Part shown: positions 1 through 64,000 of the stretch, one piece after another | Layout of the letters: each line of letters opens with the position of its first letter | Position numbering within the stretch: the stretch's first letter is position 1 | Origin: Candidatus Uhrbacteria bacterium | GTDB lineage: Bacteria; Patescibacteriota; Patescibacteriia; UBA9934; UBA10169 | Direction of reading: 5' to 3' | Length of the DNA: 64,000 nucleotides | Assembly: GCA_016187485.1 (NCBI GenBank) | Contig: JACPJO010000005.1 | Span: 155,519 to 219,518 of the forward strand | Translations under genes and position numbers: made by a program | The notes under the pieces: generated by a model | What the model was told of the DNA's origin: nothing | Database searches by the model: none | The model's input: only the letters and a program-made list of their open reading frames with translations

Positions 1-49
1 ACCACAATAGGTTGTGTTTTGTCTCAAGCCGGTTATCCACAGCCGGATT

Positions 50-637
50 CTAAAATCCCATGGTCAAGTTAAGTGCAGGCGTTCCAGCCCTCTCGAAGCT
101 AAACTGTACCGGAATCCCTTTGCGAACGCCGGTCCTATCAACAAAAGCAAGGGCTCCGTGGCGCAAACCATACTCGTATATTCCCTTCGTAACACGAACA
201 TCTTGCAGGCAGTATGATTTGATTTCGTCTACCTTCCCATCTTTCCACCACTCCACCGCTTGTCCGCCGTATCCAGACTTCCCCTCCCCGATGGTGGCCA
301 TCGCCACATCCTGTAATTTCAGCCGATACCCAAGCGCATGCTCGATCTCCGCGAGCATATCAAGCGTGGGAAACTTCCGGAAGTCCCCCGTATAGTAGTT
401 ATTCATAACAAGGTAGTCGAAGCCAATGGTGTTGTAGCCGATCAACCGATCGGCGCGCTCAAGACGCGGCCAGAGTTCAGCAAACTCCCGCTCCTCGAAT
501 GCACGGTATTCATCCGTATCGTAAAAGTAACACCCAATCACCGAGATTTTCAGCTGGGAATGGTCGTTTGACCCTATATCCGTAAACCAGTTTTGTGTCT
601 CTATGTCGAGAACAACCTCGCGACCAGTGGGTGACAT
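50..637 (-). CDS. DEDD-type 3'-5' exonuclease (RNase H-like fold, DnaQ/PolB-exo-like)
   Basis: ORF 50..751 trimmed to internal ATG (MSPTGREV). Motifs VVLDIETQ (Exo I), GYNTIGFDYLV (Exo II), YCLQDVRVT (Exo III). Confidence 0.55.
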   Translation of the reverse strand: MSPTGREVVLDIETQNWFTDIGSNDHSQLKISVIGCYFYDTDEYRAFEEREFAELWPRLERADRLIGYNTIGFDYLVMNNYYTGDFRKFPTLDMLAEIEHALGYRLKLQDVAMATIGEGKSGYGGQAVEWWKDGKVDEIKSYCLQDVRVTKGIYEYGLRHGALAFVDRTGVRKGIPVQFSFERAGTPALNLTMGF

Positions 638-662
638 ACATCTTGGGTGTTTTAAGCAGTTC

Positions 663-1139
663 CTATTCGAACCAACGTGTATAAATCGTTTCCGCGACGA
701 TATATGCCTCGTGTTTTTCATCCGGGCAGTGGCAGAGCAAGCGCTTCGCAATGGCCCGGTCCACGCTGAAACGCCCGGCGCCGGAAATCAGGAACATGCC
801 CGCGACGGCAAACAGGAGAAGTTCAAAGGACAAGCCGATCTCTTCAAACCCAAGCGGAAGCCGCTCAATGGTGATGGATACAATCATCTCAATGACCAGA
901 AGGAAGCCAGCAAGACGGGTAAGAAATCCGGGAATCATCAGCACTCCGCCAACGAATTCGATAACGGCAAATCCAAGAACGATGCCGTAAGCCGTTTCGC
1001 TTGGGAGGTCAGCCAGAAACGTTCCCGAGGCTTGGCGCACGGCGATAAGCCGGCTTGCTCCATGAACCAATAGAAGGGACCCAAAAACGATGCGCAACGG
1101 GATAAACCCCCAAACGGGACGGGTTTTAAAGAGCGTCAT
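663..1139 (-). CDS. DoxX-family membrane protein
   Basis: Four hydrophobic segments; DoxX-like RIVFGSLLLVHGASRL motif. Start trimmed to MTLFKTRPVWG. Confidence 0.5.
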   Translation of the reverse strand: MTLFKTRPVWGFIPLRIVFGSLLLVHGASRLIAVRQASGTFLADLPSETAYGIVLGFAVIEFVGGVLMIPGFLTRLAGFLLVIEMIVSITIERLPLGFEEIGLSFELLLFAVAGMFLISGAGRFSVDRAIAKRLLCHCPDEKHEAYIVAETIYTRWFE

Positions 1140-1183
1140 AAGAACATGAAGCCGACGCTCAGAAATCACCATAGCGCGAGCGA

Positions 1184-2275
1184 TTATACCAAAGCGACAT
1201 GGCCACGGCCAGCGTCCACTTCCAATTTATCCCCATCGTGAACATGCTCCAAAAGCCCCCGTATCCCCACGACCGCCGGAAGCCCAAGTTCGCGGCAAAC
1301 AATAGCCGCGTGCGATAGGATTCCTCCCTTTTCCGTCAAGACCGCAGATGCTTTTTGCATAAGTGGCAGGAATCGTACATCTGTGTTTTGCGTCACAAGG
1401 ATGTCCCCCTCCTCCATGCGTGTTTGCTCGATGGCCTCTGGCGCAATAACCCTCGCCCGCCCGACAATATGGCCCGCAGATCCGCATTGACCAGAAAGCG
1501 TGCCGAGCGTCTCCTCGACAACAGGAGCAACAGGCACAAGCATTTCGTGTAAAAGACGATTGTAATCAATAAATATGAGCCGGCCGGGCCAAAGAAGTGT
1601 CTCAAAATACCCAAGCATGTGCCCGGAAGGAGAAAACTCCGCAGAAAGTTCCCTTCGGAGCGACTCCTGTATCTCTCGGTCATCCACAAGAAGGCTTGCC
1701 AATATATTTTTGACATGAGTTTCTACGTTCGCATCTCGCGAACTCCAACGATATGTCCCCTCAGGACTCACCTGAAACGTCCATGAACCGCCGGTGACAT
1801 CTCCTTGTGTGAGCTGATGGTGAAGGCCTGTCACCACATGACCGAAAATTCCATCGTTGCGTACAACAAAAATTGTAGAATATTCCGCCACGTCATTGTG
1901 TTCCACCACCTCCACATTATAAAGTGCGGGGTCGATTTTTTGCTCATAGAGCCAGGAAAGCGAGGCCTCAAGCGTGCGGCCGCGCGTGCGAAGTTTTGGA
2001 AGGGCGGGGTCTTTCGGCACAAGCCGGAGAGCACACAAATCCTTCGCGTGCTCTTTAAAAAATGTCTCCGTAGCTGGCGCACGGGAAAAAACCTCCACCG
2101 CCGAAAACGTCCAGACGTGATCGTAATCAAGACCAATAATGCGTGAAAGGGCGGCGAGCCGATCGCGCTTCTTCACATCTTCTTCCTGCATGTCCGTCTT
2201 AGAGGGGTGGTGAAATTGGCCAAACCACTCGGTAAGCGACGGTTGAAACGAGGAGACCACGGAATTCTCTGCCAT
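1184..2275 (-). CDS. PEP-utilizing-enzyme mobile (phosphohistidine) domain protein
   Basis: C-terminal GGILSHAAIVCRELGLPAVVG swivel-domain signature; N-terminal 280 aa unassigned. Confidence 0.6.
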   Translation of the reverse strand: MAENSVVSSFQPSLTEWFGQFHHPSKTDMQEEDVKKRDRLAALSRIIGLDYDHVWTFSAVEVFSRAPATETFFKEHAKDLCALRLVPKDPALPKLRTRGRTLEASLSWLYEQKIDPALYNVEVVEHNDVAEYSTIFVVRNDGIFGHVVTGLHHQLTQGDVTGGSWTFQVSPEGTYRWSSRDANVETHVKNILASLLVDDREIQESLRRELSAEFSPSGHMLGYFETLLWPGRLIFIDYNRLLHEMLVPVAPVVEETLGTLSGQCGSAGHIVGRARVIAPEAIEQTRMEEGDILVTQNTDVRFLPLMQKASAVLTEKGGILSHAAIVCRELGLPAVVGIRGLLEHVHDGDKLEVDAGRGHVALV

Positions 2276-2290
2276 AGTTCCCTAAGAGTA

Positions 2291-3328
2291 TCACGTCCAC
2301 GAGACGTGAACCATGTGCTCCACAAACGTGACTTCAAGGTGTTTTTTCCGCCTTGTTTCAACGTCTTCCACGCTGGGAGTTGATGCAGGATCGTGGATAA
2401 GAGCTGAGAGCTCCACTGGGCGCAAGTGCCACAGGAGATGCTCGGGAAACTTTGTGCGTTTGGCAATTTCTTTGCCGATGCTTTCTTGAAATTCCTCAAG
2501 CTCCACCCAAAGCTCGCGCCCGCGCAAACGCCAGGTAGCAGACTCCTGAAGTGCCCGGATGGCGTCCCGATCAACGGCCTGAAGACCCGTGTTGTCCATG
2601 AATCCCTCCACACGGCGCGAAACACCAACTCTCCCGCGTGTTTCTCGCAGGGAAACATCTTTCGGCTCTCCCTCAAGCTGAGCAGCACGCGCCATAAAAT
2701 CTTTAAATGCAAAAGGGCGCCCCAAAGGAGAAAGCCGCCCAAGCGCGCCATACTCCTTCAAATAGCGAGAGATTTTTGAACGCGACGCACGATCAAGCGA
2801 GTGTGTACGCGCAAACGCTGCCATGTCCAAAAACGCTCGTCGCTCGCGCATAACTGCCGTCTCCTGTTTTGGATACGCAAAAAGGGCAAGCCATTGGGCG
2901 TGGTCCGTCGGGGAGACACCTACATGCGTGAGCATGCTCCGGACACGCTCTTCGGTAATATGGAAAAGTAATTCCCCAACGCATACCGGCACGGCAAGCG
3001 CTCCATATATATCGCAGAGTTCGTGGACCAGAATCTCCGTAGAACCGACGGTCTGCGCACTTTTAATGCGCTTGGCCACGCGCGCTTGGGTGTGTTTGAG
3101 GTACTGCATAATCCAAGCCGGCGCCTGGGCCGCCAAACGATACCGCAGAAGACTCGCCCAGTGCTCCGTAACAAACCACGCCTCGTCTCTATATTGCACA
3201 AGGGCGGGAGCAGGAGCCAAACCGCTCGCGCGCGCAAAAGACCCGGGATCCACCAGCGCCGTACCAAAACACTCCACACCATAAAGCGGGAGCGTGCGTT
3301 CGTAGAGTTTTTCCGGGCGCTCAATCAT
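2291..3328 (-). CDS. hypothetical protein; immediately upstream, possibly co-functional with the PEP-utilizing-domain protein
   Basis: 345-aa ORF with coding-like composition and a 15-bp gap to the downstream gene. No recognisable motif. Confidence 0.4.
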   Translation of the reverse strand: MIERPEKLYERTLPLYGVECFGTALVDPGSFARASGLAPAPALVQYRDEAWFVTEHWASLLRYRLAAQAPAWIMQYLKHTQARVAKRIKSAQTVGSTEILVHELCDIYGALAVPVCVGELLFHITEERVRSMLTHVGVSPTDHAQWLALFAYPKQETAVMRERRAFLDMAAFARTHSLDRASRSKISRYLKEYGALGRLSPLGRPFAFKDFMARAAQLEGEPKDVSLRETRGRVGVSRRVEGFMDNTGLQAVDRDAIRALQESATWRLRGRELWVELEEFQESIGKEIAKRTKFPEHLLWHLRPVELSALIHDPASTPSVEDVETRRKKHLEVTFVEHMVHVSWT

Positions 3329-3350
3329 GGTCCTCCTTTTTGCATCGTGT

Positions 3351-3851
3351 TTATTCCGGACAAGCTCCGGAGCGAATTCCCACTTCGGGTATCAAGCAGT
3401 TCGGCCCTTCAGAAATGTTTGCCTCGGCAAACCCATGTTCGAGTTCAAACCCTACACGGTAGCTGGCTCCCCCTTCCTTTGCCGTGTAGCAATATCCCGC
3501 CGCGGGCGGCACGCCACAACGAACAGCCGAGGAAATGCCTGCGGTGTACTCCCGAGAAACACGTGAAAGAAACACGCGAGAAGCCCCTTGGCACGAGGCA
3601 GAAAAACCGGCGGAGGAAAGGCATGCGCTCTTCCCCTCCTCCCCAAGCCACAGGCCCTCCCCGGTAGGATACTGGTTGAATTCCTTATAGTAATCCTCAA
3701 GTGCACTTTGAAGCTGGCGCATGTCGGAGAGGCGGCGCGCATCACGCATCTTACTTCGCGCGGCGCTCACCCCAAGCGCGGATGCGGCACCGAGGATGGC
3801 AATGATAGACACGACGATCAGCACCTCAAGTAACGTGAATCCGCGTTTCAT
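3351..3851 (-). CDS. prepilin-type N-terminal cleavage/methylation domain protein (type IV pilin/pseudopilin-like)
   Basis: N-terminus MKRGFTLLEVLIVVSIIAILG is the classical class III signal peptide with the G-F-T-L-L-E motif. Confidence 0.7.
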   Translation of the reverse strand: MKRGFTLLEVLIVVSIIAILGAASALGVSAARSKMRDARRLSDMRQLQSALEDYYKEFNQYPTGEGLWLGEEGKSACLSSAGFSASCQGASRVFLSRVSREYTAGISSAVRCGVPPAAGYCYTAKEGGASYRVGFELEHGFAEANISEGPNCLIPEVGIRSGACPE

Positions 3852-3865
3852 ATAGATAAAGTGTA

Positions 3866-4258
3866 TCACGCAAGACGTCCGCCAACAATTTTTTTCACCT
3901 TGCGGACCGTCTCGATGGGAACAAAGTGTCCTTTCAAGAGATACTCCGTGGCACCGGCGGAAAACGCGCGCCCAATAACCGTTCGATCCGCAAGATCGGT
4001 AAGAACAATGATAGGCACGGCAAAACTTTTTGGTTCCTCACGAACTTCACGGATGAAAGCAAGACCGGCATCACGATCTTGCGCGAGCTCAAGCAGAATC
4101 GCGCGCGGCGTTTTCCGCCGCAGAATTTTGCGCGCAACAGCAAGTGACTCGGCCACCTCTACCCCCAACCGCTCTTGCGCAAACTTGCTGGCGTAGATGC
4201 CGGCAAAAAAGGGGTCAGGCTCGATCATGAGAATGCTTTTTGTCCGCACACTATTCAT
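3866..4258 (-). CDS. single-domain response regulator (CheY-like receiver)
   Basis: 130 aa. ILMIEPDP...ILLEL...VPIIVLT pattern with conserved Asp/Thr/Lys positions. Confidence 0.65.
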   Translation of the reverse strand: MNSVRTKSILMIEPDPFFAGIYASKFAQERLGVEVAESLAVARKILRRKTPRAILLELAQDRDAGLAFIREVREEPKSFAVPIIVLTDLADRTVIGRAFSAGATEYLLKGHFVPIETVRKVKKIVGGRLA

Positions 4259-5378
4259 TCTCCCGCATGGCTAGCCCTACGGCGATAGCGAGCGACGGCC
4301 CTACGGTTTCGAGCAAAAGACGAACATCTTCTGGCACCGCCACGCGCGCCCACGGATCGCCCACATACGCATTCACGCCAAGCGCGTCAACAAAAAATCT
4401 CGCGATTCCTGGCAAATGTGCCGAACCGCCTGTAAGGATCAGCTTCTCCACGCGTTTGCTGTCGGAAAATTCCTGGCGCTTGTACTGCTCAAACACGTAC
4501 CGTACTTCGTTCACCAACTCCCCAAAAACTTGCTTCACCAGGTCAGGAACCGTAGGGGCCAGCGGGCTCATGGCCAAGTCAAATTTCATTTGTGCAGCCT
4601 CACTCTCGGAAACACTGAGCATTTTGGCAAGCGCCCCGGTAAATGCGTTCCCGCCTATCTGCACGCTGCGCGTGAAAAACGGAATGCCTTTTTCTACAAC
4701 CGTGAGATTCGTGCGCACAGCCCCCATGTCTACAAGAAGCACGGTTGAACGGTCTTTTCCGATGAGGGAGCGGATGAGGCCAAACGATTCAAGGTCGAGC
4801 GCCGTGAGTTCCAGCTTGGCAGCGCGAAAAATTTCCACATAGCGCGAGACAAGAGATTTCGGAGCAGCACTCAGCAGCACACGCACGTTTTTCTGTTCCT
4901 CTGGCTTGCTTGTCGCCAGCTCCTGATTGCCCGTCTCCTCAACCTTTTTAACTTTTCCCACCTCTTTCTTCAACACGCTTTCCTTTTTGACCGGGTCAAT
5001 AAACGTCCACGACAGAACCATCTCCTCAAGAGGAAGCGGGACGAGCTTGCGCGCTTGCACTTCTAAAATAGGCTTGGCGGCTTCTTGGGTCTTTGGAGAA
5101 GGTATGGCAATGACTGCCGTAAAAACCTGCGAGAGCGGCAGGGCCGCAACGGCACGGCGTCCCATAGCGCCAGATGCACCCCACACGTCCGCAAGCAACT
5201 TCCCCGCTGCCGCGGGGTCCTCAAGAAGCGGCACCGCATTTGCGTCGCGCTCCGTGTACCCATACGTCAAAAGCCGCGCGCGCCCTCCCTCGTTGGAAAG
5301 TTCAACCAATTTCACGCCAGAAGCCCCCACGTCCACACCAAGTAAAGAGGCGATTTTTTTCTTTCCAAATCCAAACAT
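4251..5378 (-). CDS. pilM: type IV pilus assembly protein PilM (actin-like ATPase fold)
   Basis: N-terminal LLGVDVGASGVKLVEL and C-terminal KLILTGGSAHLPGIARFF motifs typical of PilM; about 370 aa. Confidence 0.8.
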   Translation of the reverse strand: MFGFGKKKIASLLGVDVGASGVKLVELSNEGGRARLLTYGYTERDANAVPLLEDPAAAGKLLADVWGASGAMGRRAVAALPLSQVFTAVIAIPSPKTQEAAKPILEVQARKLVPLPLEEMVLSWTFIDPVKKESVLKKEVGKVKKVEETGNQELATSKPEEQKNVRVLLSAAPKSLVSRYVEIFRAAKLELTALDLESFGLIRSLIGKDRSTVLLVDMGAVRTNLTVVEKGIPFFTRSVQIGGNAFTGALAKMLSVSESEAAQMKFDLAMSPLAPTVPDLVKQVFGELVNEVRYVFEQYKRQEFSDSKRVEKLILTGGSAHLPGIARFFVDALGVNAYVGDPWARVAVPEDVRLLLETVGPSLAIAVGLAMRENE

Positions 5379-5410
5379 AATAGGAAAAGTATAACACAAA
5401 ATGCCCGGGC

Positions 5411-5830
5411 TTATGTGTGCGCATCAAGCACCTTGTTCACAAGAGCGTCTGCCTCCTTGTTCATGTGCCGACGGACATGTTTGAATCGTACGCGCGTAAA
5501 TTGCCCGCGCAAACGGTAGATTTCCATAAACCGTTTAGCAATTTCCGCATCCTTCACACGGTATTCCCCGTTCAACTGACGGCTCGCCAATTCGGAGTCC
5601 ATAAACACTTCGACATGCTTGGCACCAAGTTCCGCCGCTTTTTTCAATCCCAAAACGATTGCCGTGTATTCGGCCTGATTGTTCGTTGTCGTGCCAAGAT
5701 AGGCGCTCGCGGTGGCAATCACCTCCCCCTCAGAACCATCCTTGAGGGACTTAAGTACGGCAGCCGACGCCGATGGTCCGGGGTTCCCTCGCGATCCCCC
5801 GTCCGTATAAATGCGGACGTCCATAATCAT
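5411..5830 (-). CDS. rnhA: ribonuclease HI
   Basis: IYTDGGSRGNPGP...NNQAEYTA...DSEL...NKEADAL catalytic D-E-D-D framework. ATGA overlap with the recJ stop. Confidence 0.75.
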   Translation of the reverse strand: MIMDVRIYTDGGSRGNPGPSASAAVLKSLKDGSEGEVIATASAYLGTTTNNQAEYTAIVLGLKKAAELGAKHVEVFMDSELASRQLNGEYRVKDAEIAKRFMEIYRLRGQFTRVRFKHVRRHMNKEADALVNKVLDAHT

Positions 5831-7464
5831 GCATGTCGCCAATCAATAAGAGAACACTGTACATCCTTCCGACCATTCCATTCATTCCATCCCACCTCGC
5901 AAACTGCGTCTATGGTACTCCCAAGCGCCATCTCCTCCAAGAGGTATCCGAACCCAAACGCGATGCATGTTTGCCGGTGTCCCGCATCGTCAGAGAGTAT
6001 GAGCCGCGCGTGTTTCCCGCCCTGTCCCACGGGAAAAAGTCCCGCGATCTTCACGCGGGAGAGGAGAAATAGTGGGCGTGGATTCCCCTCCCCATGCGGC
6101 TCAAGCTTTAGAAAATCTTCCACAAGGCCAGGGGAGAGATCCGCAAGAGCAAGCGATGTGTCAATAAAAATCTCCGGCTCTAAAATGACACCGTTAAATG
6201 TTTTGCGCGCATGTTCATGAAGCGTCGAACGCACCGTGTGAAAATGATCCTCTCCCTCTACGGTAAATCCGCACGCCTGCGGATGGCCACCGTATTTTAC
6301 AAAATGCGGCTCCGCGGCATGCATGGCGGCAACCAAGTCGTATCCGCGCACCGATCGGCCGGAACCGACAAACCGCTCACCGTGCTTGCCCGCCACCATG
6401 ACAGGCCGGCCAAGTTCCGTCTGGAGTTTTCCTGCGACAAGCCCCACGAGTCCCAAGTGCCACCCCTCCCCCCACACAAAAATGAGAGACTCGTCATCTT
6501 GCTTTCTGGCTTGTTCAAGCGCTACGGCATAGAGCGCGTCGCTCTCTTTCTGGCGAGTTTTATTGCAGGCATCAAGTTCCACCGCAAGCGCAGCGGAAAG
6601 CATATCGTCTTCCTCCACCAATACGCGGTGGGAAAGTTCCGCGTGCTTCATTCTTCCCGCCGCATTCAACCGTGGACCAACACGAAATCCAATGTGTGTC
6701 GTAGTAAGACGCTCATGAAGAGAGCCGGAGAGTTTCAAGAGGTGCCGAAGTCCTGTACGCCGCGTCTTCTCAAGTACACGAAGTCCAAAATATTCGAGCG
6801 CGCGATTCTCGCCCACAAGCGGCATCACATCCGTCACCGTAGCGATCGCCACAAGATCGAGCAACCACTTTTCGCTTCCCTCCCTTACCGGTAGCCCACG
6901 TCGCCGTGCTTCATCGTAGAGCGCAAACGCGAGTTTGCTCGCTACCCCTGTGCCGCAGAGTTTTTTGTTGGGATACGTTTCTCCAGGTACAAGTGGGTGA
7001 AGCAGAACGGCATCGGGCACATCACGCGCGAGTGCATGGTGATCGCACACAATCACCTCTCCGCCCCCCTCTCGAAAAAGAGCAATGGGCTCACGATTCG
7101 CAATGCCACAATCCACAGTGATAAGAAGAGTGGCCCCTTCAGCGAGAAATTGGCGGACATTTTTTTCATTCACACCATACCCATCGCGCTCACGCTCCGG
7201 CAGAAAAACCTTCACGTGCGCGTGTGATGACAATAACCGAACGACCACCATGATCGCCTCATAAAGCAGCGAGGCGCCACACACCCCATCTGCGTCATAG
7301 TCACCGTGGATGACGATATGACGGTCCTCCTCGAGCGCACGGAAAACATGGGCCACCGCCTCAGGCATCTGCAAAAATAGAGACGGCGAATACACATCAC
7401 GCTCATACGACGGTTCTACAAACGACGCAGCCTCCAGGGCTGTGCGTATCCCACGATTCCACAA
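5827..7464 (-). CDS. recJ: single-stranded-DNA-specific exonuclease RecJ (DHH family)
   Basis: IHGDYDADG, VDCG, CDHH motifs and a DHHA1-like C-terminus. The ORF begins with a TTG at 7464; the first ATG is at 7368. Confidence 0.85.
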   Translation of the reverse strand: MWNRGIRTALEAASFVEPSYERDVYSPSLFLQMPEAVAHVFRALEEDRHIVIHGDYDADGVCGASLLYEAIMVVVRLLSSHAHVKVFLPERERDGYGVNEKNVRQFLAEGATLLITVDCGIANREPIALFREGGGEVIVCDHHALARDVPDAVLLHPLVPGETYPNKKLCGTGVASKLAFALYDEARRRGLPVREGSEKWLLDLVAIATVTDVMPLVGENRALEYFGLRVLEKTRRTGLRHLLKLSGSLHERLTTTHIGFRVGPRLNAAGRMKHAELSHRVLVEEDDMLSAALAVELDACNKTRQKESDALYAVALEQARKQDDESLIFVWGEGWHLGLVGLVAGKLQTELGRPVMVAGKHGERFVGSGRSVRGYDLVAAMHAAEPHFVKYGGHPQACGFTVEGEDHFHTVRSTLHEHARKTFNGVILEPEIFIDTSLALADLSPGLVEDFLKLEPHGEGNPRPLFLLSRVKIAGLFPVGQGGKHARLILSDDAGHRQTCIAFGFGYLLEEMALGSTIDAVCEVGWNEWNGRKDVQCSLIDWRHA

Positions 7465-7666
7465 GAGCTGATGACACCCTCAGTAAAGCCAAGTGCTTCC
7501 CTCTCTTCCTTCCCTATTTCGTCGGCGATGGTCCAATGTTTTTGATGTGATTTTCTTTGCATGTGAAGTACTGGGGCATGTCGCAAGGCCGGGGTCCCCA
7601 TAACCCCACAGCGAGTCGGCGAGCGAGGAGGATGGGGTGGCCGTAGCGGTTACATGCCCAAAAGCA

Positions 7667-9326
7667 TTATCGTTTGAGCACGGCAAGGTAAGCCGACGAG
7701 GGAATATCCACACTCCCGCGCCCCATCGCCATCATTTTCTTTTTCCCCTTCTTCTGTTTCTCCAAGAGTTTTCGTTTACGCGTCACGTCCCCGCCGTACA
7801 GATACCTTTTCGACAACGGATTTGCCGATGCGATACGCGTCCTTCTCGAAAACAAGAAACGCCAACGCCTCGACCGGCTCCTCGGCCACCAAAATATCCA
7901 CACGCGCAATCTCGGCCTCGCGATATTCAAGCCAGTCATAGTTGAGTGAGGCATAGCCGGATGTGATGCTTTTGAGCGTGTCGTAAAAGTCAATCACGAT
8001 GGACGCAAGCGGCATCTCGTAGTGAATGAGCGCGCGCGTCGCATCAAGATATTCTGTTGTTTTGTACACCCCACGCTTGTCCGTGCAAAGTGCCATCACT
8101 CCACCGATAAACTCTGCTGGCGTCACCACATCCACGCGCACCCACGGCTCCTCCGTTTTCATGATATGTGATTGGTCGGGCATCTCAAGGGGACCATGCA
8201 CGTCTATCACTTCCCCCTTCATGCTAAAAACACGGTAGCTCACCGATGGCACGGTCATGATGACTTCAAGTTGGCACTCGCGGCGCAAACGTTCCTGCAC
8301 AATCTCCATATGTAACATCCCTAAAAATCCACAGCGGTATCCATGTCCCAGCGCCGGCGAATATTCTGGCTCGTATGCAAGCGCGGCGTCCGACAAGGAA
8401 AGCTTCAGCATGGCTTCACGAAGCTCCTCGTATGTGTGCCCTTCGTGCGGAAAAACGCCCGCATACACCATTGGCTTCACCACTTTGTACCCGGGAAGCG
8501 CCGGTGCCGAACCGTGTTCACGCACTATTGTGTCTCCCACACGACACCCCTCAATACTTTTGAGACCCGTGGCAACGTAGCCGATCTCGCCCGCCGCAAG
8601 GGAAGCATTCGGTGCATACGCAGGTGTGAGCGCTCCCGCCTCCATGACCTCAAACGTGACGCCAGATGCCGACATGCGCAAACGCTCGTGCGGGCGCACA
8701 GCACCATCCACGACACGCACGTACGCCACGACACCTTTGTAGTCGTCATACTTGGAATCAAAGATGAGAGCACGAAGTCCTCCTGCTGTTTGGCTTGCGG
8801 GAGGTGGAATGCGCGCAATGACTTCATCGAGAAGTTTCGCCACGCCTTCCCCGGTTTTCCCCGACACCAGCAAAATATCTTCCTCCCTGCAGCCAAGAAG
8901 TTTCACCAACTCCGCGCGGCGGCGAGGCACGTCCGCAGCGGGCAAGTCAATTTTATTGAGAACGGGAACAATGGTGAGATTTTGTTCCATTGCCAAATAG
9001 AGGTTTGCGATGGTTTGCGCTTGCACGCCTTGCGTTGCATCCACCAAGAGCACCGCGCCTTCAACAGCAGCAAGTGAGCGGGACACCTCATACGTAAAGT
9101 CCACGTGGCCAGGCGTATCAATCAAGTTGAGTTCCACGTCCTTGTAGTGCATGCGCACGGGCGTCAATTTGATGGTAATGCCCTTCTCTCGTTCCAAGTC
9201 CATCGAATCCAAAAGTTGCTCCTTCATTTTACGCTTCTCCACCGTGCCGGTAATCTCAAGCATCCGGTCCGACAGCGTGGACTTGCCGTGGTCAATGTGC
9301 GCAATAATGCAAAAGTTGCGAATCAT
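7667..9326 (-). CDS. lepA: elongation factor 4 (LepA), 3' end frameshifted/internally deleted (possible pseudogene or assembly error)
   Basis: N-terminus [12 protein letters not shown] (GTPase G1) and the rest of LepA lie in frame 7776..9326. The conserved C-terminus [22 protein letters not shown] continues in another frame (7667..7810). About 37 aa between ...GKSVVEK and CYGGD are missing. Confidence 0.75.
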
Positions 9327-10468
9327 GTCGAGATTATACCACCTCCTAAAACGGTGCCGTCTTCTGTGTAAAACACGATGGATTGGCCAGGAGTAATGGC
9401 ACGAATAGGATTCTCGAACTGAACGCTACTGGGGTCAGACCCCGTACGGGGTCTGACCCCGGCCCCGCTCACATGACACGGCTCGAGCGGTTGGCGATAC
9501 CTCACTCTCGCGAAGCACGAGAAGGGGGTCAGACCCCGTACGGGGTCTGACCCCCTCGGCGTAAGCCAATTACATTGCCCCGCGGTAAGTTCTCTCGAGT
9601 ATAACTCTGGATCCACCTCACTCCCGACCACAAGCGTATTCGTTACTGTCTCTTTTCGTACAACATACCACGGCGTGCCACCGCCCACGGAGCCGATGCC
9701 TTCGCGCTGACCAATCGTATAAAACGCCAACCCTTCGTGCTCTCCCACCACACGCCCGTCCGTTGACTTGATGAGTCCAGGCGAGAGCTTGATGCGCTCT
9801 TTCAAAAATTCTTTAATATCCACTTCACCTACGAAGCAAATCCCCATGCTATCTTTTTTTTCTGCAACAGATAGACGGTGCTTGCGCGCAATCTCACGCA
9901 CTTCGGATTTCAATAAGTCACCGACGGGAAACATCACACGCGGCAAAACCTCCTTCGGCATCGCCCACAGAAAATAGGTTTGATCTTTACTCTGATCTCT
10001 CGCAGCCTTCAGAAAAGGGGTCTGGCCCCGTACGGGGTCAGACCCCTTTTCTACTCTCGCATAATGCCCCGTCGCCACAAACGCACACCCGAGTCTGTCC
10101 GCCTCACGCACAAACAAATCAAACTTCACAAATTTGTTGCAGAGCACATCTGGGTTAGGTGTCCGTCCTGCTTCATACTCGTTAAACAGGTTCTCGACAA
10201 CCTTCTCGCGATACTCCTTTTCAAAATCGAGCGTGACAAACTCGATCCCAAGTTGTGCCGCCACGCGCATGGCATCACGTCTCTCGCTGCGCCAATCGCA
10301 TTCGACAAACTCTTGTGTACCGTTGCACGTGCGCGTGCTCCCGCTCCAATTTTTCATGAACGCGCCAATCACTTCGTATCCCTGTTCCAACAACAAAACC
10401 GCGGACACAGATGAGTCAACGCCGCCGGACATGCCAAGCAAAACTCTCTGTTTTGGCATAAGGGCCAC
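9323..10468 (-). CDS. mnmA: tRNA-specific 2-thiouridylase MnmA carrying three in-frame palindromic insertions
   Basis: SGGVDSSVSA PP-loop, FMKNW, GHYAR, C-terminal PGQSIVFY. The ORF starts with GTG at 10468; the first ATG is at 10459. Confidence 0.85.
   Translation of the reverse strand: MALMPKQRVLLGMSGGVDSSVSAVLLLEQGYEVIGAFMKNWSGSTRTCNGTQEFVECDWRSERRDAMRVAAQLGIEFVTLDFEKEYREKVVENLFNEYEAGRTPNPDVLCNKFVKFDLFVREADRLGCAFVATGHYARVEKGSDPVRGQTPFLKAARDQSKDQTYFLWAMPKEVLPRVMFPVGDLLKSEVREIARKHRLSVAEKKDSMGICFVGEVDIKEFLKERIKLSPGLIKSTDGRVVGEHEGLAFYTIGQREGIGSVGGGTPWYVVRKETVTNTLVVGSEVDPELYSRELTAGQCNWLTPRGSDPVRGLTPFSCFARVRYRQPLEPCHVSGAGVRPRTGSDPSSVQFENPIRAITPGQSIVFYTEDGTVLGGGIIST
9431..9460. repeat. 30-bp perfect palindrome GGGGTCAGACCCCGTACGGGGTCTGACCCC, in frame inside mnmA (encodes GVRPRTGSDP)
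   Basis: Read directly; reverse complement is identical. Confidence 0.9.
9525..9554. repeat. second copy of the same 30-bp palindrome inside mnmA (encodes GSDPVRGLTP, different frame)
   Basis: Read directly; flanked by an extra G/C pair. Confidence 0.9.
10017..10046. repeat. third copy (one mismatch) of the 30-bp palindrome inside mnmA (encodes GSDPVRGQTP), extended by AAAA/TTTT arms
   Basis: GGGGTCTGGCCCCGTACGGGGTCAGACCCC read directly. Confidence 0.85.
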
Positions 10469-10529
10469 ATCATACCCCTACAAGCTACCGGCTACAAGAC
10501 ACATCCTTCGCTAAATCTAGCTTAATTCC

Positions 10530-10558
10530 TTGACAAAATCGCCAAAATATGATAAATT
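10530..10558 (+). promoter_or_regulatory. sigma70-like promoter: TTGACA, 17-bp spacer, TAAATT, at the left edge of a GC-rich island
   Basis: Hexamers read directly. The track's ORF at 10530 starts on the TTG of the -35 box, so that start is rejected. Confidence 0.45.
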
Positions 10559-10622
10559 TCCCTGTTTCGTCCTTTCCCGATCCTGGCATGGTGCCGGGAT
10601 CACAACTCGTGGAGGCAGAGGT

Positions 10623-10811
10623 ATGCGGAAGCAGGTTTTTCCCAATGGCGATTGCTTTGTCCTCTCGGACACGGCGATCATGCTGGTCGAGTTGAACGAC
10701 CCCGATCCGCCGGAGCCCCTGTGCTACGGCGACCTGGTCGTGTACTCGATCTGCGGCTTCTTGCTGGGCAGCGGCTTCGCGGCCGTGATCTTCGCCCACC
10801 TGGTCGCCTGA
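10623..10811 (+). CDS. small hypothetical protein with a C-terminal transmembrane helix (GC-rich island)
   Basis: Internal ATG preceded by GGAGGCAGAGGT; GC3-rich codons; hydrophobic C-terminus. Confidence 0.4.
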   Translation: MRKQVFPNGDCFVLSDTAIMLVELNDPDPPEPLCYGDLVVYSICGFLLGSGFAAVIFAHLVA

Positions 10812-10863
10812 GCAACACCACTAACCCGGCCGCGTTGGCCGGACATGCGGAGGAATGCGAGAG

Positions 10864-11844
10864 ATGTTGAACGCCAACTTCCCCAACCCCGACATCGGTG
10901 ACGACAACACGATCGAGCGCCGCTCGATCCTCGGGGACACCCGGTTCGGGCTCCGGGCGCGGAACAACGCCGAGCGCGTGCGCCACAACCGGCGCCGGCA
11001 GCGGAGCCGCGGGTGCTACGTCCCGAAGTTCACGCACGGCAAGCGCGACGTGAAAGACTGCCTGGTCGAGGCGCAGAACTTCGCGCCGATCCAGGCCTAC
11101 GACAGCACCGACAACGGCGAGGACGTGGTCATCACCGCGATCAGCAACGGGATCGAGGACATGGACGAGGGCGAGGCCGTGCTCATGGCGTGGGCCAACG
11201 CGTTCGAGGAGGACCTCGACGCCCAGCTCGCCTACTACGACGAGCTGGAGGCCGAGTTCGCCGAGCCCGAGGAGCCCGACTACCGGGCCGAAGGTGCCCT
11301 CTACGAAAACGACCGGTACGAGGAGCTCGAGCTTGCGGAGCCGCCGCGCATCCCGCCCCACCAGAGCTACCCGCCCAAGCGCCACGTGGTGGACCGCCTC
11401 TGGGTCCTCCTCGGGTTCAAGAACCTGGAGGACGCAGAGTTCATGGTGCGCCGTGCCGAGTGGCAGTGCGTGGATGCGAAGAGCCCGGAGGAGCTCGAGC
11501 TGAAGCGCCTGGCGCTTCAGGTGGCCGAGACCACCCGTGACGAGCGGCGGGAGTCCCTCCTCCACCGCTTCGGTCGCACGATCATGGCCCCGATCCGACG
11601 CGAGCACACGCCGTGCCGCCAGAGCCCCTGGAAGGACCGCAAGGCCCCCCGCCAGTGGGCCAGGCACCAGCCGCGGCACCGCTCCACCATCCCGCCCATC
11701 GAGGTGATCAACACCCGCGCGGCGTGGATCGAGGAGCAGGAGGCAGTCGTGGAGATCATCATCCGCGCCATGTTCGTGGACGAGCCGGATGTGCTCCCCC
11801 GGGGCACGCCGATCGAACTCGCCCTCGAACTCGCCGCCGCCTAG
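10864..11844 (+). CDS. hypothetical acidic/Arg-rich protein (GC-rich island)
   Basis: GGAGG 10 nt upstream of the ATG; strong GC3 bias; followed by conserved hairpin GGGGACccaatcGTCCCC. Confidence 0.5.
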   Translation: MLNANFPNPDIGDDNTIERRSILGDTRFGLRARNNAERVRHNRRRQRSRGCYVPKFTHGKRDVKDCLVEAQNFAPIQAYDSTDNGEDVVITAISNGIEDMDEGEAVLMAWANAFEEDLDAQLAYYDELEAEFAEPEEPDYRAEGALYENDRYEELELAEPPRIPPHQSYPPKRHVVDRLWVLLGFKNLEDAEFMVRRAEWQCVDAKSPEELELKRLALQVAETTRDERRESLLHRFGRTIMAPIRREHTPCRQSPWKDRKAPRQWARHQPRHRSTIPPIEVINTRAAWIEEQEAVVEIIIRAMFVDEPDVLPRGTPIELALELAAA

Positions 11845-11866
11845 CGCCGCCGTCCCTTTCAGTTCC

Positions 11867-11899
11867 TTTCTCTCGGGGACCCAATCGTCCCCATTCCCC
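11867..11899. repeat. 34-bp direct repeat TTTCTCTCGGGGACCCAATCGTCCCCATTCCCCC (copy 1), contains a 6-bp-stem hairpin
   Basis: Identical sequence at 12800-12832, each just downstream of a GC-rich gene. Confidence 0.8.
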
Positions 11900-12009
11900 C
11901 CGTCCGGATGATAAAATACATTCGTCCTGACAGGTGGAGTAGTAGGTCCTTCACTTAACACGCGTAACGGCTGGCATCCATAAGCCCAGCCAGGCGCACT
12001 GGATAGATC

Positions 12010-12237
12010 ATGAACGACTGGACTGCCGTGACACTCAGTTTCTTGGCCCTCATCGTCATGTGCCTCGTCGACTACAGCCACGGGCAGGTCTACGGAATCG
12101 AGAACGGTTGCTGCCCCTACCGGCCCGCCCCCGCCTTCGAGTGGGGGTGCACGTCGGTCGAAAAGGACATCTGCACCGACGAAGATCCGCGTGACTACGT
12201 CTACGGCGACGTGATGAGCGACTCTTCCAGCCGCTGA
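12010..12237 (+). CDS. small secreted cysteine-rich protein (signal peptide, 6 Cys)
   Basis: N-terminal hydrophobic segment AVTLSFLALIVMCLV followed by CCPY...GC...C. GC-rich. Confidence 0.45.
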   Translation: MNDWTAVTLSFLALIVMCLVDYSHGQVYGIENGCCPYRPAPAFEWGCTSVEKDICTDEDPRDYVYGDVMSDSSSR

Positions 12238-12299
12238 AGAAGCCCCAACCCCACTTGCGCATCCGAGCCCTACGCAGGCCAGGCGCATGGAGACGTTCG

Positions 12300-12776
12300 A
12301 TGTCCGATCCTAAGATCCCCGCCATCCTCCCCAACTACAAGGAAATGGAGACCACAGCGGCACGGTCCGTCGTGATCGACATCCTCCTCTTCTGCGGCTT
12401 CCTCCTGGCCCAGAACATCACCGCAGCGCTCTTCACGGGGCTCGTCATCGCCGGCAAGCCGGTCTGGAGCATCGTCACCGTCGGCGTGTTATGGGTGGTG
12501 ACCGGTGGCTGCATGGTGCGTGTGGCCAGGAGCCTCCGCGACAGTCACGCGAACTTGGTACTCGTCCGCGACCACAAGCGCGCCATCCACGCCGTGCTTG
12601 CTCATCCCAATGTAGCCAAAGAAGCATGGTTCTTCTTCAACTACTGCCAGAGGATGCACCCAGACAACATGTGGCACGCCCTTCTCATGTTCCACGCTCA
12701 CCTGACGAAGACGACGGCCACGCCGGTCAACGGCCACGTGGGTGATGGCTTCGACGACCCGATCGAGGACGACTAG
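12300..12776 (+). CDS. hypothetical membrane protein (3 predicted TM helices)
   Basis: GGAGA RBS 6 nt upstream of the ATG; hydrophobic helices; GC-rich. Confidence 0.5.
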   Translation: MSDPKIPAILPNYKEMETTAARSVVIDILLFCGFLLAQNITAALFTGLVIAGKPVWSIVTVGVLWVVTGGCMVRVARSLRDSHANLVLVRDHKRAIHAVLAHPNVAKEAWFFFNYCQRMHPDNMWHALLMFHAHLTKTTATPVNGHVGDGFDDPIEDD

Positions 12777-12799
12777 CCATTACCCGCCAGTACTGCTCT

Positions 12800-12832
12800 T
12801 TTCTCTCGGGGACCCAATCGTCCCCATTCCCC
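12800..12832. repeat. 34-bp direct repeat (copy 2) with GGGGACccaatcGTCCCC hairpin
   Basis: Identical to 11867-11899. Confidence 0.8.
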
Positions 12833-12934
12833 CTTTTCTAGCAATATTATAGATATGATGCCTCGTTATCTGTCCGACCGGACACTTAACACAGCCGACT
12901 ATTGCTTGCAGAGGGGGAATCCTGCCAATCGGTA

Positions 12935-12977
12935 AACTACCAAAAATCAGGAGCTTAGCTCCTGATTTTTGGTAGTT
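12935..12977. repeat. 39-43-bp perfect palindrome ACTACCAAAAATCAGGAGCTtAGCTCCTGATTTTTGGTAGT
   Basis: Read directly. The core AGGAGCT(A/T)AGCTCCT recurs at 41883-41897. Confidence 0.8.
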
Positions 12978-13025
12978 GCAGATTTTTGCGTTCCCGCGTA
13001 GGGTGTTCAGACACCGGGAGGACAC

Positions 13026-13292
13026 ATGCGGCCAGAACGCATCGCGTGCATCGTCTCCTCGATCTTTGGCATCGGCATCCATATAGGAGCCTTTTGGTGG
13101 TCAGTAACCATCGAGCCGCTCCCGCAGGAGATTCTCAACGTCTACCCCCTCCTCGCGTCCATGATCGGCTTCTGCCAGCTCTTTCTCATCGTCGCCGCCC
13201 TCAACGATAAGCCCAGCCCAAGAAATCGCAAAAGCTGGACGAACCGGCGATTATGGAAGCCGCGCCGCAGCAACCTGCGCGCCATCCGCTGA
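13026..13292 (+). CDS. small membrane protein (2 TM helices), last gene of the GC-rich island
   Basis: GGGAGG RBS 4 nt upstream of the ATG. Followed by the conserved 3' module (hairpin 13307-13321 plus ATTTCTGCTTT). Confidence 0.45.
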   Translation: MRPERIACIVSSIFGIGIHIGAFWWSVTIEPLPQEILNVYPLLASMIGFCQLFLIVAALNDKPSPRNRKSWTNRRLWKPRRSNLRAIR

Positions 13293-13360
13293 CTCCTTCC
13301 TTCTCTCCCGCCCCGTGCGGGATTTCTGCTTTCTGCAGCTAGCGCGGTACCAGGTACCGC

Positions 13361-14662
13361 CTAGACGGCTTGCTGGAATTTTTCTCTGTCCTCCCGCAAG
13401 ACATAAAAATCTGTAAAGCGGATTTTTTCGTTATATTTTTTCAGAAGATCAGAGTATTCCGCAATCGGCACATTCTCATATCCATGAATCATCTTCCGCG
13501 CCACAAATAGACCACTCTTCTCCCCTGACACATCCACTTTGGAAAGTGCGTTACGCGATTCCACGACAAAAAACCTTATTGCCTCTCGCTTGCATAACTG
13601 CATAAGCCCACCCAAGAGCAGGCGGTCTTTCTCGCGCTCCTCGTGGAACCGCATTACATGCTTGGCGGGAACGCGGCGCATCAAATGCTTGGACCAATAC
13701 TTCTCGGCCACAGCCGCCTCCTCCATCATTTCGACAACCTTACCATCACGCAGAGACGCGTAGGTATAAGGATCGGAAGGGATCACCAAGTCAATTTCAC
13801 GCTCGCGAAATACTTGCGTAAGGTAGTGCGTGAACCCCACGGCAGTCTTATGAAAATATACTTGGTCAATCATGTGGTAGCGTGCCAGCAGCATGTCCTC
13901 GAACGCGCGCACGCCATTTTCGGAAAGCTGCAAAACCATTTGCCCGTCCTCGATGGCAAACCCAAGCGAGCTGATGAGCCAATCAAGATCGTACATGCCG
14001 TACGCGACTCCGCAATAGTAAGAATCACGCAGAAGGTAGTCCATGCGGTCGCAATCTACCTCGCCCGAAATGAGCGCCTTGCACGCGCGCTGAAGCCGTG
14101 GAACCTCGTGCTCTAGATCTTCAAACCACGTAGACGGAACCACCTCTTCGTGGATGAGCGACGCAACATCTTGCGCCATCGTCTGTGGCAGCACGCCATC
14201 TTCGGCCAGCGTCTGCACAAGCAATACGGAGTAATCTTCGTGCCGCGCTTGGCGCATTGGTCTCTCCCCATTTACCCACCAACTGTTATTAAGTGGGAGC
14301 GATGTAAGTTTCGGAAAGACAGATTCGCTGGCATGAGAAAATGGCCCGTGTCCCACGTCATGCAGAAGCCCCGCAAGCCGCATGACTTGGGCGAGCTCGT
14401 CCCACACTTCCGCACCAAGCGCCACACGCGTGCCCTCAAGTGACGTGCGCATCCTTCCCGCCAGTCGCCCAGCCACATGCATGGCGCCAAGCACATGGGA
14501 AAAACGGTCGTGTGTAGCACCCGGATACACATACGCTTGCAGAAAAGAAAGTTGACTGATGAAGCGCAGCCGTTGAACAAACGGATGGTCAATGACCTTG
14601 TGCTCCAGGGCATTGAAGGGGATGCGTTTGTGGATGGGGTCGCGAATTTCAAACTCAGCCAT
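13361..14662 (-). CDS. dGTPase-like HD-domain triphosphohydrolase
   Basis: HDRFSHVLGAMHVAG and LHDVGHGPFSHASE motifs (metal-binding HD signature of the dGTP triphosphohydrolase family). Confidence 0.8.
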   Translation of the reverse strand: MAEFEIRDPIHKRIPFNALEHKVIDHPFVQRLRFISQLSFLQAYVYPGATHDRFSHVLGAMHVAGRLAGRMRTSLEGTRVALGAEVWDELAQVMRLAGLLHDVGHGPFSHASESVFPKLTSLPLNNSWWVNGERPMRQARHEDYSVLLVQTLAEDGVLPQTMAQDVASLIHEEVVPSTWFEDLEHEVPRLQRACKALISGEVDCDRMDYLLRDSYYCGVAYGMYDLDWLISSLGFAIEDGQMVLQLSENGVRAFEDMLLARYHMIDQVYFHKTAVGFTHYLTQVFREREIDLVIPSDPYTYASLRDGKVVEMMEEAAVAEKYWSKHLMRRVPAKHVMRFHEEREKDRLLLGGLMQLCKREAIRFFVVESRNALSKVDVSGEKSGLFVARKMIHGYENVPIAEYSDLLKKYNEKIRFTDFYVLREDREKFQQAV

Positions 14663-14697
14663 ATCGCCCCCTTTTATGGTTTTTAGATTTCTTTAGA

Positions 14698-15471
14698 TTA
14701 CTGCATCCACACAAAAAAGAGTAGAGCAGCCAGCATCAGGCGGTACGCGCCAAACCAGAGATATTTGCCTTTTGTAAGAAAGCGCAAAAGCCAGCGTACG
14801 GCAACAAGGCCGCTAAAGAAGGCGGCAAGAAATCCCACGAAAAGTGGGATCGCATCTATGGCCACTCCGCCCGACGCAATATCGAAAAACTTTTTGAGCC
14901 CAGCCACAGCAGTAATAGGAATACCGACAAGAAACGCGAGGCGAGCCGCCGCAATGCGATCAAGTCCGGCGCTCAAGCCAGCGATAATTGAGATGCCCGA
15001 TCTGGATGTGCCAGGAACAAGCGCCACGGCTTGAGAGAGAGTGACGAGAAGGGTTTGACGCCAGTTGCCCACAAGAGGTTGCTCGTTGCTGGTTGCTGGT
15101 TGTCGGTTCGAGTGCCAATCGGCGAAAATGAGCATGGCGCCCCAAAACGCGAGCGAACTGGCCACCACTGGCAACGACCGCAGATCGTTCACGCGTTCAA
15201 GCCACAGTCCGACAAGACCCACAGGAATGGTTGAGAAAAGGATCACCCAAAGCAGATGACGACGGTGAGTTACTACCTCGACAATGTCCCTCCAAAAAAC
15301 CGACAGGATGACCAGAAGAGTGGCCAAGTGGATCGTTGCATCAAAGGCCACATCTTGAAGAGGCCAGCCGAAAAGCTCCGGAAAAATTACCAAGTGCCCC
15401 GAACTCGAGATCGGGAGAAATTCCGTGATGCCCTGCACGATGCCGAGGATGAGAGCCTGGAGGATGGTCAC
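14698..15471 (-). CDS. uppP: undecaprenyl-diphosphate phosphatase
   Basis: ITEFLPISSSGH and PGTSRSG motifs; 8 TM helices; GTG start. Confidence 0.85.
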   Translation of the reverse strand: MTILQALILGIVQGITEFLPISSSGHLVIFPELFGWPLQDVAFDATIHLATLLVILSVFWRDIVEVVTHRRHLLWVILFSTIPVGLVGLWLERVNDLRSLPVVASSLAFWGAMLIFADWHSNRQPATSNEQPLVGNWRQTLLVTLSQAVALVPGTSRSGISIIAGLSAGLDRIAAARLAFLVGIPITAVAGLKKFFDIASGGVAIDAIPLFVGFLAAFFSGLVAVRWLLRFLTKGKYLWFGAYRLMLAALLFFVWMQ

Positions 15472-15486
15472 AACTATTCTCTTATT

Positions 15487-15506
15487 CCTGCCTGCCGGCA
15501 GGCAGG
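15487..15506 (-). terminator. 20-bp perfect GC-rich palindrome CCTGCCTGCCGGCAGGCAGG downstream of the last paralog
   Basis: Read directly, 9 bp downstream of the stop at 15515. A/T-rich flank. Confidence 0.5.
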
Positions 15507-15514
15507 CTCACGAA

Positions 15515-17254
15515 TTAGCCGCGCGAGGTTCCTGATTCAATAAACTTATAGTAACACTCTTTGCAGTATACCGCCCGTTTTGGATACACCTTATTCTTCC
15601 CAACGGAAATGCTCTTTTGGCACTCCGCGCACAATGCCGGCTCCACGATCGCCATGTTGAGCTCGGCGTAGAGGTCCATGAGACGCCGCGTGGCATGCGA
15701 CCTGGGCGGCGCAATCTTGAGCGCGCGGTAAATCGCAAGCTCGGGCACGAGGTATGAAAACCGCCGGTCGGAGACATCATCGCGATACACCGTCTTCGTC
15801 ATGGCGTCGTCTGCGCGATCAGGAATCTCGCTCGTTGCATGGATCATGCTCGCATCCATAGCGGCACCCTCCGCTCCCTCGCTTGTCACATCAACATCAG
15901 GCATACCGAGTTTGATCAGCTCCTCCTTCGGCGTGTCATAGATGTAGCGTGCGCCGCATCCGCTCCAGTGCTGGGTCGAAAACTTCGCCGATGGTAAGTC
16001 ACCATACTCTCCCCTCTCAAGCATCGCGCACTTGAGTGCATCCACGGTCTTCCAATATTCCTCCTCCGTGTATTGCTTGTTCAAGATGCAAAACTTTTTG
16101 TGCTTGAGCCCAATGCATCCGAAACAGTTTTCGCAATCCATGCACGCATGACAATATTCGCACTCAAGACAGCGCGTGAGAAGCGAGAGCGAGTAGCGAG
16201 TCTTCGAGCTGTACCCATTCCCGATACCATAGTAGCAATCCGACGCACCATTTACCGCCGCACACATGTAGCAATCGCTCGACGGCACACCATAGGCGAT
16301 ATTGACCCATCCAAGATCGGCACACCCTTTGCAGACATAAAATGCATCGCGGATGCGCGTTGAATCGTAAATGTATTCCCCCGTCACGTCTTCTGCATGC
16401 ACGTTCCAGTTTTCCGGCCAGGCGGCGTGCGCAATAAGATCTTTGAAGCGCTGCTCGTATTCCGCGCGTACCGCATACGAAGAAAGGTCAACCTCTGAAC
16501 GTCGTTTCTTCCACTCCGCTTCAGTAAGCTGTTCATTCCACCAAAGATATTTCGCATTGCGTTTATTCGTCGCACCGAAGCAAAACTCGCAGTTTCGACA
16601 ATCGAAGAGAAACGCACCTGAGAGACAATCGAGGCATTCGCGCAGATACAAACAGTCCGCGATGTTTTGAGAATGGACGACATTGTAGGAGCGCGAGATG
16701 TGGGTGGAGAGCGCGACCTCGGCAGAGTCTTCCATGTCCGATACGTTCATCGAAAAAACAGAATTCTTTGATTTGCACGCCAAGACGAAGTAGCTGTTCT
16801 GATCCCCACGCGAGATGAACGCGAGAGAATTTTCCGGCTGGACGTAATTAAAGTTCGCCGAACGTGGTACGGCAAGAGACAGCTTGTAGAGTTGATCGAC
16901 AAACGAGCGAGAGAGATCAAGCTCGCGTCCGTGCGACGTGAAGTCTTGCTTGAACCACTCGTCATCCGGGATCACACGGATGCCACTTGCGGGGTGAACG
17001 ACGGAGATAAGCGGTTTGCCGCCATTCGGTTGTGCGTTGTACCACATGTCAAACATGACGATGTGGGCATTCATGAGCTTCATCCGCGTCATGGGCGCAT
17101 ATTTCGACGGCGGGACGTTGTATTTGCGATACTGCGCAATCTCCGTGTCGTCCATCATCCACTTCGTCCCAAGCACAGCACACGTCCGCTCCCCGGGTTT
17201 GGTAGCATCGAGGATGGCTTTGACTTTTGCATCGTAGTTGGAGGTTTTGCTCAT
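15515..17254 (-). CDS. cysteine-rich paralog family protein P6 (about 27 Cys, no signal peptide, C-terminal CxxC...CxxC zinc-ribbon-like motif)
   Basis: N-terminus MSKTSNYDAKVKAILDATKPGERTCA, FLFDCRNCEFCFGATNKR, CENCFGCIGLKHKKFCILNKQY. Shares these blocks with five neighbours. Confidence 0.7.
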   Translation of the reverse strand: MSKTSNYDAKVKAILDATKPGERTCAVLGTKWMMDDTEIAQYRKYNVPPSKYAPMTRMKLMNAHIVMFDMWYNAQPNGGKPLISVVHPASGIRVIPDDEWFKQDFTSHGRELDLSRSFVDQLYKLSLAVPRSANFNYVQPENSLAFISRGDQNSYFVLACKSKNSVFSMNVSDMEDSAEVALSTHISRSYNVVHSQNIADCLYLRECLDCLSGAFLFDCRNCEFCFGATNKRNAKYLWWNEQLTEAEWKKRRSEVDLSSYAVRAEYEQRFKDLIAHAAWPENWNVHAEDVTGEYIYDSTRIRDAFYVCKGCADLGWVNIAYGVPSSDCYMCAAVNGASDCYYGIGNGYSSKTRYSLSLLTRCLECEYCHACMDCENCFGCIGLKHKKFCILNKQYTEEEYWKTVDALKCAMLERGEYGDLPSAKFSTQHWSGCGARYIYDTPKEELIKLGMPDVDVTSEGAEGAAMDASMIHATSEIPDRADDAMTKTVYRDDVSDRRFSYLVPELAIYRALKIAPPRSHATRRLMDLYAELNMAIVEPALCAECQKSISVGKNKVYPKRAVYCKECYYKFIESGTSRG

Positions 17255-17269
17255 ACAAACTATTCGCTT

Positions 17270-17281
17270 ATTCGCACGAAT
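17270..17281. promoter_or_regulatory. ATTCGCACGAAT (imperfect copy of the ATTCGCGCGAAT motif), 15 bp upstream of the P6 start
   Basis: Part of the conserved TATTCGCTTATTCGC(A/G)CGAATTAG block. Confidence 0.45.
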
Positions 17282-17290
17282 TAGCCGCGC

Positions 17291-19033
17291 TTACCCGTTC
17301 TTTTCAATAAACCCATGATAACAATTCATGCAGTATACTCTCCGCTCGGGAAACGTGAAATTTTTATACGTGGTCGTTTTGGCGCTGCAGGAGGCACAGA
17401 CAACTTCGATCGCAAAGGGGGAGTTCGCGTGGCGGAGCCAGTGTGTGAGGCGCGTAATAAAATGCCGCCGTGGGAATGGCCAGCGCTTTTCTTTGTAGAT
17501 CGCAAGCTCTTTTGGCACGATGCTGAAATCGCGATCGAGCTCCTCATCATGGATCGGCGTGTTCACATGCTCGGACGAGACCTCATCAATGCAATCCGGG
17601 ATATCCTCGATGCGAAGCCGTACCACATGCGCCTCCTCCCGTTTCGGCGCAAGCACCAATCCTTGCTTTGGATCCACACGAATCGCGCCGAACCTCTCGA
17701 GGTCTCGCTCGCGGTAATCAAAGTACACGGCACCCGTCGAGTGTTCAAAACCCGAGAGCGAAAACTTTCCGGGAAAAAACTCGCCATAACTTCCGTCATC
17801 GAGCATCGCGCACTTGAGCTCATCTACACGTCTCCAGTATTCCTCTTTTGGATACGGCTTGTTGAAGATGTGAAACTCCTTTTTGTGAAGTCCAGCACAC
17901 CCGAAGCAACGCTGGCAATCATCGCAGACGGCACAATACTCAAGTTCTACTCCATTGCTGCATCCCATCGTAAACTTGTTATCAGCGCCGTTCGTGTCCC
18001 CCGTGCTCATGTAGGTCCGTGTCGCCCAGCCAAATCCACTACAATACGCGCAATCGTTCGCCTCAATGCCGAATCGGCAGTGGTAACAGCCCGTGCACTT
18101 GTCGAGCCAATAACTATATCCATCGCAATTAACACAAAAGTTCAGGTGCTCACCGCGACTGTTTTCGTTTCGGATCCCGAAGGAGGCTGGCCAGATACTC
18201 TGTTCGTGCCAGAGTCTGTAGAACTTCTCGAGCCACGCATCTGCGGTCGATCGACAGCCGAGATCTACTTCCGCGCGCCGCTTTTTCCATTCTGATTCCG
18301 AGAGTTGTTCGTTGAACCACAGATATTTTTTCTGCCGTTTGTTCGTAGCCCCGAAGCACAGCTCGCAATCGCGGCAATCAAAAAGGAAGGAACTTTTGAG
18401 ACACCGATAACAGCTGAAGAGATATTCCGAATCGGCAATATTATGCGAATCGCTTATGGAAAACGAGCGGGCAATGTGTGTTCCATTGACCACGTCCACA
18501 CAGTCCTCCGCCTGAAATGCTGCGTAGGTGTAGAGAGAGCGAAGAGCCTGCGAGGCGCACGACATATAACTCTCCACGCTTTTCCACGAACCGACCGCGA
18601 CCGACGCAGCATCCACATCACGATTGCGTTTGGCACGCATGGGAACCATCGTCACGAGATCCCAGATTTGATCGAACACCGGACGGGAGGGATCAATGTC
18701 TTGATACGTGGAGGAAAAATCATGTTTGTACCAATCAATGTCCTCAACGACTTTGAACGGAAGATCGGGATGAATGGCAGAGACGATCGGCTTGCTCGAG
18801 AACACATCACGGTTCCAAAAAATGGCCAACCCGGTGTTGTAGCCATTCAGCATATTCATGCGCGTACCAGGTTTCACTTTCGACGGCGGGACACGAAACT
18901 TTTTACAGATAGCGATTTCGCTTTCATCCAACACCCACGTCTCGCCCGTCAATGCGCAAACCCGCTCCTCCCCTGCCTTCAAGCCGGCGAGGATTGCATC
19001 GAGCTTGGTGTCAAAGTTGGGTGTGTTGGACAT
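17291..19033 (-). CDS. cysteine-rich paralog family protein P5
   Basis: Start trimmed to MSNTPNFDTKLDAILAG by alignment to the paralogs. It abuts the P4 stop with a gap of about 1 bp. CDDCQRCFGCAGL motif. Confidence 0.65.
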   Translation of the reverse strand: MSNTPNFDTKLDAILAGLKAGEERVCALTGETWVLDESEIAICKKFRVPPSKVKPGTRMNMLNGYNTGLAIFWNRDVFSSKPIVSAIHPDLPFKVVEDIDWYKHDFSSTYQDIDPSRPVFDQIWDLVTMVPMRAKRNRDVDAASVAVGSWKSVESYMSCASQALRSLYTYAAFQAEDCVDVVNGTHIARSFSISDSHNIADSEYLFSCYRCLKSSFLFDCRDCELCFGATNKRQKKYLWFNEQLSESEWKKRRAEVDLGCRSTADAWLEKFYRLWHEQSIWPASFGIRNENSRGEHLNFCVNCDGYSYWLDKCTGCYHCRFGIEANDCAYCSGFGWATRTYMSTGDTNGADNKFTMGCSNGVELEYCAVCDDCQRCFGCAGLHKKEFHIFNKPYPKEEYWRRVDELKCAMLDDGSYGEFFPGKFSLSGFEHSTGAVYFDYRERDLERFGAIRVDPKQGLVLAPKREEAHVVRLRIEDIPDCIDEVSSEHVNTPIHDEELDRDFSIVPKELAIYKEKRWPFPRRHFITRLTHWLRHANSPFAIEVVCASCSAKTTTYKNFTFPERRVYCMNCYHGFIEKNG

Positions 19034-19034
19034 A

Positions 19035-20750
19035 TTATCCTCTCTCCCCAAGATACTCCCAATAGCACTTTTGACATAGAATGCGACGCATAGGAAATGT
19101 CGAGTTTCGGTACGTCGTAACTTCCGCGTGGCACTTCTCACACATCGCCTGCTCTTCACGCGGGCCGTTCGAGAACCGAAAACGGTTTTTCATGGAGAGG
19201 AATGGGTGCTCACTCGGCACGGCAACATTTTGCTTGCGGCAAAATGCCAGCTCGGCTTGTGTTACAACAAACGGACGGTGGAGAATGGGATCGAGAACAG
19301 ATTTGTTGATGAAGTTTTCCCATGCGGGATCATCGGCACGATCCGGAAGGTCGTCCGGTGAGAGAAGATCGGGCGTCGTCGATCCTATTGATGTTTCATA
19401 CATGGGGGCGCCGTGAGCACGAAGCTCGTCCGGTAAGTATTCCGCATACAAGTCACCCATCGAGAACTGGAAACCTGGCTCGGAAAATGCAGCAGGGAAA
19501 AATTCGCCGTACTCTCCACGATCAAGCATTGCACATTTCAGTTCATCGAGCTTCTGCCAATAATTCGCCTCGTCATATTGCTGATTCAGAATGCAAAACT
19601 TCTTGTGCCGTAAACCAACGCAGCCGAAACAATGCTCGCAATCATAACAGTTGAGAGAGTACTCCATGCCGATCGAACGCCACGTGCGGAAACAGAAACG
19701 GTTTTGGCTTCCCGAGAGCATGTCGCAACACTCATACATCTGTCCGCCCTTGCCACCCCAACCGGTAAACGCCGACTCTTGAAGTTCGAGCGTCGCATAG
19801 CAACGAAAGCAATCCGTTGAGTCGTAGTTGCGATAAGCAAACTTACAACGTGTTGAGTCGGAAATATGCTCCCCCGTGCACCCCTCCGAGCCAACATGGA
19901 CATACGCCGGCCAGACCGACTGACGGATCATCTCGAGAAACTGTTCATGCTGTTTTTGATACACGGCGCGCGATGAGAGATCAACTTCTTGTCGCCGCTT
20001 TTCCCATTCCTCTTTGGAAAGTTGCTCGTTCCACCACAAATACTTTTTATGCAACTGATTGCTCGCACCAAAACAGAATTCGCAATCAACGCAATCATAG
20101 AGGAATGCACTTGATGAACAGCCGTTGCAAGAAAAACAATCAACACAGCTAAAGCACTTGCTCGAATAGCTCGTCTGAAAACAAAATCGGCATCGACTGT
20201 TGTCGATCACGTCCATGCAATCTTCGTTCTCAAGACCGAGGAACGCATGAAGCACACGCCGGTTATACATAAGCGCGAAGGCCAAGTAGGCATCCTCACA
20301 CTTGATAAGGTCGACGCCGGTACAGCGAAGGTTCGAACCATCATCGCGGAGCGCCCCGACAGGAATACGGTGAGCCAGAGGAAGAAGCTGGTCGAAAAAT
20401 GATCGTTGAGAATCAAGTAACTGCCCCGGTTCTAGAAACTCTTTCGAGAACCATTCTTTATCGTGAATGATGTTAAACGGCGAGTCAGGGTGCACAAAAC
20501 TCCAGATTGACTCTCCCGTCTCGGCATGTGGTTTTTTCCAAAGCGCTAATCCCGACACAAACCCCATTAAGTGCCGCATTCTCGTATACGGCGCCCGCTT
20601 ACTCGGCGGGACGTTGAATTTTCTGTACCAGCCAATCTCTTCATCCGTCATGTTCCACTTTTCTCCCGTCAACGCACAAACTCTCTCGCCCGGCTGCGTG
20701 ACGTCGAGAATGGATTTTACTCTCAGGTCAAAATATTGAGTCTTGGACAT
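19035..20750 (-). CDS. cysteine-rich paralog family protein P4
   Basis: MSKTQYFDLRVKSILDVTQPGERVCALTGEKWNMTDEEIGWYRKFNVPPS, CEHCFGCVGLRHKKFCILNQQY. Confidence 0.7.
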   Translation of the reverse strand: MSKTQYFDLRVKSILDVTQPGERVCALTGEKWNMTDEEIGWYRKFNVPPSKRAPYTRMRHLMGFVSGLALWKKPHAETGESIWSFVHPDSPFNIIHDKEWFSKEFLEPGQLLDSQRSFFDQLLPLAHRIPVGALRDDGSNLRCTGVDLIKCEDAYLAFALMYNRRVLHAFLGLENEDCMDVIDNSRCRFCFQTSYSSKCFSCVDCFSCNGCSSSAFLYDCVDCEFCFGASNQLHKKYLWWNEQLSKEEWEKRRQEVDLSSRAVYQKQHEQFLEMIRQSVWPAYVHVGSEGCTGEHISDSTRCKFAYRNYDSTDCFRCYATLELQESAFTGWGGKGGQMYECCDMLSGSQNRFCFRTWRSIGMEYSLNCYDCEHCFGCVGLRHKKFCILNQQYDEANYWQKLDELKCAMLDRGEYGEFFPAAFSEPGFQFSMGDLYAEYLPDELRAHGAPMYETSIGSTTPDLLSPDDLPDRADDPAWENFINKSVLDPILHRPFVVTQAELAFCRKQNVAVPSEHPFLSMKNRFRFSNGPREEQAMCEKCHAEVTTYRNSTFPMRRILCQKCYWEYLGERG

Positions 20751-20761
20751 ACTATTCGCTT

Positions 20762-20773
20762 ATTCGCGCGAAT
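20762..20773. promoter_or_regulatory. ATTCGCGCGAAT perfect 12-bp palindrome, 11 bp upstream of the P4 start
   Basis: Read directly. Confidence 0.5.
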
Positions 20774-20785
20774 TAGAGATCATTG

Positions 20786-22516
20786 CTAGCCACGTTCTTC
20801 CATGTACCGAAGATAGCATGGTCTGCATAACACGCGCCGACGGCTGGAAAAAAGTGCGTTTCGGCTTGTCGTAACTGAGGTGCAGCAGATAGCGCATGTC
20901 GTTTCTTCAGGGATAGGCACATTCGAGTGGCGTACAAGGTGGAGAAGGCGAGTGAGAAAGTGCTTGTCGGGAATTGGTAATCGGTGTTTTTGATAAAAGG
21001 CAAGTTCCGCTGGTGTGATCGTGTATAAACGATTAAGTGACTCATCCAGAATTGGTTTCCCAACATGTTGGGAAACATCAATATCCAGAAGTCGGTCAGG
21101 TAGTTCAGATGCTTTGAGCAGCCCTTCGGACTCATTGATATTCCCTTTCGTAGGATCGAACGTCGGCGCGCCGAATTTCTTGAGTTCATCGTCACTATAC
21201 CCAAAGTAAAACTCCCCCATCGAAAACTGAAATCCTGTCTGCGAAAGACTCGCAGGAAAAAACATGCCGTACTCGCCACGGTCGAGCATCGCACACTTGA
21301 TCTCGTCCACCCGCTGCCAATATTCCTCTTCGCCGTACGGCTTGTTGAAAATGTGAAACTTCTTTTTTTTGAGACCGACGCAGCCAAAACAGTGCTCGCA
21401 GTCGTAGCAGTCCATGCAATATTCTAAGTCTTGGCACCGCCATGAGCGTGAGCAGAATTTGAGGTTGTGATAATACGCGATATCCGCCGAGCAGTACGCC
21501 GCGTCTCCCCACCCCAACCACACGACACTCATGCTGTCACGATCATCCAGACTCATCCAGCATTGAAAGAGGTCCGTGCTCCCTTCGACCCAGTAACTCT
21601 CGCGACATCTTGTGGCGCGCACCAAATACTCTCCCGTGCTCTCCACGTCTGTCGCAAAGTTGAAATGGTCGCGGAAATACCCTTCCCCACGAATCATCTC
21701 AAGGTATCTTTCCGAGCACTCGTTCCATGTACGCCGTGATCGGAGGTCGACCATCTCAAGACGTTTACGATACTCTCCCTCCGACAGCTGTTCGTTCCAG
21801 AATATAAATTGTTTATCCTTCTTATTCGTTGCACCGAAGCAGTCTTGGCAGCGGCTACAATCAAAGAGAAACGCGCTGTTGATACAATCACCGCATTGGA
21901 AACAATAGGTACAGTGATGCATGTTCTCGGCCGCGTTGATGTGATAGCTCTCATTTACCCGAAGGGTGTTCGTGATACAGGCCGAATCACTTCCATGAAA
22001 ACTCACCGACGCATACAAAACACGTTGTAAATCCGCTCCGCCAAACAAAAGATAGGTGTCTTGGCATTTGATCATGTCCACGCCAACGCTGTTGGTACTT
22101 GACCCCTCATCGCGCAGAGCACCCACAGGAATCGAATATGCAAGTTGTTGAAACTGAGCAAAGAATGGTTCTCCAGGATCGAGCTCTCTTGTTGTTTGTG
22201 CGAATTCACGGTTATGCCAGTCGCGGTCGGGAATCACTTGATATGGACTGTCTGGGTGCACAAACGTAAGAAGCGGCTCCTTAGTCTCCGCATGCGGCTT
22301 TTTCCAAATGGCTATCCCAACAGGAAAGCCCAGGAGCTGTTTCAATCGCGGAATCGGCGCGCAGGAATGCGGCGGCACGTTGAACTTTTTGTACCATCCA
22401 ATCTCCTCCTCGGTCATGTTCCACTTCTCCCCCGTCAACGCACAAACCCTCTCGCCAGGTTTTATCGCGTCGAGGATGGATTTTACTTTGGCATCGTAGT
22501 TAGGTGTCCGATTCAT
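20786..22516 (-). CDS. cysteine-rich paralog family protein P3
   Basis: MNRTPNYDAKVKSILDAIKPGERVCALTGEKWNMTEEEIGWYKKFNVPP, CEHCFGCVGLKKKKFHIFNKPY. Confidence 0.7.
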   Translation of the reverse strand: MNRTPNYDAKVKSILDAIKPGERVCALTGEKWNMTEEEIGWYKKFNVPPHSCAPIPRLKQLLGFPVGIAIWKKPHAETKEPLLTFVHPDSPYQVIPDRDWHNREFAQTTRELDPGEPFFAQFQQLAYSIPVGALRDEGSSTNSVGVDMIKCQDTYLLFGGADLQRVLYASVSFHGSDSACITNTLRVNESYHINAAENMHHCTYCFQCGDCINSAFLFDCSRCQDCFGATNKKDKQFIFWNEQLSEGEYRKRLEMVDLRSRRTWNECSERYLEMIRGEGYFRDHFNFATDVESTGEYLVRATRCRESYWVEGSTDLFQCWMSLDDRDSMSVVWLGWGDAAYCSADIAYYHNLKFCSRSWRCQDLEYCMDCYDCEHCFGCVGLKKKKFHIFNKPYGEEEYWQRVDEIKCAMLDRGEYGMFFPASLSQTGFQFSMGEFYFGYSDDELKKFGAPTFDPTKGNINESEGLLKASELPDRLLDIDVSQHVGKPILDESLNRLYTITPAELAFYQKHRLPIPDKHFLTRLLHLVRHSNVPIPEETTCAICCTSVTTSRNALFSSRRRVLCRPCYLRYMEERG

Positions 22517-22524
22517 ATTCGCCT

Positions 22525-22536
22525 ATTCGCGCGAAT
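22525..22536. promoter_or_regulatory. ATTCGCGCGAAT palindrome, 8 bp upstream of the P3 start
   Basis: Read directly. Confidence 0.5.
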
Positions 22537-22796
22537 TAGAGAAGAGAAATAATCTGCTTTGCGCCGGACGGCTGGTCTTTGGAAAGACGATAGAACATCT
22601 CCAGGCTCCGCTGATCACGATCAACGATATCAGCTGCAAAAAGAATCCCCAAATGCTTCGAGGTTGCTTTAAGTGATAGCTTGATCTTATTGGCAATCTC
22701 CCACACCGGTGCTTCCTCTTTTTCTCTTAGGAACTCAACGATCGCAAGCCGCCTGCGGTTCGCCAACGCCTTCAATGTACGCTCTAATTGCCTCAT
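22536..22796 (-). CDS. small ArsR/SmtB-type winged-helix transcriptional regulator (second regulator of the array)
   Basis: 86 aa. NRRRLAIVEFLRE...VWEIANKIKLSLKATSKHLGILFAADIV has the HTH_20-like layout. Preceded by an extended palindrome centred on ATTCGCGCGAAT. Confidence 0.55.
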   Translation of the reverse strand: MRQLERTLKALANRRRLAIVEFLREKEEAPVWEIANKIKLSLKATSKHLGILFAADIVDRDQRSLEMFYRLSKDQPSGAKQIISLL

Positions 22797-22802
22797 ACAA
22801 AA

Positions 22803-22834
22803 CTATTCTATCATTCGCGCGAATTAGAGAATAG
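22803..22834. promoter_or_regulatory. extended palindrome CTATTCTATCATTCGCGCGAATTAGAGAATAG upstream of the small ArsR-like gene
   Basis: Core ATTCGCGCGAAT at 22813-22824 with imperfect outer arms. Confidence 0.5.
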
Positions 22835-22849
22835 ATTTATCCACTATGT

Positions 22850-23485
22850 TTAAGTCGATAGACGTAGGAATGAATTATGTGTCTTTATGACTTCCACGTG
22901 TCCGTCTTGCACAAGAACCGCCTCATCATCCGTTAAGCGGGTGCTCATGACTCCATGCTGTCGCTCATATTCAGCGATCTGTTCTTCTTCAGCCGGTTCA
23001 TAGTGCGGAGTAATGGTGAGATCGACAAGCCCCATACCGCGCATATCCTTGAGATCAACAATGTTTTTATCTCCCCCGACACCAAGTCCTGAATGTCCAA
23101 TATCCTTCCCCGCCACTATCGAGCCGGCGCTTACTCCGATGTAGATCCCCCCTTTTTCTAAAAATGACTTTACTGCTACATCGAAGCCGCTCTCGCGAAT
23201 ATATTTCATGAGGTAATAGGTGTTGCCGCCTTGGACATAGATAATGCGACTGCGCTCAAGTGCTCTTACGGTTTCATCCTGCGTCTTACCAGCCAGATCA
23301 TACTCCTCAACAATCCAACCCATCTGCTCCATTACGACACGGTCTCCGTCCACATAGTGCCAATCCGATTCCGGAACGGACGCCGTGATGATATGCAACA
23401 CATGGGGCGCTCCCTCAAGAGGAGCGACAAACGATTCGATCTCGTGTTTCATTCTCATCCCCGCTGATGTAAGAAAAAGTTTCAT
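22850..23485 (-). CDS. S51-family peptidase (peptidase E / alpha-aspartyl dipeptidase-like)
   Basis: MKLFLTSAG N-terminus, YVQGGNTYYL and YIGVSAGSIVAG (Ser nucleophile in GxSAG) as in PepE/cyanophycinase. Confidence 0.7.
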   Translation of the reverse strand: MKLFLTSAGMRMKHEIESFVAPLEGAPHVLHIITASVPESDWHYVDGDRVVMEQMGWIVEEYDLAGKTQDETVRALERSRIIYVQGGNTYYLMKYIRESGFDVAVKSFLEKGGIYIGVSAGSIVAGKDIGHSGLGVGGDKNIVDLKDMRGMGLVDLTITPHYEPAEEEQIAEYERQHGVMSTRLTDDEAVLVQDGHVEVIKTHNSFLRLST

Positions 23486-23493
23486 GTTCGCCT

Positions 23494-23505
23494 ATTCGCG
23501 CGAAT
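23494..23505. promoter_or_regulatory. ATTCGCGCGAAT palindrome, 8 bp upstream of the S51 peptidase start
   Basis: Read directly. Confidence 0.5.
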
Positions 23506-23517
23506 TAGAGATTGCCC

Positions 23518-25251
23518 CTAGCCGTTCTTCTCGAGATACTCCAAATAACACTTCTTGCAATACACCTTCCGATCTGGATACTTTGCATTGAATGAGATCG
23601 TAACCTCGGCGGAACATGCCACGCAAACGCGCTTCTCGAACCCGCATCCTTGCATCGTACGGAAAAGCTCGATCACGCGCGAGATGAAGTGCTCCTTCGG
23701 TGGAGCAAGACGGAGTTTTCGATAGAGTTCAAGTTCGGCGGGAAGAAAAGCAAACTTTCTGTTTGCCTTCGTATCGAAAATAGGGGTTCTTGTCCATTCG
23801 TCCGTTACCTCGTCGAGTTTGTCGGGGATCTCATCCGGAGATTTCATCGCCGCCCCGGCAGTCTCCACGCCGCACGCACCGTCACTGCATTGTTCGAGCA
23901 TGTTGGCTCCAAGTTTTTTCATCTCCTCAAGACTTGCACCGCAATACAGCATCGAGCCCCCATGCGGCGCGTACGTCGTTGCCATCGACAAGAGGAAGAA
24001 CCTCCCATACTCACCGCGCTCGAGCATCGCACACTTGAGCTCGTCCACACGTCTCCAATACTCCCCAGGAGAGTACGGCTTGTTGAAGATGTGAAACTCT
24101 TTGTGCTGAAGCCCCACGCACCCGAAACAGTTTTTGCAGTTGTAACAGGTGATGCAGTACTCGCAAGTATCCGACCCGATCGTGCGCCAGCACCCGACAA
24201 GCCGCGTGGAATTCGCCGCCGTCATGGACATATAACACTCGGTTGCATTGAATGGACCAAAGCAATCGAAGCACCCATGCGTGTTATGCCCGTATGCGCA
24301 ACGATAATTGTCCGTCGAGTGTTCCGTGAGCGTAAAGCACTCTCGGCAGTTCGTGCAGTCGGTGAGATACTCTCCTGTTGAATCGATCGCTTTCTCATTG
24401 AAGTTCTCCGGCCAGATGGTTTCCGTCTGAAGAAGGTTCTCGAACTTCGCAAATTGCTCCTCCAGGACTCGGCGCGAAGAGAGATCCACGGAGACCCGAC
24501 GTTTCTCCCACTCTTCTTTCGAGAGTTGCTCGTTCCACCAGAGATACTTTCGCCGACGCTTGTTCGTAGCGCCAAAACAATATTCACAATCGCGGCAGTC
24601 AAAGAGAAACGCAGAGTCCACGCAATCGAATGACTCACGCGCCACAAGGCAACGGTACATTCGATCGCAATGAAGCATGTTCCAGCACTGATTGGACTTG
24701 TTCACGGTGATCATGTCGGCACATTCTTCCCCATCAATTAGAAGCACGCTGTAGTAGGCATTCTTTGCTTTGCAGGCCAGCGTGAAATAACAATTCTGGT
24801 CGCCCATGGAGACGAGCGAGATGGAGTTCACCGCCGGAACAATCGTCGAGGTCGCGATCATGGGAATCTTTTTCTGAAGCTCCCGCAGTTGCGGGAAGAG
24901 AGACTGCGCAGGATCGACCTCCAAAGAAATATCCGAGAAGTCCTTGTTGAACCACTCCGCATCTGGCAACACACGAACGCCGGAGGTGGGATGATGAAAC
25001 GACAACACAGGCACACCCGTCTCAAAATGTTTGTTCCACCAAAATTGGTACCCCGTCGTGTAATGCGCCATCAAAACCCATCGCGTGCGTTGTGAATAAC
25101 TCGACGGGGGTACATTCAAACGTCGGCACCAATCGATCTCCTCTTGCGTAAGCACCCACTTGTCGCCGAGCAACGAACAAACCCTCTCGCCGGGTTGGGT
25201 AGCATCAAGGATGACTTTGATTTTCGCGTCGTAACTTGGAGTCCGGGACAT
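23518..25251 (-). CDS. cysteine-rich paralog family protein P2
   Basis: MSRTPSYDAKIKVILDATQPGERVCSLLGDKW, FLFDCRDCEYCFGATNKR, CKNCFGCVGLQHKEFHIFNKPY. Confidence 0.7.
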   Translation of the reverse strand: MSRTPSYDAKIKVILDATQPGERVCSLLGDKWVLTQEEIDWCRRLNVPPSSYSQRTRWVLMAHYTTGYQFWWNKHFETGVPVLSFHHPTSGVRVLPDAEWFNKDFSDISLEVDPAQSLFPQLRELQKKIPMIATSTIVPAVNSISLVSMGDQNCYFTLACKAKNAYYSVLLIDGEECADMITVNKSNQCWNMLHCDRMYRCLVARESFDCVDSAFLFDCRDCEYCFGATNKRRRKYLWWNEQLSKEEWEKRRVSVDLSSRRVLEEQFAKFENLLQTETIWPENFNEKAIDSTGEYLTDCTNCRECFTLTEHSTDNYRCAYGHNTHGCFDCFGPFNATECYMSMTAANSTRLVGCWRTIGSDTCEYCITCYNCKNCFGCVGLQHKEFHIFNKPYSPGEYWRRVDELKCAMLERGEYGRFFLLSMATTYAPHGGSMLYCGASLEEMKKLGANMLEQCSDGACGVETAGAAMKSPDEIPDKLDEVTDEWTRTPIFDTKANRKFAFLPAELELYRKLRLAPPKEHFISRVIELFRTMQGCGFEKRVCVACSAEVTISFNAKYPDRKVYCKKCYLEYLEKNG

Positions 25252-25263
25252 AAACTATTCTCT

Positions 25264-25277
25264 AATTCGTACGAATT
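25264..25277. promoter_or_regulatory. AATTCGTACGAATT perfect 14-bp palindrome (variant of the motif), 12 bp upstream of the P2 start
   Basis: Read directly; overlaps the P1 stop codon. Confidence 0.45.
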
Positions 25278-27018
25278 AGCCGACCTGTTCGAGATACGCA
25301 AGGTAGCACGCCGTGCAGTAAATCTTCCGTTTTGGAAACGCGATGTTTTTGTGTATCACCACTTCCTTTGAGCACTTTTGACATAGGCCCTGCTCGGCCA
25401 TAAAAGTATTCCCTAGTCGAGCGAGCGCACGGATGCGTGTCATGAAATGTCGCCGAGGAAATGGAAGTCTCATGTGCGTATAAAACGCCACATCTTCTTT
25501 TCGTACGGTAAAGGGACGTTCAAGCTCTGGATCCATAATAGGCCTTCCAGCAAACAACGCGCAGGCCTCCAGTCCATCCGGCAACAACTCCGGATCCATA
25601 GACTCACCATACACGGCCGATTGCGAGAGAGAGATGACCGCCCCGCGCTTCGCATCAAAAACAATTCCACCGAGACGAACAACCTCCTCGTCGGTAAGCG
25701 GTGCATGAAGCTCCCCACCCCACTGGATGCCCGACGGAGAAAAGTCTCCAGGGAAAAAGTTCCCGTACTCGTCCCGATCAAGCATCGCGCATTTCAATTC
25801 GTCGAGCTTGTTCCAATATTCTTCCTCAGCATAGGCCTTGTTGAGAATATGAAACTTCTTGTTCTTGAGTCCAACACATCCGAAGCAGTTTTCACAATCG
25901 GAACAATTGAGACAGTACTCGATGTTTTGACAGCGCATGCACGCCGTCGAGAACAAGACGCGACTCCCGTTGATAACACCAACCGCCATGTAGCTGTCCG
26001 ATGTCCCGTCAATTCCGCTCGTGTACGCATTCCCCTGGACGACGGAATGACAAAGCTGGCAGGCGTACATATCCGTCGCAAACGAAAGTCCGAAACCGTC
26101 GGTGCAACGCACGCACTTCATGAGATACTCTCCACTCGACGCCTCACAGCCGACATTGAAGTTTTCTGGCCATACCGCTTCCGTTCGCAACATCTCGAGA
26201 TAGCGTTGCATCCATGACTGAAAAACTTTCCAGGACGTGAGATCCACTTCTTTCATTTTTTGCTCATACGTCTCTTTCGAAAGTTGTTCATTTGCGAAGA
26301 CGTACTTCCGATTGCGCAAATTGCTCCCGAGAAAGCAGGACTCGCAATTGCGGGAATCAAAGAGGAAATCGCAAGACACGCATTCCTGACATTGCATCGC
26401 CACCCGACAGCGATACATTTTTGTAGAGCGGTTGAGCGAAAAGCTTTCTTGTGACGATGTCCCGATAAAGGTGTCCTCGCAATCTTCCAGCTCTTTGCAC
26501 ATGAACCCGTACGCGGAACGTCTGGTGTTTTTCACGCCGCCAAAAACCATAAACGAATCTTCAGCAGAAATAATCCCGACACCCATACTGTTCACAGGGG
26601 TACCAAAGGTGCGTGTCGCTTGAAATGGCACGGCGTGTAATACCTGGCGAAGTTGTGGAAAAAATGGTTGCGCGATATCAAGACCCCTCGCTCCGCGATC
26701 GCTCCAATCCTGTGCGTGCCACAGAGAGTCCTCAACGACCGGAATGGGATTGTCCGGATGGATATAGGAGACGATGAGTTTCTTGGTCACGGCATCGGTA
26801 TTCCACCAGATGGTAACACCGGAGTTGAAACCGAACAGGAGTTTCCGCCGAATCGTCGGCGAAATATCAGAAGGTGGGACCTGGAACTTACGCATCCAGA
26901 TAAGCTCTTCTTCCGTCATCATCCATCTCTCACCTGAAACCGGGCACACTCGCTCGCCGGGTTGTGCGGCGTCAAGGATCGCTTTGATCTGTACATCGTA
27001 GTTGGGGGTATGAGACAT
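25276..27018 (-). CDS. cysteine-rich paralog family protein P1
   Basis: Start trimmed to MSHTPNYDVQIKAILDAAQPGERVCP. CENCFGCVGLKNKKFHILNKAY. C-terminal CQKCSKEV...YCTACY. Confidence 0.7.
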   Translation of the reverse strand: MSHTPNYDVQIKAILDAAQPGERVCPVSGERWMMTEEELIWMRKFQVPPSDISPTIRRKLLFGFNSGVTIWWNTDAVTKKLIVSYIHPDNPIPVVEDSLWHAQDWSDRGARGLDIAQPFFPQLRQVLHAVPFQATRTFGTPVNSMGVGIISAEDSFMVFGGVKNTRRSAYGFMCKELEDCEDTFIGTSSQESFSLNRSTKMYRCRVAMQCQECVSCDFLFDSRNCESCFLGSNLRNRKYVFANEQLSKETYEQKMKEVDLTSWKVFQSWMQRYLEMLRTEAVWPENFNVGCEASSGEYLMKCVRCTDGFGLSFATDMYACQLCHSVVQGNAYTSGIDGTSDSYMAVGVINGSRVLFSTACMRCQNIEYCLNCSDCENCFGCVGLKNKKFHILNKAYAEEEYWNKLDELKCAMLDRDEYGNFFPGDFSPSGIQWGGELHAPLTDEEVVRLGGIVFDAKRGAVISLSQSAVYGESMDPELLPDGLEACALFAGRPIMDPELERPFTVRKEDVAFYTHMRLPFPRRHFMTRIRALARLGNTFMAEQGLCQKCSKEVVIHKNIAFPKRKIYCTACYLAYLEQVG

Positions 27019-27079
27019 AACGCCCACAGTCTATCTCATTTCCCCCAAAAACTAAAAACCCTGCGCCCCGCCGATCTCC

Positions 27080-27101
27080 CAACCTTTCAATTGAAGGGTT
27101 G
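27080..27101. promoter_or_regulatory. operator-like 22-bp inverted repeat CAACCTTTCAATTGAAGGGTTG (one mismatch), about 60 bp upstream of P1
   Basis: Read directly; near-identical to 27342-27363. Overlaps the 3' end of the ArsR-like gene. Confidence 0.55.
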
Positions 27102-27332
27102 TTTGATAAACCGACGCGCTGGCGAGGAGAGAACCACTTCACCAGCTCGGTTTTGTTCAATCAGGCCCACCCGAGCCAGTCGTTTCAAGTGCGAAGATGT
27201 TGCTTGCTCTGAAATGTCGAGTTCGTGGGCAAGATCACAAACAGCAGCCTTGCCGTGTTCGTGAAGGTACATGAAGACAGTGAGACGTCGTTCATTGCCC
27301 AAAGCTCGGAAAAAATCTGCCAGAATTTTCAT
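27087..27332 (-). CDS. ArsR/SmtB-family transcriptional repressor
   Basis: Trimmed to MKILADFFRALGNERRLTVFMYLHEHGKAAVCDLAHELDISEQATSSHLKRLARVGLI, the canonical ArsR HTH with a VCDL motif. Confidence 0.7.
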   Translation of the reverse strand: MKILADFFRALGNERRLTVFMYLHEHGKAAVCDLAHELDISEQATSSHLKRLARVGLIEQNRAGEVVLSSPARRFIKQPFN

Positions 27333-27341
27333 AGATGCCCC

Positions 27342-27363
27342 CAACCTTTCAATTGAAAGGTTG
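27342..27363. promoter_or_regulatory. perfect 22-bp palindrome CAACCTTTCAATTGAAAGGTTG, 10 bp upstream of the ArsR start (autoregulatory operator candidate)
   Basis: Read directly; reverse complement identical. Confidence 0.6.
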
Positions 27364-27393
27364 CCTTTGAGATCAGCACACAAAGAAAATACC

Positions 27394-28839
27394 CTACACA
27401 ATAATCTCTCCCATATCAATCGGCTTGGCTTCGGGTTCTTTTGCGACCGAGTCGCCGCCCTCCAATTCTTTTTCTACTTGCACGCGAGGCGTTGCGTACT
27501 TCTCGCGCGACTGTTTAACAATACGCTCGACAAAATTTCCATGCTTGGGCTTGTCCACGGTAAGCACATCGGCAGAAAACGGATCCCATCGGCGCCCGTC
27601 AATCGTCATTTTCACATAAATCTCCCGCTCAGAAAGATTAATCATGTCGTTCACCGAGAAAACTGGCTGCATTTCGTTGGACATAATCTCCGCATCCTCC
27701 GCGCTGATCTGAAATGACACGATAGAGGCGACGTTGCCAAACAAAGATGACCGCAGCGATGGCGAAAGTTGGGAGAGGTTTTGGTTGGCCACCGTCAAAC
27801 AAAAGCCGAATTTGCGCGCTTCGGCCAAAATATTTTCAAATGTCCTTGTGGCGATATTTTGAAACTCGTCTACATAGAGGTAGAACGGGGTACGATCTTT
27901 CTCCGGCAGACGGATGCGCTGCATGGACGCTTGATAGAGTTTTGTCACAAGTACCGCGCCAAAGAAAGCAGATTTCTCGTCTCCCACACGACCTTTCGAC
28001 AGATTCACGAGCAGAATCTTTTTGTTCTGCATGATCTCATACAAGTCGATCTTGCTTTTTTTCTGTCCAAAAATATTGCGGAGCAGCGGATCAGTAAGCA
28101 ACTGGCCGAATTTATTGAGAAGAGGCGACACCGCTTCCGCATCATACCGCTGCGACCACTCCGGAAACTCAATCGCCCAAAACCGTCGCACCACCGAATC
28201 TTTGATATGCTCAATTACCTTACCGCGAAATGGACCCGAGGAAAGCATGGAGACAATGCCGTTCAACGTTCCGTCGGGATAATCAATCATGGCCAGACAC
28301 GAAAAGCGCAGTAAGTGTTCAATGCGTGGAGACCAGTCGGAGGCAAATTGCTTTTTGAAAATCTCGATAATCGAGTCCGTCACCATATGCTTATCCTCGT
28401 CGGCAACGTTGGCAATCGGGTTAAACGCTACGGGAAAATCACGGTCGGCTGGGTCAATCAGCACCACATCATCAATACGATTCTCCGGAATGAACTCCAA
28501 CATGGAGTTGATCAAATCTCCATGCGGATCCACAACACCCACCGCGTGGCCAAAATGAATATCCGCTCGCATGAGAAGTTCCATGAGTTTTGTTTTCCCC
28601 ACGCCAGACTTCCCAATCACATACAAATGGCGACGACGATCGCGGCGCTTAATACCAAAAATGTACCGCTTCGCTGCATAGCCGGTGGAAAAGTTTGTTT
28701 TACCAAAAAGAGAAATCTCTTCCGGTGCGACGTCTTGCGGGGTCGGGAGAGTATCGGGTGGTTCATGACGCCGAGCAACAAACGTCTCCAGTTCTCCGTC
28801 GCCCGCCGTTGTCGGTGATTGAAAAAGTGGATCGGCCAT
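27394..28839 (-). CDS. FtsK/HerA-superfamily P-loop ATPase, TraD/VirD4- or DUF87-like (paralog 1)
   Basis: Walker A GKSGVGKT, DPHGD motif, Walker B FYLYVDEFQN followed by AEARKFG. 481 aa. Confidence 0.65.
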   Translation of the reverse strand: MADPLFQSPTTAGDGELETFVARRHEPPDTLPTPQDVAPEEISLFGKTNFSTGYAAKRYIFGIKRRDRRRHLYVIGKSGVGKTKLMELLMRADIHFGHAVGVVDPHGDLINSMLEFIPENRIDDVVLIDPADRDFPVAFNPIANVADEDKHMVTDSIIEIFKKQFASDWSPRIEHLLRFSCLAMIDYPDGTLNGIVSMLSSGPFRGKVIEHIKDSVVRRFWAIEFPEWSQRYDAEAVSPLLNKFGQLLTDPLLRNIFGQKKSKIDLYEIMQNKKILLVNLSKGRVGDEKSAFFGAVLVTKLYQASMQRIRLPEKDRTPFYLYVDEFQNIATRTFENILAEARKFGFCLTVANQNLSQLSPSLRSSLFGNVASIVSFQISAEDAEIMSNEMQPVFSVNDMINLSEREIYVKMTIDGRRWDPFSADVLTVDKPKHGNFVERIVKQSREKYATPRVQVEKELEGGDSVAKEPEAKPIDMGEIIV

Positions 28840-28842
28840 ACA

Positions 28843-30699
28843 TCACCACGGAAAAATACTCGGCTCTTTTGCCACTTGCAGGGGCTCCTCCTCTTCCCCA
28901 TCATCCCCACCGTCATCTTTCTGTGGAGCACTCCCCGCGGACGGTGGGGAATTTCCATGAGGCTTCTTGTGACGGCGGCGTTTACGCTTTCCTCCTTCAT
29001 CCGGACGAGAACCCACAGAGACGGTCGGTGCATTCGTCGGCGTCACAGGAGAAGTTGCCACAGAAACAGAGGCTGCAGGTGTCGGGGTCGTTATCCCTGT
29101 TGGACGAGGAGCGCTTAGCGCCGACAACGACACCTCTCCCACCGTCTCCGTCCTCACCACTTCAGCGTCTTTCATAACAGAGACCGGCGTTTCTCCAGGT
29201 CTGGACGGTTTTTTACCGGCTTTGCGTTCTGCCTTCACAATATCAATGCAATCTTCACAGTAAATCGGCCGCGAGCGATCCAGTTCAACCGGTAACTCCA
29301 TGTGTTTTTGGCATCGCGAACACGTATACTCATGCATCCACGACTTCTTCTTCGACACAGGCGGCGCAACTTCTGGAATTTCTGGAAGCGCCCCCTCTTC
29401 GATCACGGGTTTACTTTCACTCCACCGCAGAATCCGCTCTTCCACAAGTTCGCGCGGGACGGCATATTGCTGTCGGGAAGCCGCAATAACCTTCACCTCA
29501 TTCTTTGTGTGAATCTGGATTGGCGGAAGCGTTACGGCAGAGAACGGATCACCGGCAATTCCTTTCGAGAGAAGTTTCAAATAAATGTTTGCCTTGGGGA
29601 GATTTACAAGGTCGTCCTCGATAAATTTTGGCGCAAACTCCACGGCTAATTTTTCTGCATCGGCCGATCCTACACGGAACGAAATAAGCGTTCCGGCGTT
29701 TCCAAACACGGCCGCTTCGACCGTTTCATCCAGCTGCTCAATGTATTGGTGAGCCATGATAAGCGCGAGGCGGTATTTACGCGCTTCGGAGAGAATGTTC
29801 GCAAACGACTCCGTGGCAAAGTTTTGAAATTCGTCAATGTAGAGGTAGAAGTCCTCACGAGCTTCCTCCAAAATATCCACGCGCGCCATTGCGGCAAGCT
29901 GCATCTTTGTCACAAGAAGCCCCCCAAGCAGCCGGCTTGCGTCCTCCCCAATACGTCCCTTCGACAGGTTCACAATAAAGATGTGGTTTCCATCCATGAT
30001 GTGGCGCATGTCAATCGTGGACTTCTCTTGTGCCACGATGTTGCGCACAAGCGAGGTAGAAAGAAACTGGCCGACCTTGTTTTGAATCGGCGCAATTGCT
30101 TCCGTGCGAAACTTTGGATCCCACTGCTCAAATTCTGTCACCCAGAAAGCCTTCACCACCGGATCTCGAATGCCCGCCACAATTTTCCGGCGGAAGTCGC
30201 GGTCTACAAGAATACGGTTGATGCCAAGAAGGGTATTCCCGGGATTTTCCAGCAAACTCAAAATACAGTTATTCATGATGTGCTCCATGCGTGGACTCCA
30301 CACATCCGGCCAAATCTTTTTAAAGACGCCCATGAGACCCGAGGCAATCACGTGCTTGTGGCTATCGTCCACGGCTTCGAGTACGTTGAACCCAATGCAA
30401 TGATTGAGATCGGATGGATTGAAATACACGACGTCATTGATCCGATGCTCGGGAATGGCATCAATGATCTTCTCGGCAGAATCCCCGTGCGGATCAATAA
30501 ATCCGACGCCGTGGCCGTAGTAGATGTCGGCCAAGATCATGTTTTCAATCAGCGTCGTTTTTCCCACACCGGATTTTCCCACAATGTACATGTGCCGGCG
30601 GCGATCATCCGTGCGAATGCCAAACTTCCGCAAACGGTTGCGGAAGTTTGTTCGCGCGAAGAAAATTACATCTTGTTCGTGATCGTGAAAGTATTTCAT
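28843..30699 (-). CDS. FtsK/HerA-superfamily P-loop ATPase (paralog 2) with a C-terminal CxxC...CxxC zinc ribbon and a Pro/Thr/Lys-rich tail
   Basis: GKSGVGKTT, DPHGDS, FYLYIDEFQN, SEARKYRL; CSRCQKH...CEDC. The start may be 30726 (26-bp overlap) or the internal ATG at 30699. Confidence 0.65.
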   Translation of the reverse strand: MKYFHDHEQDVIFFARTNFRNRLRKFGIRTDDRRRHMYIVGKSGVGKTTLIENMILADIYYGHGVGFIDPHGDSAEKIIDAIPEHRINDVVYFNPSDLNHCIGFNVLEAVDDSHKHVIASGLMGVFKKIWPDVWSPRMEHIMNNCILSLLENPGNTLLGINRILVDRDFRRKIVAGIRDPVVKAFWVTEFEQWDPKFRTEAIAPIQNKVGQFLSTSLVRNIVAQEKSTIDMRHIMDGNHIFIVNLSKGRIGEDASRLLGGLLVTKMQLAAMARVDILEEAREDFYLYIDEFQNFATESFANILSEARKYRLALIMAHQYIEQLDETVEAAVFGNAGTLISFRVGSADAEKLAVEFAPKFIEDDLVNLPKANIYLKLLSKGIAGDPFSAVTLPPIQIHTKNEVKVIAASRQQYAVPRELVEERILRWSESKPVIEEGALPEIPEVAPPVSKKKSWMHEYTCSRCQKHMELPVELDRSRPIYCEDCIDIVKAERKAGKKPSRPGETPVSVMKDAEVVRTETVGEVSLSALSAPRPTGITTPTPAASVSVATSPVTPTNAPTVSVGSRPDEGGKRKRRRHKKPHGNSPPSAGSAPQKDDGGDDGEEEEPLQVAKEPSIFPW

Positions 30700-30700
30700 A

Positions 30701-32446
30701 CTAACGGACGTCGTCCATTGTATCACGAAGCCCTACATCTTCCGGCTCAACCCCTTGCTCAATAAGCACGCGGATTTCATCGGGAATACCTGCCGGTGAT
30801 CCTGTCTTCAAATGCGAAGGGGTGGGAGGACGTGCATCGTATGCGTTCGCGCGCGGGGCGATATTTTGCGGCGTCAGTGAGGAGGACGGCGCAGCATGCG
30901 CGGTCGGAGCTACTGGCCGCGGGGCAGAAAGGCCCTCTGCCGGTCTATCGGCATGAGCATCTCCTTCGATTGCCACTTCGTGCGACGGCGCCGCTTTAGC
31001 GTGGGATGTATGCACAACCTCGCCCATCCCATGCGCGGGCGGAATAGCCATAGGCATCTCGAATAAATCCGCCGGCGCCTCTTCCTTTTGTACTTCCCCG
31101 CCCGGCAGAATCATTTTGGGCGCGACCAACATTTCCTCTTCTTCATCGGCAAACGGCGTATCTGTAGGCGGCTCGGCACGCTTGGCGAGCGTCTTCTTGA
31201 TAAGCGGCACCTTTACGTTGATCGTCGGGAAGTGCCAGAGCGTCGCCAACTCCTCAGTGTTCAACACAAACGCCTCGGCGCCAATCTCGGTACTTCTCTC
31301 CACATATCCTTTCATGAGCTTGTTTTGGTAGTACGCGTACCACCACACTTGCCAGAAGTAGTCATCTTCCGGACTCCCATGCCCCGTAAAGGCGTTCAAA
31401 TCTTGGTGTGCGAGCTGCTTGAGGAATCCTTTCACGATATCTTTGCGTGTCACCTTCGTGAAGACTTCTTTGCGCGCTACATAGATCACGCGGATTTTTG
31501 TCTTGAGCCCTGGTTTGCCGATCTTGCGCACAACCGATTTACTGATTTCCCGCTCCTGCTCTGTAACTTTAAACGCCTTCCATACCTCTTCTTGGAATTT
31601 ATCTTTCCCGGCCTCGGCCTCACCTCCCAGAATGTCTCCAATTACGACGCCCGGTACCGATGCAATCGCGCCGCCGATGGCGCCCAACAAACCGCCGGAT
31701 TCTGCATGCTTGTTACTCACCCCATAGGTCTTTTTGATAAAGGCGTCCCCCTCTTCTTTCCATTCTTCGCCCGCATGCTCAGTAAGCACTTGAAACCATA
31801 ATTGCTCGCCGGGCTTCATCTGCGCCATCCCTTCAAAAAGTGTGACAAGCGGGTCCTTGAGGTCCTGTGTCAGCGAGTGCTCAAAATCTACATAGGTGCG
31901 CACAGACATGAAACTTGGTTTCGCAAGCACGTACTCTGCCCCCCATACGTCCCACTGCTCATGGGGAAAATGGTGCGGCACCTCCTTCGCGTAGTCATCG
32001 ACGAGAGCAATTTCCGCATCGGGGTATTGTGCATAAATAACCGCTTCATAGACATCGCGATACCGCTGCTCCGTCCAAATGTAAAATTGGATATAGCCGT
32101 TAATCGAGGCAATCTCAAAACTATGGCGCCAGGGCACCTTTCCCATGAGGTACGTCTCAAGCCACGTGGGAGAAGCTTTCAGGGCAACGGTAACACCAAA
32201 GATGTTTTCCACGGCACGGGGACTTTGCTCCGTGAGGCGTGGGACATCTATCGCAAGTAGGATATACGGCCGGTGGTGGCGCCAATAATGGCGCTGCATC
32301 TCAAGCCACATTTCAAAAATGCCGTAGAGGAAGACGACAAGAAACGGGATCCAGCCGAAATACAACAAGAGATCAATGATGATCTCGTCCACCGGCTGGT
32401 TCAGAAATTGCGACAGGGTAAACCCTCCAATTGTCGCAAGAAGCAT
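30701..32446 (-). CDS. large membrane-anchored hypothetical protein (N-terminal TM helices, long Pro/Ala-rich C-terminal tail)
   Basis: 581 aa; hydrophobic N-terminus. Operon-like juxtaposition with the two ATPases. Confidence 0.55.
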   Translation of the reverse strand: MLLATIGGFTLSQFLNQPVDEIIIDLLLYFGWIPFLVVFLYGIFEMWLEMQRHYWRHHRPYILLAIDVPRLTEQSPRAVENIFGVTVALKASPTWLETYLMGKVPWRHSFEIASINGYIQFYIWTEQRYRDVYEAVIYAQYPDAEIALVDDYAKEVPHHFPHEQWDVWGAEYVLAKPSFMSVRTYVDFEHSLTQDLKDPLVTLFEGMAQMKPGEQLWFQVLTEHAGEEWKEEGDAFIKKTYGVSNKHAESGGLLGAIGGAIASVPGVVIGDILGGEAEAGKDKFQEEVWKAFKVTEQEREISKSVVRKIGKPGLKTKIRVIYVARKEVFTKVTRKDIVKGFLKQLAHQDLNAFTGHGSPEDDYFWQVWWYAYYQNKLMKGYVERSTEIGAEAFVLNTEELATLWHFPTINVKVPLIKKTLAKRAEPPTDTPFADEEEEMLVAPKMILPGGEVQKEEAPADLFEMPMAIPPAHGMGEVVHTSHAKAAPSHEVAIEGDAHADRPAEGLSAPRPVAPTAHAAPSSSLTPQNIAPRANAYDARPPTPSHLKTGSPAGIPDEIRVLIEQGVEPEDVGLRDTMDDVR

Positions 32447-32461
32447 AGCGCCCCCATTATA

Positions 32462-33370
32462 TCACGAATGGGAGAGAGCGTGCTTTTTGTCCCACTCATG
32501 CCACGTGACAAGAAGAGGCGACGCAATGAAGATCGAAGAGTAGGCTCCCGCCGACATACCGATAAGAAGCGCCAGAGCAAACGAGCGTGTGGTCTCCCCG
32601 CCAAAAAGAAAGACGGCAAGAATCGCCAAAAGAGTTGTGAGAGTCGAATTGATAGAGCGAGCGTAGGTTTGCCGTAAACTTTTCGTCACAAGTCCGCTCA
32701 AATCTCGGCCGCCTTCACGGGCAAGATTTTCCCGCGTGCGGTCAAACACGACAATCGTGTCATTAATTGAGTACCCAAGAATCGTGAGAATAGCGGCGAC
32801 AAACGCCGTATCCACCTGAAAGGACTGCGAACGTCCCAACACGGCAAAGACTCCGAGTGGAATAAGAATGTCATGCAATCCTACAAGGACGGTCAGCACC
32901 GCATATTTCCATGAGGCGACCGGTTCGGAAACTTTCCGGAACATCCAGGTGATGTACACCACAATAAGGAGAACGGAAAGCACGAGACCAAAGAGCGACT
33001 TCCGCTTAAGTTCAGAGCCAATCACCGGGCCCACCGAATCAAACCTTCGCTCCTCAACAGTGCCGAATTTCTCTCGGAGTGCTCCAAGAAGCGCTTGGTG
33101 TTTTTCTTCCGATAGAACGGGCAGCCGCATAAGCGCTCCCTGCTCTTCTGTCTCTTGCACGACCGCTTCGGGGTATCCCGCTTCTTTCACCGCCTCGCGC
33201 ACGACGACCACCTCCGTCGCTGTCTCGAAGCGCACCTCCATCAAACTCCCGCCAGTGAAGTCAATCCCAAATGGCAGATGGAAAACAATGAGAAGCACGA
33301 TACTGGCTGCGGCAATAGTGCCAGAAACGGCATACCAAATTTTTCGTCCGGCAATAGGATGAAGGGTCAT
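32462..33370 (-). CDS. secF: protein translocase subunit SecF
   Basis: IDFTGGSLMEVRF, six TM helices, SINDTIVVFDR motif. Start trimmed to the ATG abutting the secD stop. Confidence 0.85.
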   Translation of the reverse strand: MTLHPIAGRKIWYAVSGTIAAASIVLLIVFHLPFGIDFTGGSLMEVRFETATEVVVVREAVKEAGYPEAVVQETEEQGALMRLPVLSEEKHQALLGALREKFGTVEERRFDSVGPVIGSELKRKSLFGLVLSVLLIVVYITWMFRKVSEPVASWKYAVLTVLVGLHDILIPLGVFAVLGRSQSFQVDTAFVAAILTILGYSINDTIVVFDRTRENLAREGGRDLSGLVTKSLRQTYARSINSTLTTLLAILAVFLFGGETTRSFALALLIGMSAGAYSSIFIASPLLVTWHEWDKKHALSHS

Positions 33371-35373
33371 ACGGAAGCTTTTTGAGATACGCCATACCAC
33401 CACGAACGCTTGGCGAACTTACTTACGACGAGAAGGAGAAGACGGCTTACCGTAATGGTGGTGAACATGGAGAGAAGAATACCGATTGAGAGCGTAACGG
33501 CGAAACCTTTAATAAAGCTTGTACTGAAGAGAAAGAGCACGGCCGCGGTGATGAGCGATGTGGCGTTTCCGTCACGGATGGATGTCCATGCGCGCTTGAA
33601 GCCTTCGATCATTGCCATATGCAGGTCACGCCCATCGCGGAGTTCTTCTTTAGTGCGCTCGAAGATGAGAACGTTTGCGTCTACAGCCATACCAAGCGAG
33701 AGGATGAAACCCGCGATCCCAGAAAGCGTCAATGTTACACCGAAGATTTTATACGCAGCAAGGTTGAGAAGCGCGTAAATAGTAAGCGCAATGATCGCAA
33801 TGACACCGGAGAGCCGATAGTACAAGACCATGAAGAGAGCGACGAGGAAAAAGCCGATAAGGCCCGCCTTGAGTGACCGGTCGAGCGAGTCGGCGCCGAG
33901 CGTGGGACCAACCGTGCGCTGCGAGAGAAGCTCGACGGGCACGGGAAGCGCGCCGGCGTTGAGACGCTGCGCCAATAGTTTAGCTTCTTCTACCGTAAAG
34001 GTTCCCGAAATAACGGCGCGGCCTCCATAGATCGCCTGCTGGACAACCGGCGCCGAGATCACCTCGCCGTCAAGGAAGATGGCAATTTGCTGCTTGATGC
34101 GTCGCGCCGTGATCTCCCCAAACAACTTGTCGCCCTCCGCATCAAATTGAAGCGCAACATAGGGTTGGCCGGTGGATTGATCGAACTCAACGCCGGCGCG
34201 CTCAAGCTGCTTGCCTGAAAGCGGCGTGTTCACCCATGCCCCCGCATCGGGCGCAACATCCCACGGCTGCGTGAGTTTGGAGACGTTGCGTGTCATGGTG
34301 TACGTTTTCACCGGCTTTTCTGCGCGTTTCAAAAAGACGTGATAGCCATACTCTGTTTCGACGGCGCTCGATACGCTTCCCACAGGAAGAGAGCGCACTG
34401 CCAACTCCGCTGCCGGCGGCAAAAATCCCGGTTGCGTCCACGAAAGTTCTCCGCCGTTTTCTTTGGCAGAGGGATCCGTGGAAAATTCACGGGCACGGTC
34501 GGCAAAATTCTCTGCCATAATGCCGTCTGTTGCCTTTTGCACTTGGATAGACGCCTCAATCGCCGGAATGGGATTAGGACAATTCGTTTTCCCTTCAAAA
34601 CAAATAAGAATGTGCGAGAGATCCCATTCGGTGTCTTCCCCGACAGAATCCAATCGGAGAACATTGATGCCCTCGGCGTTTTCCTCGGATGTATACCCAC
34701 CCACACGAATTTTGTTTGTCACAATGGCAGACACGAGCGGCCCGTAGAGCGGGTGCGCGGGCGCAATGTTTGTGAGTGTTTCCGTTTGCGTGTCCCCAAA
34801 TCCCTCTCGACGAGCTTTCGCAAGAAGATCCTTTGCCGCCTTGCGCTCCTCGGCCTGCTTTGTTTCCAGTTCTGTTTTCTGTTCAGGGGTCAGCCCTTCT
34901 TGATTCGCCCCAGGTTCTTTAAATTCCAAAATGGGTGTCTCGCCAATTTCACGAATCGCTTCGGATACATCAAGCACTCCTGCTAAATCGACAACCACGC
35001 GATAGCCCCCGCCGCTTGTGATCGTCTGCACAACCGGTTCAGAAACCCCGAAAGCATTCACACGGCGCTCAATAACATCACGCACGCCCTCAAGCGCTTC
35101 GTCTCGCTCGGATGAAGGAATATCACTCATGTCAGCACCGTACTCCAAGTGCGTGCCGCCCTTTAGATCAAGGCCTAAACGATAAGACTCGGTAGAAAGC
35201 CCCGGAAGCCCAATAGCTTGAAAGGCTTGCGGCACGGCAAACCCAAGCGCTAAAAGAACAAGAACCACAAGGACACTGATTTTCGCCCAGAGCCAAGAGC
35301 GGCCGCTGCCGGAACTTCTGGATGCTTGAGAGCGGTGCTTTGCATCAAGGTACTTACGATAGCTATAACCCAT
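33367..35373 (-). CDS. secD: protein translocase subunit SecD with an embedded parvulin-type PPIase domain
   Basis: SecD TM bundle LSGIAGFILSLGMAVDANVLIFER. The periplasmic region contains SHILI...FSTDPSAKENGGELSW...VETEYGYHVF, matching PpiC/parvulin. Confidence 0.8.
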   Translation of the reverse strand: MGYSYRKYLDAKHRSQASRSSGSGRSWLWAKISVLVVLVLLALGFAVPQAFQAIGLPGLSTESYRLGLDLKGGTHLEYGADMSDIPSSERDEALEGVRDVIERRVNAFGVSEPVVQTITSGGGYRVVVDLAGVLDVSEAIREIGETPILEFKEPGANQEGLTPEQKTELETKQAEERKAAKDLLAKARREGFGDTQTETLTNIAPAHPLYGPLVSAIVTNKIRVGGYTSEENAEGINVLRLDSVGEDTEWDLSHILICFEGKTNCPNPIPAIEASIQVQKATDGIMAENFADRAREFSTDPSAKENGGELSWTQPGFLPPAAELAVRSLPVGSVSSAVETEYGYHVFLKRAEKPVKTYTMTRNVSKLTQPWDVAPDAGAWVNTPLSGKQLERAGVEFDQSTGQPYVALQFDAEGDKLFGEITARRIKQQIAIFLDGEVISAPVVQQAIYGGRAVISGTFTVEEAKLLAQRLNAGALPVPVELLSQRTVGPTLGADSLDRSLKAGLIGFFLVALFMVLYYRLSGVIAIIALTIYALLNLAAYKIFGVTLTLSGIAGFILSLGMAVDANVLIFERTKEELRDGRDLHMAMIEGFKRAWTSIRDGNATSLITAAVLFLFSTSFIKGFAVTLSIGILLSMFTTITVSRLLLLVVSKFAKRSWWYGVSQKASV

Positions 35374-35417
35374 AATTGGGGAGAAGTGTAGCGGAGGGAG
35401 AAAAGGAGCGCAAGCGA

Positions 35418-35446
35418 TTGACAAATTCCCCTTTTTTGTGCAGAAT
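35418..35446 (+). promoter_or_regulatory. sigma70-like promoter: TTGACA, 17-bp spacer, CAGAAT
   Basis: Hexamers read directly, about 45 bp upstream of the GGDEF gene's ATG. RBS AAAGGAAG. Confidence 0.45.
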
Positions 35447-35489
35447 GGGATGTCCATACTGGACACCTCACGCCAAGAAAGGAAGCGAC

Positions 35490-36167
35490 ATGGGGAACAG
35501 CGACCCTTCCCAGACAGAGGAGCTCGAACGACTCCGCAAACAGGTGCAAGCGCTCGAGGCTGCGATCGCAGCCAAAGATCGCGAGATCGGGACCAAAGAC
35601 GGGATCATCAGCCAATTCGCCCGTCGCGTCGTGAACCTGCGCTCACAGATCCGTGAGAGCGAGGAGACGTCGCACACCGACGGCCTCACCGGACTCCTCC
35701 TCAAGACCGAGCTGGAACGCGCCCTCCCCGGCATCGTACGCCGCGCCAAGAACAGCAGCGAGCCGTTGAGCATGATCTTCGTGGACCTGAACGACTTCCG
35801 CGAGGTCAACACGGCGCACGGTCACATGGGAGGCGACGCGGTTTTGCGAGAGGCCGCGCGCCGTCTCCGGCGCGTGCTCCGCCTCACCGACCTGGCAGGA
35901 CGTGTGGGCGGCGAAGAGTTCGCCGTCATCCTGCCGGGGACGCCCAAGAAGATGGCGGAGCGTGTCGCGACGCGCATCTACGCCGCCATCGCCAAGGATC
36001 CCTACCGCATCCCCGATGATGGCGAGGTCATCATGAGCGCCAGCGTGGGCTGGGCATGCGTCGCGGACACCGGCTACAGCCACGAGGAACTCTACAAGGC
36101 CGCCGACCAGGCCATGTACCGCGGAAAAGCAAAGAAGGGCTCAGGCGAGCCCACCTTGTCCGACTGA
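35490..36167 (+). CDS. GGDEF-domain diguanylate cyclase with N-terminal coiled coil (GC-rich)
   Basis: GGEEF active-site motif, RVGGEEFAVIL. N-terminal LERLRKQVQALEAAIAAK coiled-coil. GC3-biased. Confidence 0.75.
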   Translation: MGNSDPSQTEELERLRKQVQALEAAIAAKDREIGTKDGIISQFARRVVNLRSQIRESEETSHTDGLTGLLLKTELERALPGIVRRAKNSSEPLSMIFVDLNDFREVNTAHGHMGGDAVLREAARRLRRVLRLTDLAGRVGGEEFAVILPGTPKKMAERVATRIYAAIAKDPYRIPDDGEVIMSASVGWACVADTGYSHEELYKAADQAMYRGKAKKGSGEPTLSD

Positions 36168-36192
36168 ACGTTCTTTTTCTCCTTCACCTTCG

Positions 36193-36220
36193 CACCCCTC
36201 CGGGTGCGTTTCTGCTTTTA
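36193..36220 (+). terminator. intrinsic-terminator-like hairpin GCACCCctccGGGTGC plus GTTTCTGCTTTT
   Basis: Read directly after the GGDEF stop. A member of the conserved 3' module family. Confidence 0.55.
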
Positions 36221-37489
36221 GAGGCGTGTGACGCGTGCATCGTCAATAAAGAGGCGCGTGCTCTTCGGTACGTTCCCAAAAAAGAGTGTGACATCCTCCG
36301 CTGTTGGCTGCGTCACGTTTCCGTAAAGACTCCGCGGGCCTTGACGAACATCAAGGTACACGCACTTCCATTCCGAACCGACAGGCGTTGAATAGGACTG
36401 CGTGATGGCCGAGTATGACTGCGTGCCACGCGTTTCTTTTGCGATGGTCACCGGCACGGAAGAACCGCCGTTGATGAACTTCATGCGCATGGAGACACGG
36501 TACCATTCTCCTTCCGAGAACAAATTCGTTACGTCATATCCCACGGCCTCGTCATAAAGGTACGGCGCTGTCCGCTCGCGGCCATTGTCTTGACCATAAC
36601 TCGCGTTGGAGAGTCCAAGTGACTGAAAACCGTCGTAGCTTTGCGTCGAGGTAAGTGTGTTGGCAACCGATGTGCCAGACGAATAATCATGCACGCTGGA
36701 TGTCCAGCTCGAGATAAGGGCACCAAAACGGAAGCGCGCGTCTATACCCACACCCGGCTCAAATGCGGTGCGCAAAACAAGTTCACCGTTCAACGGAGCA
36801 CAGGTATCGCCGGAAGGATTCGGACGAGGCGCAGGAGCGGAGGTCACCGTTGAGAGAGAAGCCGGAATATCCGAAAGGCGCGAGCGGTACCACTCCACCA
36901 CGGTCAGAGCGTCGGCGGGACGGTCAACAACGTAGAATCCCGGGCGATAAAACCAGGCCTCAAGGTTGCCCTTCACTGACCCACGGCGCTCGGCTTGCTT
37001 CAAGAAAAGGCGCGCCGTATCAGTCCCGCTCGGAAGAGAAAAAACTCCGTAACTGATGGCCCACACGTTTTCCGTGCCGGCATCGTGACGCATTTCCTGT
37101 CCTTGCATGTACGTGCGGATGCGCGTGCCGTCCATTAGGTATCCGTAGAGATAGGGAAGGCCCGTAATATCCATGGCATTCGCGTTTCCACGGTTGTCTA
37201 TACGTTGCGCTTTTGTGTACGCAATGAAAACCGCGTAGTTCCCGTCATTGTCGGAAAGAGACACGTCACGCGAGAGGAACATTTTTTGGTTCCCGCTCTC
37301 ACGCAAGATGACGCGACCATCGGAAAGGACACTTGGTCCGCCGGAGACCTCCCATTGGCCGACCGAACCGGCAAAGTTGGGACGGCTCGCAACAGATTCC
37401 ACCGAAATAGCCAGGGCAGGAATGGCAGGGGCGAGCAGGCTTGTGCTTGCAACAGCTATCGAGGCAACACGCACGAAAAAAGCTTTCAT
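36218..37489 (-). CDS. secreted hypothetical protein (signal peptide)
   Basis: N-terminus MKAFFVRVASIAVASTSLLAPAIPALA; 423 aa, beta-rich composition. Confidence 0.5.
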   Translation of the reverse strand: MKAFFVRVASIAVASTSLLAPAIPALAISVESVASRPNFAGSVGQWEVSGGPSVLSDGRVILRESGNQKMFLSRDVSLSDNDGNYAVFIAYTKAQRIDNRGNANAMDITGLPYLYGYLMDGTRIRTYMQGQEMRHDAGTENVWAISYGVFSLPSGTDTARLFLKQAERRGSVKGNLEAWFYRPGFYVVDRPADALTVVEWYRSRLSDIPASLSTVTSAPAPRPNPSGDTCAPLNGELVLRTAFEPGVGIDARFRFGALISSWTSSVHDYSSGTSVANTLTSTQSYDGFQSLGLSNASYGQDNGRERTAPYLYDEAVGYDVTNLFSEGEWYRVSMRMKFINGGSSVPVTIAKETRGTQSYSAITQSYSTPVGSEWKCVYLDVRQGPRSLYGNVTQPTAEDVTLFFGNVPKSTRLFIDDARVTRL

Positions 37490-37523
37490 AATGTGAAAAC
37501 CCTAGCAAAAAAAGGCGTTTTTG

Positions 37524-37739
37524 TCAATATTCTACGACTTTATGGCGAGACGCGCGCCCGCGGACAATTCGCAAAGTCGAGGGGGCCACCCCGAGCTCTT
37601 TTGCAAGCAGTCGGATCACCCCCTCGTTTGCCCGCCCATCGCTCGGCGGCGCCATAACCCAAACATCATAACTCCCGTCATCATTCCTGATCACAGCATC
37701 TTTTCCAGCTCCTGGATGGGCTTTTACCGCAAGACGCAT
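37524..37739 (-). CDS. DUF167/YggU-family protein
   Basis: MRLAVKAHPGAGKDAV...VWVMAPPSDGRANEGVIRLLAKELGV...IVRGRASRHKVVE matches the YggU pattern. Confidence 0.55.
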   Translation of the reverse strand: MRLAVKAHPGAGKDAVIRNDDGSYDVWVMAPPSDGRANEGVIRLLAKELGVAPSTLRIVRGRASRHKVVEY

Positions 37740-37740
37740 G

Positions 37741-40500
37741 TCACGCTCCGTGACACTTCTTATACTTTTTCCCGCTCCCGCATGGGCAGGGATCATTGCG
37801 ACCGACTTTCGCAACAGACACGGCAGGTTGTGCAGAGGAAATGACATCACTGGTTTTCGCGGGAGCAGAGAGGTGAATACCGCGCCGCTCAAAAACCGAC
37901 TTCGCCAACTCTTCTGCCTCGCGTGTCGCGGCCACGTGTTGAGCAAACTTGAAAAAATTGTTAGCCACTTCCATCGATACAGCCAGCAAAAGACGATTGA
38001 ACAGTCCAAACGCCTCGCGCCGATACTCAATAAGCGGATCGCGCTGGCCGTAGCCGCGCAAGTTCACGCTTTGGCGGAGTGCCGTCATCACATCGAGGTG
38101 ATCAATCCACAACCGGTCAATGCTACGCAAAATTACTGCGCGTTCCAAATCCCGCAAATCCTTGCGGTCAGCAAACCGCCCCTCCAGCTCGTCGTACGCT
38201 CGCCGTACCACTGCCATAAGCTTCTCGGAAATCTCTGTGCGCGCTTTGGCGGTGCCCGCCTTTGAGACGCTGGTTTCCTTCAACAGGGGGGAGATTTCTT
38301 CCTGCTCAGCAACCGAAAGCGGCAACATCGCGGAAAGTGTCTCAAGGATCTCTTTGCGATTCGTATCGCCCTTCGCCGGCAGTGCTTCTTGAAATTGTGC
38401 GGGCACATGCACCTCTTCGCCTGTGTGAAACATCACCACTTCCTCGAGGGCCTCATCAAAGTGACCCAAGATAAGCTCGCGCAGGGCTTGCGGCTCTCCC
38501 CCATCATACGCCTCTAGCACGGCGCGACGATTTTTATACACAACTTCACGATGGCGATTAAGCACGTCGTCATAGGAGAGCAGATGTTTGCGCGCATCGT
38601 AATTGTTGCCCTCCACACGCTCCTGCGCCTTTTCAAGCGAGCGCGATACCATCTTATTTTCAATCGGCATGTCGTCGGGGATGCCCATGCGATCCATCAA
38701 GCGCTTCATGCGATCGCTGCCGAAAATGCGCATGAGGTCATCCTCCATCGAGACGTAAAATTGCGTCGCGCCCGGATCCCCCTGACGTCCCGACCGCCCG
38801 CGGAGCTGATTATCAATGCGCCGCGCTTCGTGCCGCTCGGTGCCGATGACCGCCAACCCGCCGAGTTCACGCACCGCTCTCGCCTCCTCGGGATCGGATG
38901 GATTTCCGCCAAGCACAATGTCCACACCGCGTCCCGCCATGTTCGTCGCAACCGTCACCGCACCGCGCCGACCAGCCTGCGCAATAATTGCCCCCTCTCG
39001 CTCGTGATTTTTTGCATTCAGTATTTCAAACGGAAGCCCCTCGGCCGTCATCATCTGCCCGAACAGTTCATTCTTTTCAATAGAAGCCGTGCCCACCAAA
39101 ACAGGCTGGCCTTGTTCATGCAAACGCTTGATTTCTGCAATCACAGCGCGGAATTTTCCAAGCTCGGATTTATATACACGGTCTGGCAGGTCCGTACGCG
39201 AAGACGGTCTGTTCGGCGGGATGATGATGACATCCATACCGTAGGTTTTGTGGAACTCCTCCGCGTCTGTGGCACCCGTTCCTGTCATGCCCGCGAGTTT
39301 CTCGTAGAGCCGAAAATAATTTTGAAACGTGATCGTTGCGAGCGTTTGGCTCTCCTGTTTGATCGTTACGCCTTCTTTCGCCTCAATAGCTTGGTGCAAA
39401 CCCTCCGAATATCGCCGTCCCTCCATCAACCGGCCGGTGAACTCATCAACAATAATGATTTCCCCCTCGCGCACCACGTAATCCTTATCACGGCGATAGA
39501 GCGCGTGCGCCCGGAGCGCCTCCTCCATGTGGTGCACCATCTCGGCTCCCTGCGCCGTGTACAAATTTTCCACTCCGAGCGCTTGCTCCACGCGACTGAT
39601 GCCTTCATCCGTAAGCGTCGCCGCACGCAATTTCTCGTCCACATTATAGTGCGTGCCCACCGTAAGCTCGGCAGCGATATGTGCGCACGTCATGTACAGA
39701 GAACTCGGCGTCTCGGATGGCGCCGAAATAATAAGCGGGGTGCGCGCTTCGTCAATCAAAATGGAGTCCACCTCATCTACAATCGAATAAAAAAGCGGTC
39801 GCTGAACGAGCTGTTCCGTCCGGATCACCATGTTGTCACGCAAGTAATCAAACCCAAACTCATTGTTCGTGCCGTACGTGACGTCCGCAGCGTACGCCTC
39901 TTTGCGCGAGACGGGACGCAAATAATCCATGTCCACGCGGAACGATCCCGTCGCATCACGTTTCGCATCTGACGCCTCTTCATTCTCCACATGGCGATAC
40001 GCAGGATCATAGACAAAACTCGCGTCGTGCTGAATGCATCCCACACTCATACCAAGCGCATAAAACACTTGTCCCATCCACACGGCATCACGCTTGGCAA
40101 GATAATCGTTGACCGTCACGAGATGCGCGCCCTTTTTTGCAAGGGCATTCACATAAAGCGGCGCAGTGGCCGTGAGCGTCTTTCCCTCGCCCGTGCGCAT
40201 TTCTGCAATGTTGCCGTCGTGCAACGCCATGCCACCCGCCATCTGCACGTCGTAATGCCGCTGGCCAAGCGTGCGGCGCGCCGCCTCGCGCACCACCGCA
40301 AACGCCAGAGGCAAGAGCGCATCAAGCGTCTCGCCCGTAGCAAGCCGCGCCCGAAACTTCTCCGTTTGTTCTTTCAGCTCGTCTGCCGAGAGAGTCGTGA
40401 CAGACGGCTCTAACGCGTTGATGTCTGCCACGCGTTTGAGATACGTCTGCTGTTTTTTTACGCTTGGATCCGGAAATAACCGATTAAGCCATTGGGCCAT
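37741..40500 (-). CDS. secA: preprotein translocase ATPase SecA
   Basis: [24 protein letters not shown]-like motor motifs, C-terminal zinc finger [14 protein letters not shown]. Start trimmed to MAQWLNRLF. Confidence 0.9.
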
Positions 40501-40548
40501 AGTGGACACAAGGATAGCCGAAACCGCCCAAGAAATCAATGCGCTGAG

Positions 40549-40884
40549 CTACATTTTGTCCGGCCTTTGCGCTTTCTTTCGCCGGTCAGCCAAACGCTCC
40601 TTAAAATCCACAATTTGTCGGCGTAATTCATCACGTGCGCCATCGATAGCCGCATACAAATCCTCGTGCTCTTCTTCCGCCTGAAAGTGATTGGCTCCCA
40701 AGTGAAGATGGAACGTCGCACGAAAATACGGTCCTTTGTTATGGTGTTTCGTCTCCTTCCCCACTTCCGCATCCAACTCCAGAGACTCGTGGCCTTCAAG
40801 CATTTTTAAAATAGGCTCAAGGCGCTTCTGGACGTATTCGGCAATGGAAGGCGTGAGTTCAATGTTGAGGGATTTTATGTTCAT
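40549..40884 (-). CDS. hpf: ribosome hibernation promoting factor / RaiA family
   Basis: 111 aa; LNIELTPSIAEYV...ELDAEV...FRATFHLHL pattern of the YfiA/HPF family. Confidence 0.75.
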   Translation of the reverse strand: MNIKSLNIELTPSIAEYVQKRLEPILKMLEGHESLELDAEVGKETKHHNKGPYFRATFHLHLGANHFQAEEEHEDLYAAIDGARDELRRQIVDFKERLADRRKKAQRPDKM

Positions 40885-41843
40885 ATAAGAAATTGTATCT
40901 CTTCTTGCAACTGAATGCCAAGCGCGTTTCGGACACGGGATTTAAGAAGAGCGATGAGCTGCATAATGTCGTCCGCCGTGGCTTTTCCTTCATTCACCAA
41001 AAAGTTTCCGTGCACATTGCTCACCTTCGCGCCACCGACCGCCGTGCCTTTGAGATCGAGCTGATCTATTATCCATCCGGCACCGATGCGGCGTGACGCC
41101 AACATGCTTTCGGGCAGATGAAAGTGTTCTTGCAAACGCGCAAGCTCGGCGTCGTCTTTCACTTCGTAGTTTTTGAAAATGCATCCGGCCGAGCCGACAT
41201 TGGTCGGCTGAGACGCCTTGCGCGACGCCACGTGCTCATCAAGCTGTTTCTTTAATTCTTCGGCGTTCCCCCATTCCAACATAAATGTTGCCGAAAGCAC
41301 CACCCAGTCTTTTCCGCTTGGCTCCTTGAAAATGGAGTGGCGATAGCGCAAGAAAAGTTCCGCGGCCGATAGAGAAACAATAACGCCTTCCGCGGGTTTA
41401 TAGAGAGAAACGGATGCCAGATGATCTTTTGTCTCGCCGCCGAAACATCCCGCGTTCCCTCGCACGGCACCACCGACAGTTCCCGGAAGCGAGATCATCC
41501 ACTCAAGTCCAGCAAGCCCAGCCTCTGCCGTCTTTCGTGCAAGAAGACCCGAAGGAACACCCGCCCCCGCGATCACCTGCATCCCCTCGATCGCCACATC
41601 GCGTAGCGCCGGCACAAGGACGAGCGCATCCACGCCGGTATCGGCCACAAGCGTGTTCGACCCTCCGCCGTGGACAATCACGCGCACGCCATCCGTTCGC
41701 GCCGCCTCAAACGCCCTCATAATCTCCTCCGCTGACTGCGCTTCCACATAAAAACGTGCGGGCCCGCCAATGCGAAAATTGGTGTGTTTGCTCATGAGTT
41801 CGTTTTCCTTGAGCCGCGTACCGAATATCGTTTTGAGATGCAT
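40881..41843 (-). CDS. murB: UDP-N-acetylenolpyruvoylglucosamine reductase MurB
   Basis: HTNFRIGGPARF, HGGGSNTLV FAD-binding motifs. Start trimmed to MHLKT. Confidence 0.8.
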   Translation of the reverse strand: MHLKTIFGTRLKENELMSKHTNFRIGGPARFYVEAQSAEEIMRAFEAARTDGVRVIVHGGGSNTLVADTGVDALVLVPALRDVAIEGMQVIAGAGVPSGLLARKTAEAGLAGLEWMISLPGTVGGAVRGNAGCFGGETKDHLASVSLYKPAEGVIVSLSAAELFLRYRHSIFKEPSGKDWVVLSATFMLEWGNAEELKKQLDEHVASRKASQPTNVGSAGCIFKNYEVKDDAELARLQEHFHLPESMLASRRIGAGWIIDQLDLKGTAVGGAKVSNVHGNFLVNEGKATADDIMQLIALLKSRVRNALGIQLQEEIQFLI

Positions 41844-41880
41844 ACAAGTAAGGATCTTAGCTCCTGACAGATCGAGTTCA

Positions 41881-43161
41881 TTAGGAGCTAAGCTCCTGAC
41901 TGAATGAGTTTTGGTTGAACTTCCGGGCAACTTCATCAATGTCTCCGGCGCCCTGGAAAAAGAGTACGTCTCCCGGTTTTGCGAGTTCTCGCACCATCCG
42001 ATTCGTTGCCTCAAGACTCTCGGTATAGAAGATGGCCACATCAGGATGGTTTTTCTTCACCGCCTCCACAATATCACGGCTCGAGACGTGCGTGTCCTCG
42101 GTGCGGCCGGCAACGCCATAGATCTCAGGAACAATCGTGAGGTCTGCCGCCGTCCCCAAAGCAGCAACAAAATCACTGAACAACTCCCTTGTTCGCGCGT
42201 GCTGATGCGGCTGGAAAATATGTACCAGACGACGACGGGGAAAAGCCTCGCGCGCCGCGGCAAGAGCAACCTTGATCGCTGTTGGGTGATGTCCGTAGTC
42301 CGAATAAACATCCGCGCCGTTCCACGTGCCGACATGTTCAAACCGCCGCCAGATGCCGGGAAACTCCTCGAGTGCCTTGCGTGCTACACCCTCGTCGACA
42401 CTAAGCGTCCGCGCCACCGCCATTGCTCCCGCCGCGTTACGTTGGTTGTAAGGACCGGGGATACGAAGGTGAATATCAAGCTCGGGTTCCTTCTCGACCC
42501 AAATGGATTTTTCGGACTGCTTGGCAAACTGCTCCATTGTTTCCTGCACGTGCCCGACATTGCGATAAAAATCTGGGTGATCCATTTCGACGTTGGTGAT
42601 CACTCCAATTTTTGGGTGGATGAGAAGATGATTGGCGAGATGTTCGCACGCCTCTATCACCAACTGGGGGGGCTGCCCCGGGGCTGCCCCGGGACGGTTC
42701 CCTCCTAGACGAATGTTCCCGTCCCAGCCGGGAACGCGCGAGCCGACAATAACAGTCGGGTCAAGCCCCGCAGCTTCTAAAACTTTTCCAACCATGGCAG
42801 TGGTAGTGGATTTGCCGTGCGTACCCGTGACCGCAATCGTGAAGTACCCCTTTGCAAGCTCACCCAAAAATTGCGCCAGAGTAAGCTGCCTGATCCCCCG
42901 CGCCTTTGCCGTCAGCCGTTCGGGGTTGGTTTCCGGCACTGCCGAGGAGTAAACAATCAGATTGCAATCGTTTGGAATGTTTTCCGCTTTGTGGTCCAGG
43001 TGAATTATGGCGCCGGCCTCTACAAGATCATCAACAAAAAGTCCTCCGTGAAGGTCAGAGCCGGTGACTTTGCACCCCCACCCTAAAAAAAGCTTCCCCA
43101 CGGCAGAAACCCCCACTCCGCCCGCACCGACCAAATGGACATGATGAACGTGGTCAAACAT
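41881..43161 (-). CDS. murC: UDP-N-acetylmuramate--L-alanine ligase MurC
   Basis: VHLVGAGGVGVSAVG, GTHGKSTTTAM, DVYSDYGHHP motifs. Confidence 0.85.
   Translation of the reverse strand: MFDHVHHVHLVGAGGVGVSAVGKLFLGWGCKVTGSDLHGGLFVDDLVEAGAIIHLDHKAENIPNDCNLIVYSSAVPETNPERLTAKARGIRQLTLAQFLGELAKGYFTIAVTGTHGKSTTTAMVGKVLEAAGLDPTVIVGSRVPGWDGNIRLGGNRPGAAPGQPPQLVIEACEHLANHLLIHPKIGVITNVEMDHPDFYRNVGHVQETMEQFAKQSEKSIWVEKEPELDIHLRIPGPYNQRNAAGAMAVARTLSVDEGVARKALEEFPGIWRRFEHVGTWNGADVYSDYGHHPTAIKVALAAAREAFPRRRLVHIFQPHQHARTRELFSDFVAALGTAADLTIVPEIYGVAGRTEDTHVSSRDIVEAVKKNHPDVAIFYTESLEATNRMVRELAKPGDVLFFQGAGDIDEVARKFNQNSFSQELSS
42669..42690. repeat. tandem 2 x 11-bp palindromic unit GGGGCTGCCCC inside murC (encodes an extra PGAAPGQPP-like segment)
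   Basis: Read directly. The unit is its own reverse complement. Confidence 0.7.
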
Positions 43162-43180
43162 GGGGAAAGTGTAGCATCTA

Positions 43181-43209
43181 TTGACAAAATGGCCTATTTT
43201 TGCTAAATT
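43181..43209 (+). promoter_or_regulatory. sigma70-like promoter: TTGACA, 17-bp spacer, TAAATT
   Basis: Read directly, upstream of the GC-rich gene at 43294. Confidence 0.45.
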
Positions 43210-43293
43210 AGCGCGTCATGCTAGCGGGAATTTCCCGTTGGCCTCTGATCGGCTTTTGTGCCGTTCGACCATTTGAAAGATTGGAACAATGCC

Positions 43294-44043
43294 ATGACCG
43301 ACCCCGATTCCCCGACCGAGACCGAGCCCACGGACAAGATGACCACCGGCGACAAGATCCTCTTCAGCATCGTGCTCCTCATCATCATCGGAAGCGCCTG
43401 GTTCAGCATCAGCAACACGCGGGATCTCCGGAAGGACAAGGCGCAGATCGCCATCCTGGAGCAGAAGTTGGCGACGCACGACGAGTACATCGACCAGCAC
43501 CTCTCGGGAGACCTGCCGGAGAACTTCATCCTCGGGCAGTGGGTGACCGACCAGGAGAAGGCCATCAAGGACATCAACGCCGCACTGGGCCCCTACAAGG
43601 ACAACGACGTCCTGCCGGTCATCTCGGGCGCACTCAAGGTCCACAACGTCGCCACGCTCGTCGGGCTCGTGAAGGCCCTCGACAGCGACATGGACGGGAT
43701 CACGAACGAACGCGACCTCTGCCCGAACGAGTCCACGATGGATCCTGCCACCGTCCCCGACGTGAACCAGGACGGCTGCAACGACGATACGGACAGCACC
43801 GCCCGACTGGCCAAGTTCGGGATCAACGGCGTCAAGGGCGTGCGGAAGGTCGGCGCCAGCTGGCGCGTGACCTACACCGCCACGGCCAAGTCCCCGGCCG
43901 ACGAGGCCGAGATCAAGTTCGAGGTCTCGTGCCTGGCCCTCGACAACGAGGGCAAGGAGCTCGCGGCAGACGCCACGATCGCCGACGGATGGACGCCGAC
44001 CAACGTCGACAAGTGCTTTGTCCGGCCCGCCTCCGCAAGCTGA
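43294..44043 (+). CDS. GC-rich membrane-anchored protein with thrombospondin-type-3-like DxDxDG calcium-binding motifs
   Basis: N-terminal TM helix ILFSIVLLIIIGSAWF. DSDMDGITNERDLCPNE and DVNQDGCNDDTD motifs. GC3-biased. Paralogous to 44379..45086. Confidence 0.55.
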   Translation: MTDPDSPTETEPTDKMTTGDKILFSIVLLIIIGSAWFSISNTRDLRKDKAQIAILEQKLATHDEYIDQHLSGDLPENFILGQWVTDQEKAIKDINAALGPYKDNDVLPVISGALKVHNVATLVGLVKALDSDMDGITNERDLCPNESTMDPATVPDVNQDGCNDDTDSTARLAKFGINGVKGVRKVGASWRVTYTATAKSPADEAEIKFEVSCLALDNEGKELAADATIADGWTPTNVDKCFVRPASAS

Positions 44044-44127
44044 TCGGCACCAACGCGACAGGGGCCGGCTCGGGGCAACACTCCGAGCCGGCCTCCGCCG
44101 CTCACTCGCTCTTTCTCTCTCCTCAAA

Positions 44128-44157
44128 CCTCCCATCCCTGGGAGGTTTCGTGCTTTT
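44128..44157 (+). terminator. hairpin CCTCCCatccctGGGAGG plus TTTCGTGCTTTT (conserved 3' module)
   Basis: Read directly downstream of the stop at 44043. Confidence 0.5.
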
Positions 44158-44161
44158 AAAT

Positions 44162-44187
44162 TCTCTCTAAGAGATCTCTTAGAGAGA
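44162..44187. repeat. REP-like perfect palindrome TCTCTAAGAGATCTCTTAGAGA (family A)
   Basis: Read directly. A related half-site CCTCACTTAGAGAGAA lies at about 44249-44266. Confidence 0.75.
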
Positions 44188-44378
44188 AAATACTGGGGGA
44201 GAGCTTCTTGTGCTTACTTTAGAGCTTAATATCGTCAATCCCACTTGTCCTCACTTAGAGAGAATTTCCCGTGGTATTAACCGCTGTTGACTTTTTCTCT
44301 AAATTCATCTAACCTCCTCCCCTTGTGCCGGGCAATCCTTGTCCGCCACATTCGCCCTTTGGGCAAAGGAAGACGGGC

Positions 44379-45086
44379 ATGTCCGACCCCGCTTTGGGCG
44401 CTTCTGGCGCCACCAACAAGAACAAGGAAGATGAGCCCGGAGCGCTCGACAAGATCTTCAGCGCGAGCGTTCCCGTCTGGGTGTTCCTCATGTTCGTCAT
44501 CATGCTCGGGCTCATGCACTTCTTCTGGGGCGTGAGCCGGGGACGCACGGACAAGATCGCGAGGCGCGTTGCCCAAATCGCCGTGCCCCTCGAGCACGCG
44601 GCGAAGGCCAGCAACAAGTCCACGACCGAGATCGCGGACTCACTGGTCGAGGTGGGCAACAGCGAGACGCTCGTGCGGCTCCGCGCGCTCGACCCGAAGG
44701 TGGTGGATCACCTCGTGGCGGAGTTCACCGACCAGGACGAGGACGGCCTCCCGGACTACAAGGACACCTGCCCCATGAAGCCGCCACGGAACTTCCCGCA
44801 AGGCTTCCCGCCGACCTACTACCCCAACGACTGGAACAAGGACGGCTGCGACGACGACGAGCGCGACGTCTCCGGCCTCCTCGCCACGATCGTCACGGGA
44901 AGACTCGGCTGGCGTGAGATCGTCGGCCACGAGACTCGGTTCGTCTACCAGGCGAACGGGTACACCGTCTTCTGCGTCCCGCTCGACGCGAACGGCCGGC
45001 CCTACGAGCCCACCACCCCCGGGGGCCTGGCGTCGGACCCGCCCAACGTGGGCACCTGCCTCGTCCGGGGCCCGTTCTACCACTAG
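44379..45086 (+). CDS. GC-rich membrane-anchored paralog with DxDxDG motifs
   Basis: RBS AAGGAAG. TM helix VWVFLMFVIMLGLMHFFW. DQDEDGLPDYKDTCPMK, NKDGCDDDERD. Confidence 0.55.
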   Translation: MSDPALGASGATNKNKEDEPGALDKIFSASVPVWVFLMFVIMLGLMHFFWGVSRGRTDKIARRVAQIAVPLEHAAKASNKSTTEIADSLVEVGNSETLVRLRALDPKVVDHLVAEFTDQDEDGLPDYKDTCPMKPPRNFPQGFPPTYYPNDWNKDGCDDDERDVSGLLATIVTGRLGWREIVGHETRFVYQANGYTVFCVPLDANGRPYEPTTPGGLASDPPNVGTCLVRGPFYH

Positions 45087-45105
45087 TACGTTCCTTCTTT
45101 TCAAT

Positions 45106-45131
45106 CCAGCCCACGGCTGGATTTCGCTTTG
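45106..45131 (+). terminator. hairpin CCAGCCcacGGCTGG plus ATTTCGCTTTG preceded by a CT-tract (conserved 3' module)
   Basis: Read directly after the stop at 45086. Confidence 0.5.
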
Positions 45132-45165
45132 TCAACTAGTAACAACTCAAGTAGAATGTGGCAGT

Positions 45166-46455
45166 ATGTTACACCAAACCGACCCACAGATTGCCGAGTA
45201 TCTCGAGGCTGAGCTGGAGCGTTCTCGACGCGGACTCGAGATGATTCCTTCCGAGAACTTTGTAAGTCAAGCCGTACTCGAGGCGCTCGGTTCCGTTGGC
45301 ACCAACAAATACTCCGAAGGATATCCCGGCATGCGTTACTATGGGGGGAACGAATTCGTGGACGCGATCGAAAATGTGGCACGCGATCGGGCAAAAGCGT
45401 TGTTTGGAGTTTCGCACGCTAATGTTCAGCCGGCGTCGGGATGTGCGGCCAACATTGCCGTCATGTTTGCTTTATTGAACCCAGGCGACACGCTCATGGG
45501 AATGTCCCTTCCCTTTGGTGGTCACATGACACACGGACTCAAAGTAAATTTCTCTGGCCGGTATTACAACTCCGTTCAATACACGGCGACAAAAGATGGA
45601 TGGATGGATTTTGAAGAGATGCAAAAACTTGCCGAAGAACACAAACCAAAACTCATCATTGTAGGAGCCACGGCTTATCCGCGCGTGATTGATTGGGCAA
45701 AGGCACGACAGGTTGCCGACACGGTTGGAGCGTTCCTTTTAGCCGACATCTCTCACGTTGCAGGTCTTATTATTTCTGGTGACCATCCCTCCCCCGCCGG
45801 TATCGCGGACGTCATCACTACGACCACACACAAAACGCTTCGTGGCCCGCGTGGCGCGATGATTCTGTGCAACGGCAATCCTTCACAACCGCTTAAACCC
45901 GCCGACGTGACAAAAGAGAATATCCCCACGCTTGTTGATCGTGCGATCATCCCAGGTATTCAAGGCGGGCCGCATAATCACCAAACCGCCGCCATCGCCG
46001 TCGCTCTCCACGAGGCGGCACGAGATTCATTCAAAGAGTACGGCCACCAAATCGTGAGGAATGCGAAAGCGCTCGCGGGCGCACTCACGGGGCATGGTTT
46101 TGAGCTTGTCACGGGAGGAACTGATAACCACTTGATGGTCGTCGACCTCACGAACAAAGGGCTAAGCGGTAAGGAAGCAGGAATTGCACTCGATAAAGCC
46201 GGTATCACGGTCAACAAAAACACCGTGCCATTTGACATACGCAAGCCATTCGACCCTTCGGGCATCCGGCTTGGCACGCCGGCGCTCACGACCCGTGGCA
46301 TGAAGGAGAGCGAGATGATCGAAATCGCCGGATACATTGCAGAGGCCGTTGCCCAACATACCGATGAGGCAAAACTTGCCGCCATCAAACAGTCCGTCCG
46401 CACCCTCACTGACCGTTTTCCCCTTTACCCTTCCCTCACTTATCTCTCTAAGTGA
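45166..46455 (+). CDS. glyA: serine hydroxymethyltransferase
   Basis: EMIPSENFVS, GYPGMRYYGG, PLP-Lys context TTTHKTLRGPRG. The long GC-rich N-terminal extension in the track is rejected as an artefact. Confidence 0.9.
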   Translation: MLHQTDPQIAEYLEAELERSRRGLEMIPSENFVSQAVLEALGSVGTNKYSEGYPGMRYYGGNEFVDAIENVARDRAKALFGVSHANVQPASGCAANIAVMFALLNPGDTLMGMSLPFGGHMTHGLKVNFSGRYYNSVQYTATKDGWMDFEEMQKLAEEHKPKLIIVGATAYPRVIDWAKARQVADTVGAFLLADISHVAGLIISGDHPSPAGIADVITTTTHKTLRGPRGAMILCNGNPSQPLKPADVTKENIPTLVDRAIIPGIQGGPHNHQTAAIAVALHEAARDSFKEYGHQIVRNAKALAGALTGHGFELVTGGTDNHLMVVDLTNKGLSGKEAGIALDKAGITVNKNTVPFDIRKPFDPSGIRLGTPALTTRGMKESEMIEIAGYIAEAVAQHTDEAKLAAIKQSVRTLTDRFPLYPSLTYLSK

Positions 46456-46469
46456 TCACTAAGTGAGGA
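46443..46469. repeat. REP-like element TCTCTCTAAGTGATCACTAAGTGAGGA (family A) overlapping the glyA stop
   Basis: Read directly. Followed by GATAACTGGGGTTGACAAGAA, a 50-bp block nearly identical to 52688-52737. Confidence 0.7.
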
Positions 46470-46521
46470 TAACTGGGGTTGACAAGAACAAGAAAAAGTG
46501 TTTACATAACCACAGCTTAAC

Positions 46522-46556
46522 AAATCTCCCCCTTGAGCTGGGAGATTTGTTTTTTC
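46522..46556 (+). terminator. rho-independent terminator AAATCTCCCccttgagctGGGAGATTT plus T-run
   Basis: 9-bp stem followed by GTTTTTTCT, downstream of glyA. Confidence 0.6.
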
Positions 46557-46566
46557 TAAACAAAAC

Positions 46567-46592
46567 TCTCTCTAAGTCATCACTAAGAGAGA
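46567..46592. repeat. REP-like element CTCTCTAAGTCATCACTAAGAGAGAA (family A), 5 bp upstream of the RAYT start
   Basis: Read directly. Confidence 0.7.
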
Positions 46593-46596
46593 ATTT

Positions 46597-47250
46597 ATGC
46601 GGCTAGAAGAGTTTACAAATGGGGAGTTTTACCATATTTATAATCGTGGCGTAGACCGGCAGACAATGTTCCGAGAGAGAGAGGACTATCTCGTCTTCCT
46701 CGGATACCTTTATCAGTTTAATAGTTCCCAGAGCATTAAAACTTCTCGACACTCTCGCACTACACTTGTGTCTATTATCAGCTACTGCCTCATTCCCAAC
46801 CATTTTCATCTGGCAATGCGTCAGGAACAGGACGGCGGAATCTCCAAGTATCTCCACAAAATCGGTATGCGCTATGCAAAGTACTTTAATGCAAAATATG
46901 GGAGAAAAGGCCGATTCTTTGAAAACGCCTTCCAGGCCAAGCACATCTCATCAGATGCATACCTAGAGCATATACCACGATACATTCACTTAAATGCCCT
47001 GGATCTCACTGCCCACGATTGGCGTAATGGGAGTGTAAGAAATTGGAACGATGCTCTTGCCCACCTAGAACAATACCCATGGTCGAGTCACCACGCATAC
47101 AGCACAAGGTCACAAGCCATTCCAATTATTGAGATGCGGATTGTAAAGGAAATGTTTCCTACTCCAAAGGAATATATTTCATTTCTTAAACAGTGGTCTC
47201 AAGCCGAAATCTCCACGTTGTCTCTTAGTGATCTCTTAGTGACAACTTAG
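46597..47250 (+). mobile_element. IS200-like / REP-associated tyrosine transposase (RAYT, HuH Y1 transposase) gene
   Basis: YHIYNRGVDRQTMF and IPNHFHLAM (HuH) motifs; about 217 aa. Flanked on both sides by family-A REP-like palindromes. Confidence 0.65.
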
Positions 47251-47256
47251 AGAGAA
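47221..47256. repeat. REP-like element TCTCTTAGTGATCTCTTAGTGA...CTTAGAGAGAA (family A) overlapping the RAYT 3' end
   Basis: Read directly. Confidence 0.65.
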
Positions 47257-47277
47257 ATTGGTATCGTGGCGGGCGTT

Positions 47278-48090
47278 ATGATGAAGATGCTTGATGGGCG
47301 AGTATTAGCTGAGCGGATTCGAGAACGTGTGGCGGAGAAGACGCGCGAGTTCGGCCACCAGCCCGGTCTTGCAATTATTTTGGTCGGTGACGATCCTGCG
47401 TCACACCTGTACGTGCAGCTCAAAGAAAAAGCCTGCGAAGAGGTCGGGTTTCTTTTTGAAAAACATGTCCTTCCCGCAAATACGCCGACAGACCAACTTG
47501 TCCTCCTTGTGAAGCAATTAAACGCGCGCGGGGACATCCACGGAATTTTAGTCCAGCTCCCCCTTCCCTCTCAAGACGAAGACGCGGTTATCCGCACTAT
47601 CCACCCGGCAAAAGATGTGGACGGGTTCCATCCGCAAAACTCCTCTCTTGCTCCACCCACCGTGCTTGGCATCATGAAACTCATCGAGTCAACAGGCGAG
47701 TCGATCACAGGAAAACATGCATGCGTTGTCGGATCAGAATTATTTGCCAATCCTCTGCAAACCTTCCTGGCCGAGCGCGGCGTTGAAACGACGCGCCTGG
47801 ACCCCTCTTCCCCCACTCTCGCCGAGCAAACAAAAAATTACGACATTCTTATTACGGTTGTAGGAAAACCCGGACTGATTACTTCCCCGATGATTAAGCC
47901 TGACGCCATCGTGATTGATGTGGGCACCACGCGCGTAGACGACAAAACTGTCGGCGACGTGGATCCATCTGTCGCGGAGGCAAACACTGGTTGGCTCACG
48001 CCTGTTCCGGGGGGCGTGGGGCCGATGACGGTTGCCATGCTGATTCTGAATGTTCTAAGAGCGGCACATCTTCAGCACGACGGCGCTTGA
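47278..48090 (+). CDS. folD: bifunctional methylenetetrahydrofolate dehydrogenase/cyclohydrolase
   Basis: LAIILVGDDPASHLYV, GILVQLPLP, VPGGVGPMTVAML. The start is ambiguous: a GTG at 47266 or ATGs at 47278/47281/47287. Confidence 0.85.
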   Translation: MMKMLDGRVLAERIRERVAEKTREFGHQPGLAIILVGDDPASHLYVQLKEKACEEVGFLFEKHVLPANTPTDQLVLLVKQLNARGDIHGILVQLPLPSQDEDAVIRTIHPAKDVDGFHPQNSSLAPPTVLGIMKLIESTGESITGKHACVVGSELFANPLQTFLAERGVETTRLDPSSPTLAEQTKNYDILITVVGKPGLITSPMIKPDAIVIDVGTTRVDDKTVGDVDPSVAEANTGWLTPVPGGVGPMTVAMLILNVLRAAHLQHDGA

Positions 48091-48472
48091 GAAAGATAGG
48101 TACCAGAAACCCCAACACAACCGCAAGATCTACCGCTATCGAGAACAGCTCGGTAAATTCTGTTTGCCATGGGATACCATAGAGAAATGGATTGAGAAGA
48201 GCGGATGCGAGCGCAAACAACGCTCCCCACGCTAACGCCATCTCCCCGCCGTGCCGCGCAGACGGCGTTGGGTGGCCGCGAAAGAAAAGCGCGGAGAAAA
48301 GTGCGCTCAATACGGGGATGCTCGCCATCATGGCATACCCTGGCCACAGACTTCCAGGGGTGTACAACACGGCATACGAGACGACAAACACAGACGCCGC
48401 ATGTACGAGGAGAAGGAATGCAACCCAGAAGATGACAAACCGGCTGGCAAGACGCGCGAGAGGATGTATCAT
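47996..48472 (-). CDS. hypothetical membrane protein
   Basis: Four hydrophobic helices; coding-like. Convergent overlap with the folD 3' end, so low confidence. Confidence 0.3.
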   Translation of the reverse strand: MIHPLARLASRFVIFWVAFLLLVHAASVFVVSYAVLYTPGSLWPGYAMMASIPVLSALFSALFFRGHPTPSARHGGEMALAWGALFALASALLNPFLYGIPWQTEFTELFSIAVDLAVVLGFLVPIFLKRRRAEDVPLLEHSESAWQPSSAPRPPEQA

Positions 48473-49605
48473 ACAACATGCGAAAGAAGTTCCACGACGG
48501 CTCCCGCAAAAAAGAGGAGGCCGATGAGCCACAAGAGTGGGAGTGGAATAGTAAAGCATTTTATCCGGCGGCACACGGTGCGTTGAAGCCGGCGGTAAAT
48601 GACAAGAATAAGGCAGGCAAGAAGCGCCGAGAAGACCGTGCCGGTAAAACTAATAACGGTAATAAACTCGCGTACACCAAAAAGAAAGAGCAGTGCGGGA
48701 ACTCCAAGAGCAAGTACAACGGCCGATAGACGACCAAATCCAAGATCACGACGACACGTATCTTTCAACTGCTCTCCAATCATCATGAAAATAGACCATA
48801 GCGTGAGAAGGCCGAGCACTGATCCCACCGCTGCCATGTCGGGTCCAATCACGCGCGCAAAGCCAAGAAGCACGTTGGGAGTCGTGGTTGAACCTGTCAC
48901 ACCCACCATGAGAAATGTGAAAAGAAGGTAGAGGAGAAAAATAATTCCCGATCCGTACAACACGGCGCGAGGCAAGCGATATTCATACCTCTCACCCAAG
49001 ATCGCATGCATCTCGGGCATGACACCAAGACTAGAAGTAGCAAACAGGATAATGCCGTAGGGAACGAAAAAATGCTCAAGGTTCACCGCAGTAATGAGAG
49101 CGGGATCAAACGCGGGGAGGCCAGAAAGCATGAGTACGAGAAACAGTGTGAGAAGAACAGCACCGATGAGAAGCTCGAAAGACGCGGCGCGGCGCAACGG
49201 AAGAACGACCAGCAAGAGGCCAACAAGAAAGAACATCGAGGGTCCCGCAAGCGGCGGGAGCGCAGGAAAAAGCGTGCGCAAAAATTCGCCACCTAAAATA
49301 AGATACGAGAGCAAAATCCCCCACTGCCCGCCAAAAAAAATGAGCATGGCAATAGCGCGCGCGCCCGGGCCGAGGTAGTGCCCTGCGAGTCCCACCAGTC
49401 GCGACTGCCCTGGCGTTTGTATGGTGATCTCCGCCAAAAGAAGTTGGAGAAGAAGGAGAAAAAATCCAAGTACGACAAGGAAGAACGCGCCCGCCACCCA
49501 CCCCGATTGTGCAAACGCATACGGAAGCCCGAACACCCCCGCCCCAAGCGTCGAGCCAACAAACACTGCGGTTGCTTGCAGGGAACGTTTCCGCGCCTCC
49601 GTCAT
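48469..49605 (-). CDS. amino-acid permease-like membrane transporter (aromatic amino acid/AAAP-type)
   Basis: About 11 TM helices; FVGSTLGAGVFGLPYAFAQSGW N-terminal motif. Confidence 0.6.
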   Translation of the reverse strand: MTEARKRSLQATAVFVGSTLGAGVFGLPYAFAQSGWVAGAFFLVVLGFFLLLLQLLLAEITIQTPGQSRLVGLAGHYLGPGARAIAMLIFFGGQWGILLSYLILGGEFLRTLFPALPPLAGPSMFFLVGLLLVVLPLRRAASFELLIGAVLLTLFLVLMLSGLPAFDPALITAVNLEHFFVPYGIILFATSSLGVMPEMHAILGERYEYRLPRAVLYGSGIIFLLYLLFTFLMVGVTGSTTTPNVLLGFARVIGPDMAAVGSVLGLLTLWSIFMMIGEQLKDTCRRDLGFGRLSAVVLALGVPALLFLFGVREFITVISFTGTVFSALLACLILVIYRRLQRTVCRRIKCFTIPLPLLWLIGLLFFAGAVVELLSHVV

Positions 49606-49706
49606 ATTGGCATCAGTATACCAAAGTTACTGCGAACCGTCCCCAAAACATACACAGGTTGTGCGCTTGCGAGAGCGTAACGCTGGTCGTACTATACGCC
49701 CACCCT

Positions 49707-51191
49707 ATGGCAGGAATCGATCGCGTCCCCCCGCACAATCTAGAGGCCGAGGCATCTCTGCTTGGTTCGCTTTTGATTGATCAACAAGCCGCCATCAAGA
49801 TTGCCGACCGCCTAAGCGCCGAGGACTTCTATCGCCCGGCTCACGCCACTGTCTATGAGGCCATGATGTATTTGTTTGCGCGTCACGAGCCGATCGACGT
49901 GCTTTCGGTGGGCAACCGACTTGAGGAAATGAGTAAGCTTGAAGAGATCGGCGGACGAAGCGGACTTGCAGAGATCTCCAATACGGTTCCCACGGCGGCG
50001 CACGTGGGACACTACGCAGACATCGTCAAGAAGAAGGCGGTTTTGCGCCGACTGATTTCCGCTGCAAACGATATCTCCGCGCTTGGGTACCACGAGGAAC
50101 AGGAAATTGAACAACTCCTCGACCAAGCAGAGCAGCGGCTTTTCGGCGTATCCCAACGGATGCTTAAGCAAAACTTTGTGCCGCTTACCGATATTTTGGC
50201 GCAAGCATTCGAGCGTATTGATGAACTCCATCGCGAACGCGGCAAGCTCCGCGGCCTCCCCACGGGTTTCTCCGAGCTCGATAGTATCCTTGCCGGCCTG
50301 CAGAAGTCCGACATGGTCGTACTTGCTGCCCGCCCATCGGTAGGAAAGACGAGTCTTGCTCTTGATGTGGTACGCAACGTTGCGATCAAAACAAAACTGC
50401 CTGTTGCCGTTTTCTCTCTTGAAATGAGCAAGGAGCAACTGGTGGACCGCATGATCTGTACCGAGGCAAACGTGGATTTGTGGAAGATGCGCACGGGGCG
50501 GCTTTCCGAACGCGACGACGACTTTCCGCGTATTGGACATGCGCTTGGTGTTCTTTCCGAGGCGCCAATTTTCATTGACGATTCCGCCGGCGCCAATATT
50601 ATGGAGATCCGCACAAAATGCCGGCGCCTCCAAAGCGAAAAAGGGCTTGGTCTTGTTGTTATTGATTATCTTCAGTTGATGGAGGCCCCAGGCGGATCTA
50701 CCAATGACAGCAACCGCACACAAGAAGTCTCCCAAATGAGCCGCGGACTCAAACAGCTTGCACGCGAACTCAACGTCCCGGTAGTAGTGCTGTCACAGTT
50801 GAACCGCGCGGTCGAGCTTTCCAAACCCGCGATCCCCAAACTCGCTCACCTACGCGAGTCCGGCTCTATTGAGCAAGACGCCGACGTCGTGTTGTTCATC
50901 TATCGCAAATCGGCTGACCCGAATTTCCGCAACGAAGAACTGCCGCTCGAAGAACGAAGTTCCGCAGAAATTTATATAGCGAAACACCGCAATGGGCCCG
51001 TGGGTATGGTGCGGCTCGCCTTTGATCCACAACGCGTGTGTTTCCGGTCTATGGATCGACGCCACCCTTCCGCACAGCCATCAGTATCTCAAAAACCCTC
51101 GATGCCACTCATTGAGCCTCCGCCTTTGGAAACGATTGAGATTCCTCCACCCCCCGAACCTTCATCCGATGTCTCATCCGACGAGACGTAA
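49707..51191 (+). CDS. dnaB: replicative DNA helicase DnaB
   Basis: PHNLEAEASLLGSLL N-terminus; Walker A AARPSVGKTSLAL; VIDYLQLM; RecA-like C-terminal domain. The GC-rich upstream extension in the track is rejected. Confidence 0.9.
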   Translation: MAGIDRVPPHNLEAEASLLGSLLIDQQAAIKIADRLSAEDFYRPAHATVYEAMMYLFARHEPIDVLSVGNRLEEMSKLEEIGGRSGLAEISNTVPTAAHVGHYADIVKKKAVLRRLISAANDISALGYHEEQEIEQLLDQAEQRLFGVSQRMLKQNFVPLTDILAQAFERIDELHRERGKLRGLPTGFSELDSILAGLQKSDMVVLAARPSVGKTSLALDVVRNVAIKTKLPVAVFSLEMSKEQLVDRMICTEANVDLWKMRTGRLSERDDDFPRIGHALGVLSEAPIFIDDSAGANIMEIRTKCRRLQSEKGLGLVVIDYLQLMEAPGGSTNDSNRTQEVSQMSRGLKQLARELNVPVVVLSQLNRAVELSKPAIPKLAHLRESGSIEQDADVVLFIYRKSADPNFRNEELPLEERSSAEIYIAKHRNGPVGMVRLAFDPQRVCFRSMDRRHPSAQPSVSQKPSMPLIEPPPLETIEIPPPPEPSSDVSSDET

Positions 51192-51241
51192 TGTGCTACC
51201 ATGTCCTCTGGCAACTCCCCTAACTCCTACAAGCTACCTCT

Positions 51242-51541
51242 ATGTTCTCCAAAATTAAAGCCATCAAGGACATGCGCAATCAGGCAAAGAAGATGCAGAG
51301 CGCGCTTGCGGAAATTATCGAAGTAAGTGAAGCCGCGCACGGAGGCATACGCATCACGATGGATGGTAATCAAGTCGTGCAACGTGTAGAAGTCGCCGAC
51401 ACCATGCTCACAGAAAAAATAAGGCTCGAGGGGGCGCTTAAAGAAGCATTCAATGAAGCCGTGCAGAAAATCCAAAAAAAGATGGCGGCAAAAGTAAAAG
51501 AAATGGGCGGGCTGGATGCATTCAAAAATCTTGGCGTGTGA
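51242..51541 (+). CDS. ybaB: nucleoid-associated protein YbaB/EbfC
   Basis: 99 aa; MQ...QKMQ...AFNEA pattern; sits between dnaB and recR. Confidence 0.75.
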   Translation: MFSKIKAIKDMRNQAKKMQSALAEIIEVSEAAHGGIRITMDGNQVVQRVEVADTMLTEKIRLEGALKEAFNEAVQKIQKKMAAKVKEMGGLDAFKNLGV

Positions 51542-52137
51542 GGAAGTTTCCCGAACCCATCCAAACTCTCATGACAGAGTTCATGCGTCTTCCAGGCGTC
51601 GGACCAAAGACGGCGCTTCGATATGTCTACGCGCTCTTGAAACAGGGCGCAGCCGCGCGTGAATCGTTTGCGGAAGCCGTCAATAATCTTTCCCACATCC
51701 AGCTCTGCTCGCGGTGTTTTGTCCACGCGGAATCCCCTCTCTGCCCGCTCTGCAGCGACCCTACAAGGGACGACCGGCTGTTGTGCGTGGTCGCAGAGTC
51801 GCGAGACATTGCCACCGTAGAAGCAACGGGAACGTATCGCGGACGCTACCACGTGCTTGGGGGATTTCTCGATCCTGTCGAAGGAGTCACGTCGGAGCAT
51901 TTGCGCGTGCGCGAGCTCGTAGAACGCGTGATGACCGACCAGAAAATTGAAGAAATCATTTTGGCAATCTCCCCTGACCTTTTGGGGGAAATGACCATGA
52001 GCCATGTCTTCCAAGCGCTGAAACCTTTGAGCCGGCGCGTGACACGCTTGGCGCGCGGGCTGCCCACCGGCGCCGAACTAGAGTTTGCTGATGAGGTGAC
52101 GCTTGGGGATGCATTTGCTGGTCGGCGCGAAATATAA
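51538..52137 (+). CDS. recR: recombination protein RecR
   Basis: LPGVGPKTA HhH motif, C4 zinc finger CSRCF...CPLC, Toprim segment. Confidence 0.9.
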   Translation: MRKFPEPIQTLMTEFMRLPGVGPKTALRYVYALLKQGAAARESFAEAVNNLSHIQLCSRCFVHAESPLCPLCSDPTRDDRLLCVVAESRDIATVEATGTYRGRYHVLGGFLDPVEGVTSEHLRVRELVERVMTDQKIEEIILAISPDLLGEMTMSHVFQALKPLSRRVTRLARGLPTGAELEFADEVTLGDAFAGRREI

Positions 52138-52175
52138 AACGATGCCCGGCGACTTTGTGCCAAGCATCGTTTTTG
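52138..52175. terminator. bidirectional rho-independent terminator AACGATGC...GCATCGTT plus TTTTG between convergent recR and rplU
   Basis: 8-bp perfect stem read directly. Confidence 0.65.
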
Positions 52176-52484
52176 TTATGCAATTTTTTCAATCTTGATG
52201 CTCGTAAACGGCTGTCGGTGGCCTGCCTTGCGGCGATAACGGACCTTCGCTTTGTACTTGATGACCGAGATTTTTTCGCTGCGGCCATGCTCCACCACTG
52301 TGGCGCTCACCATTTTGCCGCTTCCAGGCTTTCCCACAGTAATCTGGCCTCCATCCTCTTCCGCCACCAAAAGCGCGTCAAATTCCAGCGGCGCGCCAAC
52401 GGCCTGCTCAAGTTTCTCCACTTTGAGCACCTGCCCCTCGTGCACGAGGTACTGTTTCCCTCCGGTCGCAATGACTGCAAACAT
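52176..52484 (-). CDS. rplU: 50S ribosomal protein L21
   Basis: MFAVIATGGKQYLV...KYKAKVRYRRKAGHRQ. Start trimmed to MFAVI. Confidence 0.85.
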   Translation of the reverse strand: MFAVIATGGKQYLVHEGQVLKVEKLEQAVGAPLEFDALLVAEEDGGQITVGKPGSGKMVSATVVEHGRSEKISVIKYKAKVRYRRKAGHRQPFTSIKIEKIA

Positions 52485-52670
52485 AGATGTTTTTCGTCCG
52501 CCGGCGCCTCGCAGAGAGGACTTGAAAGCCAACGGCTCGTTTAAGAATGGGGAGAGTGTAGAGGACTTAGGGGGAAATGTCAACGAGCTCCTCCGGCCGC
52601 CTAGCGACCCCTCTTCTTCTCACAAAGGCCCCACGGCCTTTTTCAAATTGGGAACCCATCCAATCCCAAA

Positions 52671-52700
52671 CTTTCTCTCTAAGTCATCACTAAGTGAGGA
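52671..52700. repeat. REP-like element CTTTCTCTCTAAGTCATCACTAAGTGAGGA (family A), followed by a TTGACA-containing block
   Basis: Read directly; near-identical to 46443-46490. Confidence 0.7.
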
Positions 52701-52761
52701 TAAGTGGGGGTTGACAAAGAAAAACGCTAAAGTAAGAAGAGAAAGTTTTTTGTCCGTGTTT

Positions 52762-52787
52762 TCTCTCTTAGTGATCACTAAGAGAGA
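52762..52787. repeat. REP-like perfect palindrome TCTCTTAGTGATCACTAAGAGA (family A)
   Basis: Read directly. Confidence 0.75.
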
Positions 52788-52905
52788 TTTGGGGGTGGCG
52801 ATTGACGGGAGTGAAGTTTTGTGCGAAAGTGCCCCACTGGTGCGCACGGCAGGGAGCCGAGATGCGCATCAGCAAACCCCCACGGAAAATTCCCAGGAGT
52901 GCCCA

Positions 52906-53463
52906 ATGGACCCGTACGTTCTCATCGCAACCGTCTCCACCCTCGCCGCCCTCGGTGCCCTGTGCGTGATCTTCTCCTCCCTCTACCGCGCCGAGCAGCG
53001 GAAGCTCGAGCTCAAGACCGAGGCATACGACGGACTAGCCAAGGAAGCCAAGCGCGTGGCGCGAGCAGCCGACAAGTACAAGGAGCTGAGCTCGCTCTCG
53101 CTCGATGTGCTTTTCGACCTGTACCTGTTCAACATCATCTCCACGGCGAAGGGACAGAGTGTCAGCCTTTGCACGTCCATCGCCAAGAGCATGCTCGGTC
53201 TCTGCGCCAAGCGCGGATGGACCTTCGAGGAGACCATGGCCTACTTCGAGCAACGGTTCGTCTTCTACAGTGAGGACCGTCCCTCCATGGAGCCGATCGT
53301 CACGGCGATCCGCGGCATCATCACGACAAGCGAGTTCCGCATCGGCGTGGACGGTGCCGTCGCGTGGTTCCCAGCTTCCCCCGAATACGAGGCCGCCGCC
53401 ACGACGTGGCTGCACCTGCGTTCAACAAGAGACAAGCCTGATCCCCATCCGCCCGCTGCCTAG
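52906..53463 (+). CDS. GC-rich hypothetical membrane protein (N-terminal TM helix)
   Basis: AGGAG RBS 8 nt upstream. TM helix VLIATVSTLAALGALCVIF. GC3-biased. Confidence 0.5.
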   Translation: MDPYVLIATVSTLAALGALCVIFSSLYRAEQRKLELKTEAYDGLAKEAKRVARAADKYKELSSLSLDVLFDLYLFNIISTAKGQSVSLCTSIAKSMLGLCAKRGWTFEETMAYFEQRFVFYSEDRPSMEPIVTAIRGIITTSEFRIGVDGAVAWFPASPEYEAAATTWLHLRSTRDKPDPHPPAA

Positions 53464-53498
53464 CCGCAGCAACAACTTCGTCCGTTCTTTCTTCACGT

Positions 53499-53524
53499 CC
53501 ACGCCTCGCGTGGATTTCTGCTGT
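53499..53524 (+). terminator. hairpin CCACGCctcGCGTGG plus ATTTCTGCTGT preceded by a CT-tract (conserved 3' module)
   Basis: Read directly after the stop at 53463. Confidence 0.5.
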
Positions 53525-53536
53525 ATGTGATGACCG

Positions 53537-54481
53537 CTACCGTGTTTGAAGAGCGAGAGCGACAAGACTAAAGAGCAATGCGACGATAATGTAAAAAAAG
53601 ACAACACGCGGTTGGCTCCAGCCCTTATCCAACAGACGATAGTGTAAATGCCGGCGATCGCCCTCCACGACTGCATGCCACCCCCCGCGCAGACGTTGGG
53701 CAACCACAGAGAGGAGATCCATCCCGGGAATACCCAAGACGAGCAATGCCATGGCCACCTTACTTCCAGAAATAATCGCAAGTGTCCCCAACAAATACCC
53801 AACAAACGTACTCCCTCCCTCGCCAAGAAAAATCTTCGCCGGGTACCAATTCCAGACCAGAAATCCAAGAAGAGCGCCTGTGGCGATACTTGCAAACAGC
53901 GCAATATCCGGTTGAAAATAGGTAGCGGAAAGAGAGAGAAAAAGAATGGCTACAGTGCCCGTGACCACAACGCTCGTATCCAATCCATCCAACCCGTCAA
54001 GCAGCTTTGTCACATACATCACCACAAGGAGCCAGACAAAGACAAGAATCTGTGAAGTCCCCGCCGAGAGCTCAAGAACGCCGCCAAACGGATTCGTGAG
54101 CTTACTCACTTCGATCCCTCCCACAACGGCTGCGAGCGCGGCAAAGACAGGGAAAAGGAACGACACGGACGGGGGCAGACGAAATCGGTCATCAAGGACT
54201 CCCCCGATCATAAGGATGGTTCCCCCGACAAAGAAACCCACATAGTGTCGCACGTCAATCAGACCTACGGTAAGACGGTCTGTGGCAAAGAGCGCTATCG
54301 CCGTCACAACGACCACAGCGACAAACACCGCAAGGCCCCCAAGCAGCGGGGTGGGGCGGGCGTGAGTTTTCCTTTCCTCTTTCGGCTCATCCAAAACACC
54401 CGCACGCACCGCACACGCGGCCACAAGGGGTGTAGAAGCGCACGCGACCAGAAAACTCGCGATCATCCACGGCCACAACAT
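53537..54481 (-). CDS. mraY: MraY/WecA-family polyprenyl-phosphate N-acetylhexosamine-1-phosphate transferase (glycosyltransferase family 4); MraY by context
   Basis: LLDGLDGLD, NWYPAKIFLGEGGSTFVGY, DRRHLHYRLLDKGWSQPRVV. Sits in the dcw-like neighbourhood. WecA cannot be excluded. Confidence 0.55.
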   Translation of the reverse strand: MLWPWMIASFLVACASTPLVAACAVRAGVLDEPKEERKTHARPTPLLGGLAVFVAVVVVTAIALFATDRLTVGLIDVRHYVGFFVGGTILMIGGVLDDRFRLPPSVSFLFPVFAALAAVVGGIEVSKLTNPFGGVLELSAGTSQILVFVWLLVVMYVTKLLDGLDGLDTSVVVTGTVAILFLSLSATYFQPDIALFASIATGALLGFLVWNWYPAKIFLGEGGSTFVGYLLGTLAIISGSKVAMALLVLGIPGMDLLSVVAQRLRGGWHAVVEGDRRHLHYRLLDKGWSQPRVVFFYIIVALLFSLVALALQTR

Positions 54482-54482
54482 A

Positions 54483-55580
54483 TTAAGCACGAAGCGCCTC
54501 CATAAGGCGCAAGTAAAAACGAAGATTATGAACCGTCGCCAGCCGATAGGCCAGCATCTCGCCCACGGAGAAAAGGTGTCGGAGGTACGCACGCGACGTT
54601 GTCATACACGTGGGACAATCACAGAGAGGATCAACAGGGGAGTCGTCGCGTGTATACTGTTCGTTCGTGATATGCAGACGCTCATAGAAATCTGTCTTAT
54701 CCTCACGCCATTGAATCGTTGATGGGTGTCCCCGCCAGACAAACAACGTTCCGTGGCGCGCATTGCGCGTGGGAAGCACGCAGTCAAACAGATCCACTCC
54801 CTGGTGCACATAATACACGATTTCTTCCGGCATGCCGCCGCCCATAAAGTAACGTGGCCTATCGTTCGGCAAAAGCGGAGTCGCCCCACGCACAATCCGG
54901 TACGCGTCTTCGCGCGCTTCCCCTACCGAAAGTCCGCCGATGGCGTATCCATCAAAACCGATATCCACAAGGGCTCTTGCTGATTGCTCCCGAAGGTCCT
55001 CGTGTGTGCCACCCTGGACAATACCAAAAAGCTTGTCGCTTGTACTATGCGGCTTGCAGGAAGAAAAATAATCCTTACAGCGGGTGGCCCAGCGGAGAGA
55101 ACGCTCCATCGCCTCCTCCGCGCGTTCACGCGGCGAACCGCCAGCAGCAACATCATCAAATTGCATTAAAACATCCGCGCCAATGGCCATTTGCATCTCC
55201 ATCGAACGCTCCGGGGTAAGAAACAAATGAGATCCGTCGATGTGCGACTGGAACTCGACACCGTCTTCTGTTGTTTTGTTAAGTCGAGAGAGGCTAAACA
55301 CCTGATACCCACCACTGTCGGTAAGAAGTGGGCCCGCCCAGCCCATAAGACCGTGAAGTCCACCAAGATCCTTGAGCACATCCATTCCCGGACGCAAAAG
55401 CAGATGATACGTGTTAGTCAATATCATACTAGCGCCAAGCGCCTTCACGTCACCTGGGGAAAGTGTTTTAACCGCGCCTGTCGTAGCAATAGGCATGAAA
55501 CACGGCGTGGGAACAGTCCCATGTCCCGTGAGAAGAGTGCCCCACCGGCGTGCCTTATCCGTTTTGTGCAGCGTAAACAT
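54483..55580 (-). CDS. tgt: queuine tRNA-ribosyltransferase
   Basis: HGTVPTPCFMPIATTGAVK; zinc site CDCPTC...H near the C-terminus. Confidence 0.85.
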   Translation of the reverse strand: MFTLHKTDKARRWGTLLTGHGTVPTPCFMPIATTGAVKTLSPGDVKALGASMILTNTYHLLLRPGMDVLKDLGGLHGLMGWAGPLLTDSGGYQVFSLSRLNKTTEDGVEFQSHIDGSHLFLTPERSMEMQMAIGADVLMQFDDVAAGGSPRERAEEAMERSLRWATRCKDYFSSCKPHSTSDKLFGIVQGGTHEDLREQSARALVDIGFDGYAIGGLSVGEAREDAYRIVRGATPLLPNDRPRYFMGGGMPEEIVYYVHQGVDLFDCVLPTRNARHGTLFVWRGHPSTIQWREDKTDFYERLHITNEQYTRDDSPVDPLCDCPTCMTTSRAYLRHLFSVGEMLAYRLATVHNLRFYLRLMEALRA

Positions 55581-55751
55581 GTCGGCACACTATCACAAAG
55601 CGAGAGAAAATCGAAAACTCCCAGAGGAGGGAGCTTTCGTTTCTTTTCGTTTTTGTTTTCTCTCGTCGAACGTTTCAGAAGATCCGAAACGGCCGAAGAG
55701 CTCGACTTGCGTCGATCCTCTGCACCCGGAAGATGCACAGGACCGACGCCG

Positions 55752-56036
55752 TCAGGGAGCAACAGCCACGGCAGGCGTTGTTGCTGGGACGTACGAGACA
55801 GACTCGGGACGTACCATGCCGAGAATCGAGACGCGGCGCGCGACGTTATACATAGCGCGATTGTCCGCCGCTCGATATTCCAGTTGTTGATTCGCGATAG
55901 CAAGTTCGTCCACGCGCGTTTGCAAGTCTTTCATCTCGTATCCCATCTGTGCGGCCACATTAACTGTACTGACGTAAAGGATGCCAAGTACAAGTGAGGC
56001 CACAAGGAGGAACGTGTTAAGCAGGAGCGTCCACAT
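55752..56036 (-). CDS. FtsL-like cell-division membrane protein
   Basis: Single TM helix plus coiled coil; located immediately downstream of rsmH as in dcw clusters. Confidence 0.45.
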   Translation of the reverse strand: MWTLLLNTFLLVASLVLGILYVSTVNVAAQMGYEMKDLQTRVDELAIANQQLEYRAADNRAMYNVARRVSILGMVRPESVSYVPATTPAVAVAP

Positions 56037-56967
56037 GGAGGTGCGTGCTGTTCCTTGTTGCGTTGTTTTGGGGGATCGTTGAAACATATTTCTGTATGAT
56101 CCGCAGTCGCGCGCTCCGTGAGCGCGGGTTTGTGCGAATCTCCTCTTTTGTTGGTTTCTGTGCATTCTTTGGCTGACAAGCGCCTTCTCCTTTTGCAACT
56201 CGCTCTCGCATAAACATCTTTACGATGCGATCTTCAAGCGAATGGAAGGAGATGACCGCGAGACGGCCGCCCGGAGCGAGTAGGTTCCAGATGGCAGGCA
56301 GTCCTGCGCGGAGTTCGCCGAGCTCGTCGTTTACAGCAATGCGCAAGGCTTGGAAGATATGCGTCGCTGGATGAATCCGACGGCTATCGCTGTGGCGTTG
56401 CTCCGCAATGAAGTTGGCTATATCAGTCGTGGTGTGGAACGGCTGTGCGCGCCGGCGAGCAATGATCGCCTGTGCGAGGCGCGCGGCATGTCGTTCTTCT
56501 CCATAACGGGAGAAGATCATCGCGAGGTCCTGTGCGCTCCACGTATTGATGATGTCCGCAGCCGAGAAGGAAAGAGACGGATCGTAGCGCATGTCGAGCG
56601 GCCCTTCCGTCTGAAAGCTGAAACCGCGTGCGGGGTCGTCCACATGGGACGAAGCAAACCCGAGGTCCAACAGTGCGCAATCCACGTTACGAATTCCATG
56701 TTCATAAGCTATGCGGGTCGCGTCTTTGTACGATCCCGCGTTCCACTCCACATTCTTCCACCCTCGGAGGCGATCTTTGGCGCGTGCAAGCTGTGCAGGA
56801 TCGCGGTCTATGGCCAGAAGCCTCCCGTTTTTCCCGATTCGCTCAAGAATGGCCCCGGCATGCCCGCCCAGTCCTACGGTTCCATCTAAAACCGTAAGGC
56901 CTGGACGAAGCGCCAGGCCCTCTATCACCTCCGTTAACATAACCGGGGCATGAGAGAAGATCTTCAT
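56017..56967 (-). CDS. rsmH: 16S rRNA (cytosine1402-N4)-methyltransferase RsmH (MraW)
   Basis: DGTVGLGGHA SAM motif, DLGFAS, ISFHSLEDRIVK. Confidence 0.85.
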   Translation of the reverse strand: MKIFSHAPVMLTEVIEGLALRPGLTVLDGTVGLGGHAGAILERIGKNGRLLAIDRDPAQLARAKDRLRGWKNVEWNAGSYKDATRIAYEHGIRNVDCALLDLGFASSHVDDPARGFSFQTEGPLDMRYDPSLSFSAADIINTWSAQDLAMIFSRYGEERHAARLAQAIIARRRAQPFHTTTDIANFIAEQRHSDSRRIHPATHIFQALRIAVNDELGELRAGLPAIWNLLAPGGRLAVISFHSLEDRIVKMFMRERVAKGEGACQPKNAQKPTKEEIRTNPRSRSARLRIIQKYVSTIPQNNATRNSTHLHVDAPA

Positions 56968-57395
56968 AGGCCAAGCTCGCCAAGTTGTTCAGCGATATTC
57001 CCCGAATCCTTCTCCGCCGAGCGTTTATACGACTCCCAACGGGCAGGATCCCAAAGTTCAATGCGATCAAAGACGCCTGCGAAAACGATCTCTTTGCGTA
57101 TGCCAGAGTAGTGCCGAAGGTAGTCGGGCAGACCAACGCGTCCCTGTTTATCCACGTCAACCTCCATCGCGCCCGCAAGCATAAGCCGCGAAAGCGCGCG
57201 AGAAGTGGCGCGCCCCAAGGGCAAACTAGCTAAACGTTTCGCCAGTTTGTCCCACTCCTCTTTAGGGAACAGGAACAGCGAGGTGTCGAGGCCTCGTGTC
57301 ACCACCGCACCGCGTTTGAGAGCATCTCGAAAGCGGGCCGGAATGGCCACGCGTCCTTTTTCGTCTAAACGATGTCGGTATTCACCAAAAAACAT
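56964..57395 (-). CDS. mraZ: transcriptional regulator MraZ
   Basis: Two DxxxR-type repeats (LDEKGRVAIP / VDKQGRVGLP). Start trimmed to MFFGEY. Confidence 0.8.
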   Translation of the reverse strand: MFFGEYRHRLDEKGRVAIPARFRDALKRGAVVTRGLDTSLFLFPKEEWDKLAKRLASLPLGRATSRALSRLMLAGAMEVDVDKQGRVGLPDYLRHYSGIRKEIVFAGVFDRIELWDPARWESYKRSAEKDSGNIAEQLGELGL

Positions 57396-57615
57396 ATGGG
57401 GTTCGCCCACGACCAATGTTGACTTCCACGGAAAGCCCAGCTGAGGCTCGGCGAAGGGGAATAAAAAATGGGAAAAGAGATTCCCCACGTCCAACCACGA
57501 TTTACCCTTCGCTCCCCACTTTATACCACTTTGTTTTTGCCGGCAATACGGAGGTGTGGATAAAGAAAACAAAGACGAGGTCGAGGGACCCCGTCTATAA
57601 CTTCTGATAGTGGAT

Positions 57616-57855
57616 CTACTTTCTCCGGAGACCAACAATGGCGCCAAAGATCCCTCCAATCAATGTTCCCCACCCCATGGCCATCGTAAGAAGTATAGGC
57701 ACGGGTATGAACTCGCCCCCCATGTAGGATGCCGGGACAGAAAGGGAGAGAATAAGGAAGATGAGAAGGCCAAAAATGAGACCGCCGAGCATGCCGGCAA
57801 ACGCGCCGACAAATCCTCCGGCGACCACATGAACGAGCGGATCGCGTGATCGCAT
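57616..57855 (-). CDS. small hypothetical membrane protein (2 TM helices)
   Basis: Gly-rich hydrophobic helices; short ORF. Confidence 0.3.
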   Translation of the reverse strand: MRSRDPLVHVVAGGFVGAFAGMLGGLIFGLLIFLILSLSVPASYMGGEFIPVPILLTMAMGWGTLIGGIFGAIVGLRRK

Positions 57856-57886
57856 AAAAAAATTAAGAAAAGTTTTTAAGAGTATA

Positions 57887-59200
57887 TCACAGCCCAAGCG
57901 AGAAGCGTGTGCGTAACTTACGGTGATAGGCCACGGCAAAGCGATGTGCTTCGTCCCGCGCGCGCTGAAACAACTCTTTACCCCGCGTCGCCACGCGCGC
58001 AAGTTCCGCGTCATGGTGGTCGAAGACGAGACGGTCCTGTTTGCGATCAAAGCCTTTAGCAATACCGATGACTTTGGGAACTTTTCCACCCTTTCCAATT
58101 TTTCCAACCTCCTCAACCACCGTTCTCACCTGCCCCTCCCCTCCATCAATAACCAGGACTTCCGGAAGCGGCCATGCATGGGGCTGCCGGCGAGCTCGGG
58201 CCAAACGACGGCGGAGGACCTCCTCCATCATAGCCACGTCGTTCGCGCCTTTCACTGTGCGAATCTTAAATCGGCGGTACTTGTCCTTTGCCGGCTTTCC
58301 ATGCTCGAAGACCACCATTGATCCCACAGCCGAGGTGCCAGAAATGTTTGAGATGTCATATGCCTCGATGCGCCCTTCAAGATCAATCCCTGACTCTTCA
58401 TATGTTCCCCGAACGTCCGGCACGTCACGCTGAATAAGCGCCACGTCACGGATATGATCAAGAGCGAACAGACGATTACGGAGCGTTGCGGCTTCTTCAA
58501 AGCGTTCCCGTCGCGCGGCGTTCTCCATGCGTTCTCGTAAAAGTGTGCGGAGTTCTCGTGTTCGCCCGCGAAAGAAGAGTATGAGGTCACGGATATATTT
58601 GCGATAGGCGGTGGGGGAAATGGTTTTTATGCAGACGCCGGGACAGAGTCCGATCGAGACAGAAAAACAGGCGCGGCGCGCGCCGGGTAAGCAGTCACTC
58701 CACGGAATAAACTTCCGGACCAGATCAAGCGCGACACGGAGGCTCTGCGCGCTCATGTAGGGGCCGAAGAGCGTAAGGAATTGCTTGCGCGCGATGTGGG
58801 AAAGTTTCCGCTCAAACGGTCGCACTCCTAAACGTTCAAGCTCAAGACCGCGCAGGATAAACGGTCGTGGATACTGTTCATTCGTGATAGCCAGATAACA
58901 AAAACTCTTATCGTCTTTCTGGCGCACGTTGTAAAACGGTTGATGCGCGCGAATTTGGTTCGCCTCAAGCACCAGCGCTTCGAGCACCGTGGGAAGTTGC
59001 TCATATTCAATTCGCGCAATACGTGCGACAAGTTCCTCGGTACGGCGCGTATGCGCTTTGACAAAATAGGACTCCACCCGGCGTTTGAGCGATGTCGCCT
59101 TGCCGATGTAAAGCAATTCTCCCCTCTTGTCGTAATAAAAATACACTCCGGGCTCATCCGGGAGCTTTCCGTTCTTGATGGTAATCATCTCTGGAATCAT
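57887..59200 (-). CDS. uvrC: excinuclease ABC subunit C (short form, GIY-YIG + UvrBC-interaction + RNase H-like domains)
   Basis: GVYFYYDKRGELLYIGKATSLKRRVESYF (GIY-YIG), central Cys cluster. No C-terminal HhH seen. Confidence 0.75.
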   Translation of the reverse strand: MIPEMITIKNGKLPDEPGVYFYYDKRGELLYIGKATSLKRRVESYFVKAHTRRTEELVARIARIEYEQLPTVLEALVLEANQIRAHQPFYNVRQKDDKSFCYLAITNEQYPRPFILRGLELERLGVRPFERKLSHIARKQFLTLFGPYMSAQSLRVALDLVRKFIPWSDCLPGARRACFSVSIGLCPGVCIKTISPTAYRKYIRDLILFFRGRTRELRTLLRERMENAARRERFEEAATLRNRLFALDHIRDVALIQRDVPDVRGTYEESGIDLEGRIEAYDISNISGTSAVGSMVVFEHGKPAKDKYRRFKIRTVKGANDVAMMEEVLRRRLARARRQPHAWPLPEVLVIDGGEGQVRTVVEEVGKIGKGGKVPKVIGIAKGFDRKQDRLVFDHHDAELARVATRGKELFQRARDEAHRFAVAYHRKLRTRFSLGL

Positions 59201-59221
59201 GCGTGTTATACTGTGTGCATT

Positions 59222-59641
59222 ATGACATCTTTCGCTCTTCTTTTTACACTTGCCGCCATCGGCGTCGCCGAAGCGCGCTACCTCCTCCACAAACGTCTCG
59301 CAGAGGAACATCCCGTCTGCCCGATCGGCGGTCAGTGCGAGCTGGTACTAAATAGCGAGTATAACAGAACATTTGGCGTACACAACGACCTTCTCGGCCT
59401 CGGATTTTATACGGGTCTGCTGGTCCTTACAGCGCTTGTCGTGCTCGGAGTGGGAGCTACCGCCCTCTGGAGCGTCATCGCTGCCATGATGGTTACCGGT
59501 GCCGCCATAACTTCCCTCTATTTCATCTACATTCAAGCACGCGTGGTTCGTGCGTGGTGTACATGGTGTCTTTTTTCCGCCCTCACCATCTTCCTTATGA
59601 CCGCCATTTTGATAACCAAAGGTTTTATTCTTGTTCTATGA
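59222..59641 (+). CDS. vitamin K epoxide reductase (VKOR)-family thiol-disulfide oxidoreductase
   Basis: Loop cysteines CPIGGQC and active-site CTWC within a TM helix. Confidence 0.55.
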   Translation: MTSFALLFTLAAIGVAEARYLLHKRLAEEHPVCPIGGQCELVLNSEYNRTFGVHNDLLGLGFYTGLLVLTALVVLGVGATALWSVIAAMMVTGAAITSLYFIYIQARVVRAWCTWCLFSALTIFLMTAILITKGFILVL

Positions 59642-60006
59642 AAGACTCTTCCTACCATATTCTGCGCGTCGGAATTGCCATTACCTTCCTGTGGATCGGA
59701 CTACTTATCTTTAAAGAGCCTGAAGCGTGGGGCGCGTTTTTGCAACCCTGGGCAGCGGGTATTCTTCCCATGCCTATTGAACAGGCCATGACCAGCACCG
59801 CCGTTTTAGATCTACTCATTGGCCTTGCTCTTCTACTGGATTTCTACGTCTGGCTCGCCGCTCTACTTGGCATGATCCATCTTGTGATTGTTCTCACTGT
59901 CTCCGGCATCAATCCTATCACCGTCCGCGACATCGGTTTGTTGACGGGGACCTTCGCCCTTCTTTATCCCGATTTGAAGACCTGGTGGGAAAAACGAGAA
60001 CTTTGA
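59638..60006 (+). CDS. DoxX-like small membrane protein
   Basis: ATGA-coupled to the VKOR gene; 4 TM helices. Confidence 0.45.
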   Translation: MKDSSYHILRVGIAITFLWIGLLIFKEPEAWGAFLQPWAAGILPMPIEQAMTSTAVLDLLIGLALLLDFYVWLAALLGMIHLVIVLTVSGINPITVRDIGLLTGTFALLYPDLKTWWEKREL

Positions 60007-60035
60007 CGACGACACGACACTCGGTGTCGTCGTGG
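60007..60035. repeat. REP-like palindrome (family B, core ACAC-TCG-GTGT): ACGACGACACGACACTCGGTGTCGTCGT
   Basis: Read directly; abuts the stop at 60006. Confidence 0.65.
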
Positions 60036-60036
60036 T

Positions 60037-60714
60037 TTATTCGTCGAAAGAACCTCCCGGAATATCGAATGTGAGTGCCATGCGGCCGACCCACTCTTCC
60101 ATTTCCTTAAGGTACTCTAACGGGTCTGGAGCTCTTTCTTTTAGATACTGCTCGTCTAAAATAGGGACTCGCTCCAACTGTCCACGAAATGCATGATAAC
60201 TAGACCAGGAATACACGTCCAGGAATGTTTTGGCTTTTGGCCATTCCTTAGAAACCCCCTCCCTCCATAATATTCCGCTTAAATCGAGGGGGTTTAAGTG
60301 AATATAATTTGTGAGATGGAACCATTGAGATTCCCTGCAGATATGGACACACCTGTAGGCAGACTCAAAGAGTGTGCCTCTACGTTCATGGAGAGTATTA
60401 AAGTATTTTGCATATGCCATCTGGAATCGTTGAAGGAACCTCTGAATCCCATTTTCCTTTACCTGCTTCAATTTCATGTGAAAATGATTCGGCATAATAA
60501 CGTAAGAGCAGATTGCAACAAGCCGCTTCTCTTTTAGAACAACACTCGGTGTTGTTCTAAGTATATCCCTGGAAAGCCGATCTTCTTGATTACAAAAATG
60601 AAGCAGCAAAAGAAACCTTTCAAAATCCCCGTCATTATGAAAGAGGGTTTGTCGATCTACTCCTCTATTAAAGACGTGGTAATACTCTCCGATGGCTAAT
60701 TCAGTGTTCCTCAT
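60037..60714 (-). mobile_element. second IS200-like/RAYT (HuH Y1) transposase gene, diverged paralog
   Basis: YHVFNRGVDRQTLF and MPNHFHMKL (HuH) motifs; 225 aa. Surrounded by family-B REP palindromes. Confidence 0.65.
60538..60558. repeat. family-B REP palindrome GAACAACACTCGGTGTTGTTC located inside the RAYT2 coding region
   Basis: Read directly. Confidence 0.75.
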
Positions 60715-60721
60715 AAAATGT

Positions 60722-60739
60722 CGAGACTCGGTGTTGTCG
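60722..60739. repeat. family-B REP (imperfect) CGAGACTCGGTGTTGTCG just upstream of RAYT2
   Basis: Read directly. Confidence 0.55.
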
Positions 60740-60854
60740 TCAAAAACATAAACTCCCCAGCTCTTATAGTGGGGAGTTTATTACTTACTTTGCTTAGTCA
60801 ATCATATTTTCATTTAAAAATCAAGGTGTCGCTGTGGAAAACCTGTCACAATAA

Positions 60855-60877
60855 CCTACAACACTCGGTGTTGTAGG
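60855..60877. repeat. family-B REP perfect palindrome CCTACAACACTCGGTGTTGTAGG
   Basis: Read directly. Confidence 0.75.
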
Positions 60878-60904
60878 TAGTATGGGGTGCTTTCTTTAGA
60901 TACG

Positions 60905-60924
60905 AAAACCGCCCAATGGGGCGG
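60905..60924 (-). terminator. rho-independent terminator CCGCCCaatgGGGCGG plus TTTT (minus-strand sense)
   Basis: Downstream of the stop at 60962. Confidence 0.6.
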
Positions 60925-60961
60925 TAGGTAAGTGAGGGCCCTCCCCGAGCGGGAGGCAACC

Positions 60962-62446
60962 CTAGTGCTTCATGGCGTTGTCCGTTTGCGCGGCGAGAAG
61001 CATGGGTGCGATGGTCCGGTCGAAGAGGACGCGGATCTCGTGCGCTCGGACATCCCGGCCGAGATTCTCTTGCAATGTCGCAAGATTGTTCGCCTCGAGA
61101 GTCAGTGCCTCGACCCTCTGCACGCTGAGCGATCCAGCCTTGGCCCGAGACGATACCTCATCACATGTGGCGAGGAAGCGCTCGGTCCATCGATCAATGG
61201 ACGCAGCGTGAGATGACCCAACCTCCTCGACAAGAAGTCTGTCCCAGTGGGCCCTGGCCAAGAAGTAGAACACTTCGGCCACATTGGCGAGCGCCTCCGG
61301 CTCCATATCGTCCGTGACGAGGGACAGCGGTCCGACCGGCAAACCCTGGTGTGGATTGTACGGATTGCAGAGAGACGCGCCTTCCAACCGGAGATTCCCC
61401 TGCAGTAACTGGTCGAACTCTTCTCCCACCTTGATGGCCCGAGCCGCATCCCCAACCTCCTGCGCCAGAAGATACAACTCTCTAAAGAACGCGCCGACAA
61501 CGCTCTCTTTGGCACGCTGGAACGTCTCCGGCCCATCGATCTGACTCGGCGCCGCTCGAGCAAAGGCCTCGAGAGCGCACTGCCGTCGTGCCATCGTGTG
61601 CGTCAGGGATTGGACGGCGATATCCAGGTTGCGGCCACTCGCAGGCATGAGCCTATCGACCATGGCCTTTCGCAAATCCGTCATCTCGAGAAGCAACGCA
61701 GCCTGCGCCAGGTTGTCGTCCGCCCGAATGAAGGCCGCCTGGAGAACATCCAGACCGCGGCGGAGATGTTGGTCGGACGAGCCGTGCCACTCCTCGTCCG
61801 ATGGATGCTCGATGTAGGACCCGTGGTAGCGAGCCATGAAGACAGCCACAGCCGTCTCCGCTCCTGCTTCCGTGGCCTCGTCGAGTACCTCTCGCACCAT
61901 CTCCACGAGCGAATCGAACTCGGAGGTGTCCCGATCTCGATTGACGGCCTCCCGGAGCACTTTGAGCGCAACCATGCTCCGCTGCTGCGACACTTGGCGA
62001 TCGAGTGCAGGATTCAACCGTAGGGAATCGCCGAGCACATAGGCGATGGCGAGCGAAAGCCCGAGCGTCCATTTGTCGCGCTCCGCTGGGGGATAGTCAG
62101 CAATATTCCTCGCGTAGTCCCTCGGCGCCTGCTCCAATTCCGCGAGCATGCGGCCTTCCTCCTCCTCCGTGAACACGTAGCCGCCGACTAGAAGCCGGAC
62201 AGCGTGGAGGGCGAACGTGTCGAACGCATTGCCAATCCTGGCCTGGGGCGTGAACGCCGGCTCTGCGAGAGGCGTCAGTGCCTCCAGTCCGACACGCGCG
62301 TTCACGTACTGGCGGAGGATGTACGCTTGCTTCCCGACCTCACTAGTGGACTCGAGGCTGTAGGACACGTCCCTTGCCACGCTCGTGATCGGAAGGAGGG
62401 ACACGATGGCGAGGAGCGCCGCGACCAGAAATGAACGAGAGAACAT
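60962..62446 (-). CDS. secreted hypothetical protein (signal peptide; GC-rich)
   Basis: MFSRSFLVAALLAIVSLLPITSVA signal peptide; 494 aa; alpha-helical composition; GC3-biased. Confidence 0.5.
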   Translation of the reverse strand: MFSRSFLVAALLAIVSLLPITSVARDVSYSLESTSEVGKQAYILRQYVNARVGLEALTPLAEPAFTPQARIGNAFDTFALHAVRLLVGGYVFTEEEEGRMLAELEQAPRDYARNIADYPPAERDKWTLGLSLAIAYVLGDSLRLNPALDRQVSQQRSMVALKVLREAVNRDRDTSEFDSLVEMVREVLDEATEAGAETAVAVFMARYHGSYIEHPSDEEWHGSSDQHLRRGLDVLQAAFIRADDNLAQAALLLEMTDLRKAMVDRLMPASGRNLDIAVQSLTHTMARRQCALEAFARAAPSQIDGPETFQRAKESVVGAFFRELYLLAQEVGDAARAIKVGEEFDQLLQGNLRLEGASLCNPYNPHQGLPVGPLSLVTDDMEPEALANVAEVFYFLARAHWDRLLVEEVGSSHAASIDRWTERFLATCDEVSSRAKAGSLSVQRVEALTLEANNLATLQENLGRDVRAHEIRVLFDRTIAPMLLAAQTDNAMKH

Positions 62447-62548
62447 GACAGAACCTCCGTATGCGGTTGCTTTCCGAAAGTCACTACGCCTTCCGGATAC
62501 GTGGAACCTAGCATAAAAGTAACTTCCTGTCTATCGGGGCAACCCTCC

Positions 62549-63562
62549 CTAAAAACTCACTCTCACACTCGCTAGTACCTCTTCATAAATCTTCGGATCA
62601 AGACCAGGAGCTGCGGCGACAACGTAGTATCGCGTCGCGCCTTCTCTGTCGCGGAAGTCCGTGACGATGTGGCGCTCGTTGCGCCATGCGGGTTGGTCGG
62701 GAAAGTCGGGAACGCCCGGCTTTTTTTCGATGTCGTAACGACGGGCTGTATAGTTCCCTCTTCCCACCTTGAGATCTTCCGCTGAGTAGATCGTTACGGT
62801 CGAGAGTGTCAGAAAATCACTCGCGTCAAAATAGCGAATAAACATCTGCGATCGCTCACGCGCTGACCCCTCGCCAGACATAGCAAAGAGATTCCACGCT
62901 TCAAGCTGCGGCACCCACTCTACTTCCCAACCGGCAGGAAGATCAAATGAGAGCCGAAGGACGTCACCCCCGCGCTCAATGGCTGGGTCAATCGTGCGGC
63001 TCGGCGATGTTGCCTCTTGCCCTTGTGCCGCAAACCAATCGTTTGGATTGAGCCATTTCTGAACGGCTGCTTCCTGCTGTTCGTACCCGTGAATCTTCCT
63101 CTCCCCTTCTTTGTACAATCCAAAGTGCAGATGCTCGCGTTCACCATCCGTTTCTTCCGATTTGTCGTCACCGAGATTTCCAATAATCTGTCCGGCGCTC
63201 ACTGAATCTCCCGCCTTGAGAGAAACGGACCCCAAATCCATGTGCCCATAAAGAGCCGTCACGTCACCGTGTTCAATCGCAACAAGTCCGCCGTATCCCC
63301 CAATGTAATCCACTCGCCGTACGACGCCATCCTTCACCGCCTTCACCGGTGTTTCTCCTGCCACGTCCGCCTCCACATCGTCGGCAACATGATACCCGGT
63401 AAACCGATCATCAAGATATTCGCCAAAACTTTTAAACCACCTCCCCTCGCGGTAATTTTCCACAGGAAAAGCCACCGTAGGTTTCGGTGTTTCTGATCCT
63501 CCCGGCGCCACACACCCAGCGCCGAGAAAGAAGATAAGACTTATAAGACCAACACGACCCAT
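62549..63562 (-). CDS. M23-family (LytM-like) metallopeptidase, lipoprotein-like N-terminus
   Basis: HGDVTALYGHMD...GQIIGNLG...HLHFGLY zinc-ligand pattern. LISLIFFLGAGC lipobox-like. Confidence 0.75.
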   Translation of the reverse strand: MGRVGLISLIFFLGAGCVAPGGSETPKPTVAFPVENYREGRWFKSFGEYLDDRFTGYHVADDVEADVAGETPVKAVKDGVVRRVDYIGGYGGLVAIEHGDVTALYGHMDLGSVSLKAGDSVSAGQIIGNLGDDKSEETDGEREHLHFGLYKEGERKIHGYEQQEAAVQKWLNPNDWFAAQGQEATSPSRTIDPAIERGGDVLRLSFDLPAGWEVEWVPQLEAWNLFAMSGEGSARERSQMFIRYFDASDFLTLSTVTIYSAEDLKVGRGNYTARRYDIEKKPGVPDFPDQPAWRNERHIVTDFRDREGATRYYVVAAAPGLDPKIYEEVLASVRVSF

Positions 63563-63567
63563 AAGAC

Positions 63568-64000
63568 CTAAATATATTTCTTCAAATACTGTCCCGTGTA
63601 ACTCGCTGGCACCTTGCAAATGTCCTCGGGCGTGCCTTCGGCGACGACTTCGCCACCCTTGTCGCCTCCTTCAGGACCCAAGTCGATAATCCAATCCGCT
63701 TGCTTAATGACATCAAGGTTGTGCTCAATGACGATAACCGTGTTGCCCTTGTCCACGAGCTTGTGGAGCACCTCCATGAGCTTGCGCACGTCGTGAAAGT
63801 GAAGCCCTGTGGTCGGCTCATCCAGCAGGTAGAGTGTCCGGCCCGTGGCCATTTTGGAAAGTTCCGCGGCAAGCTTCACGCGCTGAGCCTCTCCTCCTGA
63901 AAGTGTAGGCGCACTCTGTCCCACACGCAAGTATCCAAGTCCCACCTCGCAGAGCTTCCCAAAACGATCTTGCACAAGAGGAATGTCCTCGAAAAACTTC
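63568..64000 (-). CDS. uvrA: excinuclease ABC subunit A, C-terminal part (gene continues beyond the window end)
   Basis: [12 protein letters not shown] (ABC signature), [15 protein letters not shown] (Walker B), [23 protein letters not shown]. Confidence 0.85.

What the first reader, a model, noticed from the sequence alone, without database searches (positions are those of the whole stretch)
33367..35373. SecD carries a complete parvulin (PpiC-type) peptidyl-prolyl isomerase domain in its periplasmic region
Between TM1 and the TM bundle, SecD contains SHILI...(about 30 aa)...FSTDPSAKENGGELSWTQPGFLPPAAELAVRSLPVGSVSSAVETEYGYHVF. This matches the parvulin signature (HIL...S.D..S...GG.LG.F..G.....F..A...L..G..S.PV.T.FGYHI). 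Fusing a foldase to the translocon accessory subunit would couple translocation to prolyl isomerisation. That is the role of the PpiD/PrsA-type chaperones that associate with the Sec translocon. It would be a compact solution for a reduced genome.
Basis: partly seen in the sequence, partly recalled or inferred. Interest (0 to 1): 0.5.

Follow-up and report, generated by a model that had tools for sequence, protein, structure and literature searches.

The report
SecD with two built-in parvulin domains
In this candidate-phyla-radiation bacterium, the SecD subunit of the protein-export machinery carries a pair of parvulin-type (prolyl-isomerase fold) domains on its mobile outer "head", so a folding helper that is a separate protein in other bacteria is built into the export motor here.

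Summary

Residues 156-246 are a degenerate parvulin with no catalytic histidines and no first strand of its own. The whole module of about 225 aa sits between the P1 base and the P1 head.

The architecture is conserved. It is present in all 119 closest homologues and in all 80 species genomes inspected, out of at least 465 hits (Uhr-, Magasanik-, Falkowbacteria and other Patescibacteria). Both histidines are 81/81 conserved, and a family-specific C-x6-C pair is near-invariant. I found no paper describing it.

The function is inferred: a translocon-tethered foldase or chaperone. This matches reported or modelled contacts of the SecD P1 head with PpiD and SurA, and Mpn444-SecD crosslinks. Whether it replaces a standalone PrsA/PpiD could not be tested. 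This window's own copy is atypical, with F322A in the proline pocket and an eroded first module.

The parts
33367..35373 (-). secD coding sequence (668 aa, ATG 35373, TGA 33367-33369)
   Evidence: ORF. TIGR01129 secD scores 391.4 bits (cut-off 244.4) and TIGR00916 scores 235 bits (cut-off 148.6). Identical to an NCBI SecD of a Candidatus Uhrbacteria bacterium. The AF2 model has pLDDT 91.1 and its best Foldseek hits are SecDF 5xan, 5yhf and 3aqp.
35236..35304 (-). TM1 (residues 24-46), which places everything up to residue about 480 outside the cytoplasmic membrane
   Evidence: Helix 24-46 in the AF2 model. Topology is by homology to T. thermophilus SecDF.
34915..35088 (-). P1 base, N-terminal part (Pfam SecD_1st, residues 96-153), ending in the strand PILEFK that leads up to the head
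   Evidence: PF21760 scores 51.8 bits. Query 63-168 aligns with T. thermophilus SecDF 32-132.
34636..34908 (-). parvA: degenerate parvulin-type module (residues 156-246), with a long helix, two short strands, one helix and a final strand. It has no catalytic His and no N-terminal strand of its own, and it is shortened in this genome.
   Evidence: Translation. The family HMM for this segment scores 66 bits on the window protein. The same segment in 5 of 5 homologues passes Pfam Rotamase (22.1-39 bits, cut-off 21.7), while the window's own copy gives no Pfam hit. hhalign of parvA against parvB profiles gives probability 96.7%, E 4e-10. pLDDT is 92-98.
34318..34635 (-). parvB: complete parvulin domain (residues 247-352) with H254, D300, T340 and H345.
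34579..34602 (-). Invariant cysteine pair C258...C265 (H-I-L-x-C-x6-C) at the end of the first strand of parvB; probably a disulfide (inferred)
   Evidence: C258 and C265 are 119/119 and 80/81. The motif is found in 20 of the best 150 cluster representatives, all matching the SecD-insert profile as one stretch, and in none of the multi-parvulin proteins in that list. A few divergent SecD fusions lack it.
34225..34317 (-). Closing strand and linker (residues 353-383). The last strand of parvB runs on, pairs back onto the last strand of parvA, and then leads into the P1 head.
   Evidence: DSSP gives two 23-residue strands at 235-257 and 343-365 in both models. Covariation pairs 251-350, 249-353, 237-362 and 242-361 lie on one antidiagonal (i+j 599-603), and helix 161-177 covaries with 367-370.
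33940..34224 (-). P1 head subdomain (residues 384-478)
   Evidence: PF22599 scores 108.6 bits over profile positions 20-114 of 114. Query 385-647 aligns with T. thermophilus SecDF 160-422.
33424..33936 (-). SecD transmembrane bundle (residues 480-650), including D565, the equivalent of T. thermophilus D340
   Evidence: PF02355. D565 is invariant in 119 homologues.
32462..33370 (-). secF, translationally coupled to secD (ATGA overlap at 33367-33370)
   Evidence: TIGR00966 SecF scores 270 bits (cut-off 160). The sequence 'cgtATGAcc' was read. secF follows secD in every related locus with enough downstream sequence to show it.

Best explanation
This is a functional SecD whose extracytoplasmic P1 domain has acquired a rigid two-parvulin module of about 225 residues. 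The module is inserted where the P1 base hands over to the mobile P1 head. The second module (parvB) keeps the parvulin active-site residues and most likely acts as a prolyl isomerase and/or binding site for unfolded chains leaving SecYEG. The first module (parvA) has lost those residues and most likely serves as a scaffold or passive peptide-binding surface, as the inactive first parvulin domain of SurA does. Because the module hangs on the P1 head, it is held at the translocon exit and should move with the proton-driven head. This would make it a covalent version of the non-covalent SecD contacts of PpiD, SurA or Mpn444 described in other bacteria. Shown here: the gene, the domain identities, the insertion site, the predicted fold, residue conservation and clade-wide distribution. 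Inferred: catalysis, substrates, the disulfide, and any coupling to head movement.
Against: No activity data exist. A parvulin fold with a good-looking site can still be inactive, as with PpiD and SurA domain 1. In this window's own protein the pocket position that is Phe in 78/81 and 109/119 relatives is Ala (A322), G311 is Ser, and parvA is truncated, so this copy may be a weaker or purely binding variant. The orientation of the module relative to SecYEG is unknown: pTM of the full model is only 0.59, and coordinates could not be inspected. One relative (P0162) has only the degenerate module, so the catalytic one is dispensable at least there, if that sequence is real.
Confidence: 0.6

Rival explanations
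1. Non-catalytic chaperone or substrate-capture extension: both parvulin modules only enlarge the polypeptide-binding surface of the P1 head (holdase or anti-backsliding clamp), without prolyl isomerisation.
Against: Both catalytic histidines are 81/81 conserved, and the Asp/Glu and Thr positions are nearly so, across lineages only 30-40% identical in the insert. That is more constraint than a generic binding surface needs. The closest sequence relatives are the active SurA domain 2 and PrsA.
Confidence: 0.25
2. Structural or docking role unrelated to substrate folding: the module is a spacer, or a handle that binds another envelope component (cell wall, S-layer, partner protein) or restrains P1 head movement.
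For: The rigid, high-confidence two-domain body has an invariant Cys pair typical of stabilised extracellular modules. The P1 region tolerates large lineage-specific insertions in other SecD proteins: E. coli-type SecD aligns only from residue 436 on.
Against: It does not explain retention of the parvulin active-site residues. No partner is suggested by conserved neighbours, since only secF is constant.
Confidence: 0.1
3. Artefact: an assembly chimera or gene-calling fusion of a separate parvulin gene with secD.
For: None found.
Against: A single uninterrupted ORF. The same in-frame architecture occurs in 119 independent homologues and 80 independent genome assemblies. The insert lies inside the P1 domain, not at a gene end. 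The model of the whole chain is confident.
Confidence: 0.01

Closest known systems
PpiD (with YfgM) at the E. coli/Vibrio Sec translocon
   Same: A membrane-anchored, extracytoplasmic protein with a parvulin domain that sits at the SecYEG exit. It contacts the SecD P1 head (crosslink to SecD Asp-359) and cooperates with SecDF in late translocation (PMC7793623, PMC9643414).
   Different: PpiD is a separate protein with its own TM anchor and a SurA-like N/C chaperone domain. Its single parvulin domain is catalytically inactive (my own knowledge). Here there is no such chaperone domain (no SurA_N-type Pfam hit), there are two parvulin modules, and they are part of the SecD chain.
SurA
   Same: Two tandem parvulin domains, the first inactive and the second active. 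parvB's best PDB sequence match is SurA domain 2 (E 6e-13). The SurA parvulin domains are modelled on the SecDF P1 head (PMC9987972).
PrsA foldase lipoprotein of Firmicutes
   Same: An extracytoplasmic, membrane-tethered parvulin foldase for Sec-exported proteins in monoderm bacteria. Strong sequence and fold matches.
   Different: PrsA is a dimeric lipoprotein with an N/C chaperone domain embracing one parvulin. It is tethered by lipid, not by fusion to a translocon subunit.
Mycoplasma pneumoniae Mpn444/Mpn436
   Same: A minimal-genome bacterium in which essential surface proteins with an active parvulin domain crosslink to SecD and are proposed to fold chains emerging from SecYEG (bioRxiv 10.1101/2024.09.05.611430).
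   Different: These are separate, very large trimeric lipoproteins with propeller and chaperone-like domains, and the association with SecD is non-covalent.
Canonical SecDF (Thermus thermophilus 3AQP/5YHF, Deinococcus 5XAN)
   Same: The P1 base, P1 head, TM bundle and proton-pathway Asp are the same, and the whole model matches these structures.
   Different: Canonical SecD has about 28 residues where this protein has about 217. The 397-position TIGR01129 model spans 582 residues here.

Membership tests
SecD (protein translocase subunit, RND-type) | Passes the curated equivalog model for SecD | tested here: met
   TIGR01129 scores 391.4 bits against cut-off 244.4, and TIGR00916 scores 235.2 against 148.6.
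SecD (protein translocase subunit, RND-type) | N-terminal TM helix, large P1 domain with base and head, then a five-helix C-terminal bundle | tested here: met
   Pfam SecD_1st, SecDF_P1_head and SecD_SecF_C. AF2 model with pLDDT 91.1 and the expected helices. Foldseek E 1e-24 to SecDF 5xan.
SecD (protein translocase subunit, RND-type) | Conserved TM4 aspartate of the proton pathway (T. thermophilus D340) | tested here: met
   D565 aligns with D340 and is invariant in 119 homologues.
SecD (protein translocase subunit, RND-type) | Partner secF adjacent | tested here: met
   secF is at 32462-33370 with an ATGA overlap. It follows secD in every related locus with enough downstream sequence to show it.
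SecD (protein translocase subunit, RND-type) | PMF-dependent stimulation of protein export | not testable with these tools
   Needs genetics or biochemistry.
Parvulin (PpiC-type PPIase) - parvB, residues 247-352 | Passes Pfam Rotamase family thresholds | tested here: met
   Rotamase_3 scores 51.6 bits against 22.5, and Rotamase 50.0 against 21.7.
Parvulin (PpiC-type PPIase) - parvB, residues 247-352 | Parvulin fold (four-stranded sheet with flanking helices) | tested here: met
Parvulin (PpiC-type PPIase) - parvB, residues 247-352 | Active-site residues: two His on adjacent strands, Cys/Asp, Thr/Ser (Pin1 H59, C113, T152/S154, H157) | tested here: met
   H254, D300, T340 and H345 are present and conserved. 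The mapping to Pin1 numbering is from my own knowledge of the Pin1 sequence. The pocket Phe (Pin1 F134) is Ala in this copy only.
Parvulin (PpiC-type PPIase) - parvB, residues 247-352 | Prolyl cis/trans isomerase activity | not testable with these tools
   Needs an enzyme assay.
Parvulin (PpiC-type PPIase) - parvA, residues 156-246 | Sequence or profile membership | tested here: inconclusive
   The window's own segment gives no Pfam hit. The homologous segment of 5 of 5 relatives passes Rotamase (22.1-39 bits against 21.7). hhalign against parvB gives probability 96.7%.
Parvulin (PpiC-type PPIase) - parvA, residues 156-246 | Active-site histidines | tested here: not met
   There is no N-terminal His-bearing strand. 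The position of the second His is Asn in the window and variable in the family. This is a degenerate, non-catalytic module.
SurA/PrsA/PpiD-type chaperones | N/C 'chaperone' domain (SurA_N-like) into which the parvulin domain is inserted | tested here: not met
   No SurA_N-type family among the Pfam hits at E up to 0.1. The flanks of the parvulin modules are SecD P1 base and head. The protein resembles these chaperones in function only and is not a member.
SurA/PrsA/PpiD-type chaperones | Own membrane anchor (PpiD TM helix, PrsA lipobox) or soluble periplasmic protein | tested here: not met
   The module is internal to the SecD polypeptide.

The most novel reading that the evidence does not exclude
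The two-parvulin body rides on the proton-driven P1 head, so head swinging cyclically presents and withdraws a prolyl isomerase or chaperone at the SecYEG exit. That would be an energy-coupled foldase in a compartment that has no ATP. As a 'Rosetta stone' fusion, it would also imply that docking of parvulin chaperones (PpiD, SurA, PrsA, Mpn444) on the SecD P1 head is a general, ancient feature of bacterial secretion.
Probability: 0.15. Interest if true: 0.75.

Novelty: new variant of a known kind. Interest (0 to 1): 0.5.

Why it matters
SecDF and the parvulin chaperones are each well known. How emerging secretory chains are handed from the translocon to folding helpers is still argued from crosslinks, low-resolution EM and AlphaFold models. 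A conserved natural fusion places parvulin domains directly at the base of the SecD P1 head in hundreds of species. This is independent evolutionary evidence that the two activities belong together. It also offers a compact, single-chain system for structural and biochemical tests. It adds a lineage marker and a piece of envelope biology for a large, uncultured part of the Patescibacteria. The family-specific C-x6-C pair and the nested two-domain topology are new structural variations on the parvulin theme.

Tried and rejected
(1) I tried to test whether a standalone prsA/ppiD is absent. Only the 64-kb window and about 0.85 Mb of flanks from 80 related loci were available. HMMs built from the family found parvulin ORFs only inside secD, but this sample is too small to conclude anything.

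(2) The exact-protein contig look-up found no record, so the rest of the source genome could not be reached.

(3) The best non-SecD hits of the insert profile, proteins of 360-415 aa with three parvulin domains and of about 660 aa with several, were checked as possible standalone relatives in the same clade. Where they are named, they come from Planctomycetota, Muiribacterium or 'SurA' of unknown origin, not Patescibacteria.

(4) The supplements of the CPR survey that reports PrsA in CPR held no prsA or secD entries as text.

(5) A Foldseek search of AFDB50, which would have given UniProt organisms for the fold, was not available.

(6) The chimera or artefact reading was rejected on conservation.

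(7) The strong AT skew at 48-50 kb is just a Leu/Phe-rich membrane transporter gene on the minus strand.

(8) Model coordinates are not exposed, so the Cys-Cys distance and the orientation of the module on the head could not be measured. I substituted DSSP strings and covariation.
Full report
**1. What is at the coordinates**

The finding's interval is one minus-strand ORF. From ATG 35373 to TGA 33367-33369 it encodes 668 aa. An in-frame GTG at 35466 would add 31 residues. The 668-aa form is identical to a deposited protein named 'protein translocase subunit SecD [Candidatus Uhrbacteria bacterium]' on a 303-kb contig. NCBI places that taxon in the Parcubacteria and Patescibacteria groups.

It is a real SecD on four grounds:
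- TIGR01129 scores 391 bits (cut-off 244) and TIGR00916 scores 235 bits (cut-off 149).
- Pfam finds SecD_1st at 96-153, SecDF_P1_head at 384-478 and SecD_SecF_C at 480-650.
- phmmer aligns residues 63-168 and 385-647 with Thermus thermophilus SecDF 32-132 and 160-422. This includes the proton-pathway Asp (query D565 = Tt D340), which is invariant in 119 homologues.
- secF follows, with its ATG overlapping the secD stop as ATGA at 33367-33370.

Neighbouring genes:
- A divergent GGDEF gene at 35376-36167 (+).
- secA at 37741-40539 (-).
- murB and a Mur ligase beyond secA.
- Downstream of secF, an unassigned 581-aa ORF and two VirD4/TrwB-like coupling ATPases.

**2. The parvulin domain is real and complete**

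- Pfam Rotamase_3 (250-346, 51.6 bits) and Rotamase (287-348, 50.0 bits) score about twice their gathering thresholds, at E about 1e-13.
- Residues 232-377, searched alone against PDB sequences, hit SurA parvulin domain 2 (E 6e-13), several PrsA proteins (8e-11 to 3e-9), PEB4, PpiC and Pin1-type enzymes.
- An AlphaFold2 model of residues 155-400 has pLDDT 90.4 and pTM 0.77.

The quoted motifs are present. By comparison with the Pin1 and Par10 sequences, from my own knowledge, they map as follows:

| Residue here | Pin1 equivalent |
|---|---|
| H254 | H59 |
| D300 | C113 (Asp is the usual bacterial residue) |
| T340 | T152 |
| H345 | H157 |
| L310 / L318 / A322 | L122 / M130 / F134 (proline pocket) |

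**3.

The roughly 95 residues between the P1 base and the parvulin domain (156-246) are themselves a degenerate parvulin.
- In the family alignment they read '...VL.RA..GEDF..LV.E.S......G.......Y....AI......G.V.P.V.ET.EGL.VVKY', which is the parvulin pattern without the histidines.
- The corresponding segment of 5 of 5 relatives passes Pfam Rotamase (22.1-39 bits, cut-off 21.7). The window's own shortened segment gives no Pfam hit.
- HMMs I built for the two segments cross-hit each other in most of 80 related genes.
- hhalign of the two profiles gives probability 96.7%, E 4e-10 over 69 columns. 'EGLnIvK' aligns opposite 'FGYHLIy', so the second catalytic His is lost.
- The Pfam alignments begin at profile positions 11-23, so the first, His-bearing strand is missing from parvA.

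**4. How the two modules are joined (partly inferred)**

Both AF2 models show two unusually long 23-residue strands, at 235-257 and 343-365. Each spans both modules: the last strand of parvA runs straight into the first strand of parvB, and the last strand of parvB runs on past the domain.

A simple MI-APC covariation analysis on 199 sequences supports this.
- Pairs 251-350, 249-353, 237-362, 251-351 and 242-361 are among the top 40. All lie on one antidiagonal (i+j = 599-603).
- The mean score along that antidiagonal in the parvA part (235-249 against 350-365) peaks at 0.04-0.06, against about 0 elsewhere.
- The strongest pair overall is 161-370, and 172/176/177 pair with 367/368. The N-terminal helix of the insert therefore touches its C-terminal end, as expected for an inserted module.

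**5. Where the module sits in SecD**

About 217 residues (168-385) replace T. thermophilus 132-160. The insert begins right after the strand PILEFK that ends Pfam's 'P1 N-terminal' model. It ends at profile position 20 of the 'P1 head' model. It therefore sits at the base-to-head junction, on the N-terminal edge of the mobile head. The full-length model (pLDDT 91.1; 92-98 across the insert; pTM 0.59) resembles the I-form structures slightly better than the others: TM 0.45 for 5xan, against 0.40 for 3aqp and 0.35 for 5yhf.

**6. Distribution**

- All 120 best database hits (50-64% identity) carry PF00639/PF13616 together with the SecD families. Those that are named are Candidatus Uhrbacteria or 'Patescibacteria group'.
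At least 465 loci encode a relative.
- The best 80 include Uhr-, Magasanik- and Falkowbacteria, 'Paceibacter' and unnamed Parcu-/Patescibacteria.
- Many MAGs among them are titled 'uncultured Gammaproteobacteria'. Two of these are complete chromosomes of 0.89 and 1.0 Mb, a size I take as CPR-like rather than gammaproteobacterial (inference).
- In all 78 loci whose ORF is complete at the 5' end, my segment HMMs find SecD_1st, parvA, parvB, P1 head and, except in one 3'-truncated ORF (L052), the TM bundle. Two ORFs truncated at the contig edge lack only the N-terminal base. secF follows wherever the contig extends far enough.
- In the 50%-identity representative library, 143 proteins reach E 1e-30 against the insert profile. 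About 25-30 of the best 150 are SecD-sized or fragmentary SecD fusions. The rest are multi-parvulin proteins of other phyla.
- Variants exist. Some fusions have two well-preserved parvulins (P0134, P0181, P0129, P0208). One SecD (P0162, 580 aa) retains only the degenerate module followed by the linker.
- Canonical SecD proteins lack the insert.

**7. Conservation**

| Position | 119 close homologues | 81 species-level sequences |
|---|---|---|
| H254 | 110 | 81 |
| H345 | 117 | 81 |
| D300 | 102 D | 43 D + 33 E |
| T340 | 110 | 76 T + 5 S |
| G343 | 119 | 81 |
| L310 | 114 | 80 |
| F322 | 109 | 78 |

Two cysteines, C258 and C265 (H-I-L-x-C-x6-C), are 119/119 and 80/81. The motif is absent from the multi-parvulin proteins in the representative list and from a few divergent fusions. 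In an extracytoplasmic domain an invariant pair most likely forms a disulfide (inference).

The window's own protein departs from its family in three ways. It has Ala at 322, where its nearest relatives have Leu. It has Ser at 311 in place of Gly. Its parvA is shortened.

**8. Mechanism**

By established knowledge, as summarised in PMC7793623, SecDF is a cation-driven motor. Its P1 head binds the chain emerging from SecYEG and pulls it by swinging between conformations.

Three independent lines link parvulin chaperones to SecD, two of them specifically to the P1 head:
- PpiD crosslinks to SecD Asp-359 in the head and cooperates with SecDF (PMC7793623).
- SurA binds the holotranslocon, and AlphaFold puts both of its parvulin domains on the SecDF P1 head in the I form (PMC9987972).
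- In M. pneumoniae the active parvulin lipoprotein Mpn444 crosslinks to SecD (bioRxiv 10.1101/2024.09.05.611430).

The fusion here makes that contact permanent. I therefore favour, at about 0.6, a translocon-tethered foldase/chaperone. In it, parvB isomerises or binds Xaa-Pro segments of emerging chains, and parvA is a scaffold or passive binder.

The main rival, at about 0.25, is a purely non-catalytic holdase or capture surface. That reading is more plausible for this particular copy because of A322. A structural or docking role (about 0.1) does not explain the conserved active site. An artefact is excluded.

**9. Comparison and membership**

The protein is a member of SecD, and parvB is a member of the parvulin family by sequence, fold and active-site residues. 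Activity is untested. parvA is a degenerate relative that fails the active-site criterion. The protein is not a member of the SurA/PrsA/PpiD chaperones, because it lacks their N/C chaperone domain and their own anchor. It may nevertheless work like them.

**10. Novelty**

The domain hits are visible in precomputed annotations, and NCBI names the protein simply SecD. Four full-text searches found no paper that describes SecD with parvulin domains. The library is incomplete, so a description elsewhere cannot be excluded. I rate the finding a new variant of a known kind.

The claim that the fusion compensates for loss of a standalone PrsA/PpiD remains open. I could not reach whole genomes, and a CPR survey reports PrsA annotations in all CPR classes (PMC9166423).

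Noticed in passing
window 34579-34602 (-), SecD residues C258 and C265: A C-x6-C pair right after the catalytic His strand is invariant in the SecD-embedded parvulin (119/119 and 80/81). It is absent from the standalone multi-parvulin proteins examined. It is probably a disulfide specific to this family.
   Followed up: partly
window 34408-34410 (-), SecD residue A322: This genome has Ala where 78/81 and 109/119 relatives have the proline-pocket Phe (Pin1 F134 position), and its nearest relatives have Leu. G311 is also Ser. This subclade's parvulin may have altered or reduced activity.
   Followed up: partly
protein P0162 (580 aa, from the representative library): A SecD relative that keeps only the degenerate parvA-type module, followed directly by the linker and P1 head. 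It is either a natural deletion between the two homologous modules or a state before parvB was acquired.
   Followed up: partly
window 27394-28839 (-) and 28843-30726 (-): Two adjacent VirD4/TrwB-like type IV secretion coupling ATPases (TrwB_AAD_bind, TraG-D_C). The second has a treble-clef zinc finger. They lie just downstream of secF and of a 581-aa ORF with no Pfam family.
   Followed up: no
window 35376-36167 (+): A GGDEF diguanylate cyclase gene (125 bits) is transcribed divergently from secD. The listed TTG ORF start abuts the secD ATG, so the true start is probably further in.
   Followed up: no
window 30701-32446 (-), 36218-37489 (-), 25276-27027 (-): Three large ORFs (581, 423 and 583 aa) flank the sec genes with no Pfam family. 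The 423-aa one has an N-terminal signal-like hydrophobic stretch and sits between secA and secD.
   Followed up: no
loci L007, L008, L013, L020, L036 and many others: Many genome records carrying this Patescibacteria-type SecD are titled 'uncultured Gammaproteobacteria bacterium' (one is 'Hyphomicrobiales'). They include complete chromosomes of 0.89 and 1.0 Mb. The titles look like mislabels or placeholders.
   Followed up: no
window 48469-49605 (-): The AT-skew spike (0.325) at 48-50 kb is a Leu/Phe-rich multi-pass membrane transporter-like gene on the minus strand, which is ordinary.
   Followed up: yes

Follow-up and report, generated by a model that had tools for sequence, protein, structure and literature searches.

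The question raised by this locus is whether a gene for an IS200-like tyrosine transposase and the short palindromes around it form a RAYT/REP system, as originally predicted. We analyzed a window of 64,000 nucleotides from a Candidatus Uhrbacteria (CPR) genome (assembly GCA_016187485.1, contig JACPJO010000005.1), and all coordinates are positions in this window. The locus as a whole is likely of the REPtron/TIRtron type, so the RAYT/REP reading holds. The gene, termed RAYT-1, is an ancient transposase-like gene that has been domesticated. It lies between two housekeeping genes, framed by short repeats of its own, and a small number of decayed copies of these repeats without a gene (the gene-less elements B, C, and D) are scattered on the chromosome. 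This is a known kind of system, in a bacterial group for which we found no description of a RAYT-like system in the searchable literature. The features of the window are as follows.

44162..44263, minus strand: element C, a gene-less doublet whose pal b (44162-44187) is a perfect 26-bp palindrome, with TTGACG and half a pal a (44251-44263)
46443..46468, plus strand: pal a, two direct 11-mers, the left terminal repeat, overlapping the glyA stop codon
46469..46507, plus strand: extension GGATAACTGGGG and predicted promoter, TTGACA (46479-46484), 17 nucleotides, TGt, TTACAT (46502-46507)
46519..46556, plus strand: terminator-like hairpin AAATCTCCC...GGGAGATTT and then a T-run, between promoter and pal b
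46567..46592, plus strand: pal b, an imperfect 26-nucleotide palindrome containing a Shine-Dalgarno-like AAGAGAG
46597..47250, plus strand: RAYT-1, a 217-residue HuH-Y1 protein (RAYT/TnpA_REP-like), between glyA and folD
47221..47255, plus strand: downstream block of three phased 11-mers near the RAYT-1 stop, the right terminal repeat
47239..47267, plus strand: outward promoter-like site towards folD, GTGACA-17-TATCGT with TG, from the promoter scan
52674..52787, plus strand: element B, a gene-less doublet in the order pal a, TTGACA-bearing extension, CTAAAGTAAG-bearing spacer, pal b
60011..60875, minus strand: four copies of the RAYT-2 hairpin ACAACAC-CGA-GTGTTGT
60037..60714, minus strand: RAYT-2, a second paralogue of 225 residues (40% identical to RAYT-1, tblastn E 3e-49)

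RAYT-1 matched the Pfam family Y1_Tnp ("Transposase IS200 like") with 30.6 bits at a cut-off of 23. The catalytic residues were found present by alignment, with HuH (H69-F-H71) and Y129...N133 invariant among 45 homologues. The Tyr motif carries the Y---N(P/A) signature defined for class 2 (PMC6006769) and not Y----Q. An AF2 model (pLDDT 93.4) had E. coli TnpA_REP as its best PDB match (4er8_A, E 6e-6, TM 0.70), and this structure, in which TnpA_REP is bound to a REP hairpin, outranked the IS608 and ISDra2 transposases. The Pfam match, the invariant residues and the fold thus confirm that the open reading frame encodes a HuH/Tyr protein of the RAYT/TnpA_REP type. RAYT-1 scored 31.9 bits against NCBIfam REP_Tyr_transpos (equivalog cut-off 80) and has an extra C-terminal helical region of ~80 residues, with a conserved Ser at S164. 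Only one close copy was found in the window by tblastn, plus RAYT-2, which fell just below the Y1_Tnp cut-off (22.7 bits). No tnpB gene was present.

The repeats are built from an 11-bp unit, TCWCTWAGWSA, found at 13 positions in the 64 kb (24 strand matches compared to 0.29 expected from shuffles), and all 24 matches were confined to 44164-52785. Each 11-mer is a 5+1+5 dyad, and units are arranged head to tail in an 11-bp phase. The phased units make up blocks of 22-26 bp at 44162-44187 (a perfect 26-bp palindrome), 46443-46468, 46567-46592, 52674-52699, and 52762-52787, together with the three-unit block at 47221-47255 and a half site at 44251-44263. The predicted repeat family is therefore real, with all seven proposed sites (44162, 44249, 46443, 46567, 47221, 52671, and 52762) present. 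The stop codons of glyA (46453-46455) and RAYT-1 (47248-47250) lie inside units as proposed, but the RAYT-1 start codon does not; block 46567-46592 ends 4 nucleotides short of the ATG and covers the ribosome-binding site only. TTGACA was found in two copies (46479-46484 and 52711-52716), and the inverted copy, element C, has TTGACG at 44238-44233. A near-identical stretch does exist between the first two, at 46443-46486 and 52674-52718 (41 of 45 positions), whereas the proposed pair, 46458-46510 and 52688-52737, agrees at only 40 of 56.

TnpA_REP is known to recognize single-strand hairpins. Here, the blocks of the b type (44162, 46567, and 52762) formed good single-stranded DNA hairpins (z -2.9 to -5.3), while those of the a type (46443 and 52674) and the 47221 block, which are mostly direct 11-mer repeats, folded no better than shuffles. 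Since direct 11-mer repeats, and not inverted ones, make up half of the blocks and these form poor hairpins, duplex binding fits better than recognition of single-stranded hairpins. RAYT-1 may bind the 11-bp units as single-stranded hairpins or, as their 11-bp phasing would allow, along a single face of the duplex.

RAYT-1 orthologues were found beside folD at three further loci, L048 (61% protein identity, ~40% GC), L059 (74%), and L060 (55%). glyA lies upstream in L048 and L060, and the short L059 contig ends before that position. The gene position is thus the same in four lineages, with proteins differing by up to 45% and genomic GC by ~13 points. By sequence comparison we could show vertical inheritance of RAYT-1 between glyA and folD. 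Repeat blocks were found at the same positions at all three loci wherever the contig covers them. L048 has a conserved pal a and L060 a co-varied one, pal b is conserved in both, and for the downstream block L048 and L059 are nearly identical to the window sequence, with L060 again co-varied. In L060, all symmetric units (8/8) read CCWCTWAGTGG; the two outer positions have changed jointly, with the 11-bp phase preserved. Within the window, pal a agrees at 20 of 24 positions with units 2-3 of the downstream block read as their reverse complement.

The TTGACA at 46479 is the -35 of a predicted promoter that is conserved in three orthologues and faces RAYT-1, with the terminator-like hairpin directly after it. 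The -35, the 17-nucleotide spacer, and the TGn plus -10 arrangement are the same in L048 (TTTTAT) and L060 (TTAAAT). The terminator-like hairpin (RNA fold -16 kcal/mol, z -3.5) is retained in both with compensatory changes, and pal b forms a single-stranded DNA hairpin of -6.2 kcal/mol (z -2.9). Such a module, with a sigma-70-type promoter with extended -10, a terminator-like hairpin and a palindrome able to sequester the ribosome-binding site, would hold RAYT expression low. At the other end of the gene, the last ~10 residues of RAYT-1 and its stop codon are encoded within the downstream block, which also contains the -35 of the folD-facing site, an arrangement kept in L048 (TATCCT) and L059 (TATTTT). 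This supports a predicted outward promoter overlapping the repeats at the RAYT-1 stop and pointing at folD, and the block may have two roles, providing the final RAYT-1 codons and the -35 of a folD promoter. Correia elements of Neisseria likewise give promoter hexamers to a neighbor, but these have an unrelated mobilization mechanism and hundreds of copies.

The prediction that repeats also occur away from the RAYT gene held for the gene-less B and C and for D, which lies outside the window, ~50 kb from RAYT-1. The three are non-coding and 104-134 nucleotides long, each with pal a, spacer, and pal b, and are 63-72% identical pairwise. They retain the extension with TTGAC(A/G) and have derived features in common, with the 35-nucleotide -10/hairpin segment of the upstream module deleted and CTAAAGTAAG present. 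An HMM made from B, C, and D found no further full copies in 79.5 kb, and element B was missing from the orthologous spacer downstream of L21 in L048. RAYT-1 may formerly have copied the doublets or shifted them to new places, in the manner proposed for RAYTs and REPINs; as the three are only about 65-70% alike, any mobility is ancient. Each is located to one side of a gene of foreign appearance, with third-codon-position GC (GC3) of 0.83-0.94: B is 118 nucleotides upstream of a GC3-rich ORFan at 52906-53463, and C, inverted relative to the RAYT-1 upstream module, B, and D, lies between two GC3-rich paralogous genes. Co-localization of the repeats with putative horizontally acquired cargo is real, but comprises just three copies. 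The repeats do not bracket the GC-rich cassettes as had been suggested, since every cassette carries a copy either at a single side or in its middle, and ordinary terminators alone were found at the other boundaries. Most likely, gene-less copies adjoin foreign-looking genes because variable spacers tolerate insertions.

B, C, and D could instead be miniature elements that carry a promoter, in the manner of Correia elements, and drive expression of the foreign genes beside them, as in the proposed REP-borne outward promoter. The 20-nucleotide extension ending in TTGAC(A/G) is their best-conserved part, and in B and D the TTGACA points at the start of a GC3-rich ORFan, 118 and 44 nucleotides from the end of pal b, respectively. 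However, C is directed at a convergent gene's 3' end, the promoter scan reported none of the three sites, and the hexamers 16-18 nucleotides from the -35 (TAAGAA, TAAGCA, and TAAGCG) lack the T at position 6 and a TG extension. With no acceptable -10, an outward promoter from these elements is unsupported and we consider it unlikely; the -35 may persist because it belongs to the protein-recognition sequence and not because it serves a promoter.

A less probable alternative is that the 11-mers are operators of a host transcription factor controlling RAYT, folD, and the neighboring GC-rich genes, with the transposase-like gene just happening to lie in their midst. The 5+1+5 dyads in an 11-bp phase resemble operators for DNA-binding proteins that act as dimers, promoter-like sites adjoin the blocks or overlap them, and several blocks are poor hairpins. 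Against this, every distant homologue or paralogue examined has a different palindrome pair at the same two positions, the first directly upstream of the ATG and the second spanning the stop codon: CCCGCCTTCCCTTAGGCAAGGCGGG in L051, CAGGGCTAAGCCCTG in L054, GTGGCTAGGCCAC in L056, GGAGATGTACTTTACATCTCC in L057, and ACAACACCGAGTGTTGT for RAYT-2. The latter has an upstream module resembling that of RAYT-1, with a similar hairpin, and its own repeat family (4 matches compared to 0.36 expected), with hairpin cores at 60015-60027, 60540-60552 (inside the open reading frame), 60722-60734, and 60859-60871. Together with the concerted change of the L060 units, this ties the repeats to the gene they flank, and a separate co-varying factor would be unparsimonious and is very unlikely. 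As orthologues keep or co-vary the repeats and paralogues have different ones, the sequences support the TCWCTWAGWSA repeats as putative cognate flanking elements of RAYT-1.

It is highly improbable that an ordinary autonomous insertion sequence of the IS200 family inserted between glyA and folD. The Pfam placement would fit, and the left end of Salmonella IS200 likewise has a terminator-like hairpin and a stem hiding the ribosome-binding site upstream of its Y1 transposase gene. IS200 is, however, a multi-copy mobile element, and the conserved gene order in four lineages already contradicts this, as do the single copy in the window, the Y---N motif, the TnpA_REP fold, and the lack of tnpB. 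Equally improbable are B and C as recombination sites inverting the glyA-to-L21 segment: they form an inverted repeat 8.4 kb apart (70% complementary over 84 nucleotides, bracketing 44242-52707), but all assembled contigs from at least 10 samples had a single orientation, L048 has the same gene order without B, and 70% identity is low for homologous recombination.

The REPtron/TIRtron-type locus resembles the E. coli REPtron (TnpA_REP with REP/BIME) in its HuH-Y1 protein with Y---N, the best structural match, in a low-copy, vertically inherited gene with palindromic repeats on both sides, in a separate repeat family per paralogue, and in gene-less doublets elsewhere on the chromosome. It differs in that the GT[AG]G foot typical of classical REPs is missing from the units, which are 11-bp dyads at 11-bp phase, with several blocks being direct repeats with weak hairpins. 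The protein, with its C-terminal extension, is far below the equivalog cut-off, and copy number looks low (three gene-less copies in 79.5 kb). Like REPINs, REP doublets that form a hairpin (Bertels and Rainey, 2011, PMC3116915), B, C, and D are non-coding pairs of related palindromic blocks with a spacer, presumably non-autonomous partners of a RAYT with one close copy here; unlike the tens to hundreds of near-identical REPINs that are typical, only three divergent ones were seen, with a weak long hairpin between their ends.

TIRtrons/TIRYTs (Di Nocera et al., 2013, PMC3733652) probably correspond to TnpA_Y1 subclass 2.1 (Quentin et al., 2018, PMC6006769). The GGGGWSAS motif reported for some of their terminal inverted repeats is absent here, and REP-like structures, not found for subclass 2.1 (Quentin et al., 2018), are clear and conserved at the RAYT-1 locus. 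Shared with TIRtrons are a RAYT-like gene flanked by terminal inverted repeats in place of classical REPs, partial self-complementarity of these repeats, which can extend over the gene's 5' or 3' end, and small or absent repeat families. The longer protein, with a conserved Ser in its C-terminal extension, is shared with TIRYTs and atypical subclasses such as 2.6 (PMC6006769).

The palindrome of the original prediction was found to be built from an 11-bp unit, TCWCTWAGWSA, in itself a 5+1+5 dyad. When the 64-kb window was scanned, this pattern was found at 13 positions (24 strand matches), all within 44164-52785, compared to 0.29 expected from dinucleotide shuffles. A stricter unit pattern gave 11 matches compared to 0.08 expected. 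The units are arranged head to tail in an 11-bp phase and occupy seven sites; the seven repeat sites claimed previously are present.

Repeat blocks in the window
44162-44187, block, a perfect 26-bp palindrome
44251-44263, half site
46443-46468, block (pal a)
46567-46592, block (pal b)
47221-47255, downstream block of three units
52674-52699, block
52762-52787, block

REPs are imperfect palindromes of 20-40 nt with a stable hairpin. Here, only the 44162, 46567 and 52762 ('b') blocks were found to form convincing hairpins as single-stranded DNA, with z between -2.9 and -5.3; the 'a' blocks and the downstream block of three units are essentially direct repeats (z about -0.5 to -0.9). The stop codons of glyA and RAYT-1 are located inside units, as had been claimed, whereas the claimed overlap with the RAYT-1 start was not found, since pal b ends 4 nt 5' of the ATG. 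A near-identical block shared between two copies was also recovered, although within other limits than those first given: 46443-46486 and 52674-52718 are identical at 41 of 45 positions. With respect to the conserved 5' GT[AG]G tetranucleotide foot of REPs, no GTAG or GTGG was found beside any block; subclasses 2.6 and 3 are known to have atypical feet. An Rfam scan of 43-54 kb gave no relevant match.

RAYT-1, the HuH-Y1 protein encoded between glyA and folD (46597-47250, +), has 217 amino acids. It scored 30.6 bits against Pfam Y1_Tnp (cut-off 23) and 31.9 bits against NCBIfam REP_Tyr_transpos (cut-off 80), which places it in the superfamily but not as an equivalog of the proteobacterial RAYTs. 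Nearly all of its 147 database relatives belong to Candidatus Uhrbacteria or other CPR groups, and conservation was read from an alignment of 45 of them. The HuH and tyrosine catalytic residues were found to be present and invariant across these 45 homologues, the invariant positions being an N-terminal YHxxNRG, N68-H69-F-H71 (HuH), Y129 and N133. In a profile search the HuH aligned with that of ISDra2 TnpA. The tyrosine motif reads RYIHLNA in RAYT-1 and contains LNP in some relatives. Y---NP, with Y---N spacing, is the signature of class 2 (TnpA_REP), while Y----Q is that of classes 1 and 3 (Quentin et al., PMC6006769); the spacing of Y129 and N133 is the class-2 Y---N. The AlphaFold (AF2) model of RAYT-1 had a pLDDT of 93.4, and the top match in a Foldseek search of the PDB was 4er8_A (E 6.2e-6, TM to target 0.70), the structure of E. 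coli TnpA_REP with a bound REP hairpin; the IS608 and ISDra2 transposases ranked behind it. A single-sequence search of the PDB gave spurious prolactin matches alone, and the profile and fold searches were needed. Instead of occurring in several near-identical copies at variable places, often with tnpB, like an IS200/IS605 insertion sequence, RAYT-1 is present in the window in one copy at a conserved position without tnpB, accompanied by one 40%-identical paralogue.

Exact and near relatives of RAYT-1 were located on public contigs. Orthologues were found beside folD in three other lineages, with glyA upstream in L048 and L060, the contigs that reach upstream.

Contigs with RAYT-1 orthologues
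L059, 74% protein identity
L048, 61% identity, genome of about 40% GC compared to about 53% here
L060, 55% identity

RAYT-1 is low in copy number in the window, and across these lineages it is inherited vertically and keeps its place on the chromosome. In L048 the three repeat blocks, the TTGACA box and the intervening hairpin are all in place, and the units are almost unchanged despite the divergence of the surrounding DNA. L060 has the same layout and 11-bp phasing as the window, and every symmetric unit reads CCWCTWAGTGG; at each of the three sites the two outer unit positions have changed in step. Four distant homologues (contigs L051, L054, L056 and L057; 43-46% identity) are located at other chromosomal places, each with its own palindrome pair just 5' of the ATG and across or just after the stop. 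The window also encodes the following paralogue, whose upstream module is similar to that of RAYT-1.

60037-60714, - strand, RAYT-2, 40% identity to RAYT-1

RAYT-2 is framed by four copies of another hairpin, ACAACAC-CGA-GTGTTGT (60011-60875), one of them inside its own ORF. TTGAC was considered as a cleavage site comparable to the TTGAT of ISDra2 and was not adopted, as the presence of TTGAC/TTGAT near the palindromes of the other loci was inconsistent.

An inverted repeat of its own on both sides of the gene, different for each paralogue, is the pattern of the REPtrons or TIRtrons described by Ton-Hoang, Nunvar, Di Nocera, Bertels and Quentin. The repeats might instead belong to a separate host regulator. 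Because the pattern recurs across orthologues, distant homologues and RAYT-2, such a regulator seems an unlikely owner of the sites. The RAYT/REP interpretation was essentially right, and is strengthened considerably by the comparative data on the orthologues, the co-varying units and the repeats of the paralogue. The best classification for this CPR locus is as a REPtron/TIRtron-type system, atypical in its 11-bp phased units. On present evidence it represents a modest extension of known biology and not a new kind of system.

The region 5' of RAYT-1 contains, in order, pal a, a short extension, TTGACA, a 17-nt spacer, a TGn followed by TTACAT, a hairpin with a T-run, pal b and the ATG. The hairpin has a predicted RNA folding energy of -16 kcal/mol (z -3.5), and pal b includes a Shine-Dalgarno-like AAGAGAG. 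The -35, the spacing and the TG extension of the sigma-70-type, promoter-like TTGACA-17-TGnTTACAT are kept in L048 and L060, as is the hairpin, the stem of which shows compensatory changes. Judged from sequence, we infer a promoter-attenuator arrangement, which would keep the expression of RAYT-1 low. A promoter scan also identified a promoter-like site for folD, GTGACA-17-TATCGT with a TG extension, whose -35 is supplied by the downstream repeat block; this site is kept in L048 and L059.

The upstream module has counterparts without a RAYT gene. The window was extended by 8.8 kb to the left and 6.6 kb to the right with overlapping Logan contigs found by edge proteins, which yielded one new copy, D, so that three gene-less doublets are present in 79.5 kb. 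REPs occur in many copies scattered over the intergenic DNA of an entire genome.

Gene-less copies
B, 52674-52787, + strand, composite gene-less copy
C, 44162-44263, inverted, composite gene-less copy
D, L065:15465-15598 (on the contig extending the window leftwards), about 5.8 kb left of the window start, fourth composite copy of the RAYT-1-type element

D is located between truD and a 398-aa GC3-rich ORFan, with 11 nt between the end of its pal a and the truD ATG. Common to B, C and D are a 20-nt extension, GAGGAYAAGTGGGRTTGACR, and a CTAAAGTAAG motif; all three lack the 35-nt -10/hairpin segment found next to RAYT-1, and they are 63-72% identical in pairwise comparisons. These shared features indicate that they are copies of one another and not independent duplications of the RAYT-1 upstream region, and such a relationship, as read from the alignments, implies past spread of a gene-less doublet derivative. 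An HMM built from B, C and D found no further full copy in the 79.5 kb. A 22-nt dimer pattern had 3 matches in genome_contigs, 33 in metagenome_contigs and 5 in viral_contigs (public sets without the source genome); these were isolated and at chance level, and none was near a RAYT homologue. Among the sample contigs there was no informative case of presence/absence polymorphism of B, C or D. The TTGACA copies had been suggested to form an outward promoter. B, C and D retain the -35 and carry TAAGAA, TAAGCA or TAAGCG in place of the -10; none of these is an acceptable -10, and the suggestion is thus unsupported for the gene-less copies.

The repeats had further been proposed to co-localise with, and to bracket, horizontally acquired GC-rich cassettes. 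By their GC content at third codon positions (GC3), the genes fall into three classes, with values of 0.53-0.64 in housekeeping genes, 0.43-0.46 in the two RAYT genes and 0.74-0.95 in about ten ORFan genes.

High-GC3 genes
10855-11844, window
12255-12776, window
35376-36167, window
43294-44043, window
44379-45086, window
52906-53463, window
60962-62446, window
L065:13671-15421, outside the window
L065:17073-17984, outside the window

Most of these genes lack a Pfam domain; a GGDEF domain is present in one, and one of them is a strict ORFan. The 52906-53463 gene had no homologue except itself among 5.8 billion proteins; hence no donor can be inferred, and it was not accepted as a recognisable transferred gene. 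B, C and D all adjoin a high-GC3 gene, as does RAYT-2 (the 494-aa ORFan 60962-62446). Of all spacers, approximately one in five borders a gene of this class, compared to three of three gene-less elements (roughly p = 0.01 by our estimate). Co-localisation was therefore found, and with three cases the association is suggestive. Bracketing was not: C separates two GC3-rich paralogues that are 29% identical, B and D each lie on one side only, and at the opposite ends of the GC-rich genes there are only plain terminators, so that the repeats were rejected as cassette boundaries. B is absent from the orthologous spacer downstream of L21 in L048, where DNA of 55-61% GC follows L21 in the approximately 40% GC genome with no element present. 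This argues that the site is variable in its own right. Probably the elements came to rest in spacers that tolerate insertions, and neither carried nor captured the genes.

To our knowledge, work on RAYT/REP systems has been confined almost entirely to Proteobacteria and a few further cultured phyla, and no paper linking REPs or RAYTs to CPR/Patescibacteria was found in the library searched. As a natural data set the locus is unusually clean: the RAYT-1 gene is at one place across lineages about 13 points apart in genomic GC, the units are fixed in some lineages and changed in concert in one, and the 64-kb window also encodes a second paralogue, which has repeats of its own. These lineages together with RAYT-2 provide direct comparative evidence of protein-repeat co-evolution. 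E. coli TnpA_REP binds a single-strand hairpin, whereas the units at the RAYT-1 locus are 11-bp phased dyads, which hints at a possibly different mode of recognition. We consider it improbable that the RAYT-1 module is a conserved cis/trans device in the glyA-folD pair, with the repeats supplying the glyA stop codon and the folD promoter, and the doublets marking or preparing spacers for the uptake or expression of foreign GC3-rich ORFans in a streamlined CPR genome. If true, this would be the first function found for a RAYT system in regulating host genes or in acquiring genes.

Other repeats were observed. On L051, a palindromic element of about 140 nt flanks the der (GTPase) gene in two copies (5956-6096 and 7469-7608). 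It is GTAG/CTAC-rich with arms of 58 nt that are 90% complementary, and represents a different, GTAG-type family in a CPR genome. The mnmA gene of the window (9323-10468, -; Pfam tRNA_Me_trans, 249 bits) contains three in-frame copies of a perfect 30-bp palindrome, GGGGTCAGACCCCGTACGGGGTCTGACCCC, which add the peptides GSDPVRGQTP, GSDPVRGLTP and GVRPRTGSDP to its product.

Copies of GGGGTCAGACCCCGTACGGGGTCTGACCCC inside mnmA
9431-9460
9525-9554
10017-10046

The palindrome was found nowhere else in the 64 kb (0 expected by chance), and resembles the Rickettsia-type palindromic elements that insert within genes. At approximately 15500-27030 (-), six tandem paralogous genes of about 575 aa each recur at intervals of about 1.76 kb; they have no Pfam match, and their spacers contain the conserved motif ATTCGCGCGAATTAGAGA. 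A 37-nt direct repeat, TCYTTTCTCTCGGGGACCCAATCGTCCCCATTCCCCC, is located at 11864-11900 and 12797-12833 (97% identical), each copy 3' of one of two neighbouring GC3-rich genes; with its GGGGAC...GTCCCC hairpin it is possibly a shared terminator.
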